Assembly: GCF_002113885.1 (NCBI RefSeq)
Contig: NW_018480011.1
Coordinates: 305,854-366,043 of the forward strand
Direction of reading: 5' to 3'
From: Mizuhopecten yessoensis
Taxonomy: Eukaryota
Length of the DNA: 60,190 nucleotides
Of the stretch, positions 1 through 60,190 are shown one piece after another. The stretch's first letter is position 1, and every line of letters starts with the position of its first letter. The notes beneath the pieces were generated by a model that worked only from the letters and a program-made list of their open reading frames with translations, was not told the DNA's origin and did no database searches. The translations under genes and the position numbers were made by a program.

Positions 1-1162
1 ACATCTCGGGACAAAACAAGACCCAGACTTTCTGGATGAAGTTACAAATAAATGTCAGTTTAGCGCCATGTTGAAAGCAAAGAGCACAAATACAGCAGAA
101 ATCGCCATTGGCAATGACGGAGGCAACCCATTTTACAGGAAAGGTAAATCATATTCTTATCAATTGCTTGATGCATTTAGAAAAATTCGTCCTGTACATT
201 TCATCTTTTATAAAGGGGACTTTTATATAACCTCGGTATAACATGGATTTTTATTTCAAAAGAATTATTATAATTTATTCTCATATTTTAATGATACAAT
301 AAACATCCATGTCGTGCTCAGCCTGATTCCAAACAGTCCTTCTTTCGGGATTAAGCAACTGCTCGCCTCCTATTGATAATACAGATATTCGTCAATGATA
401 CAGATATTCGTCAATAATACAAATATAAGCTGGCTCAAGACTAAATAAAAGGGGTTGGATAAGGGTTGATTTAAGGACACAAGGCCCCTAGCACAAATTA
501 TTATCCAAAACCGTGTGGAACTCTGCAGAAGAAAAAACATCTGTATCGAAGTGATGAAGAGGAGACTCTCTTAGAGGAGCGCAAGCTAGGTCCCTTGACC
601 ATAGGGCATGATGACATTACTAGCTGATCATGTGCGCGCTCTATGCTGATTTGTCAAGCTTGACCATAGGGTATGATTACTCAATCGTCCGATCACGGGC
701 TTTCCCCTTGTAATGAGAGTCTAGTCAGCACATAACACGTGATAATTATAAATAGATAACAGATGGTCAACAGCTGGGTGTTGTTCTGGAACAGGGCCAT
801 TACTATCGGTTAAACAAGAGCCAACATATATTATATGTATAACACAAGTTTGTAGTGATTTACTCCGAGTGAACCAATTATAAATAAAACTACCTCTTAC
901 ACAAATGTATTTATTTCATGAACTAATTTGTTTGGCGTAAGCAATACCAATTTTGACATATACCTGGTTATTAACGAATGATGATTTAGCTGTTGTCACA
1001 ACTTGCATGTTCATGAGGTTGACTTACATACCCGTTTTTTATGTTCAAGGTGAAGTAGGCGACTGGAAGAACTGTCTAACTGTTGCACAGGACGAAATAT
1101 TTGACGACGAGATAGCAAAACGCATGACGGGCATTGATTTAGAAGTGAAATATTCACTGTGA
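1..1162 (+). CDS. Cytosolic sulfotransferase, 3' part only (SULT-0): exons <1..143 and 1050..1162
   Basis: Translation HLGTKQDPDFLDEVTNKCQFSAMLKAKSTNTAEIAIGNDGGNPFYRK-G|EVGDWKNCLTVAQDEIFD...KYSL* carries the SULT C-terminal RKGxxGDWKNxxT motif. GT donor at 144, AAG acceptor ending 1049, phase 1 as in the other paralogues. Confidence 0.9.
310..958 (+). mobile_element. Possible solo LTR in the last intron of SULT-0 (duplicate at ~11369-12048)
   Basis: ~650 bp block with higher GC than its flanks, bounded by TGTC...GACA. TATAAATA near 748 is followed by AATAAA near 883. No clear TSD. Confidence 0.35.
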
Positions 1163-4100
1163 TTGACGTTTCAAGACGGATATAATAAAAATCCCCCAGA
1201 AATGAATACTGCCAAATCGTTTATAAGGTTTAACAATAAAATATATTTAAACTAAACCTACTGATTTGTTTTTTTTAAATCACAAATTGCTCTATTATAG
1301 AAAATAAATACATTTTTGAATGTCATTTAATCTCAGTTCTGTGTGTTGTTTGAATAGTGTACAATCAATCTGTAGTTGCCAAATATGAGTCTTAAGCTTA
1401 CCCTTCCGGAACACCGAGTCTTATTCTCCTTGCTTAATTTGAGGGTCTGAATGTAAATATTCACTTCGTTGATAATAATAACACAAAACCTTTTAAAGAC
1501 ATTGAAAAACTTATTATTCGTATTTTGTTAAAGATAAATAAATTAAGAATATACAACACGTATGAAAAAAATAAACAATGAACTACGAGCATTGTTTATT
1601 TGTCGATAAATGTTCGGCATTATGTTTGCTGGTATACGTATCAACGAAATAATGACATGTTTCTTTGTTGGCCTGTAAAGGACTTTTGGTGCTGTTAATT
1701 TCAAATTTATTCGTATTTGACCTTTATATGTAGCTCCCGATTCGACCAACATTGAGTACAATGTTCTAGCTGCAATACTCCTATGTGTATATGCTCCTTG
1801 ACACTGAATATATTGATGCTAGTGCGACCTACACACTTACACACCAGACAGGTCAGTTTTCACGGGGCTTCGAAACATGATACACATCATCTTCATAGTA
1901 TACCTAGCTATGTAAACAGTGACATGAAATAGTTCAGCAATAACAAAAATCAATACATAAAAAAACTATTAAACACACATATCTATAAATTAAAAATACA
2001 TACATATTTGTACCTACCCTGATGTAAAGACGAAAATATAAGACGTTTTAGCAGTTATGATCAACATCTAGAAAACGAAACACCCCTATGATGATACACA
2101 CTAGAAGGATTGGTTTATTTCGAATTCTGAAAGTGGTCTCCACCTCAATTTTGCAATGGAAAAAAGATCATGAATTTGGATGTTTTTAATGTTTGAAATT
2201 GTTAGAATTACATATAAATTTCAATAACGTTTATGGTTTTTTTATCGATACAGATTTGTTCTCCTTACATTATCCCCGTTTCAAGCGAAAGCAAGCCGTT
2301 TTGATGTCTTATTATAATGCCGATAATAAGGTGACTCATATTTTAAAAATAAATGCGAGAAGTAGGTCTGAGCGTATAGCGTCAAAACCTACAGAGAAAA
2401 CAACAAAGAATTAATTTGGTTAAGACAACACATTTATACCACTAGTGTTGCTTATATAACTATACCCTGTTTATGTTAGAACAAGTATGACACAAGTTAT
2501 GTCAACTTATATTAACCACACTTGTTGTCCCGGATGTTAGCGCAAGGAGGGTCTTAATATGAGAAAATCGAAGTGTTCGAGAAGGTGACCTCATACCTTT
2601 TCACGGCCGCCTTGGTGAAAGGCTATCCACTGCGTCACCCGACAACCTAAGTGCTGTTAATTTGAAAATCATTTCTCTGTAACCTTTACATGTAGCTTTC
2701 GGTGCGACCTACATCCAGTAAACTGTTCTAACGGTACTGCACTTATGTGCTCATGCACTTATATGTTAAACCTGTTATTCTAATGTGTGCTATTGGAAGA
2801 CTTGCTAGTACGGTTTTAAACTGAAGGACCTAAACACTAACACATCGAACCAGTCAGTTTACACTGGACGAAATAATAAAAAAATTCTCATTTGATATGG
2901 ATAAATTAACAAAATAAGGATGTTGCTCAATTACGACATATGCAGTATGTTAAACCTCTTTAAAATGAAGTCAGAAAAAGCATATCTTACTCCTACTACA
3001 CAAAGGATCAGAAACCAATTCTTACACAAATGCAAGCCTCCGCAACTTCAGACTCTCGTTCGCTTTGCAATACATTGCCGTGCTCTTTCTAACGAACATG
3101 AGACTAGTTAAAGCAGTGGAGTGCAAGCCGGTTTCGGGAATATTTTGTAGTTTCAAGAAGGAAAGAAGTTCTGGCTCTTATTCGGAACACCGTTAGGGTA
3201 AGCTATTTAGAACAAGCACGTTTTACATCTAGATATTCTGTACTAACCAGACCCTCTGACCGTCCCAAAAAGTCATATGGATATTCGATAGTATGTGTGA
3301 AATGCAGAAACATTCCACGGAAGCGCACGAGAAATTATCGGAACATTTCCCCAGTACATTTAAGTTAGCATTCAAACATATATAAAATCATGGTTTCCAC
3401 ATTACTATATGTAACACTGTTTCAGTGATTTTTGTAATCGTTATTTTTTAGATTGTTATGGTAGAGTGTGGTTGGCATTCGTAAAAATGTTGAACACGTG
3501 AAAGATAACGAACATGAATCCATTACACATAGATATAATCAGCAGGCTTACGTCACTTACAAATGTAGATATCATCAGCCACTTCACATAACTGTAACGG
3601 TGACAATCTAGTCCGAGGGACATCTGTACAACTAGCCTGGTGGTAAACTAATCCCATGCTCAGACTGTAACCTTTTATTTTATGTTGACATCATTTACAT
3701 GGATATGAAAATATAGTTGATACAGAAAAAAATAGGCGATACTTTTTCTTTCTTTGTTTGTACATGCAACTGTTTTTAATTTCTTTTATTCCTTCGTACA
3801 GCAAATGTCAGTGGCAGTTTTATGTTTTGAGCGATATATATTTAAAAAATAAATGGAGGTCTGTTTAAAGGTTATTGCTCTATGTGACACCTCGATATGC
3901 ATCTATGTACGCTGTCAGTGTGTGTTGACTAATTGTTACAGTATAGAATCCAATTTCCTTACAAAAATCTTTAGTATATTATAAGCACCATATCAAAAAT
4001 CACTTTCGAGAAATTCTTTTAACTTACATGTCAGTAAATAACCAAAAACTGGAACTTATATGTATGTGTAAGATATCACATTTAAGAAACATCTTTTCCT

Positions 4101-4617
4101 TAATATACGGGTAGTCAGTGCTATGGTGTATTTAAAAATGTCCAAACGGAGAGAAAGTAGTATAATTAGTCGTGATAGCGGTTGAAATCAATACTTGGTA
4201 CATGTAAACGTACCATCAAATAATGGCAGATACTAACAGAATGAAAACCTTCGAAAGGCTTTACTAATTTGTATCTGCCTTTCTTACTACAAACGTTACA
4301 TTTTTGCTGGTGAATAAAACACTTATCATACAAGAAAATTTTGATTATTATTGATTACAGACGAAATATCTACGTAGGGTTTCTTATGTTTTCTCATCGA
4401 GGGCAACCCCCGCCCCCTCCCCCGCACCCCATCCCCCGTACCGACATAAAACTAACAATAAAAACCAAGAGCTTAATAGGTAAATTCTTAACGACTTGTA
4501 CACTTACAATTTTAAACCTAGTTTGACTGTATTCTACATGGTTTATTTTTCTACTTTGATTTGCTATACAATGTATAAATAATTTAAAACGCAGACAACT
4601 CCAAACTTTAAACCTTA

Positions 4618-5995
4618 ACTAGAACACTGACATGTCAGTAAGTGCCCCGTCTTGTGGCAATATACTCCCCATAATCATCAAGAAGCAATCTACCCATATA
4701 GCTGAGCTTGACGTTTGACATTTGGCCTTCAAAAAGAATCTCTAGGAAGCAAAATATACATTTTACATGTACTATGATGTGAGTCTTGTTTCTTTTCACC
4801 TCCATATTTGCTTGGCTAACAAAAATGTAAATACCGGTGCAATACTCATTTGTTAGCTTTGATTTTTCTTATTTCACCTTAAATACCTCCTCCATAAAGA
4901 GACAGGGTTAAAGTTTGAGATCCATTTTGTCTTTGACCTTGGACCCAAATTACCTTGACCTTTAACCCAGTGATCCTGATCTGAGGTCAGTTGACTTGTT
5001 CTTTAATTACTACCAACTTTGCTTCATAATATCATAACAAAATGTTCTAAGTGAAAAATACAAAATTTGACCTTGATCTAGAACCTTTGGAACCTATAAC
5101 CGTCCCTTAGGTCAGAAGGCTCCGTGTCACGTTCCGAACAACTTTGCTCCATAATAGCATAAAAAAATGTTCACCAGTGAAAAAATACTTAATTTGACCT
5201 TGACCTTTGACCAAGTGACCATGACCATAAGTCAGTTGACTCTTTATTAAATTCAGACCAACTTAGCATCATGATGTCATAACAAATTGTTCATCAGTAA
5301 CAAGATACACAATTTGAATTAGATTTTGACCCAGTGACCTTGACCTTTGATCAATTGACTCCTTGTTTAATTCTGATCAACGTTGCTTCATAATGTCTTA
5401 AAATGCTCATTAGTGAAATGCTACAAAATTTGACCTTTGACTTAATGACCTAGACCTCTGAACAGATGACCTTGACCTTTAGTCAGTTGACTCCTTGTTT
5501 AATTCTGATCAACTTTGCTTCATCATGTCATAACAAAATGTTCATCAGTGAAATGATGCAAAATTTGACATTAACATTTGAACGTAATGACCTTGAACTT
5601 TTACCTCGACTCTTTACCTGTCTCTTTGTCTAATTCCGACCTTTATATTGCTTTATAATGTCATAACATAGTAATTAGTGAAAAGCTTCAAAATTTGACC
5701 TTAACCTTAGGTCAGTTGACTCCTTGTTTAATTCTGATTAACTTTGCTTCATCATGTTATAACAAAATGTTTATCGGTGAGAAGATGCAACATGGACCTT
5801 TGAACCTAATGACCTTGACCTTGACCTTGCTTTTTTTACCTCAGTGTGTATTTTTTGTGAACTGAACATCTTCACCTAGTTTCATGTAAATCCGTCAATA
5901 AATACTAGGTATCAGCTAGTGGACGGACGGACAGACGGAAGGACGGACAGACAGACGGACAGAGTGATTACTATAGGGCACCCGTATCTCCGATA
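4618..5995 (+). mobile_element. HINE/pearl-like non-autonomous element with internal ~120-130 bp satellite array
   Basis: Subterminal inverted GTGCCC/GGGCAC. About 7 tandem units rich in TGACCTTGACCTTTGA, then a (GGAC/AGAC)n microsatellite before the 3' end. This is the architecture known for bivalve Helentron-associated elements. Confidence 0.75.
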
Positions 5996-7863
5996 AAAAA
6001 GGCCTTCACACGGCGGTCATGAACCTGGAAATATTAGTATATCTAGTAAATTGATTACATGTAAATGAACATGTGTGGGATAAAGCGGCGGGTCGAAATG
6101 TGTGACGGTTACCCTGTGTGTCACAATCTAGAACATTAACATGCGGTCAACACATCATATAAAATGATATTACGAGGGACGCATACCACTGTTAGCTAAA
6201 GCCTCCATAAGGGTGGTAAGTCCGTCCTTTTCAATATTTATATTTCTTTATTTGTATCTGTACGGTTAGGTAATTTATTCACTCGTAGACATGTTTGATG
6301 GTTGACAAAAGCTATTTAATTTGCAGAAACATAAAGGGTAAACATTGTATGCTGTGCTATTGACATCCGGTAGTTTTCGATGTTTAGGACATTGAACTTT
6401 TAATATACCCAGACGTAAGCGTGAGATATAATACATTTTCGGTGTAACGTCTGTGCAGACGAGCATGTTTACAATACACGTGCTAGTATACTGATGTTTT
6501 GAGCGGGGCTCGTTGAGTGCTTCCATTGATGATTATTGTGAAGCCAACACTGAAATAATTTTCTTCATTCTTGTTAGGGATTTTTCATTATTTTATGTTT
6601 AGATGATTTATTTCACACAAAAATCATTTTTGAGATAACGTCAGGTTAGGGCCCCTTGCATCAGTCCTCGTACATTTTTCAACACACAGGATTCATTCAT
6701 TACAGTCGCCATACAATTACTGTTAAGGTTTAATTGACACTTCAGTACTCTATTATAGTTTTTGTATCGTTCATGCATTAACATAGCAATCGTTCTGTCT
6801 TTTGCTTTATTACTGGCAAATCGTAAGTTCCTTATATTGTTTCATCATGTGAAGTGGTTCAATAGTGTTGTTGTTTCAGGTTTAACTGTTTAATTATTGT
6901 TTTGTCTTTGGTTTTACTTAAAGTTAAACGGATAAGAACGTTCGGAATAATCGTATTACTTTAATAGTAAGAGATAATGTTTTGCACTCCAGCATGCAAT
7001 CTCCTAGCCTCTCTTATTCATTAAAGATGAACATCATAATTGCTTTGAATATGTTATCTTACTTTTATTGTTCCAATCTGTTAATTCATCTTTCTGTTTT
7101 TTGTCATAAAAAAATAAATCAATAACAAAACATAATCATCTACGATAGCAAAGGTAAGAATATTATGAAGTATGCCTTCACTATCATTAAAACATGTCCG
7201 ATGTGTAGATACATACATCTGTATGAATCCTACGTTACTATACCCCATACCGTATATAACGCGAAAGTCATTTCATAGATTTTTAGGCAATCCCGAATGT
7301 AGTTATGTAATGTGATGTCATCCTAGTCATGGATATCGACATTACAAAAGTCACATAATAGTAACATTCATTTTCTAAATTACATTATTCCTGCAATCCT
7401 TAGACTTGTTCGTGGTCTTTGTGAAAATTCGTGCCATGAAAATGAATAATATTAATAATAATATTGATGAAATTGCCTATATGATTACATTTTGTATACG
7501 TAACCGTCAACATATTTCCTATTTACCGTTTATCCATTGAAGGACTATGTCAATAATCGAAATGATATATAAACAATCTATTAAACCGTACTTTCAAGTT
7601 CTAATACTTTCATTGGGGGAAACTCGACCAGCCATCTGTCAGGAACACTGCGTTACGTGTCGTATTTTCTGTTTACAAAACATGCAGAGACAACATATTT
7701 ACCTTTACTAGCACAAATAGTGATACCGCTATACAATGCTAATTGGTCATTTGTTGTAGCCTCAAAACATTTCAATAAAGTATACAATATAGTATTAAAT
7801 ATGAAAATTAAATTGATCTTTTTCTTTAATAGTATTTGACATAATAGTGACCTTGCTGTTGCC

Positions 7864-10240
7864 ATGGAGATCCGGAAAATTGAGGACAGAGGAGGGGAAG
7901 CGATACTTACCAAATACTATGACGGAATTCATTTCACACCAAAAACTCCTGGGAATGTGAAAGACCATTTAGAGGCAATACAGAACTTAAATTACAAGAA
8001 GGGCGATGTACTTATCGATACTTTCCCTAAAACTGGTATGTTGACAGTTAAGTCTAAAATCACACGGATCGTATTCATGGTACTAAATTGATAGTTGGCA
8101 TTGTATAACCTATTACATTTTGTAGTATCAACAAGGAAACGTAACACGTCTTGCAGAAATGATGTATTGTTTACTTAAAATGGTAAATGTACACCCTTCG
8201 GATAGGTATTACAATGTATTAGTAAAGTGCATTAATATGTTATTTGAGTCACGTTTTATGCAACAAAAGACACTTTTTGTATGGTAACTAAAATGTCCAA
8301 ATAAATGTATTAGGAAGTAAAAGTATGTGACCAATGAATTATAATGTATGATAAAAAAAGGAAACGGCAATAGTGAATAAAATGTTATATTTTTAGGAAC
8401 ACACTGGACTTTCGACATTGTGAAAATGTTGAAAAACGAACAAGCCAAATACAGTTCCGGAACAATGATGCCTTTAGACTTCACACCAAGCACTAAAATC
8501 GATGCCTTAGACAGCCCTAGAGTTCTGGTGTCTCATTTCTATCCTCAACATATTCCGAAATTTGTTCTAGACGAGAAATGTAAAATCGTCTATGTCTACC
8601 GGAACCCAAAGGATACAGCCGTATCTATGCACTCTTTCCTGAAACGACTAAACACCGAAGGAATAAAAGGTTATAAAGGCACATGGGAACATTTCTTTGA
8701 ATTATTCACCACAAAGTCAGGTGAGTACAGCTTGTTAGAGCATATTCTTTCAAATTTTTATGCATAATGCATTGATCGTGTGTGCAAAACAATCAAATAT
8801 ATAAGTAAACGGACCAATCAAACATTGTAAAAGCATCGATGAATGAATAAGAGTAGAAAACGTCAATCTCTATGTATATTTGATGAGTTAACTTTGTTTT
8901 TGTTAAAGTGCCATATAACTCGTGGTTCGAACATGTGAAATCATGGCTGGACTTTAAAAAGAAAAATCCGGACCTGCCTATTCTGATGATATCATTCGAA
9001 GACATGAAAAAGGTATTTCATTATTTTACTCGTAAAGTGTGAAGAAGCAGTGCGTGGAATCAATTTGTTTGACTGTTTCCCTCTTGAAAATAAACTATAC
9101 ATGTTTTGACAAGTTACGAATATGCTAGCGGGTGGAGATTTTCATTTGATGAGTATTTTGTCTGATTATTGTTTTGTTTAAAACCTGTAATTATCCAATA
9201 TTCTGAACTGCCAGGTTTCAGAATTTTAGAACATCACGACATCAAAATTTTGAACGGGCGTCAAAGTTAACTATCAACGTACATGTTTTAGCGCACACAC
9301 ATTCTAGCGTTTTATTAAATTTAAATACATTAGCGCAATGATGAATAATCCCACCTCAACAATATGGAATAAGTCTAACGCGAAAAGCTTTAAACAAGAC
9401 TACTGCTAACAAATTAGGTTAAAACATATCACAACAATTTTAAATTCTGTATACTATTCTTTCTATGATCATTCGATTGGGCATTCTTTGGTCTACTTAT
9501 TTATAATTATTGGCTACATATTGAAACAAAGCCCACAAAACTAACGGTAATGACGTCTGTATACTTCAGGACCTTAGAAGCTGTGTTCAAAAGATTGCAG
9601 AACATCTTGGTACCAAACAAGACCCAGACTTTCTTGACGAAGTGACAAATAAATGTCAGTTTAGCGCCATGTCGAAAGCAAAGAGCACAAACGAAATCGA
9701 GACGGCGATGAGCACAGACGGCAGCAATCCATTTTATCGGAAAGGTAATTTGTTTAAAGTCAAGTGAATACCGAAGTGTAATTAAATTTGTAAATCGCGC
9801 TCAGGATCGATGAAGCAATGACAGAATATGAATAACAAACATTAAAAGGGGATGTCATCTATGAAAGCAGGAAATGTCAGCAAGTAAATATGTATCCTTT
9901 TAGAACTTTTGATCGTACCGCCATGTACATGTTCAAGGTTTTACATTAAATTTGTCATTTCAAATAATGGTTTAGTTCATATCTTGGGTTTTCCCCTTGC
10001 AATTTGTACCCATTTCAATCCGAACACTGGTAGCGTTTCAGTAATATATTAGATTATAAATCATTTTGATGCAGTATAAAAACAAAATATAAATAGGTGA
10101 CGTCATTTCAACCTATTATTCCAGGTGATGTAGGCGATTGGAAGAACTGGTTAACTGTTGCTCAGAATGAAATGTATGATGCCTTGTTAAAAGAAAGTAT
10201 GGCTGACATCGATCTAGAAGTGAAATATACCTTGAAATAG
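7864..10240 (+). CDS. Cytosolic sulfotransferase SULT-A, 296 aa; exons 7864-8035, 8397-8720, 8909-9012, 9570-9744, 10125-10240
   Basis: GCCATGG start. Exon lengths 172+324+104+175+116=891 nt, open frame, all GT-AG. 5'-PSB TFPKTGTHW, catalytic His in PRVLVSH, 3'-PB YVYRNPKDTAVS, FEDMK, RKGDVGDWKNWLT. Confidence 0.95.
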
Positions 10241-12127
10241 ACATTTACCACAACTGGTTATAACTGCATCGCAATTTCTATCGTTTTAATGCTTTCAATC
10301 TGTGAATGTACATTGACAACGATGTTGGTGTGGAAACCCATGCTCATTGGTTTGGGATAAGTAAAGAAAATAATTAAAAACAGAATAAATCATATGGTAA
10401 TTTGTATTCTTCTGTGTTTTTATGTTTACCTTTGATGACATTTGTTTCAAGACAAAATGGAACTGCGGTAGTGGTTAAGGTTACACCCATATATGCAGCT
10501 ATAGTTTAAGGTGATTTAAAGGTGATATATACTACAGTATCCTAGTACATTGCTATTTATGCTTAAATTTGTTACATCTTAATATAAACAATACAATCGA
10601 AAGTAACTATGTCAGTCGTTCTTTTTGTTTATATTTTCTTGCTAAAATAGTTATAATGCTGTGTAAACGGAAATTAACTCGAAACCTACACATAACTTTT
10701 TAGACTTTTATTGTCATCCATCTATAATCGTAACATTTAACATAATATACCATTTAATCTGGCTTCAAGATTACTCAATATTATGAGAAATGAAGATAAT
10801 TTCGAAAGACGAACTGAGAAGCTTAAAATAGATAGAAATTACCAAAAGGTAGTGTTCCAAAATCGAATTTAAAAAAACCCCGAAAGGGAACAATTTACTT
10901 ACTGCATATACAATGTGGAGACTAACCTAAATACTATACTGTTCGGATACAATATAACCTAAATAAATGCAATATATGTCCTTAAATTAGAAGGTTTAAT
11001 AGTTAAACGCAAATAGATGACCGCATGTCAGAAAATGTATTTTCAAAAGTTATAAATAGTGAAGACAAACTAAAGCTGAAGTAAATAATCATTCAAACAA
11101 GATCGACTGAAAATGAATAACTACACGATTAAATGACGTCTGACCACATTTTGGGTACTTTTGTTTACGTCCGAAATTGGTAATGAAAACCCAGGGTTGT
11201 TGACCTACAAATGTAAACGGTGTATGTATCACTAGGCGCACGCTAATGATTTTCATTATCGGGTGATAATGACAATAACCTCAACACAAGTTATTGAGTC
11301 AATTACACCTGAAACTGAAAATATTAGTGTGTATTCTCATATTTTGATTTTAAAATGAGCATCCTTTTTGTGCTCAGCCTTATTCTAAACAGTCCTTCTT
11401 TCGGGATTAACCAACTGCTCGCCATATACCTGACAATGCTTTTATTTAATTATCATATAACCTTATAAATATTATACAATGCAAACATAAGCTGGCTCAA
11501 GACTAAATAAAAAGGGGTTGGATAAGGGTTGATTTAAGGACACAAGGCCCAAAGCACAAATTATTAATCCAAAACCGTGTGGAACTTTGCAGTAGACAAA
11601 CACAAATTGTATCCAAGTGATGCAGAGGGGACACGGACAGACTCTCTTAGAGGAGCGCGAATTGATGGCTGGTCAAGGTAGGTCTCTTAACCATAGGGCA
11701 TGATGACATTACTAGCTGATCATGTGCGCGCTATGCTGATTGATCAAGCTTGACCATAGGATGTGATTTTTAATCGTTCGTTCACGGGCATTCCCCTTGT
11801 AGTGAGACTCGGGTCATCAAATAACACGTGAACAATATAAATAGATACCAGATGGTCAAGAGCTGGGCGTTGTCCTTGAATTGGGACATTACTATCGGTT
11901 ACACAAGAGCCAACTTATATAATATGCATAACACAACTTTGTAGTGATTTACTCCGAGTGAACCAATTATAAATAAAATTACCTTCTTACACAAATGTCT
12001 TTATTTCATGAAAGAATTTGTTTGCTGTAAGCAATACCAAATTTGACATATATCTGATTTGTGAACGAATGATGAATTAGCTGTTGTCACAACTTGCATG
12101 TTCATGAGGTTGACTTAAATTCCCGAT

Positions 12128-12213
12128 TAACTGTTGCACAGGACGAACTATTTGACGACGTGATAGCAAAACATATGACGGGCATTGCTTTAGAAGTGAA
12201 ATATTCACTGTGA
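12128..12213 (+). pseudogene. Relict copy of the SULT-0 terminal exon
   Basis: Aligns to 1077-1162 (TVAQDELFDDVIAKHMTGIALEVKYSL*). About 40 nt containing the acceptor and the GEVGDWKNC codons are deleted. Confidence 0.9.
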
Positions 12214-13599
12214 TTGGCGTTTCATGACAGAAATGAATACTACCAAATCGTTTATTAGGATTAACAATACAATAAAATACAATATAGTTAAACTGATATT
12301 TTTGTTTTTTAAACTCACAAAGGGCTATATTAATAGCAACATTTATACCTTTTTGAACGTCATTTAATCTCAGTTCTGTGTGTTGTTTGAATATTGTCGA
12401 ATCAATCTGTAGCTGCCACATATTATTCTAAAGCTTACCCTTCCGGAACACCAAGTCTTATTCTCCTTGCCTATTTTGATGATCTGAATGTAAATCTTCA
12501 CTTCGTTTACATTTTATCATTGTTTTACCGATTTTGAGTTCAAATTGCGGTTTTGCTGATACTTCGCTATTCTTTCGATGTGATAATAATAACACCAAAC
12601 ATTTTAAAGACATTGAAAATTCGTATTCGTCTTTTGTTAAAGATAAATATATCAAGAAAATATAACACTTATAAAAAACATAAACAAACTCAATGAATAA
12701 AGAGCATTGTGTATTTGTCGATAAAGGTTCGCCATTATTTTTGCTGGTATACGTATCAATGAAAGAATGACATGTTTCTTTGTTGGCCTGTATCGTACCT
12801 TTAGAGCTGTTTTTTCAAATTTATTCGTATTTGACCTTTAAATGTAGCTTCCGATGCGACCAACATTGAGTACAATGTTCTAGCTGCAATACTCCTATGT
12901 GCATATGCCCGTGAACACTGAATGTATTGATGCTAGTGCGACCTACACACTTACACACCAGACCTGTCAGTTTCCACGTGGCGTCGAAACATGATACACA
13001 TCATCTACATAGTATACCTAGCTATGTAAACAGTGACATGAAATAGTTCAGCAATACAAAAAATCAATGCATAAAAAAACTATTAAACACACATACCTAT
13101 AAATTAAAAATACATACATATTTGTACCTACCCTGATGTAAAGACGAAAATATAAGACGTTTTAGCAGTTATGATCAACATCTAGAAAACGAAACACCCC
13201 TATGATGATACACACTAGAAGGATTGGTTTATTTCGAATTCTGAAAGTGGTCTCCACCTCAATTTTGCAATGGAAAAAAGATCATGAATTTGGATGTTTT
13301 TAATGTTTGAAATTGTTAGAATTACATATAAATTTCAATAACGTTTATGGTTTTTTTATCGATACAGATTTGTTCTCCTTACATTATCCCCGTTTCAAGC
13401 GAAAGCAAGCCGTTTTGATGTCTTATTATAATGCCGATAATAACGATTACTCGTATTTTAAAAATAAATGCGAGAAGTAGGTCTGAGCGTATAGCGTCAA
13501 AACCTACAGAGAAAACAAAAAGGGGTCATTTGGTTAAGACAAGACATATATACCACTAGTGTTGCTCATATAACTATACACTTTGTTTATGTAACAACA

Positions 13600-13800
13600 A
13601 TTATGACACAAGTTATATCAACTTATATTAATAACTCTTGTTGTCCCGGATGTTAGCGTGTGGAGGGTCTTATTATGGGAGGTACCGAAGTACCCAGAGC
13701 AAACCGAAGTGTTCGAGAAGGTGACCTCATACCCTTTCACCTCCGATCGGGGGATCGAAACCCGGCCGCCTTGATGAAAGGTTTTCCACTGCATCATCTG
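13600..13800 (-). mobile_element. tRNA-derived SINE remnant (V/Meta-type core); more deleted copy at ~2510-2640
   Basis: Minus strand shows a B-box-like GGTTTCGATCCCC, then ctctgggtacttcggtacctccca, resembling the CCGGGTACTCCGGTTTCCTCC SINE core. Confidence 0.6.
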
Positions 13801-14545
13801 ACAACCTAAATGCTGTTAATTTGAAAATCATTTGTAACCTTTATCTGTAGCTTTTGGTGCGACCTACATCCAGTTAACTGTCCTAACGGTACTGCACTTA
13901 TGTGCACATACACTGATATGTTAAACCTGTTTTGCTTCTGTGTGCTATTGGAAGACTTCCTGGTACGGTTTTATACTGAAGGATCTAAACACTAACACAT
14001 CGAGCCTGTCAGTTTTCACTGGACGAAAGAATATACACGTTTCTCATTTCATATTCATGAATTAACAAAATAAGGATGTTGCTCAATTACGACATATGAC
14101 GTATGTAAACCTCTTAGGAATGAAGACGACGATATGTCCTGTTCTTTAATCAGAAAAACATATATTATTCCATACAGGATTAGAAACCAATTCTTACACA
14201 AATGCACGCCGCCGAAACATCAGACTCTCGTTCGCTTTGCAATACATTGTCGTGCCCTTTCTAACGAACACGAGACTCGTTGAAGCAGAGGAGTGCAACC
14301 CTGTTTCGGGAATATTTTGTTGTTTCCACAAGGAAAGAATATCTGGCCCTTTATAATATTCTTAACACCATAAGGGTAAGCTATTTATGACAAGCACGTT
14401 TTACATCTATATAATTTGTACTAACCATTCCCTCTGTTCATCCCACAAAGTCATATGGATATTCAATGGTATATGTGAAATGCAGAAATATTCCACGGAA
14501 GCGCACGAAAAAGTATGGGAACATATCCCCAGTACATGTAAGTTA

Positions 14546-14723
14546 CAGACCCGTACACGTTCGCTGTTCCACCTTGGACGCAAACGGTACGGAAGTGCTA
14601 CGCAAACGGTACGGAAATGCTACGCAAATGGTACGGAAATGATACACAAGTGCTACGCAAACGGTACGGAAATGCTACGCAAACGGTACGCTGAAAGTGG
14701 AACAGCAAACGTGTACGGGTCTG
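14546..14723. mobile_element. 178-bp MITE with TA TSD (Tc1/mariner-type) and internal 22-nt tandem repeats
   Basis: TIR CAGACCCGTACACGTTCGCTGTTCCAC / GTGGAACAGCAAACGTGTACGGGTCTG, flanked by TA on both sides. The empty site (taagtTAgcattc) is present in duplication copy 1 near 3365. Internal unit GCTACGCAAACGGTACGGAAAT. Confidence 0.9.
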
Positions 14724-15828
14724 TAGCATTCAAACAAATATAAACTCATGGTGTCCACATAACTATATGTAACACTGTTTCAGTGATTTCTGTAATCGTT
14801 ATTTTTGTAGATTGTGATGGTAGAGTTTGGTTGACATTCGTAAAAATGTTGAACACGTGAACGATAACGAACATGAATCCATTACACATAGATATAATCA
14901 GCAGGTTTACATCACTTAGATATAATCAGCCACTTCACATTTCTGTAACGGTGACAATCTAGTCCGAGGCAAATCTGTATAACCAGCCCGGTGATAAAAT
15001 AATCTAATGCTCAGACTTTTTTTTTTTTTTTTTTTTTTTAACGTTAACATCATTTATATTTATATACAAATATGGTTGATACAGAAAAAAGAGTAAGCGA
15101 TACTTTGGCCTTCCTGGTTTTGTGTTTTGCTACAGAGATATTTATATTAAATGGAGGTCTGTTTAAAGGTTATTGCTCTATGTGACACCTCTATATGCAT
15201 CTATGTACGCTGTCAGTGTGTGTTGATTAATTGTTACAGTAAAGAAGCGATTTTCATTGAAAACTCTATTGTATATTATAAGCACCATGTCAAAGACCAC
15301 TTTCGAGAAACTGCCACTTGTCTAGGTAACATTCTTTTGAATTACATGTCAGTAAATGACCAAACACTGGAACTTATATGCATGTGTAATATATCACATA
15401 TAAGAAACATATTTTCCTTAATATACGGGTAGTCAGTGCTATGGTGTATTTAAAAGTGCCCAAACGAAGAGAAAGTAGTATAATTTGTCGTGATAGGGGT
15501 TAAAATCCATACTTGGTAAAAGTACCATCAAATAACTCTCTTACTACAAACGTTACATTTTTGTTGGTGAACAAAACGTTTATCATACATTTTTTTTTTT
15601 ATTATTATTGATTACAGACAAAATGTATATAAACATAGGGCTTCTAATGTTTTCTGTCATCGAGGGAATCCGCCGCCCCCTCCCCCGCACTTAATTTAAC
15701 TTAACGACTTGTCAACTTACAATTTAAACCTAGTTTGACTGTATTATAAATGGTTTATTTATCTACTTTGATTTGCTAAATAATTATTATTTTTTTTCAC
15801 ACGCAGAACACTCCAAACTTTAAACCTT

Positions 15829-17005
15829 AACTAGAACACTGACATGTCAGTAAGTGCCCCGTCTTGTGGCAATATACTCCCCATAATCACAAAGAAGCAA
15901 TCTGCCCATATACCTGAGCTTGGCATTTGACATTTGGACTTCAAAAAGAATCTCTAGGAGGCAAATATACATTTTACATGTGAGTCTTGTTTCATTTCAC
16001 CTCCATATTTGCTTGGCTAACAAAAATGTAAATACCGGTGCAATACTCATATGTTAGCTTTTATTTGTTCTTATTTCACCTTAAATACCTCCTCCATCAA
16101 GAGCCAGGGTCAAAATCAGGGATCCACTTTGTCTTTGACCTTGGACCCAAATTACCTTGACCTTTAACCCAGTGACCCTGATCTGAAGTCAGTTGACTTG
16201 TTCTTTAATTACTACCAACTTTGCTTCATAATATCATAACAATATGATCTAAGTAAAAAATATAAAATTTGACCTTGATATTGAACCTGTGGACCCCGTA
16301 ACAGTCCCTTAGGTCAGATGGTTCGTGTCAATGTCCGAACAACTTTGCTTCATAATAGCATAAAAAAATGTTCATCATTAAAAAAAAATTAATGGCATTG
16401 ACATGGATCCAGTGACCTTGACATTAAGCCATTTGACTCCCCATTTACTTGACTGTTGATCAAATGACTCCTTGTTTAATTCCGTCTAACATTGCTTTAT
16501 AGTGTCATAACAAAATGTTCATCAGGGAAAAGATACAAAATTTTGAATTAGAGCTTTGACCCAGTGACGTGGACCTTTGGTAAATTGACTCCTTGTTTAA
16601 TTCAACGTTGCTCCATAAGGTCTTAAAATGCTCCTTAGTGAAATGCTACAAAATGTGACCTTGACCTTCGACTTAATGACCTAGACCTCTGAACAGATGC
16701 CCTTGACCTTGATTCAGTTGACTCCTTGTTAATCGGTGAGAAGATGCAAAACCTGGACCTTTGAACCTGATGTCCTTGACCTTTGACCTTGACTTTTTAC
16801 CTCAGAGTGTATTTTTGTGAACTTAACATCTTGACAAAGTTTCATGTAAATCCGTTAATAAATACTAAGTATCAGCTAGTGGACGGACGGCCGGCCGGCC
16901 GGACGGACCGACAAACGGACGGACGGACCGACGGACGGACGGACGGACGGACGGACGGACAGACGGACAGAGTGATTACTATAGGGCACCCGTATCTCCG
17001 ATAAA
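15829..17005 (+). mobile_element. HINE/pearl-like element, duplicate copy with fewer internal units and longer (GGAC)n tract
   Basis: Colinear with 4618-5995 and has the same termini. Confidence 0.75.
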
Positions 17006-18776
17006 AAGGCCTTCATACGGCGGTCATGAACTTGGAAATATCAGTATGTCTAGTAAATTGATTACATGTAAATGAACATGTGTGGGATAAAGCAGGTCGA
17101 AATGAGTGACGGTTACCCTGTGTGTCACAATCTAGAACATTAACATGCGATCAGCACATCATATAAAATGATATTACGAGGGACGCATACCACTGTTAGC
17201 TAAAGCTTCGTAAGGGTGGTAAGTTCGTTCTTTTCAATATTTATATTTCTTTATAAGTATCTGTACGGCCAGAAAATTAATTCACTCGTAGACGTGTTTG
17301 TTGGTTGACAAGAGCTATTTAATTTGCAGAAACATAAAGGGTATGCATTGCATGCTGTGCTGTTGACATTAGGTAGTATTTGATGTTTAGGATATTGAAC
17401 TTTTAATATACTCAGACGTAAGCGTGAGATATAATACATTTTTGGTGTTACGTCTGTACAGACGGGCATGTTTTCAATACACGTGCTAGTATACTGATGT
17501 TTTGAGCGGGGTTTGTTGAGTGCTTCCATTGGTGATTATTGTGAAGCCAACACTGAAGTAATGTTTCTGCAATCTTGTTAGTTTTTTCAGTATTTTATGT
17601 TTATATGATTTATTTCACACAAAAAATCATTTTTGAAATAACGTCAGGTTAGGTCCCTTTCCATCAGTCAGTTAAGGTTTAATTGACACTTCAGTACCCT
17701 ATTGTAGTTTTTGTATTGTTCATGCATTTACATAGCAATCGGTCTGTCTTTTGCTTTATTACTGGTCAATCGTAAGTTCTTTATATTGTTCCATCATGTG
17801 ACGTGATTCAATAGTGTTGGTATTTTCAGTTTTAACTGTTTAATTATTGTTTTGTCTTTGGTTTTCCTTTAAGGTAAACAGATAAGATCGTTCGGAATAC
17901 TCATATTGATTTAATAGTAGGAGGTATTGTTTTGCAGTCCATCATGCAATCTCCACGCCTCTCTTATTCATTAATGATGAACATCATAGTTGCTTTGAGT
18001 ATGTTATCTTACTTTTATTGTTCCAATCTGTTAAAAAAAGTTACGTTTTTTGTCATAGATAAATAAATCAATAACAAAACATGATCATCTACGATAGCAA
18101 AGGTAACAATATTATGACGTATGTATTTACTATCATTAAAGCATGTCCCATGTGTAGATACATACAACTGTATGAGCCCTACATTACTATACCCCATACC
18201 GTATATAACGCGAAAATCATTTCATAGGATTTTTAGGCGATCCCGGATGTTTTTATGTAATCTGATATCATCCTATTTATGGATATCGACATTACAAAAA
18301 TCACATAATAGTAACATTCATTTTCTAAAGTACATTATTCCTGCAATCCTAAGACTTGTTCTTGATCTTTGTGAACATTCGTGCCATGAAAATGTATAAC
18401 ATTAAAAATAATATTGATTAAATTGCCTAAATGATAACATTTTATATACGTGACCGTCAACTTATTTTCTACTTCACCATTTGTCCATTGACGGACTATG
18501 TCAATATACGAAATGATATGCAAACAATCTATCAAACCGTACTTTCAAGTTCTTATACTTTAATTGGGAGAAACTCGACCAGCCATCTTTCAGGAACACT
18601 CCGCTACGTGTCGTATTTTCTGTTACAAAACATGCAGAAACAACATATTTACCTTTACTAGCACAAAAAGTGATACCGCTATACAATTTTATTTCAATAA
18701 AGTATACAAAGTAGTAAATATGAAAATTAAATTGTTTTTTTCTCAATAGTATCACCATATTGACATTGCTGTTGCC

Positions 18777-20976
18777 ATGGAGATCAGGAAGATTGAGGAC
18801 AGAGGAGGGGAGGCGATACTTACCAAATACTATGACGGAATTCATTTCACACCAAAAACTCCTGGGAATGTGAAAGACCATTTAGAGGCAATAAAGAACT
18901 TAAAATACAAGAAGGGCGATGTACTTATCGATACTTTCCCTAAAACTGGTATGTTGACAGTTAAGTTTAAAATCACGCGGATCGTATGCATAGTACTAAA
19001 TTGATAATTGGCATTATATAACCTATTAAATTATGTAACAAACGACACTTTCTTGTATGGTAACTAGAATGTCCAAATTAATTTATTAGGAAATAAAATT
19101 AATGACCAATGAATTATAATGTATGATACAAAAATGGAAACTTGTTGCAGTGAATAAAATGTCATATTTTCAGGAACGCACTGGACTTTCGACATTGTGA
19201 AAATGTTGAAAAACGAACAAGCTGAATACAGTTCTGGAATAATCATGCTTTTAGACTTCGCACCAAGCACGGAATTCGATGCCTTAGACAGCCCTAGAGT
19301 TCTGATGTCACATTTCTATCCGCAACATATTCCGAAATTTGTCGTAGACGAGAAATGTAAAATCGTCTATGTCTACCGGAACCCAAAGGATACAGCAGTA
19401 TCTATGTTCTCCTTCCTGAAGCAACTAAACATCAAGGGAATGAAAGGTTATAAAGGCACATGGGAACATTTCTTTGAATTATTCACCACAAAGTCAGGTG
19501 AGTACAATCTGCTAGAGCATATTCGTTTAATAAGAACCAATCTAACAAAGTATAATTGTATAAGTATCGATGAATAAATCAGAGTATAACACGTAAATCT
19601 ATGTATATTTGATGAGTTAACATTGTTTTCGTTCAAGTGCACTATAATTCGTGGCTCGAGCACATGCAATCATGGCTGGACTTTAAGAAGAAGAATCCGG
19701 ACCTGCCCATTCTGATGATATCATTCGAAGACATGAAAAAGGTATTTTATTTTTTTAATAAAAATGTGTACAGACGCAGGTCGTGGAATCAAATTGTTTG
19801 ACTGTTTTCCTAATGAAAAATGTACTTCAATATGTTTTAAAATTTTAAAAATATGCAAGTGTATGGTGTTTTTTCATTTGATGAATATTTTTTCTGATAT
19901 AATTTTCGTCAATAACCCGTTATTTTCCATTATTCCGAGCTACCAGATTTCAAACAGCTAGCATATTCTTCAAGACGTTCAGGAATTTTAGAGCATTATG
20001 ACATGTAAATGTTAAACGGGCGTCAAAGTTAACAACCTAAGTACATGTTTTAGCGCACTCAAATTCTAGCGTATAAGTTTTAAATAAATTAGCGCATTAG
20101 CCTATCTCAACAATATGGAATATAGAACAATATACAAAAACTTGAATGGGCCCATTGATAAGTTAGTACAATAAGTAACGCGAAAAGCGCTAAGAGAAAA
20201 CTACTGCTTAAAATGTTCAGGTTAAGAAGTATCACAACAATATTCACGTCCGTACGATTCTTTATACTATCCTTTCTATGATCTTCCGATTGGGCATTCT
20301 TTGGACTACTTATATATAATTATAGGCTACATATTCAAAAATACTAACGGTAATAAGGTTTGTATACTTCAGGACCTCAGAAGCTGTGTTCAAAAGATTG
20401 CAGAACATCTTGGTACCAAACAAGACCCAGACTTTCTTGACGAAGTGACAAATAAATGTCAGTTTAGCGCCATGTCGAAAGCAAAGAGCACAAACGAAAT
20501 TGAGACGGCCATGAGCGCAGACGGTAGCAATCCATTTTATCGGAAAGGTAATTTGTTTAAAGTCTAGTGGATACCGAAGTGTAGTAATATCTGTAAATCG
20601 GGCTCAGGATCGATGAAGCTATTGCAGAATATGCATAACAGTCATTACAATCCATTTTAATTTTATTTTCAGGGTTTAACATGAAATTTTGTCATTTCAA
20701 ATAATGGTTTAGTTCATATCTTGGGTTTTCCCTTTGCAATATGTACCCAGTTCAATCCGAACACTAGTAGCGTATCAGTAATATACTAGGTTTTAAATCA
20801 TTTTGATGCAATACAGAAATATGTTAATATATTGGTGACGTCTGTTCAAACTTATTATTCCAGGTGATGTAGGCGATTGGAAGAACTGGTTAACTGTTGC
20901 TCAGAATGAAATGTATGATGCCTTGATGGAAGAAAGTATGGCAGACATCGATATAGAAGTGAAATATACCTTGTAA
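18777..20976 (+). CDS. Cytosolic sulfotransferase SULT-B, 295 aa (recent duplicate of SULT-A); exons 18777-18948, 19174-19497, 19638-19741, 20373-20547, 20864-20976
   Basis: 172+324+104+175+113=888 nt, open frame, GT-AG introns, same motifs as SULT-A. About 25 aa differences from SULT-A by hand count. Confidence 0.95.
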
Positions 20977-21333
20977 TAGACATTTACCACAATTGGTTAT
21001 AACTAGATCGCAATTTCTATCTTTTTAATATTTTCAATCTGTGAATGAACATGGAAAATGATTTTGGTGTGAAAAAAAAGGTCATTGGTTTGGGAACAGT
21101 CCAGCAAAAAATAAAAACCGAATAAATCATATGGTCATATTTAGCCTATACTTCTATGTTTTTATTTTTAACTTTGATGACATCTGTTTCAAGACAAAAG
21201 GGTGGTGATTCAACTTTCACCCACATATGCATTTATAGTGTAAGTAGTGTAAGGTGATTTAGAGGTGATACATACTACAGTATCTTATATGTAGTACATT
21301 GCTATTCATACTTTAATTTGTTACATCCTAATA

Positions 21334-22749
21334 TACTGAACAAAAAAAAAAAGAAACACGCAAAGTCCCCCCACCCCCACCCCCCATGCAGTATCTACCC
21401 AAAAATCATCCAAGCGTGACGATGTCATTGTGTGACTTTGTGAGCTTCTCTAGTCCAAATCACTTGGCGGGATCAAGATAAGCTTGTAGTTTTTCAAACA
21501 AATAATCTCAACGGATACTCTAAGTTCATCAACACTAATTTGCCACGTTGGCATTTTGATTTCGCCATTGACTGAGATGCTTAACGCAAATTCAGAGGGG
21601 TAGAGCAATTGCGATGTTAATGGATGGTCATAGCAAAACTGCTGTTGCACGGCAATTTGGTGTTGGCCCGTGTACATTTAACCGTCTCTCTGCACGTTTC
21701 CTTGCTACTGGGTTCGTTTCCGATCGTCCCAGGAGCGGTCGTCTGCGTGTAACGACTACACGACAAGACAGGGCGATTCGATTGTCGCACATGCGCAACA
21801 GATTCAAGACTGCTGTAGAGACTGCGTCGCATACCTTAGGTACTCATGGCAGACCCATTAGTCCTCAAAATGTCCAGGAACCGCTTGCGTTCCGAGAGAA
21901 TCATTGCGCGCCGACCTTATGTTGGGCCACCTCTGACACCACGGAGGCGGCAAGTTCGTCTTAACTGGATGCGCAGACATGGCCCGAAAAGGTTTGGGAT
22001 GCGTCGATAGAGGCGTGTAATGTTCACCGGCGAGTCTTGATTCTGTCTGTATCGCTCAGACGAAAGAAAAGGGGTAAATCGCAGACTCGGTAGGGCTTCT
22101 GTAATGGTTTGGAGAGGCATTTCCAAAGGAGTAAAATCCCTATTAGTGGTCCTGGATCAAAACCCCAATGATGTTCGATACAGAGACCAGATCCTCCAAT
22201 CACATGTCCTTCCACTTCTCAGACGTCATAACCTGATTTTCCAGCAAGACAATGCTCGACCGCATGTTGCCAGAGTCTGTCGTGATTTTATCACGGCAGA
22301 CAACGTTCAGCCTCTGGAATGGCCCCCATATAGCTCCGGCATGTCTCCAATTGAGCATATGTGGGATGAGCTGGACAGGCGTATTAGGAAACGTCAAAAC
22401 ACCCCAACTAACCGCGCCTAGTTGATCGCAGCATTAATACAAGAATGGAACACCATTTCCTTTAGGGCGAATAAATGTTCTCATGAATTCAATGCATAGG
22501 AGAATCCGTGCAGAGATTCGTGCAAAAGGTGCCCACACCAGGTACTGAAGTGTCATTTTGTTTTTCGCGGAATTCCCACTTTGATTAACTACTGATGACA
22601 CGAGTGACTTCACACATATTTTTCTTCTACAGTATTGTAAAGAGTAGACTTGTCCCTCCACATTGAAATACAATTTTGTACAAATTTCCAAAATATCATA
22701 AGCTATTAATTACATAAATTTATTGTGCGTTTCTTTTTTTTGTTCAGTA
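21334..22749 (+). mobile_element. Tc1-family DNA transposon (DD34E), defective
   Basis: TIR TACTGAACAAAAAAA..GAAAC / GTTTC..TTTTTTTGTTCAGTA with TA TSD. The empty site is in duplication copy 1 near 10583 (cttaaTAtaaacaatac). Confidence 0.93.
21614..22548 (+). pseudogene. Tc1 transposase pseudogene
   Basis: HTH (AVARQFGV), RPRSGR linker, FQQDNARPH...SPIEHMW with exactly 34 residues between D and E, C-terminal GAHTRY*. Frameshifts and stops; the first catalytic D is mutated (FTGES). Confidence 0.9.
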
Positions 22750-23074
22750 TATAAACATTACAATCGAAAGTGACTGTTTCTTGTTAAAAAAGTCAATAAT
22801 GCTTTGTAAACGGAAATAACTCAAAACCTACCGATAACTTTTAAGACTTTCATTTTCATCAATCTACAAACGTAAAATTTAACATAATATACCATTTAAT
22901 CTTGCTTCAAGATAACTCAATATTATGAGAAATAAAGATGATTTCGAAAGACGAACTGAGAAGCTTAAAATAGATAGAAATTACCAAAAAAGCGCTCCAA
23001 AATCGAATTAAAAAACCAAACGAAAGCAAAAAGTTTACTTCCTGCATATAGAATGTGAAGACCAACCTGGTCAT

Positions 23075-23703
23075 AATCAGTAAGAATAAAATCGTAATGA
23101 TGGACTGGATCATTATTTTGTTGTACAGAAGACAGGTTTTTGAAATGATTGAACAGTTGATTACCATTACACATTGGTGTTTTAGCTTTCTTCTTACCAA
23201 ATTTCTTATAAAAAGACCCGGGGTTATGTTTTCTCATATACTCCAACATATCACCTTCTGCGCTCAAATATTGCCTCTTAAACTTACTTTCCAGGATTTT
23301 GTACTCTTTTTTCTTACGGATTAGAAGAGTGTGTGTCCAGTAACATTTGTTAATGTTGAAATTCTTTAAAGAAACTAAATAATGTTTACGTAGAGCTCTA
23401 ACACGATCATTAAACCAGGGCTTATCTTCGGAACTAGAAAAGGTATGGGTGTCAACTTTAACAGGGGGCTTATCAGTGTTATTTTTGGGCGGTTTTCTTA
23501 GAAAAAATGGTTTCATAGTCCCAAGTAAAACATCAGTAAAATGACTTACACAGGTATCAATATAAAATTGATTTAATTCATCATTGATTAAAACTGATTT
23601 CTTTATTAAGTCTAAATTAACTCTTAAAGATTCGATAAACTGATGTTGGTACTCCTCCTTCCATTTATACACAGGTATATCATTAAAATTACCATCATCA
23701 TAC

Positions 23704-23740
<37 letters not shown>

Positions 23741-23925
23741 CATCACCACCTCCTAAATAACAGTGTATTTCAAAGTGCAATAGAGCATGGTCGGAAAATT
23801 CAACAAATTCGTAAACCATGATTTTTTTAACAACAGAAAACATACTAAATGGCATTAATACATAATCAATAACACTCATTCCATTTGCACCAAAAAATGT
23901 AAAATCACTAGATAGATTGTCTAGG
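23075..23925 (-). mobile_element. LINE ORF2 fragment (APE-endonuclease C-terminus plus linker) with (TCA)n poly-Asp expansion
   Basis: ORF 22965-23981 contains FTFFGANGMSVIDYVL...FSDHALLHFEI (APE IDY/SDH motifs) and KPWFNDRV...RKKKEYK linker. Truncated before the RT domain. Confidence 0.8.
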
Positions 23926-25594
23926 TCTCTAAACATAACATACATACATATATATCTTATTACCGCAATTCTCCTTGACAACTAACATATGGGTAACAAA
24001 TTATTGGAACATTTGATGGCAATAACACATCTAAAATCGCCATGTCGCTAGTACTACATGTAATATCCGATTATAACAAAAAGAATCAACGATGCTCGGC
24101 AAAACAATAACAATTAAAAATAGAAATAACGTTACATAGTGGCGTGCCAATAATATAATATATATCCAGTGCATCTACATCCATACAATGTGTATATAAG
24201 TACATTGAGAAAAAAAAAAAAAAAACCAGTTTCACATGTCTACGTATGGATGGAAACCACAATAACTGATAACAAAAATCCACGTGGTTGGGTACGTGAT
24301 CCGTCACCTGTAAAGATCGAATTTGGCAGTTCTTGTAATAATCAAAATTTTCTTTCTTTAAAAACTCCATACCCATTCTTATGAGTATGTTTCCAGCTTT
24401 TGACCTTGACATCATACTGTTTGTCTGCAAATAGATAACTGTAGTTAAAATAACGTCAGCCGGCCCCTTGACACTTTAAATTATTACAGCGGTCACAATC
24501 TAGACCGAGTTAAACAGTACAAGTTCGATCAGCTTAATGATGAAATTCTTCCAGTAAAAGATCACGGTTCGTGATCGATTTATTAAAGATTACTTCAACG
24601 CGGTTGCTTCAGCTTTTTATTGAAACGTTTGTTTACAGTCTATATGATAATGAAGTTGCTAAATAAAAAATACAAGTTTACTTGCACTGTATTGGGTTGA
24701 AAATTCCAAGAAACGATTGAGTTGTGAAGCTAACAAATATTTGAATGAATCAGTTACGAATTTCACCGACATCTACTTCTAAATGTTGACGGGCTATGCT
24801 GTTGGGGTGGTGATTAATTAGCACATAGCACAGTCCAGTTGTTCACCCCAACGTTAGAATGGGTCGTGTTCAAGCACACACATACTCTGCATGACCTTTT
24901 GGAAACAGAGTGCCTGTACAGGAGTATATGAGTGACCATGTGACAGAGACTTCATAAAGTGCCTCAGCTGGAATATTGTGAGTTAACCAATGGTTTTAAT
25001 ATCTTATTTTATTTTAACAAAATGATCTTGCTTTATCGCTTAGTATTTGTTTATTAATTTTAATGCAAATGAACGAGAACGTTATTTGTAATTTAGCATT
25101 ACTGGTACCGGTCCTTCTTCTACTTCTAAATAGTACTGACCATTTTCAACAATTTGAAGATAAAATGTCAGACGAAGAGTGAAACATGGACAGAGATTGT
25201 TTTTAAAAGATACGAGATGGTCTAATTTGCGTTTTGTAAATCATATATTTAGGTTGCTAATTTAGTATCATACATATATGAACACCGATACAAGCAAGCA
25301 TATATACATTTTATTTTTAATGCCGTTATAAATAATGTTTTAAATACTAAATTGAAATTTGTTTTTAAAAAAATCTGCAATATATTGTAAACAATTGCTT
25401 TATATTTGGAAGGTGTGCATACTTTTTATATCGTTCACAAAATTGTGTTGGGGGCTAGGGCGAATTATGAACACAGAATCAAAAGAATCAACATCAAAGG
25501 AGTTACCACCCTTTATACGAATTAATCAATATATAATATTATCTTTTACTGACACTATACACAACTTTCAGCGCATGTTGTGATTTATTTTATT

Positions 25595-25860
25595 TTTACC
25601 AGTGACAAACTGAAAGTATTCTTTTTACAAACTAGTGAAAAATCACTTTTGCTTATTTGACAAATCAAAACACTGATTACAAACTACCGTGGCAAGTGGC
25701 TAATCTGCTAAAATCCTTTTATACTTAACGATACACTGACCTCGAGAAAATCCGTCTGAGTTATCAACCTACTCTACTGCCCAGAATAATAATATGTTAC
25801 ATATCGTGGGGGAATCGTTTGCTTGCCTATATGGGGAAACACAATGTTTAATTCTACAAA
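25595..25860. repeat. Dispersed repeat, second copy at ~33170-33460
   Basis: Shared segments tttaccagtg, ttacaaactacc, cttaacgatac, cctcgagaaaatccgtctga, actgcccagaata and gggaacacaa occur in the same order in both copies. Confidence 0.65.
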
Positions 25861-26652
25861 TTCCTGAAGACACCGTTAAATATCGTTTGTGTTTTCCAAT
25901 AAAAACACATTCATTGTTTATTGTGAAATATGTTGGTTTTTTTTGTTTTTTTTTTATATTTGATAGGTGAAGGTATTATTTAAAGTATCTTATTGACAGT
26001 ATAGATCCAATGGTTAATCGTCTCAAACATTTAGTACAGACGTCCAATGTTAACAGAGCAACTCAATGAATGGAATCAAAACACTTTTATTTATACTGAA
26101 TATTTTGCTAAACACAACATAGTGTCCTTACTTAGACTCATGCTACTGTGAAGGAGACAGCAAACAAACGATTGGGTATGGGACAGAAGCAATTAGGGTT
26201 TCAAATCAATTGTTTATAGCACTGGTACTAGCCTCGTCTGTCAATACACCTATACTATAAGTAAGGTTGCTCACTATGTACCCCTAGTAAAATGAATCCG
26301 TTCCAGAAAACATGCGATTTTGTCAAAACCGTTCATATTATGTGCCGGGAGCAGTCTTTATCGATATTTCTTTTTCTTCATTAATTTGATGTATGACTTG
26401 CCATATATAATGCAGTAAAATTTTCGGTACACTTCATGAAACATCGAAAAATGGTCGAATTTCAGTTGGTCGGACACTGTGCTGTCCTCGCGATGACACG
26501 TTAAATCCCCAGTGGGAAGCACCTAATACACGGCATGTTCGCTATTCAATGTCAGTACAGTGTTTCTACGATAGGAAACAAACTTACCTGTTTTATAGTT
26601 CATGCCTTTTTATTATCATGTCGGACGCCCGAGTCCAGTTTTTAAGCTGGTT

Positions 26653-26810
26653 AGGCTGACGATCGGAAATCTGAACAGAGCCTGCCATTTTCTCTAACTT
26701 CTGTGAACTCGTCTCTGATTGGTCCGTTAAATTAAGAAGCCAGTTAGCGCGGAGCTCACAAAAGTTAGAGAAAAATGGCAGGCTCTGTTTAGATTTTCGA
26801 TCGTCAGCCT
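26653..26810. mobile_element. Foldback MITE (~58-bp arms)
   Basis: AGGCTGACGATCGGAAATCTGAACAGAGCCTGCCATTTTCTCTAACTT is inverted at 26762-26810. TTA/TGA flanks would fit a PIF/Harbinger-type TSD with one mismatch. Confidence 0.75.
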
Positions 26811-28635
26811 GACCTGGTTATTTTATGTAATTGACACAAGCTTGCGAGAAACAGTACTCATACATATAGAACAATTAAGGAGCTAACAGAAAGAAGGGGA
26901 ATTGTATTTTTGACAGTCATTTTTTTCGCTGTGGTATATCGGGAGTAACCTTATCTTCATTTCACTGGGGCTTTCTTCTGAGATACTGTCAGAAGCACTT
27001 CAAACATATCCTTGCATCAGGTCTATTTACTTTACAAGTCTCACAACCCTCAGCAATAAGCATCCTGTGGAGCCATTGATAGGATGAATAGTCAACAGAA
27101 AGAAAAACAATTCTAATTTTGACAGTCATTTTTTTTCTATTGTGGTATAACTAGGGTTCCTGGAGTTTCCACAATTTTTGACACGTTTTTTGTAGCCTTA
27201 CCCTAAACAAGTCCCAGACATAATGTATACAGGTTTTTAACTACTAAGGAGTCTATAGTAGTATAGTATAAGAGACTAATGTAAGACAATTAAAAAAACC
27301 TAATGACAGACAGACAGACAGACAGACAACCGGTAGGCATGTGCGGGGTCAGGGTAATCCAGAGGATTTTGATAAAACTCACTTTAAACGTACAAAAAAG
27401 TAATTGATTGCTTAGTGTCCCCACAATCATGATTTGACACATCTATAAAAAACAATGCTGATTGTGTATACTTTTTATAACAAATATTAGGGTACCCCTT
27501 AATATCAGGAGACACGCAAACACTCCTTTCTGCATATTTTCGCAAACTTTAAAGTGAGGTGATTTCACCTGAACATTGGAATTGCAAAGTTTGAATAAAA
27601 TCTATGCATTGGAAGATTGCAACACACAGCATATCTGTTGCTCCGCCACACCGTAAGAGGTTCATAAAAGCACAAATTGAAGCGGCAAGCGCTATGACAG
27701 CGTGATATCAAAATAACTACATTGTCTAGATTAATAAAGATACATTGTATTTTTATAAAGTTTCTGTTCTGTACAACTGCTATTTTGCTAATTAAGTTCA
27801 TCCAAACTATGCTCAACGCATTTCTTGAAGTAAAAGGGTTATAGCAGATTTTGAGGTGTGTGCTTTTTTTGTATTTCATTTGTTTTTTGTTTTTGACAAA
27901 ATAAAATAAAAAAACTTAATTAACCTATTATTGACAATGTTTAGCACCTATGCTCTAGTCTAAAAAAATGAGATTGTTGGTTTAATTTATAGAGTATTGA
28001 TAAGATATTAAAAGGGTTATATGAACCACCAGACCTTAATGAAAGTTATCAATAATTTTGAAGGCTACATTGCTTGGTAATAATAGATAGATTGAAGCGG
28101 GGAAATATAGATATTATCACAATTATTTTAAGAATATGTCGACATAATCGATGAATATGTCAAACTATTATTTATTTATAAGGTGTATATTTTCATATTT
28201 GATGAGACAACTTTGTCGGGGTCTTCTTATCACATCAGAAGGCTTTAAAGTGTGAATGTTCGGATGTGACATCAACTTCAACGTATCTTTGGAAAGTTAA
28301 ACAATCACTTTCAAACAAACTTTAATGTTACGCACTTCTAACTTCCAATCAGGTCTATTCACGCATCTGCCTATTTGTTAGTTCCGTAAGTGGACAATAT
28401 AGCTAGATTTATAATGACTTGTTTATGTCACATCGAGTTTTAACAGGATGAAGGCATTTTTTAGTTTAAATATATCGGGGAAAACAGGATGATCTATTAT
28501 CTCGGTTAGTCTCAGACTTTGTGCTAAAATGTTTTATTATCATTATAATACGCTTTACACTGCATATATATGTACTTGCGATCTTTAACGTATTGTTGTT
28601 TTTCAGATCATATAACAACGACAACCCGAGAAACC

Positions 28636-31600
28636 ATGGAGATGCGACAGGTAACAGACGCTGGTGGAGCTGCTCTCCATTATAAGTACTTCGATGGTAT
28701 CTACTTCCCACCAAATGTCATAGGTGATGTGAAAAGTCATTTGGACGCGATAAAAAAGTTAAAGCACAAGGATGGAGATGTGCTTCTTGATACCTTCCCT
28801 AAAACAGGTATGTAAACCTTTGCTTTTAAAGGAAATTTTAGTTTTCCTAAAGCATACTTACCGTCTAAGACATAGATATGCTTATTGTCGCCAAAACAAG
28901 TATGCAAACCTTCCAAAAACAGGCATGCTTACAAGTACGCGCAATCACCTGAAACAGGTATAGTTACCTTCCCTAAAACAGGTTTGTTTACTTTCCCAAC
29001 AACAGGTATGTTCACCTTACCTAAAGAGATATGCGTATGTTTCTAAAGCATTTGCTTAATTTTCCGAAAGATATGTGCAACCTTCCTTAAACAGGTATGC
29101 TAACCGTACCTAAAACAGGTACGATTACATTTCAAAAGGCTGATAAAAATGTCTCCTTTAAACAGGTAAAAGCACATTGTAATTTCAGTTTTACACTTTA
29201 ATGCCACCATACGAAATTACAATGTGATAGGAGTAAACGTCAATCGTTTGCGTTTACAACAAAATGTTGCATATCACTTTCGATATTTTGTAAACACCCG
29301 ATCAAATCAATATGCAGCTTCATACCAAGGCAGTGATGATAATTCATCAAAAGATGTAAAATTATGAGATTACTTCTCTTAAAACAAATAATTTATTTAC
29401 GGATATTACGTCGTAATATTTGCTTTGATTAAATAATAAAACGAAAACCATCAATGAATAAAGACAGATTATAAACATTAATTTCGATACGAAATTATCA
29501 AAATAAAACTGCAAGCAGGATGACCACCACATCAAACCCGGACATGGAACCTGCTTCTTCATTTGGGAAAAAATACAGATTATTGTGACTTGTCACATAA
29601 TCCTCCATCATGTCCATGAATGTTTCAATGTTGACTAACAGTTATTAAGCCTTTAACTACGTTCACATTGAAATATCATCGGAAAAATGAGGAAGGCATG
29701 GCTACTGTACGTCATCGTATCCCTCATGTCAAAATAGTTTGATTGTCAAAGAGTTAGGTAATGAGGAATGCATGGTATCTTTAACTAACTGCAAGTATAG
29801 GCCTTTTCTGGAAGATGATGTGATGCATGACATTTGGATATTGACTCTAATATGTTTTTTTCATTTTAAATCATTAGATGTCACCTTTCTTATTAATTGT
29901 TTGGATGTTATATTACCATAACGCATTGTGTTCGAATTACATCTTGTTTTGACTTTCGTGTCGGTTCATGGTTCACCGTAGTTTGGTGACCCTCTATTAC
30001 TGTCGTTATTTCGCCTTGTTGACTTTGAGTTGTGACTTTAGTCTTTCCTGTTTACAAGTGATGATTTATTTGTGTTTGGTGGTTGAATTGAATTTTAAAG
30101 GTGATAATAATCCGGTGCATTAATTTATATAATTTATCAGTTTTACGTACCTTTCCTTTATTCCAAACTGTAGTACAAACCATATTGGATTTACATCCTT
30201 CTGGCCAAAAGCATCATAAAAGGGCAGTATGGTGCGGTGATAATTGTTTTTGTCATACTGTATTATCAATAACCAAGTGTGGCAAGTAGTGAAGGCTGGC
30301 TGCCGTCACTACAAAATCAACACTAACATGTAACCTGACACAATTAACAATATTAATAGTAATATACACCATTTATATAGCGCCCTATATAATTTGTAAA
30401 ATTACTCTAAAGCGCTTTACAACATATGGATTATAGTAATGGTTATAATTGGTAAAACAAAAAAACAAAGGCTTACAATCACTTGTATACATTTAAGCAA
30501 GCATTGTGCACATATTTGAACAAATAAAAGGGTGGCATTTACATAATATCTTTGCAAAGATTCTAAAATGCAGACGTGAAGAGGTGAATTTTGGTGTCCC
30601 TTTTGAACTTGGCCAGGGTATTTGGTTTTCTATTAGCAGATGGTAAGCCATTCGACAACGTAGCCGAAACCCTCCTTAAGCATCTTTTTGCGTTGGTCAC
30701 AGTACGAGATTTTGGGACACACCAAATTCTAACTCCTACCACAGTGATCGTGACGGCTAATACAGGGTAGCAAGCTCATGTAGGTACTGATGAGCTGTTC
30801 CATTCAGCGCTTTGTATGTGTACACCAGAATATTGTACCGCGACCTGTATCGTACATGTAACCAGTGCAACGAATAACGCACATGTGTGATGTGCTCACT
30901 CTTTCGAGCACGAGTAACTAGCCGTGCTGCAGTGTTCTTGACCCTTCTTTAGAAGACTAGTCAGTTTGTCAGATATAGTACAGAGCAGGGCATTACCTTA
31001 ATCCAACCGAGGGGTAACAAGTGAATGCACCAAAATCTTGCATGCATCTGCAGTTAAAAACTGCGGAATACAGCCGTTGTTCCTGATCTGGTAGTAATAG
31101 GATTTGGCAATAACGTTCACTTGTTTCTCCATGTTCAGTGAACTATCAAAGTATACTCCTAGGTTTTTAACAGCTGGAACAGTCTCAATAGTTCTGGCAC
31201 CGACCTTGAGCTTGAGCTGGAGAGCCATTGTTTGCTGACACTTTGGGGAAAAGACGATTAGTTCCGTCATTTCCTGATTAAGCTTAAGCCTGTTGTCGTT
31301 CATCCAGATATTGATATATGTCAGACAAGCTTCCAACCTTCTGAGACTGATCCAACTGTCCTGTGGTTTGATGACCATGTAAATTTGTGTATAGTAATGA
31401 TAGCAAAGGTTATTGCGACGACAAATATCTCCAATCGGTTTGGAGTACATATAATTTTTCCGTGGTCCTAACACCGACCCTTGAGGAACCCGAAATCTAG
31501 TACTTTGTCACGTGAGGTGGAAGATCCGATTGCAACACACTGTCGTCGTTCACTCAGGTAAAATTGTATCCAGCATAGTGTGGTATCAGTCACTCCATAA

Positions 31601-34600
31601 GAGTATACCAGACGTTTATAAAATATGCCATGGTCGACGACGTCAAATGCAGCTGACAAGTCCAGCATGACAAGCACCGCTCTGCACTTGTTATTCAATG
31701 CAGAAGCTTTATCATTATGTACACGTAGGTGGGCCGTCTCAATAGAGTGTCCAATGCGGTAGGCCGATTGCATGTTGTCACGGAGACTGTTTGAATGGAG
31801 ATGAACCTCTAAACGCCGGGACACAACCTTCTGCAAGATCTTAGACAGAAAAAAGGCAGATTTGAAACTGGGCGGTAGTTTTTCAACTCCTCCAACTACC
31901 AGAAAAAATACCGTAAAACAAAAGTATAAACGTTTTCATTTTTCCTATTTTTTGAATGTGTGTCCTTGCTTCAAACTTGTAATTGATGTGATTTTTCAGG
32001 TACACATTGGGGTTTTGAAATCATCCATATGCTAGTTACTGGGAAGGCGGAATACTACACACACAAAACTCTAGCGCTTGAGTTTGAGCCGGCGGAGAGT
32101 CATGACGCCCTGGAAGCCCCTAGGGTACTCACGTCACACTTGTTTCCTCAGCACATACCCCAGTCATTAATTGAAAACAAATCGAAAATTGTATACGTCT
32201 ACCGCAACCCCAAGGATACCGCCGTGTCCATGTTTTCTTTTTTGAAAATCCTCAACTCAGAGTTTCTAGATGGCTACGAATCGTCATGGGAAAACTTCTT
32301 CATGTCTTATATGAAAGAAAAAGGTAAGATTAACGATACAAACACTATATTGACATAGGTAACTTGCAAATCGTAAGTCGATGGCAGAAATATGTCTTTT
32401 AGCGGTCTTGTCACTGATAACATGACAATACCATACTCTCAACCTCTGTGACAAATATTATTTATTTCCTGCAACAATGTTGTCAGCTAAATAAAAAAAA
32501 GACCGATATGTTAACATGAGCGACTTCTTTTCTTTCAGATACATCAATGTCTGTTGAAAGGTTCTTATGATCAATATTGCATATTAGATTTATTTTGGGA
32601 CTTAATTACTGAATTTGAATCGTTGATGCCATACACTTTAATGGATTCCCTGGCAAAAAATAAGCGCGACATGTATTACGAGAAACGACCGCCCACTCAG
32701 GGTAGCTGGCTTGGCATCAGTTTTTAAGCTTTATTTCAGTTAACGTATACCAGTCACTTATATTATTTTCAAGATAAACAAAATTAATTCCCTCGCGCAT
32801 TTTAAAGCGTAAATTGATTTTTTTTAACAGATTAGTTTTCATTTCCGTTGAATAACTTTTGTTAATTTCAAACACAACATTACCCTGTTGTAACTTATGC
32901 ATGTTTATTGTGTATATATGGAAACCGTTGACTAATACGGTCACGTTCTAGTTCGTACCAAAATTTGTACAAGACATGGTAATATTTGAACTATTTTTGA
33001 TGCAAGATAGAAATATAACGGTATTGTTAGTAGGGTTTCATATATGTAACAACGCTAAACCGGGTAAGTGGAGAATATCATGACGACATAGACTGTGTCC
33101 CATTATATTATTTTAACTAATTAAAACAGTAGCTTTATTATTTAACCGGTAGAAATATACTTTATTACATTTTACCAGTGCAATATTGAAACTTATTCAT
33201 ATTATAAAAGTGATATTTTCTCTACTTTTCACTTGTAAAAAATATCACCTTTGGTGATTCGACCAAACAAAACCTAATTACAAACTACCCTTGGAAACAT
33301 CACAAGTAGCCCATCTGGTAAAAGCCTGGTTAGCTTAACGATACGCAGGCCTCGAGAAAATCCGTCTGAAACATCATCACATTCCACTGCCCAGAATATT
33401 TATCCGTCAACTATGACGGGGGAATTAATCTCTAGGGGGAACACAACGTTTAATTTCACAGGTAACTTTCCTTTTCATGAAAGTCAGCAGACGTTGCAGG
33501 TTGGCAATTCTAACTATTTGATCGTAAAAACTCCTATCAATTGAAACACGATATCAGCGTCTCTAAGGCCAAAGCTAGGCTAAGCCATTGGCAGAAATAA
33601 TAGCTAAAGTCATAAGTTAAACTTACAAAGGCGGTGTTCTTATTCTATTATCAGGAAAAGTGGTGACAAAGCAACGTTGCATTTTCCCCACTCCCAACCA
33701 TTGAAGAGTCGGCGCTTATTAACAACGCGTAGTGATCTGAGATGATATGAGGGGACTTTTTTCTAAATAATTTAATTATGGTGGTTATTTATCATTCTTC
33801 ATTTAAAATATTAACGTGAGCGCTTCTTAATAAAATTGAATAACTAAAGGAATTTAATTAAAGGTTTTTCACTTTTTAAAGAGGGGACTGTACTTTCTTG
33901 ACTCGTAGAAATGTCTAGACATGCTAGTTGTAAAAGTGTCGTTTAACGTTCCGGGATAGGTTTTCTTTTTCAAACATGTAATAAACAGAATATCTAGCAA
34001 ATTATCTTCAATAGTACCAAATATATTTTACTCGTGTGGCTAATATTTTGTGCACTCTTGAAAATATCAAGATGTTAGCAAAAATCGTGAAATAAACGTG
34101 TTATCACTTGAACACTGTTAGATATTCTCTATATTGTTAGATATTCGTAAATCATTTTTTTATTGGCTATTGTGTGTTCAGTTCAAACAATATGTTTAAT
34201 TATTGTTTCATTTTCTTGTCAAAAGTACCTTACAACTCCTGGTTTGAACATCTAAAAGCATGGCTGGATTTTAAGAAGTCACATCCAGAATTACCAATAC
34301 TGTTCATCGCATTCGAGGATATGAAAAAGGTTGGTCCGGACAAACGAAAATGAATTTTGCTCTACAATTGTCTCATTGAAGGAACGGTACTGACTGGAAT
34401 GAAACCTTCATTCTTGAAATTAAATCAGTTCCAATCGGCTAAGTTGAAAATATATACTGGGATACATCCGTTTATTTGGGATACTCTTGTCAATCTGACA
34501 ATTGTAAAATGGAAGGTGTGTCTACCGGCTATCACATTTACATTTATCATGTAACACACTAATTTGTTTCCTTGTGCGTCTTACCATTTCATTTTGTACA

Positions 34601-37600
34601 GCCATTAACAATCTTCTTTCGTGTTTTGAGAATGTATTTATTTTCATTGGGTTGAATACATTTTGTTTTGTAATTGGATACCTGCTCCCCTTTTGTTTGA
34701 CAGAGCGAGGTCAGGTTATGCCATACCGCGCTGTTCAATGCTCGATTGTTGTTTGTTGTCTTCGTCCGTCAATATTTTCGTTAAAAGCTCACTTCTTCTA
34801 AAAAACTTATCAGATTTAAAACAAAGCATAAAAAACGTTTAGGACCAGGAAATTAAATGATGTATAAACGATGGACAGACGATGGTGCAGAAAATGTAAA
34901 TATGTGTCTTTTATAGACACATACTATTTTAGTTCATATACGTGATCTATTTTATCATGTAGAATTATTTTATAACACTCGATGTAAACAAATTTGGAAA
35001 AAAAGACTTTACCCCTGAATGATTTTTTCTTAAGCATCAAAGAAAAGAGTTAGCGTTCTTTCCCATTGATTATTCCGGGATTGAGAGAATCACATTTTGT
35101 ATAAATGAACTGTTTGCCTCCCCTTTCACTTAGGCAGAGAGACGGGCTTTTTTGAATCGATACAAAGTCGTAGATGGCCGCAGAAGCATCTGATTATGTT
35201 TATAATTGTCTCCTTCATCTGAACTTCCCTTAGGTCTGTTTTGACAAAATATTTCCCATGTGAGGTTTTTGGAGAGTTGTTTAGTTTTAGCACTATTTGT
35301 AAACAGATAGAGGGGACTACCAGTTCTGTATTAGGCAAGGGGAGGGGGGGGGGGCTTTTATTTCAAAATGTGCTCTGATTGGCTGGATATTTTATTTATG
35401 TTTATACCTCTAGATTACTTATGTTAGTCCAAATTTTGTAGCTTTTTGAGGCAATAAGAAACCTGAAATACACTCATCTTTGTTGGACATTTTTTTAGTA
35501 AACAATAGAAACAGATCTGGTTGGTGTTTTGTTTGAATCAATTTATTGTTGGTTCATTTTGTACCAATACATTGTCAAAAGTTTTATTGTTGTAAAATTA
35601 AGGTTATTTCTTTATAACTCTGTTTCTTTCACTTAATATTTTCTTCAGGACTTACGAAGCAGCGTTCAGAAGATCGCTAAATTTCTTGGGGTAAAACGAG
35701 ATTCGCAATTCCTGGAGGAAGTGGCGAATAAATGCCAGTTCAATGCCATGTCGAGAGAGAAGAAATGTAAAGATGAAATGAAAATGGGTATTGGTGGAAA
35801 AAACCCATTCTACAGGAAAGGTACATAGCTATGTTTTAATACCCTGTTGCTAATTTGTTTAAAGAAAAAATATAAACATAATAATTCCTCATTTCCGTGT
35901 GTCCAAAGGAGAGCAAACCAGGGTAAGAAAGAAATGTAAAAGTTTCTATCTGACGATACGTCACAATCGCTCAACAATGACGTAACGTTACGAATTTGGA
36001 AAACGATGCTGCAATGCGGAAAAGGCGGAAAATGCGACGTGGTGAAGTTCAAAACCTTTTACGATATATTTCCCGTTAACGTTAGAAAGATGAAGTTAAT
36101 TTCGTCAAAAGAGCTCAGAACAAAATTATATTTCAAAATGATATCCATTCCAAACGCATTTTCATGTTTTTTTAGGTTATTCTGGTAGTTGAAATGAAAG
36201 ACAAATACTCTATCTTGCCGCGGGGGGAAGGATAGGGAAATTCCACCCTCGGGTGTTACAAAGTGTACCGAATTTGAAAACCCCTTGGGTTGAATTTCCC
36301 TATCCTGCACCACTAGGCATGAACTAGTATTATACTACTCTTCCTAAACTACAGCGATAACACATATATACAGGTAAGACTAAATTGCACATACACGAAT
36401 GATGATATTACAATCAGAAGAAATAGAATATTAAATATACTGGTAAGATTGCATTGCATATATTGAAATGACAAACAAATGAAAAGTTGAGATACATCAT
36501 TGTAATACAGATATACAGAACAACTAATATCATAGTTTTTAGGTAAAAATGACAAAATACAGATAGTGTCATGCAATGTCGTACAAAAGCTCTGTTACAT
36601 TTGCATTTTTCGATATAAACTTAAAATACAGAATTATGCCAATCTTGATTTTATTATCATTTGTATCTATTGTTAACTAAGTTATTGGACAATTATTTCT
36701 GTTGATTTTATTATGTTAAGTTGACATAATGTTACAAAAATCAGCTATTATGTAAATTTTCAAAAACATTGTAATTCTATCAATACTCGTCAGTCCATAA
36801 AACAGTCGACCAGTCCACTGATGCCCAATTTTCATGGCTGTGTGTAAATGTCAATCTTTTCCGACGATGGGTAGCAGTCAAAAGTGTTTTTTCGACAGAA
36901 ACACAGCCTTTCAATCCCGCATTGTGTAATCGTCTCCTCACTGTGGTATTCGTCGTTCAAACCATTGGTATCCTTGCGAGATCTGAGGCTGGTCCGGACT
37001 AATAATCTATCATCCCGAGGGGTAGAAATCCGTGGCATGCCAGAACGTTCTCGATCCTCATAGTTCCCGGTATCTTGGAACCGTTTAATGGCCCTGTACA
37101 CGTTCTGTCTGCAACAAAAGAGAAACAGTGAAACAACTATAGACAGATTCTGGATAAGTAAATATGCAAATGCACCGAAATCCGCGATGAAAACTTTCAC
37201 TTACCTACTGGTTCCTATTGTTCTTGCAGTTTGGGCGGCAGCAACACCACTTCAATCCTTCTTCCCTTATCATTCGCTGCATTTCTTCTCATGAGTATTT
37301 GCAAAGTGATTGAATAGTACAATTATACTTAAGAGATAACAGATAATCAATGAATGGTGAATAGTGATGTATTTTGTCACTTCAAATTAAAATCAAAATA
37401 AGACATCGAGTACAATAAAGTAAATCTTCAAGCATCTGATAGATTGATGTAAAATGTGAAATAACAGAATTGTTTGATAAAACCCTTTTTGTGATTCAAT
37501 TTGGATAATCAATGATGGCACATCATCTTTATCACATTATATCCCTTTTCATTAATAGAAAAAGATTTAAAGAAAATATTTTTTCCAATAGTTTTGTCAA

Positions 37601-38552
37601 AGATAATTAATGAGCAAAATTTAAAATATGTAACAGAACTTTTGGAGGGCAGTGAATTACGAAATAAAGGTAACATTCTAAAAAGCAATCTATTTCCTAA
37701 GGCCGATGACAAGTTTGTCTTTAAAATTTTAGTTTATTTCTGGAGTCACCAGTTCGTTTCTTTTTAACTTATTCCGATGTAGACGTATTGCACCATTTGC
37801 TTGATTGACCTTCCAGTTTCTCATTCGTTATCAAGTTCCCAGTCGTCAAATACAAAAACTCGTCGAGATCTTTTGTTTTTAAAGTCATTTTGATTGATCG
37901 ATAACAAAATACAAATCTGTGATAACGGAAGTGTGAATTAAAATTCGAAGTTATTTAGATAAATTTAGAGTAAATGATGACCAAAAAATAAACATACAAG
38001 GAGACACTTGCTGAAATGCAAAGATAATAAGAGCATGTGTAACGGAAAACGGTAAGCGTTTTCTGCTCCAACGAAGACTTCCCCGTGTTAATAAAAGTTA
38101 AATTTAAATCATCTCATGAGATTATGACAGCGAAAGAAGACACACTTATGGCACAATAAAACATCGCTGAAGGATTATGAATTTTAACTAAGAAGATTAT
38201 GAGGATCTTCAACAACCTGCATTCCCTCGAAACACACAAGCTGAAAAATAACGGGCTTTACTACATATTGTATATCTTCTAACTTTTTCGTCATCAGCTG
38301 GGACGCATGGATTTTGGCGGGCGATCGTCACGTGATATTAGCATAATGTTTTATTGAATCGTGATACATTTTAAACTACAGTAAAGGTAATATTAGCAGT
38401 TGTACTGTACAGGTAAGATGGGTTTAACGTTTTGTTTTACAGTTAGTGATTTGGTGGTCTGTCTGTATACGACTTGTAGTTTATTATGTCGAATTTCTTT
38501 ACCTTAAGGAACATCGAAATATGTTTCAGGTTAAACATTACGTGACTGATTA

Positions 38553-38612
<60 letters not shown>

Positions 38613-38783
38613 GTATAATTTGACGATTATAATTTTAATTTCTTTCTATATCCTTTTTTTCCCTTTTCAGGTGAAGTGGGAGTCTGGAAGGATCGCTTCA
38701 CCGTTGCACAGAACGAAATGTATGACACTGTCATAAAGAAAAATGTGACTGGTATTGACCTGGACATAAAATATACATTGTAA
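28636..38783 (+). CDS. Cytosolic sulfotransferase SULT-C, 294 aa; exons 28636-28807, 32000-32323, 34226-34329, 35649-35820, 38671-38783
   Basis: 172+324+104+172+113=885 nt, open frame. TFPKTGTHW, PRVLTSH, YVYRNPKDTAVS, RKGEVGVWKDRFT. Introns are expanded by TE insertions. An acceptor at 28605-28606 upstream of the ATG implies a non-coding first exon. Confidence 0.93.
28792..29168 (+). repeat. Degenerate 24-nt tandem array derived from the SULT-C exon1/intron1 junction
   Basis: Unit ACCTTCCCTAAAACAG|GTATGYTW. Clear consecutive copies start at 28966, 28990 and 29014. Confidence 0.85.
30345..31895 (-). mobile_element. 5'-truncated L2-clade LINE (RT pseudogene) in SULT-C intron 1
   Basis: NYRPVSNL, QSAYRIGHSIETA, LVMLDLSAAFDVVDH, frameshifted PQGSVLGP, LKLNQEMTE, KNLGVYFD. 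The YADD motif is deleted (YHYYTQIY). L2-type 3' end TGTAAAGCGCTT...GGCGCTATATAAAT plus a TAT-rich tail. Confidence 0.88.
36230..36305. repeat. Hairpin / small MITE core (~24-bp arms)
   Basis: GGATAGGGAAATTCCACCCTCGGG ... CCCTTGGGTTGAATTTCCCTATCC. Confidence 0.65.
36860..37295 (-). pseudogene. Tc1-like transposase N-terminal fragment with a 96-nt spliceosomal intron (37109-37204)
   Basis: Removing GTAAGT...TTGCAG joins GVAAAQTARTIGTSR|QNVYRAIKRFQDTGNYEDRERSGMPRISTPRDDRLLVR, a paired-like HTH plus GRPR-like linker. No TIRs identified. Confidence 0.75.
38557..38606. repeat. (TC)25 microsatellite upstream of the SULT-C last acceptor
   Basis: Directly visible. Confidence 0.95.
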
Positions 38784-40272
38784 TTGTGAATCAGCAGTAA
38801 GTTTAGCTCATGGTTTAGTCAGACGATTCCTCAATCCAAAAAGTTTTGTCTTTTGGAGCTTCAAACTTCCTGAGGAATACAAGTCATTCAGGCCAGTATA
38901 TATGTAAGCATTTCATTTGGGATTCATAGGCAGTACCAATGCCAACTAGACAAAGGCAAATTCAACGAAGCGCGCTAGTTCTTCATGTTGCATACTTACA
39001 TTTACCATTTTAGAATCTGGTCATCTCATAACATATTCAGTTACACTTATTAAATTCAGCATTTAGTTCAAATAATAGACGTATGATGAATGGTTGTTCA
39101 ATTAATAGAACAGCCATCGCCCGGAGAGGGTCAGTGATATCCAGCGTAATAATTATGACGTCATTATAATGATGACGTTAGCAATCGGTCAATAGCACTC
39201 ATAGCATATATATTTCAATTCCTACTCAAGTTGGACTCAATGCAACTACCAAATGTAGCCCTTTTTATTTGTCGATGAATTTGACAAGATTAACTTGCCT
39301 GCGCGTATGATTTTGCGAAGGGTATAGCTTTTGACATGTTTAAACAAAGATAGAACTTTATATTTCACATTTTTAGTAAAGCAACACAGGGAATTGTTCA
39401 AACAACCATAAACGATCAATCAACAAAATAGTATTAGCTCACGGTTGCTAGCGGTAGTGACAAGTCATGTACTGCGCTAAACATTCTCCTTCTAGCTACC
39501 CAATGCAATTCTGCCCTGTGTAAGTAAGCAACCCCTGGTACAAACCGAAAGCGTAGATCCACAGGGGTTCGTTACAAATATCCGAAATAGACATATCATG
39601 CTATAACTTATATTGGTCACAACACACATAAACAAACATATACATGTATGTGTATGTGTGTTGTGACCCATATCAGTTTATCATATGTGTATACATGTAT
39701 GTTTATGTGACCTGTGACCCATATAGCATGTGTATTTCAGACATTTGTAATGAGCCACTGTGGTAGATTCATGTTGTCCCGTCTTATATGAAATACAGTC
39801 GAACAAACATATGTCAATTCAAATGTTTCGTTCTTTCAAGCGACGTCTGGTTTCCTGTGTAATTAGGCATTCAATAACTCCAGTGTTACATTCCAAAAGA
39901 TGTAGAACCTCGAAATGTATCGGCTCTCCACTTCGAGCTAATATAAATGGCTGACGTAGACTCGCAGCTGAGCCTGTGCACTACGTCTATACATAATTCT
40001 TCCGCGATGACGCATCAGAAAATTTGATCTCTTATGAATTTATCAGCAAAAATTAAATATGACATTTAAAATATGTTTTTGTGTTTTGTTTCTACATTAT
40101 TTGGCTGAATTGAACTATCAACGTACATCATCATGTTGTATGATGGTCCTTCAATGACAGACTATACTTTTTTACATTACGTCAATACGTAGACTTGCAC
40201 CAGAACCTAGGACAAGCGATCAGAATGGACTTCACACGTTCAAATTATTGTAAAAACGCATTGATTGAAATA

Positions 40273-40395
40273 TAAGGATTGAATCTTGCTTTGGTCGATT
40301 TCATGGGGTGATGAATTGAGTTGGTTATTAATTTGTTTCAAGACCAACTCAATTCATCAACCCATGAAATCGACTAAAGCAAGATTCAATCCTTA
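40273..40395. mobile_element. Foldback MITE / palindrome (~53-bp arms, ~17-nt loop)
   Basis: TAAGGATTGAATCTTGCTTTGGTCGATTTCATGGGGTGATGAATTGAGTTGGT is inverted as ACCAACTCAATTCATCAACCCATGAAATCGACTAAAGCAAGATTCAATCCTTA with 2 mismatches. Confidence 0.85.
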
Positions 40396-41129
40396 AATGA
40401 ATGTCAACTGAACTTGGAGCGTTATATAGTGACAGTATCATAAGATGGTAAATATTAAAAATGTATTTATTATAGTTGATATGTCATATATTAAGTCACT
40501 GTTTCAACGTACATTGCATATGTTTACTCTACTTTGTTGTCATATTACTAGTTATTACATATGTAAAGTTATTTTGAAAGATTAGATGATTAACATAAAT
40601 CAATAATGGCCGTTAATAATTAGTTATAAGTGTTAAATTAGTAATGTTGTTTGTTATATCATCATGAAAATCTGGTTAGTTTTGATTACTGACAACAAAA
40701 GACGCATGTATACACATAGCAAGACTTGAGCCAGATGCGCTGATTGTTTTTCTTTAAAAAGGTTAATATAATTATTTGTCAAGCGAGGAATACATTTTTT
40801 AATATGATGAAAGACCCTCGTAGAACAAGGTTAAATCTCAAACGTAATAGCGCATCTGTATCACAAACGCAATTCTTCAACACGACAATTACTAGTCTAT
40901 AACACGATAGTAAATATATACCGCAATATCAAATATATACAATAATAACATATCTATACCAAAATAGATAATAGATAATATAATAGCACACATGGATAAC
41001 AATCATAATGGTGAATTAGCAAACACCATTATATACATTGTACATGCATTACAGTGGTGGATCCATGCATACCTTTAAACGTATTTCCGTCCGCTAGTTA
41101 GTTATGATTTTATAAGTTATCGTATAAAG

Positions 41130-41400
41130 TTTCGAAATAGCCATTATACGAGGCAGTATGTTGTCGTGTTTGCCTCATTGCGAGAACGATTATCTGATTC
41201 CACCTTGAGAGAGTTACCTCACTGAAATACATGTACCATGATGCAGGAATCCATCATATCTTTCTGCCCGTACGCATTGTACTGACAACGTGTTGACCAG
41301 AATTTGCGTTACCCTACATTCTGAACGTTAAGCAGGAAGGAACAATAACCACTTTTATGATTTTTTTTTTGTTATGTCTCCGACGTGGGAAAGAACTCTT
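41130..41400 (-). mobile_element. Old SINE remnant; related copy in opposite orientation at ~43100-43400
   Basis: Shared core ataaaa(g/t)ggt..ttgtt..t.cctgcttaacgttcag and cgttgtcagta in inverted orientation. Family not assigned. Confidence 0.5.
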
Positions 41401-44400
41401 TGAATTCCTCAAAATGTTCGATTTCAAATGTAGGGTATTGCCAAGGGAAGCGGCAAACAACAAACGAGTTATGAAGTAATGAGAAAATTAAAAAAAAAAC
41501 TTTTGCAATGGGAGCAGCAGGTTTTATGTAGTCGTTGTGATTCCCAAGGAAAAAGGCCCAAAGGCAAATTCCTATTTCTATGGGGGATTCCCAGATTAAT
41601 TGCCTCTTGTAACCTATATTGAGTCCTAATAAGGTGCCTCAGTACCCTTGTTCACAGTAAGACTGAAGACAAATATATACCATACTGAAATCATCCACAC
41701 ACAAATGTTTTGTTGTGACCTATTTATATTCAATAAACTGGCCGTTATGATAAGTAATTCCATTTTTGGTATTCGGCAGGCTGAAAATTCCAAGTGAACT
41801 TGACGCAGCTACATTTGAAAATGAACTAAGCAAGTAGACACATGCGCTAGTGATAATGAATTAAAAGTCAAAGGTCACTCGGATAACAGCATATTTTTTA
41901 TTTAAACTCTTAATAATAATTTTTGTCACAAACATTAACATTAACATATATTTAAATCAAGTTCTCTTTTGATTACAAACCCCTCCCCCCCCCCTTTTCC
42001 CATTTTTTTTTTCATAACAAATATATTGAACCACTGTATTATATCTGAATTACTAAAGGAATGTCGGAATTTTTAAATAAAATGCCAGATAATTAAAGGG
42101 TTGTCCAAATAGATAATGAGAATTATTGTAATGGACTGTAATATTATTGTAGATATTAAGTAACTTAAAAAGAACAATTTTAAATGCTTGCTAACTACGC
42201 TTTCATATTTTGTTGCAGAGTGCAAAAGACAGCTGTTAACCGTGGAATGATAGTCTAGTTCCCCTACCATTACCGCCCCAGTTACACCACGTTTGAATAT
42301 ATTAATAATACCAGCTACCTTGTTCACGCAGATACAGATAACTTATGAAAGTCTCACCTTCCACATTTATAAATACAATTACACAATAAAATATAAATAA
42401 AACATGACGAAAGCCAATCTAAAAGAATTACGAGAGACTAAAAATAATTCAACTGCAATTTAAAGCACTCCACATTAAAAGGAACTTATTTTGAAAAAGG
42501 CTATTAGAGAGAGCTGCAAGTATAAACAAAGACATATCATAACATCAAACTTCACGCAAGTCTCCAGCACACAGACACTTATGCACGCATAAACAACAAG
42601 TCGCAAACGATCAGAATGTCATCATTGTCGGATAAACGTCAAGACAAGTACACAGTAGTCATAAAAACAAGCTTACAAGTGGTGATTAGGTGATTAGAGG
42701 TTACGTGTTCCGACAAAAAATAAACAACAAATAAGATGACATAACGTTAGCTTAGCTACGGAAGCCTAAAGTATCAGGCAACAATGTGTTTAAGACGTCA
42801 ATAAAATACCTTTCCTGATAAGATAACTAGACTGTATTTAATATTTCAGAAGCTATTATATTTTTGTGCGTGTATTTAAGTGCACCCCTGCAGATTGGGA
42901 TCGAGAAAAGAATACACCTGCTGCTATTGTACCACCACGGTATGTATCGTAAGAGGAGACTGTCTCCATGTTAGGGGAACCATCTGCATAATATGGGATT
43001 TGCTCTTGTGCCCTGTACTTCGGGACGCAAAAGCGACAAAAAAAATCTGCTTCTCTCCTTGTAATATTTGAAATCCTTATATTTTTCTCTTCTTCTAACT
43101 ATGCTGGGATATACAAAAGTCCATAAAATGGTAGTTGTTATTCCCTGCTTAACGTTCAGCATTTAAGATCCACCCGTTGTCAGTATAGTGTGACCGGGCG
43201 GGATGCTATGCTGAGTTCACTATAACACTATAAAGTCGGCATCAGATCCACGCTGTCAAAGGGAGGCAAGTACATCAATATATCCTGTCTTTTACACTCA
43301 TACACACATATACGCTAATACAGCACACATGAATACACGTCCTTAAATGATCTAAGCTGTTGATGAGACGTTACGAAAAGTGAAAGCAAAACAAACCAAG
43401 TATTGTGATGGAATGCTTAACGAGGGTGACAAAATGTTGGAAGAAATAAATACGGACATTTGATTCGGCCTGTGTTGATTAGGTTGCCAATATTTTTGAA
43501 TCCCTGGTTATGTGTTCAACTGTAATATTAAAACATGTGTTGATTATATGTATTCCTCCCTGTAACATGTAATCAAACATTGTTCCGCGACCTCCTCATT
43601 GCCCGGGCGTCCGCATATAACAGCAAATAGCCATGAAAATGTATCTATCGAATTTCTGCATGTAAACATTCTTAACGTGATGCTATATGTCTTCATTTCA
43701 CACAACAAGTTGCGCCCAATTAACATTTCTGACAATGTGGAATGTTGTCCGATGTTGTCTATCTTTGTCTTGATACATTTGGAAAGATTTTTTCTTCAGT
43801 CGCCATTTTGTCAGCAGAAGAGAAACAAGAAACGCTGACATCATGCTTTATGCCACAGTTTTGCAAAGCATTCTGCCCGTGAGATGGACAAATATAAAGT
43901 ACATCTTGAAGTTGACGGGAACGTTTTGTTTGTCCGCTAGGAACTGTTTTGTATACCCTCATTCGACGAAGGAAACAAATCCACCGGCTTGCTTGTTCAT
44001 ACTTATGGGCTTTGACTGTTGGTCTTTCGTAATATAAAACATGCACGCATATGTTCTATGGTCCAATAATGTATGGTTATTTACCAATGAAAAGTGTCGT
44101 TACAAGACGGTAGTAATAGAACCTGCTGTTGTGGTAGATATCGTACAGGCAGAAGGTGTTCTAGTCAATATTGAAATCGTTGGCGGCTGCTCTCAGCCTT
44201 CGTTCATATATAGCTTAGGTTAAATCGAGAGCTAATGCTCAGAACCTTTAACTGTTATCAAAAATGTTTGAGCTGGTCGACGTACGATATGACTGACGAA
44301 GGAAATTTTATGAAATAAAAAACAATAAGAAGGCATGAACTATGTTTCGCATTTCGTTAGCAATTGCAAGGGTCATCTGGCTGTAATATATGCTTCGAAG

Positions 44401-45129
44401 GTCAGAGTTGATTACTCATTCATTCCTTTGTATCCATAGTAAATGTTAACGCCCGTTTAAAAAAAATATATATGTTCCAACAGTTAGTTGTGGCAGTCTT
44501 ATTATCTTGATTCAAATATATTTTTCTTTGTGTCAGCAAGGTAACATGCTTTCAGACTGTAGCTTGTTTTGTTGTTAATATTAACTACTACACACAATCA
44601 GAAAATATAAATTGATGTTGAATGGTAATTTATTAATGACAGATTAAAAGATTGTGACACACATGTTCGCAATTTGTATTATCAAATACTAGTTATGTTG
44701 GAAAATATATATATCAAAAGTACATTTACTTCTGTTGTATATGTAACAAGAAAGGTGGGGTACAAATGATAAGCATAAGGTGCACTTTTCTACATATCAT
44801 GAGTTCATCCATGTATGTATATTGCGCTCCTCATCGGTGTCTTTCATGTGTACCCCAAATGTGTTGTAACATATAAATTAATTCTAAAATGTTCTTAAAC
44901 ATGTTTGCCCCATCGAATGAACTACTAGAAGGATGTCAGCATTCTTGTCCGAGTATAAATTTAAGTGTATTGTAATACTACCGAAACACTTTACCGTTTC
45001 CTGTATCGTTCAAAATACAAGCGTGAAGTTGGTTACTCATTCAATATTGGGTCAGCCAAAAAAAGGACAGGCTCAATATATGGCAGGCCTAATATTTAGG
45101 CTAGTCTGATATTAAATTGTTTCTAAAAT

Positions 45130-45560
45130 AAACAGTACCCCAGGCTTAAGAGTCCCACAGGGCACTTTTTCTGAGTTCAGTCTAATATCGTCATTTTTTC
45201 CTTTTGTACGTGTCAGGGCATATTGGTATAGGTCTTATGCTGCTTTTTACATATACACCACACCAGTGCATCCACTAAGGTATTCACATGCAAAAGGGCA
45301 TCAGCGATACCCAAGGCTAAAGATGCTTACTGGGCACTTTCTTGAATTTCAGTTGTATTAGGGCACAATGTTACAGGCCATTGGGCACCTTTTCATACCT
45401 ATGCAACAGTAGGGCATCGTCCAAGGTATTCACATGCAAAAAGGCACCATGACACTCCAGGCTAAAGATGCCCATAAGTCAGTTTTTTCGAATTTAAATC
45501 TAAAATAATTATCTTTTCGTTTTGAACGTGCCTGGGCATGTCTTATGCCGCTTTTTGCCA
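45130..45560. repeat. Degenerate tandem repeat, ~3 units of ~150-170 bp
   Basis: Recurrent aggctwaagatgcc..gggcactttt and aaggtattcacatgcaaaa.ggca. Confidence 0.6.
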
Positions 45561-47917
45561 CCTATAAATATTATATAACATGCTTTGACATTCATGGAAA
45601 GTGAGAAATTGTGATACTATTATTGAAATGTAAAAAATCCCAGATGACTGCTTGAAAACCATCGTGCTTTTTATCAGTCACCAAATGCAATATACCTCAT
45701 TAATTAGGGTTGGGTATTGCCAACATTTTGATATGCTTCTTCAAAATGCAATATATATTGCAGGCTTTTAGGAACTATTCATGAGTCTGAGACCACAATG
45801 TATCCAGTCTCAGAGCTTTGTCTGACAGTTTGTGATTTCGTATTAGTGGAAGGCCGTTACCACCAATAAATTAATTCCTGAATGTCGTTTCATGCAAGCA
45901 TATGCAAATCTGTATGAAACGGTAAAGTTACAATCCACACAGATTTTTTATTCTTGCATTTTTTTTTATCTCTCAGTTATCTCGGATACAGTTGTAGCTA
46001 ACTCTCTCAAGAATACGCAAAATTATAATGAAATTTCTGCTTCGTATTTTGTATTGAAATTATGTAAATACAAAACGTAGTTTAAAAATATAAAGAAAGT
46101 ATTTTTAGTGTAATGTATCAATTAGTGTTAGTCGATTAACCGGTCAATCGGTCGGAAGGACACGAACCGGTTACCAAAAGCAATAACTGAATATTCGGAT
46201 TTTTACTTACCTCTTTGGGGAGCCCCTTATTTCCCTGGCTTCATCTTCAAATTATCAATAAATGGGACCAAAATCAGATATTTTTGTAATAAAAACAGTG
46301 TTCAGTGATAATATGTTAGTTTTAAGTTTGTGCTCAATTGCAAATACTGACAAAGAAATGCCGACAGCGCCATAAAAAATATTAACACATTTTTAAAAGG
46401 AAGCCAGGATAAAAAAGAAAAATGTGAAAAACTATTTTTAAGATATAGAACGTGCTTTTACATGCGAGATGTACATATGATTTGAAGTGGTCACACTTGA
46501 ATGAACAAGCATGTCCTAACAATGTTTGTCATACTGTTCTTAAGAGCAATATTAACGCATATAATGTCGAGTACAGATACATGTAACTGTAATTGAATCC
46601 CCTCTTACTGCATTTCGACATTTGTTGTCTATGATATATACTTACTGAGGCTGCATGCAACTATTTCCTGCGACTATCCTGACATACGCGAGTAAACTAT
46701 CATGGTAATTATTATATACATGTATGTGTGTGGTGTTTAAACGTTTTAGAACATTTTCTACACACATAATGTGTTTGTTGCTGTTTAATACTTGATTACA
46801 AAATTGACCTCCTAATCGGTTACTCGATCGTAAGATTGTTCGAGTTACTGGTTACCAAAATATGACCGGTTTGTCAACCCTAGTATCGATGAAAAAAACC
46901 ATTACTTTTCCTCACACGATTTTTCTTCATGTTTTGTTACATTACAAGAGCACTGGGGCTATGTATGTACTCCTTAACATTATTTGTATTTTCTATCGTG
47001 CATATGTCAAATCTGCTCAGCGTTAGTGGAACTTATCAGGGCCTGATCACCAAGGAACGCGATGGATTGATCCTTTGCGGGGTTTCGTGATATCATTATA
47101 TAACACGAATCGCGATAGATCTTGGTGATGCGGTCATCAATGCCCCTTATTAGCATTTGAATTAAAGGTCACAATTATTAACCGCTTGAACGAATATTTT
47201 GTCATGATGTCGGGAAGGCAAACTCTGACGACTCCCTAGGACTGGATATGTACAGATGTAAGTGCAGGTTGAAATTGCCATTCATTGGAGGTTTAGTTCC
47301 GGGCGACACAAATAACAGTTCGTAAGAAAGTTTGTAATTTGCGGAAATGGTCCCGTAGCTCTGAGTATAATTACACCTAGATGGTGAATTTAAGCTAATA
47401 TTGTTCGGTTTTACAAAAATTGCTGATGTTCCCCGTTGCACTAGTAATGTAGATAGTCCATGCTTTTAAGATTATGAGTGCGTACAGCTTTATGTTTATT
47501 ACCAAGACATTATAGACTTGATCAGGTTAACAAGATTAGAAAACGAAATATAGAAGTGTGTTTCGAAAATCTTGTCAGCAAGATTAAATTTTTTTTCATT
47601 ATAAGACACTGTGCGACATTGTTGTAAACACAATTATGTGTAAAAAACGAAATATTTATTATTTTAGACTAAAATTTGAAAAGGTTTCGTTGATGCCCTT
47701 TCGCATGTGTAATAACTTAGATGATGCCCTGTGTAGACTATATGTCTGGAAAAGCGACATAAGACCTATTATTTGAGTGACGTTTGAATATCAACCTAGT
47801 CCAGTATAAAGCCAGCCCAACATTAATCAAGTCCACTATTTGGCTAGCTAGATATTGAATAAGTAACCAACTTCACCGTTGTGTAAAGTAGTACAAAAGT
47901 AAGGTTTCGGGCCAGGT

Positions 47918-48003
47918 TCATAATCATTAAGTACCCCCGGTACCCTCCTTGTGGCACCCCCTTTGGTAGGAGGGTTCCCAATTTGAGTGCAGCCAATACA
48001 CAG
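47918..48003. repeat. Polinton left TIR (inverted partner at ~55829-55935)
   Basis: GTGGCACCCCCTTTGGTAGG / AGGGTTCCCAATTTGAGTGCAGCCAATACAC match the reverse complement of GTGTATTGGCTGCTCTCAATATGGGAACCCT...CCTACCAGACGGGGGTGCCAC. Confidence 0.85.
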
Positions 48004-48074
48004 TACGCTCTTTCCCATAACATGGGGTCTTGAAACATTCAAGGGTAGTTCACTCTCCTACAAATCGGTTACAA

Positions 48075-49118
48075 TTTAGGCCAATGTAGCCATTTGACGT
48101 AGAGTTGTTTGTTACGGCCTTTTCCTCTAGTTTTCAATATGGTTTCCACCTTCCACATGTCATCTTCCATTACGTCAACTTTCTGTAGCTCGGACTGATA
48201 GAAAGTACCTTAAATTTCATCACCATCGTAATGCGTGACTCTTTACACAGGTAAGCCTCCACGAAGTATCTTTTGAGATGTGGTAAATATCTCCCCCGTC
48301 CAATTTTCGTCGTATTCCCGTGTGAATGGATTCCTGAGATGTGACAAACGCACTTTATCCCCTACTATAAACTTTACGAACTTATTTAGTCTTTCGAAAG
48401 ATCGGCTCTTTCTACGGCCAGTACATCCTCCACCAGACAGATATTTCGTTATTTTTGTTAACCTTAGTTGGAGTTGTCCCTAGGGTCATGTGATACATCT
48501 TGTTGTAGCTGTCGGCGAACGTCTGGAGTTTTGTCACGTATTCGTAAATCCTTAAGTGTGTAAAAAATCTATACATTCTTGACTTGATGGTCTTGATAAC
48601 GCGCTCGGACACGGCAGCCTTGGTTTCGTTCTCGGTATAAAGATGATGGATGTGGTATTGATTTAGAATAGAGTTTACTTCCTGTGATCTGTATTCTTGC
48701 CCCTTATCGGTGCGAATCCTGCTAGGTTGTCTCCCCTCGCTGAGAATCTCACGAAGAGCCTTTGTTGCGGATGCCCCTGTTTTGTCTTTTAGAGGATTCA
48801 CCGATAGAAATTTTGAGTACACGTCTATCACCACGAGAACGTAGGAATAACCGTTGTTTTCTTTCTGAAACTTGACCATGTCCATGAGATCGGCAGATCA
48901 TTGTTCGTCGATTCCAGTCACCAAGATTCTATTTCGTTTGAATGGTCTTCGGATAGATCGCTGAAGGCTGTACGGTTCTTGTCGCTGTAACCGTTTTCTT
49001 ATCTTGTATTTCCTGATGACGTATTTTCCAGCTTTTCTCACGTATCGATACAATTTATCAGGCCCAAAGAAACTCCCAGCATTGGTAGGATCGTAATAAA
49101 TGTCTCTTAAATAACCTT
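48075..49118 (-). pseudogene. Polinton retroviral-like (RVE) integrase with C-terminal chromodomain, disrupted
   Basis: YYDPTNAGSF, Q*SADLMDM (D), IRTDKGQE (D), AVSERVIKTIK (E), GTFYQSELQKV, WKVETILKTRGKGRNKQLYVKWLHWP (chromodomain, truncated). Confidence 0.92.
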
Positions 49119-49140
49119 CCCTCCTCCTCCTCCTCCTCAT

Positions 49141-49174
<34 letters not shown>

Positions 49175-49694
49175 CACATCTCTTCTAAGACATGACGGTT
49201 CTTTTTGAGTGCAATCTTGATGGCTTTGCGATCCTCATAACCATCGTCAACGAATTCTACGACATCTTCCATGACTTTATCGTGAACCGATCCGTCTTGT
49301 TATTTAAGAATGTACCGGATAATTAACCCGTATTTTTCATTAAATAGATCCATGTCTTTAGATTTCATCTTTTCGTTTGCTTTCTCCTGGACTTTGCCTT
49401 CAGACATATCTTCAATTACGTATTTCTCATACTTTTGATTCCATTTCTCCTCGTTTGCAGATCTGACTTCATTCATCATGCTATCGAAAGCTTCGTGTTC
49501 TTCAGTATCTCTATTTCCTCGCCGGACTCCATATCTTCATATGCGATCCACCTTTTTGGTTTAGGCTCATCTTCTTCGTCTATAGATTCTTGTTTTCTTT
49601 TAAGGCTGTCGTTTTCCTAACACCATTTTTCCACGTGTCTCTGTAAATCATGCATGTCTTGGAATACAATACCACAATCGTCACAGGCAGGCAT
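49119..49694 (-). pseudogene. Polinton accessory ORF: CxxC...HxxxxC zinc finger, helical region, poly-Asp tail
   Basis: MPACDDCGIVFQDMHDLQRHVEKWC*...MEDVVEFVDDGYEDRKAIKIALKKNRHVLEEMWDDDDD. Contains internal stops; function unknown. Confidence 0.6.
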
Positions 49695-49786
49695 TGCTTC
49701 TGTTTCTAAGGACAGCTGTTAATGTTGTTGTTGTTGATGCTGCTGCTGCTGGTAATACGGCCGCTCGGTTGGAGTGTCAGCCTCAA

Positions 49787-49821
49787 AATGATCCTTAGTT
49801 TGGTCTTTCTGCCCTTTTATA
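49787..49821 (-). promoter_or_regulatory. TATA + TCATT initiator promoter upstream of the zinc-finger/acidic ORF
   Basis: TATAAAAG (first T at 49821) with TCATT 30 nt downstream; ATG at 49694. Confidence 0.6.
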
Positions 49822-49829
49822 GGCTGTCC

Positions 49830-50633
49830 AGAAAAAAACATCACTGCGCATACGTAATGACTCGCGTGTTGATGGTTTCATATCGACAAGAAGATACCCG
49901 TACGGCTTGGTGCTGGCTTCCTTGAAATGTCTCATCAGGTGTTAAACATTTCCAGGGTACATCTGTTTGGCTAAAGTCATGATCTGCTGTTTATCGATGG
50001 GATTATTGAACAACACCAAATAGTGACAATTTCTCCTCTGTGTGGGGTCTTTATTGTAGTAGAGGTTCTGATTGATGGCAAACACAGACATGTTTCTGTG
50101 GTGGCTTCCCTCCGTAAACTATTCGTTAATTGCTTGCTGTCGACATCAGATTGTCCAAGGCGACAAGGTTTCTTACTCCTGGATACAGGAAGGAATCCTG
50201 GTCTAAATCCAGCGGTATTCCCTGAATAAGTTCAACCTCTGGTATAACGGTTGTCTTGATAACGTCATAGAGGGGCTGCCATCGTTTGTAGAGCCATACA
50301 ATCCTTTGTGGAGGAGGTGATATTTTGGTCAAGCAGTTTTGTAGCAGTAACTTGACAAAGTAAATCTTTCCACAAGACGTTGGTCCCGATACATTTTGCA
50401 GTGAAGGGGTGTTTAAAAACGAAATTCTGCTGCTGCTGGGTAAATAAAGCATATACCGGCTGCTTCATAATGTCTATGTAGGATTGTTGCTGCTGCTGCT
50501 GCTGCTGTTGTTGTTTTGTTGTTGCTGCTGCTGCTGCTACTGCTCCTGCTGCTTCGTGACTCCATCTCCATTGATGTGTGTGTCGTACGTGACGTTTTAT
50601 ATCACTCAAGCAAATATGACACTGGTACTTCAT
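49830..50633 (-). pseudogene. Polinton A32/FtsK-like DNA-packaging ATPase with N-terminal degenerate zinc finger and poly-Ala/Gln
   Basis: FKHPFT, frameshifted Walker A VSGPTSCGK, Walker B LVALDNLM, FTEGSHHRNMSV, QNLYY, NCHYLVLFNNPID, KPYGYLLVDMKP. Confidence 0.9.
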
Positions 50634-50665
50634 ATCGATGTGCACTCTTCGGTGTTCAGGTATGA

Positions 50666-50699
50666 AATGAGATTTTTCCAGTCGAATCCTCTATTTATA
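50666..50699 (-). promoter_or_regulatory. TATA + TCATT initiator promoter upstream of the ATPase ORF
   Basis: TATAAATA (first T at 50699) with TCATT 29 nt downstream; ATG at 50633. Confidence 0.65.
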
Positions 50700-50959
50700 C
50701 TCTCACAGGTGTTGCATTAGGTTAAATGTAAATAATAAGACAATTGCTAGTTTATGACATTTTATTACATGCACCAAAGATACGTCATATGTACAATAAA
50801 GAACCTACTCTAGCATGGACAATTTACACATTTGTATTACTCAGTGTCATCTACAACCCAATTTGTAGTACTCAGGCGATCTCGTGTACATCTTTTCCAT
50901 GAAACAAGGTCCTGACATGTGACCTTTCTAGGGTAGTTCACTCTCCTAACTTGATATTC

Positions 50960-53900
50960 TTGACCATACGCGTAGCTAGTGATCCCATCGTCGAGCAAAT
51001 ATCGCTTGTCGTCGAATGGTGATATACCCCTTTTGGTCATGGACACGTTGTAAAGCTGGTGTCTATATCTGATTCTTTTGGGACAGAAAGACTTTCTTTT
51101 GGAGAAGACATTTCTTATAATGCCCGAAACGGGTATGATTTTCGATCACATATTTCTTGATGCCTTTAGCTTTTTTCGATTCTACGTAAGTTTTTACCTC
51201 TTTGCCATCTTCCGTAACGTCATGTGTGTAGGCATACATTTCGGCCTTGAGTCTCACAATGGCATTAATGGCGTTTCCGTGGGTCTCGTCCTTCATTTTC
51301 CCGCACTCTTTCTTGTTTGTTAAGCTGTAGAGGAGGTGGTCTTTCTTATACTTCGATGTGTCGAATAAGTGTCGGTCTTCTAGCATGTCTTTGTAGATGT
51401 CCTCTGTTCTGATGATGTAGACCAGATAACATGTGTCCGTAAAAAGGAGGTATGCCCTCTTTCCAAATTTTTATTTGATGTAGTTGTTATGGAAGTCATA
51501 TATCATTGTTTTGGAGATATCCAGGATGGAGAATCCGACATAGATGGGTCGGTTCAAAAAAAGTTTCGATTTAAGCATGTGGACAGCTACCAAATCCTCC
51601 GTGAAGATCCTGAATTCATGGAATGTGGGCTTACATGTTAATTTCATGGCCTTCTTCTCACTGTTGACAAGTTTGACATCCATCCTCTTCCTTAAATTTT
51701 CCATAGTCTTCCCGAAAATGCTGTTGTTCAATAACTTGTAGAAGTCTTGCTCGAAATTGTTTCTAGATTGTTTCCTTTTCTCCGTATTGTAATCAATATT
51801 CGTCTTCAACCATGGAGACTGTTTGAAGGTTAATACTTTGTGGACTTTTGTGAGCTTCATTCCAAAAGAAAGATATTGTTTCAAGTTCCTATAATGCAGG
51901 ACATATTTTTCCTTGTTTCTAAGATTAGGAACGAGTTTTTGTGCGGAATTGTAATGATCCAAACAGTCATATGGCTTTTCATCATCATGTGGCTTGCTTT
52001 CCTCAGTCTGTCAGCTTATGCCATAAGGTCTTACTGTAGTCAGACAATTCGTCTTTCCCCACGGCTACTCGTTCTGGGGCCAGTAGATATTCGTTGTGTG
52101 GGTCGTGGAGTGCTGGAGGATACTCTAAATCCACTTCCAATATATATCCATCTGTCGCATCATCGGGAACTGTTGTGATATCAATCGTGTCTTTGCGGTA
52201 TCGGTAAGCCATGCGAAGTCATGAGTTGGCAGGCATTGTGACATGGCCCAGCCATACAAGTTATTGGCGTCTAAGTAAGTGATGTAATATGTTGGTTTTG
52301 TTTTGTAGTGTCCGGGAACGTATGGATTGTTGGTCTCAGCAAACCGATAACTAATCATTGATACGTGTCCCGCAAGCCTTTCTCGATAAATAAGCGCTGA
52401 TCGATGTCGGTAAGCAGTTCGAGTCTAACATCGGTTATTTTTAGCGCTGCTTGCCATGCTAGTCAAGAGGCGGTATAACAATGAGCTGCATCGAGCACAT
52501 ATGATTCCAGACATAGTTGTCGGAAGTTCTCAAACACATCAGCAAGACCCAGAACATCTGTTATGACATACAGGTCCGAATATTCACCAAGATTGTGTAT
52601 ACATAATTATTTCCAGACTTTGAGAGTGTGATCGTATTTTTCATCGAATACGTCCTCTCCCGTCAGACTTCTACGAAACGCTTCCTTTGGCGGTAATACA
52701 GTTTCTTGAAATCTGTGAGGACCATCAAAATAATCATATGGGTACACCTGCTTTTTTAAAAGGTGCTCGATTTTCTCCTCACCAAAATGTTGTGTCATGT
52801 GTTCAAATTTATCCTTTCCTTCCTCGGATAAATTTGCGATCAGTTTATCCAGTGATGCGCCCATAAACTGGAAGCTGTCGATAAAGTCCATTCACCCTAT
52901 GGAGAAAGAAATGTACATATCCATGTTGTTAGGTATACACTTTATTTCCTTATCTGACACTTTTCCAACTGCCTGCATGATTAGATTGGAATCGTAACCC
53001 CTCCGATTGTGGAAGACGACCGGAATCCGTCCAGTAAATTTGAAATGTATGTTGCACTCATTGTGAACTACTCCTCTAAACGCTCCTGTCACGTGGCAGT
53101 GGTTCCTCACTCTGTCATCTCCTAACTCCTTTCCACAAATGTTCCAATCGCTCCCAGTCATGACCATCGCCTTCACGTTTTTGGATTTTTGTTCTATGTC
53201 CTCCTGTTCTCTCAGCATACATTCTACAAACGTATCAGTAACATCCGGTCCTCTGTAGACCAAAGGTTTCTTAGATGTTGCTTGTGTGAGCCCTACGACT
53301 TTGTAAGCGAAACTAGAAGGAACATGTTGTGTGGTCTTCTCTGTATGTGATTTGTTTGGGTCAACCTCACATCTATGCATCAGCACTTGGAACGACTCGA
53401 AGTCCGCATATATGATGGAAGGCACTTTAAGCTTCTTTCTTACATCCTTATAGAACAACCATTTATCCTCTTCTGTAGATAGTTTTACTTTCTGTGTCCC
53501 ATGTTCCCGACAGTATGATATATGGTAAGATATAATGTTTTTTACATGTGTGTTGATCGCTCAACAGACGATCTACATTCTTTATCCAGCAGTAGTGGGA
53601 CTTGCATCCATCCGTTATCAGCAGTAAATCTACGTGTCTGTCAAATATTTGCTTTGCCACGTGGATTGGAAATAATGACCCCTTCTCATATCCGAGGACG
53701 TTGACCGTGATCTTATTCTGTGTCTCGAATTTATTGATGTCGGCTACTTTCACAGGGAGGGATATACCATCAAAGTTCAGCTCGTGTTGGTGACCTATGT
53801 ATTTGCTGATACGCTCAGGATGATTTTTGGTCGGATAAAGAGCAGCCAGTACCGACCATATGAAGCACTTCTTGTCCTTGTTTTGGACGTTGATGATGGC

Positions 53901-54735
53901 GTGTTTAGACCTCAGTTTGATTGGCAGCGGAATATAGCTTGATCCTTTCAGGGGTTTATATTTTGCAAAGTGTATCTGGATTTGAATCACCTTATCCAAT
54001 GTCCAGTTACTTCCCTGTCGTTGGTATTCTGTAAACGAATTTTGAATTTTTCTGATGGATTCCTGCATACCTTCATCGATGTCGGATGAATTAAAAGTAA
54101 TCTGACACTTTCCGCGAAAATGTGGCGAAACCACCGTTCCACTGTCTCCTCTTTCGGATTTGAGAATTGTACTTGAATAGATAAATACCATTTGACACCT
54201 CCCTGGACCATAGATTTCTCTAATTTCTTCTTTATTGTGATGAAGAAATGTCATGATGTCTAATTTGGCTTTGGCCTATGCAGGTAGAGTGACAACTTGA
54301 AGATTCCCTTGAGTGCTTCCTCTGAGCATTCCTCAGTCTCCGTTTGGTGGATCACCGGTTTGGATGTGGGGTCTACAGCCGGAAGTGTCTGTGTAAGGTC
54401 GTTCTCTTTGTTCTCGTCTTTATTTTCATCCACCACTCCTCCCTGCTGATTAAATATATGGTTCTTCAAATGTTCGCGGTATTTGTCAGTCCTCCAGAAA
54501 GATTTTCAACAACACAAATGCAGTGGTTCCCCGTGGACTTTCATGTGCCATGTAAGCCTACCTTTCCTTCCGAACTCCTTTTGGCACACATTACATATCC
54601 ATTGTTGACTCCATGACTAGATGTATGTCTATTCAATGCCTTCTGGTGTTCAAACGTTTTATCACAATGGGGACATGACCATTTACCCTTCTTATCCGGG
54701 TGTGAAATACTGGCTAAGGCCTTCCTCTTCGACAT
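50960..54735 (-). pseudogene. Polinton protein-primed family B DNA polymerase (pPolB) with N-terminal C2H2 fingers, many frameshifts
   Basis: C2H2 WSCPHCDKTFEHQKALNRHTSSH; QGSNW..GSSYIPLP..INVQNKDKKCF; ExoI YADFES; EndoVII-like VRNHCHVTGAFRGVVHNECN; ExoII FHNRRGYD; FIDSFQFM; motif A YLDANNLYGWAM; motif B YKLLNNSIFGK; degenerate motif C FTDTC; KAKG; DDKRY. Confidence 0.95.
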
Positions 54736-54814
54736 GCTGAAATGTATCGCAGTGTTCTGTAGAGTTACTATAGTCACTCTGACAAGATCTTCCTCCTCTG
54801 ATTGTCTTCCTAAG

Positions 54815-54849
54815 AATGATTATTGCTTGATTCCATGCCTTTATTTATA
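54815..54849 (-). promoter_or_regulatory. TATA + TCATT initiator promoter upstream of pPolB
   Basis: TATAAATA (first T at 54849) with TCATT 30 nt downstream; ATG at 54735. Confidence 0.65.
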
Positions 54850-56661
54850 CCCTCTGTAACCATCGATGACATTCGTGTAATTTCATTGGCTAAATCAAAT
54901 TTTACAGATTTATTTTGTAAATTTTGTTTCATTTGTCTTTTTATTTTTAAAGCGATCGGACGCATTTTAAATTTCTCCCAAATCAATCGGAACCTGAAAA
55001 GTTTTTTTTTTATTTATTTATGTTGCTGATAGTGAGCCTCGAAGCCTAAATGTTGCGACACTGAAGCTAAGGTACCACCGCCCTAGCTGTCACGACCAAA
55101 CGCGCCCCGACATTGAAGGTGTATTTCTAAACTATGTATACACAGCGAGGTTAAATTTACCTACGTGATACGATACACATATAGATGTTTGTATACACAT
55201 ACCTCTGCCATTTGCAATGATGACATACACGGTGAATTTATCGCTGTGGAAGGGAAACATACAGGTTTGCAGATTAACGAATTATACCGGGATAGTAAAA
55301 CAGTAAACTATTATAACTTATGGCAGAAATGTTGAAGGCTGTAATGTATACAACACGATATTTGTTAAACAAAATTGTCCGTTGGTAGCGTAGTTAAATG
55401 TGGGATTCATTTACAGATACATTTAGAGTACACATAAAGAACGTAGGCTATACGTTATTGGAAATGCTATAATACAGTTCAGTTTTGAATGCGTAGAAAA
55501 TGTTTGGTTAACATAAAAAGTGTGTGACCTAGTCAATTTGGTTTTATACAACGGAGTCAGACATAAACAAACAGCGAGAGCTGTCTGTGAATATTCGTTG
55601 TAAGAATGGACGTTGGGTGGGTCTCTGACCCGTGTTTTTTCTATCGACAGAGACAATAAATGGTTTTGCATTATATTTGCGTTGTTATTGTATTATGTGC
55701 TAGAAGGTTCCAGGACATCACCGATCCGGTTGAAACCGGTTTCGATATTTCTAAACGTGATGCAATCGGGAAAAACCCGTGACGTCGTCGATCGGTATCC
55801 TCATATAGAATGGGGGTTGCCACTAGAGGGTGTATTGGCTGCTCTCAATATGGGAACCCTCTGTGACGTCGATCGGTACCCCCCTACCAGACGGGGGTGC
55901 CACTAGGGGGGTGCCGGGTATTATAGGATTATCATTAAAGCAAAACATGTCATTAACATATTTTCAATGACCTTGATAGCTCTGCGCTGGTCTTTTACGA
56001 TTGGCTGACTTAAGATAATATGCGACCTAGAGATAGTCTTGTTCCAAACTATCATTGTTCCCACTACATTTCGTATATATATTACATACATTATACCAGC
56101 TGACCGACCTGTTCATGCAGTAGATACTTAACAAACACTTGACGGTGCAACGTGCGGTTAAATAGAGATAAGCGTGGTTGCTAAAGGTAGTATGTGCATG
56201 CATATACAATGGCGAATTAGGTAACATATTTAGGTCATCTACGGCAGCTGAGAGCAGTAGTCAAATATTTTAAAGAGTCGTTATAAAAAATGATTAAAAA
56301 GGGAGCAATTTCTAGTTAAAAAGGTCTCGTTATCAGTGAGAAGAAAACAAGAATGTGCGGTTTTCATCTGTATTTAGCTAAGTAAGAACACTGTATGATG
56401 ATATCTATATACATGATCACGTGCGTTTTATTGATCAATACTTTCTATGCCCATCTATGATATAATCAGCGATGGGTTTCGTCGATTGACGTGTTACAAA
56501 CATGGCACCTCCTGCCATGGGAAACATGGTACATAGTACATGATAACATTCTATGGAAAGGTGTTCGAATGCCGACTGATTTTTTGGCGGCTGTTCTAGG
56601 CCATCGTACTTATCTAGCATCGGTTGAATTGATATTAGTTATTGAATCAGTTAGCATTGAA

Positions 56662-58978
<2,317 letters not shown>

Positions 58979-59186
58979 CAGATTTATAATATGTTTGATA
59001 TACGTTGTAAGTCGATAATTTGTAAAATACATTATCGTTTCCGTATTAAATGTTCTCAATAAACAAACTTTGTAAAGTTGTTCTTTTAATTTGCTATCCA
59101 TAGCTTAATTTGAAGTCCTCTTTCGCAAAATAAATGCAATATTAAACAATTTTTTTGTTCGTTGTCTTGAAAATGTGTTATTCTAC

Positions 59187-59720
59187 TTTTATTTTCCCCT
59201 CGCAACGACAGTTCGAGTGGATATAGGATTCCACCCGTACGTACGTAAGTAAGTACGTATGTACGTATGTTACACTCTTTGTCATCGCTCTAGCGACTTC
59301 ATTACGGAACGGAAAATCATGACACTTCATACAATTATGTAGTATGAACAATTCGAGTGTCGGGTTTCTACGTTCATTTCCAAGGTCACTGTTACTAATT
59401 TTTGAATAAAACATTGTCATCGGTCTACTGACTTCATTAGTGAGCGGAATGTTATGAAACAAGTGCGTGTACGGCAATGCGTTGGACACGTTTGCATTTC
59501 CGGTTTCTATGTTCAAGGTCAAGGTCACTGTTTTAAGAAGAACTTTGTCATCGCTCTACTGACTTCATTCCTCAACATAATTTCCAGAAAATGTATACAA
59601 GTATTTGGTATGGAAATATCGTGAATAAGTGCGCGTTTCAGATTACTGCGCTAAAGGTCAGGGTCACTCTTACTAATTTTACCAAAAACTTCGTCATAGC
59701 TCTACCGTCTTCATTTTCTC
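59187..59720 (-). mobile_element. HINE-like element just downstream of SULT-D
   Basis: Short terminal palindrome, (TACG/TAAG)n microsatellite, then ~130-140 bp units with AAGGTCACTGTT...TTTGTCATCGCTCTA.GACTTCATT. Confidence 0.6.
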
Positions 59721-60190
59721 TTTAATATGTCACAATGTGTGAATACGAGTGGCTTTGTATCACTTATGATGCGTTAATGCATTGTTGCAATAATAAATTA
59801 TGAAATGTGAAAGTTACCTGTAAACCAACTGGGAAAAATGGCCCCTTTTTGGAATCCAAAGAATCTTTTCAAGACAGGGCTTTTTTCAATGATGACTTGT
59901 TTTGTATATGTATTTGACTTCAACAACCTTAACCTCAGGGCATGTTATTTAGGTCGCCTTATTTCTATATCGGGGTTTCTTTTTTATATATGTTTGGCTA
60001 CAGTTATATCCAAGGCAATAATAATGTTCATAATTGAAAAATAAGGATAAACTTGTATTTTCATATCTGCCCTGCTCCGTCATCGGCATTAACATCTAAT
60101 ATATGACCAAACCACGTACAGATTTCAAAGTGACATCAATCTGATAAGATAATGTATGTGTACTCATGTGAGGTAACATGATATCAGGAC

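Follow-up and report, generated by a model that had tools for sequence, protein, structure and literature searches.

The Element in the Window

The window, i.e., the whole stretch of 60,190 nucleotides that was analysed, contains a Polinton/Maverick-type element with sulfotransferase exons on either side. An earlier sequence-only reading had described the sulfotransferase setting and a one-strand arrangement of pPolB, packaging ATPase, a zinc-finger/acidic region and rve integrase; both descriptions were borne out, and all these parts are found on the minus strand within ~8.05 kb. The features are as follows.

47887..48001, no strand: left terminus (AGTAGTAC motif) and shortened left TIR
48044..48060, minus strand: 17-bp motif directly 3' of the integrase
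48075..49119, minus strand: rve integrase with chromodomain, broken (PF00665, E 3.5e-14; weak Chromo match)
49141..50633, minus strand: fused ATPase gene (one gene in family F1), broken by frameshifts and stops
50932..50948, minus strand: second copy of the 17-bp motif, 3' of pPolB
50950..54735, minus strand: protein-primed DNA polymerase B with N-terminal C2H2 fingers, several frameshifts and stops
54736..55597, no strand: 5' spacer
55598..55932, no strand: right TIR remnant, outermost part lost
56644..56838, plus strand: first coding exon of a host sulfotransferase, flanking context outside the element

The left end at 47887 is a Polinton-type AGTAGTAC terminus. The same reading had proposed two TIRs; the left terminus holds, but the ends are damaged and only ~105 bp of them align. 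The right end, earlier put at 55960, was not confirmed, as similarity to other copies ceases at 55932 and the right terminal motif is gone. No target duplication was seen at this copy, whose right end is lost. At 48001/48003 approximately 360-410 bp of the end region of the family, here called F1, is absent, and the span from the terminus to 48003 is 116 bp in the window versus 473-530 bp in those eight of 12 copies for which the terminal motif could be located. The chromodomain does break off just past KWLHWP as reported, and its end is complete in eight of the 12 F1 copies compared. The junction at 48000-48075, which had been taken for the scar of capsid loss, is private damage consisting of a 27-base loss at 48074 and the shortened left TIR. 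The capsid-less layout is common to dispersed copies.

The integrase carries a frameshift and five stops in two aligned segments, in addition to the lost chromodomain end, and the ATPase gave a weak IVa2 match in profile search. Identity to another F1 copy is 90%, with 56 small indels. The window thus holds an old, dead, broken copy of F1, a dispersed three-gene Polinton family.

C2H2 fingers start two genes, pPolB and the ATPase, and not three ORFs as formerly read. The third finger sits within a fused ATPase protein of 550-570 aa in unbroken F1 copies, in the order C2H2 finger, polyQ linker, A32/IVa2-like packaging ATPase, C2HC finger, all-helical domain and acidic tail. The polymerase is probably of the Beta/pPolB1 type, since it gave no PF03175 match. 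A pPolB tree was built and left the relation of F1, a sister family F2 and the complete families unresolved. The 17-bp motif occupies the same two positions in other F1 copies and is likely a shared 3'-end signal. In the 5' spacer no ATG-started ORF longer than 50 aa was found, either in the window or in two other copies.

A Dispersed and Mobile Family

F1 elements are ~8.5 kb long and encode a zinc-finger pPolB, the fused zinc-finger/ATPase/zinc-finger/helical gene and an integrase with a PF00665 match. Exonuclease and polymerase motifs were read by eye in pPolB. Elsewhere in the genome F1 copies retain both TIRs (246-411 bp, 92-97% identical), share the layout, carry target duplications of 6 bp and have the chromodomain intact. 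Copies with their own 6-bp duplication extend from TIR to TIR over 8.66 kb (C4108), 8.42 kb (C5460, interior mostly assembly gap), 6.4 kb (C186, internal deletion) and 12.3 kb (C2420, nested retroelement); both TIRs are also present in C2186 (~8.5 kb). Exact terminal motifs of F1 were counted 54 times, versus 7 for a control motif. Among 34 further stretches taken at terminal motifs, five were TIR-bounded derivatives of 0.4-1.9 kb with a perfect 6-bp duplication. Short non-coding derivatives of F1 have been mobilised in trans, and movement within the genome therefore requires no packaging. The earlier suggestion of a mobilisable defective derivative is supported as to a mobile capsid-less element, but F1 is not defective for transposition, because it has its own polymerase and integrase.

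Two longer copies were considered as capsid-bearing parents and rejected: the extra length of C2420 is the retroelement-like stretch, and the 6.2-kb insert of C76703 gave no capsid-module match. A search of viral contigs yielded no relative.

Capsid and Protease Genes

Searches of the element by tblastn and profile HMMs, with controls positive, revealed no remnant of a capsid or protease gene, in agreement with the capsid-less state read earlier. Profile HMMs matched none of ten stretches and all six controls, and tblastn with the capsid module matched none of 35 compact-family stretches and both controls. The 34 stretches at terminal motifs were likewise free of capsid genes. Three divergent penton (minor capsid) candidates used as tblastn queries had no match in the compact families, the penton label of the control being inferred. 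Neither did tblastn and profile HMM detect an adenain-type protease, whereas the control family was confirmed as adenain-like. The control ORF is called MCP because of its size, its conservation and its place ahead of the protease; it had no PDB sequence match. A genome search with PF21738 was uninformative because it matched no control as well as no candidate; resident capsid ORFs were used as queries instead. Among scored candidates in this fragmented assembly, the F1 type of ATPase lay within 10 kb of a capsid gene at 0/52 places, compared with 55/82 for other types (17/26 and 38/56). The ends of F1 had no match in 19 capsid-type stretches, several of which possibly do not reach the element ends.

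The ATPase Module and Related Families

F2 and F3 are sister families of F1 with the same ATPase module and different polymerases, so that three unrelated polymerase backgrounds surround one module. It is kept in every TIR-to-TIR copy of the three families. Complete Polintons occur in the same genome, along with F4, a young, polymerase-less, capsid-encoding family. The ATPases of F2-F4 gave Pox_A32 and Adeno_IVa2 matches. Between F1 and the complete Polintons examined, amino-acid identity is 33-47% for the ATPase and ~45-51% for pPolB. Such distant relatedness, and an ATPase-helical-integrase block in contigs from other samples, argue against a recent single deletion from a resident parent; the earlier reading had the morphogenesis module removed by one large deletion. 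A 119-bp TIR segment of F2 is 85-95% identical in complete, capsid-encoding elements, which shows that capsid-less and complete families have exchanged DNA.

Judged by codon substitution, the F1 ATPase is under strong purifying selection (dN/dS 0.03-0.04 at dS 1.7-2.7 between F1 subfamilies); F1 and F2 ATPases are 84% identical in amino acids, with synonymous sites saturated. Divergence is mosaic across F1 genes, with dS of 1.7-1.8 in the ATPase module versus 0.2 in the integrase. The ATPase clade includes capsid-linked members from other samples, L113 inside and L128 near the base, and together with the mosaic this means that part of the selection may reflect capsid-bearing donors.

The helical domain, the single domain left without an assignment, was modelled as all-helical (pLDDT 88.6). 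Compared with known structures the model gave nothing above background (best Z 6.8; no E <0.09), and an Atlas search returned zinc-finger look-alikes only. The model of the full-length fused protein was poor (pLDDT 53) and its PDB search gave no match. Twenty metagenome contigs carried the helical domain; none had a capsid or protease match, and 11 had the ATPase-helical-integrase block. In L111 and L114, a small gene that by eye resembles a capsid-module type lies upstream of the fused gene.

Discussion

F1 is like Polinton/Maverick elements (Krupovic 2014, PMC4028283; Starrett 2021, PMC8502044) in its TIRs, AGT-type ends, 6-bp target duplication, pPolB, rve integrase with chromodomain and packaging ATPase. 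It differs in having three genes in ~8.5 kb without major or minor capsid protein or adenain, and in that its ATPase is fused with a pair of zinc fingers and a helical/acidic domain. Nine capsid-less Polintons treated by Krupovic (2014, PMC4028283) lost the ATPase and protease too, and retention of the ATPase in F1 therefore needs a reason.

We give about even chances to the reading that F1 is a three-gene capsid-less Polinton whose ATPase is kept for loading its DNA into capsids of other Polintons. By analogy with known Polinton biology, F1 would excise, be copied by its own protein-primed polymerase and insert by its own integrase. We propose that its ATPase loads F1 DNA into capsids supplied by other Polintons of the animal; the fingers and the helical domain fused to it may select F1's own DNA and couple it to the foreign capsid. 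As a rule, a packaging ATPase works together with its own capsid. Many capsid-encoding Polintons are present in the genome, and the purifying selection on the ATPase and the TIR segment shared by F2 and complete elements speak for borrowed capsids; against them are the failure to find a helper among the 19 capsid-type stretches and the low ATPase identity (33-47%) to resident capsid families. According to Jeong (2023), no Polinton virions have been observed.

Phage satellites such as PICI and P4, and elements with virophage-type dependence, combine own replication and integration genes and a packaging gene with borrowed capsids. These resemble the proposed way of working of F1, for which helper dependence is our proposal; the sequences are unrelated and F1 is eukaryotic. 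The non-autonomous Polinton-1N1_DR and 2N1_DR are capsid-less and mobile like F1 but have no ATPase. F1 encodes a polymerase and an integrase of its own, and a close full-length parent was not found for it.

A possible, less likely alternative is that F1 is a purely intracellular transposon, never in a particle, and that the fusion has a nuclear job, for example in translocating DNA at the ends, controlling transcription or handling a free linear copy. The two zinc fingers, conserved helical domain and acidic tail of the ATPase would fit such a role, as would the lack of capsid and protease matches in all 20 contigs with the helical domain and of an F1 helper in the 19 capsid-type stretches. 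Cytoplasmic linear plasmids are a known case of capsid loss and a move to non-viral life, but the ATPase disappeared from these as well, as it did from the nine capsid-less Polintons. The N-terminal fingers are no sign of a new role, because they occur also on ATPases of capsid-encoding elements (F4, L113, L128), and no fold match points to a function. F1 was covered along its length, and the capsid-only family F4 barely, in two contig sets (X1, X6), which is only suggestive since their RNA status is a guess and they were chosen for containing F1; a run search listed no RNA set with it. In two runs on record as RNA, F1 and F4 were both nearly silent (7 and 21 reads on each).

It is doubtful that the ATPase is a passenger, repeatedly re-acquired from capsid-encoding relatives absent from the assembly, with the low dN/dS stemming from these donors. 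The mosaic divergence, the three polymerase backgrounds around one module, the capsid-linked clade members and the small gene in L111 and L114 agree with this explanation; the 0/52 places near a capsid gene among scored candidates in this genome, retention in every TIR-to-TIR copy of three families and the block shared by 11/20 contigs disagree. Simple decay of a complete Polinton after insertion at this locus, although the window copy is badly decayed, is refuted as the cause of capsid absence by independent insertions with their own target duplications and the same capsid-less layout, by the 34 terminal-motif stretches and 52 ATPase places free of capsid genes, and by a junction unrelated to capsid loss.

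The question of whether Polintons are viruses or transposons hangs on the argument that capsid, protease and ATPase are retained or lost jointly. The recently mobile F1 lineage breaks the joint-loss rule, with capsid and protease gone and the ATPase conserved, and within the capsid-less lineage a polymerase of one of the two major classes has been exchanged for one of the other. Two readings follow: animal Polintons include satellites, or their packaging ATPase also serves another purpose. Elements with ATPase and without capsid are already tabulated: Table S1 of Krupovic (2014, PMC4028283) lists P_Pd1.1 (Platynereis, 10,777 bp) and P_Gi1.2 (Glomus, 11,019 bp) as lacking MCP, penton and protease and possessing the ATPase, the same gene pattern as F1 as far as table rows tell. 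The text there emphasises concerted loss of ATPase and capsid, and the passages concerned leave these two undiscussed. A description of a capsid-less, ATPase-retaining lineage was not found in the literature searched, though such elements may be listed in the first papers on Mavericks and Polintons, in Repbase or in supplements to preprints, such as the mollusc tables of Jeong (2023). Screens requiring a capsid gene and at least 10 kb, such as a coral survey (PMC11131425), would overlook all of these elements. One genome harbours complete Polintons together with forms that lack capsid genes and forms that lack a polymerase, and the question is therefore testable.

A bolder extension of the borrowed-capsid reading, which we regard as speculative and improbable, is that these Polintons are split into complementing halves, which would amount to a DNA virus system of bipartite or helper-satellite kind in the germline of an animal. 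F1-F3 would supply the polymerase and enter borrowed capsids via the zinc-finger ATPase, and F4 would supply capsids and borrow a polymerase. Mobile polB-less Polintons of butterflies (bioRxiv 10.1101/2025.02.07.637071) are a precedent for F4, but carry retroelement cargo at the lost polB, none of which was seen in gap-free F4 copies. The first ten terminal bases are unusual and identical in F2 and F4, as they would have to be if both used one protein-primed origin.

The element in the window

The genes predicted by the sequence-only reading, a pPolB, an ATPase, a finger region and an integrase on one strand within about 8 kb, were all recovered but broken, the integrase being recognised as PF00665 (E 3.5e-14). 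The two TIRs of that reading are damaged: the ends were mutually alignable across only ~105 bp and the right terminal motif was absent from this copy. The left end at 47887 opened with AGTAGTAC, and no target duplication was seen at the copy. The closest proteins that carry a name came from two scallops (69% and 65%), which makes a bivalve host probable.

47887-55932, minus strand: rve integrase, IVa2/A32-like ATPase, C2H2 fingers and long polymerase gene; sulfotransferase exons on both sides
263-10928 and 11319-23068: ~11-kb tandem duplication, 79-87% identical, containing sulfotransferase genes
28651-35822, 44320 (decayed) and 56644-58719: further paralogous sulfotransferase exons
45017-45550 and 47640-47882: older repeat in two inverted copies, the second abutted by the Polinton left end
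21572-22421, 22965-23981 and 30998-31935: Tc1/mariner transposase-like fragment and two LINE-like remnants, labelled by eye

The copy was 90% identical to C4108, another copy of the same family (F1), and is older than the recently moved copies. The chromodomain is indeed broken here, with 27 bases missing at 48074 relative to C4108. The distance from the terminus to 48003 was 116 bp, against 473-530 bp in those eight of 12 copies that had a terminal motif. Chromodomain ends of all 12 were complete in eight and frameshifted in three, while none was obtained from one. The junction near 48075 is damage private to the window copy and not a family trait, and the morphogenesis genes were not lost at this point.

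F1 as a mobile family

A search of the same genome with 47860-48400 gave at least 43 matches (40 of 47 candidates scored). Nineteen further loci were retrieved; all but one, a 407-bp contig, had the TIR no more than ~150 bp past the integrase end. Five whole copies retained both TIRs.

F1 copies with both TIRs
C4108: 8.66 kb; 6-bp target duplication
C5460: 8.42 kb, of which 5.7 kb gap; 6-bp target duplication
C186: 6.4 kb, internal polymerase deletion; 6-bp target duplication
C2420: 12.3 kb with nested retroelement; 6-bp target duplication
C2186

The duplications differed among the first four, which supports the earlier suggestion of a mobilised capsid-less element. The terminal motif occurred 54 times in the genome, compared with seven for the control. 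Among 34 extra stretches taken at terminal motifs, five were TIR-bounded derivatives of 0.4-1.9 kb with perfect duplications, indicating that F1 ends work in trans; most others were end fragments. Over 355 integrase codons some copies did not differ at all, thus F1 moved recently. F1 is mobile and capsid-less, and its ATPase is conserved. In one copy (L023:1711-5994), 2,033 bp with the ATPase fusion gene were perfectly duplicated internally in inverted orientation, which may be a real rearrangement or an assembly artefact.

Gene content and absence of capsid genes

Unbroken ORFs in the compact families amounted to three genes: a finger-bearing pPolB (1,410 aa in the sister family F2), an ATPase fusion of 550-570 aa (finger, ATPase, finger, helical domain, acidic tail) and an integrase of 369 aa. 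Fingers heading three separate ORFs, as first read, were therefore not seen in unbroken copies, where two of them belong to the single fusion. The unassigned domain of the fusion was predicted all-helical (pLDDT 88.6) with no clear fold match, and on this model it is not a hidden jelly-roll.

With queries drawn from three resident families (ORFs of capsid type, penton type and protease), none of 35 compact-family stretches gave a match, and neither did the window over its full length (controls 2/2). The check for capsid or protease remnants by profile HMMs, proposed earlier, likewise found nothing in 10 stretches, with 6/6 controls matched; control proteases were adenain-like, and control capsid labels were inferred from size, conservation and position, with no PDB match. 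A capsid match within 10 kb was found at 0 of 52 ATPase places at least 60% identical to F1, versus 17/26 and 38/56 for other types, with 150 of 311 ATPase candidates and 150 of 237 capsid candidates scored. This count used 134 of the 150 ATPase rows, the other 16 being second fragments of listed places or rows at 52-56% identity. The F1 element is a Polinton transposon outside the capsid-defined virus family.

Sister families and the ATPase clade

F2 (L080:477-8777, C5244; 8.3 kb) was capsid-less, with 84% identity to F1 in ATPase, 49% in pPolB and 41% in integrase, and a different gene order. Its exact terminal motifs numbered 24 (control 0). F2 ends opened with the same ten bases as those of F4, a capsid-encoding family, and not with AGT. 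F3 (L081:281-9751, L083:232-9291; 9.1-9.5 kb), also capsid-less, combined an ATPase module 71% identical to F1 with an Alpha-type pPolB (PF03175) bearing N-terminal zinc fingers. F1-F3 form a lineage with swapped parts.

The ATPase tree (46 rows) placed F1-F3 and contigs of other samples in one clade (100/97), separate from both F4 and the complete Polintons of this genome. Within the clade, the ATPase of L113 (3,022 bp) formed a single-frame fusion with a protease and adjoined a penton-like gene. Near its base branched L128 (6,013 bp), which has a full capsid module: its inverted repeats enclose a capsid-type gene, a protease, an ATPase and a penton-like gene, and no polymerase or integrase match was found. 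Another metagenome contig, L109 (4,242 bp), carried two small genes, the ATPase fusion and a gene with a RING finger between inverted repeats at its ends; polymerase, integrase and capsid gave no match. Clusters at 50% identity that span both the ATPase and the helical domain number in the dozens.

Krupovic 2014 (PMC4028283) gives nine elements with concerted loss of ATPase, protease and capsid, and two ATPase-only rows in Table S1 (P_Pd1.1, P_Gi1.2); mobile polB-less Polintons are reported in the Pannagram preprint. Literature searches, outside whose scope lay Repbase, the earliest Maverick papers and the supplements to preprints, gave no account of a capsid-less, ATPase-keeping lineage; passages of related work (Jeong 2023; Barreat 2021; Stephens 2024; Starrett 2021; PMC11071296; PMC10294476) were covered as well.

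Possible role of the ATPase

Following known Polinton biology, F1 would be excised, copied by protein priming and inserted by its integrase with a 6-bp duplication; the Polinton polymerase is outlined as TP-vOTU-EXO-PALM in Krupovic 2024. The ATPase may package F1 DNA into borrowed capsids, a reading to which we give about even chances and which we favour over the others.

A new nuclear role is a weaker candidate, though a possible one, and passenger status of the ATPase seems unlikely. The helical domain was present in 20 of 80 metagenome loci kept (from 210), of which none had capsid or protease matches and 11 had integrase; 19 of the 60 loci without it had capsid or protease matches. These contigs are short and show gene order, not whole elements.

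Between the subfamilies F1a and F1b, dN of the ATPase was 0.07-0.09 and dS 1.7-2.7 (dN/dS 0.03-0.04). Integrase dN/dS was 0.09 at dS 0.2 in three of four pairs and 0.22 in the fourth; for the helical domain the ratio was 0.26-0.27 in comparisons with a measurable dS. All these values come from a pairwise counting method, which is imprecise at high dS. The uneven dS shows an exchange of the ATPase module, so it is less certain that the selection took place in an element without capsid. Simple decay of a complete Polinton, with distinct target duplications around four copies, can be dismissed.

Packaging into borrowed capsids would call for helpers, and complete Polintons of both polymerase classes were present in the genome. 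F4 elements (9.5-10.2 kb, TIRs >1 kb, 6-bp duplications) encoded integrase, ATPase, capsid-type genes and an adenain-like protease. None of 11 F4 stretches gave a polymerase match, and three of these ran without a gap between their TIRs. Several copies were 100% identical in protein; F4 is a young family.

F4 copies
L082:204-9685 (G000 C3761), C4717, C1634, C5352, C5152, C5206, C3971, C5503, C388, C5543, C5418

F1 ends matched in 0 of 19 capsid-type stretches, several of which may stop short of the element ends. A 119-bp segment of the F2 TIR (L080:482-600) was 85-95% identical, inverted, to TIR segments of the complete Polintons C3304 and C3606 (compared stretches L078/L079 and L076/L077). 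In the two runs registered as RNA, F1 and F4 alike had 7 and 21 reads. Two contig sets, presumed to be RNA and both chosen for containing F1, covered F1 in 28 and 22 of 30 bins and F4 in only 4 and 2.
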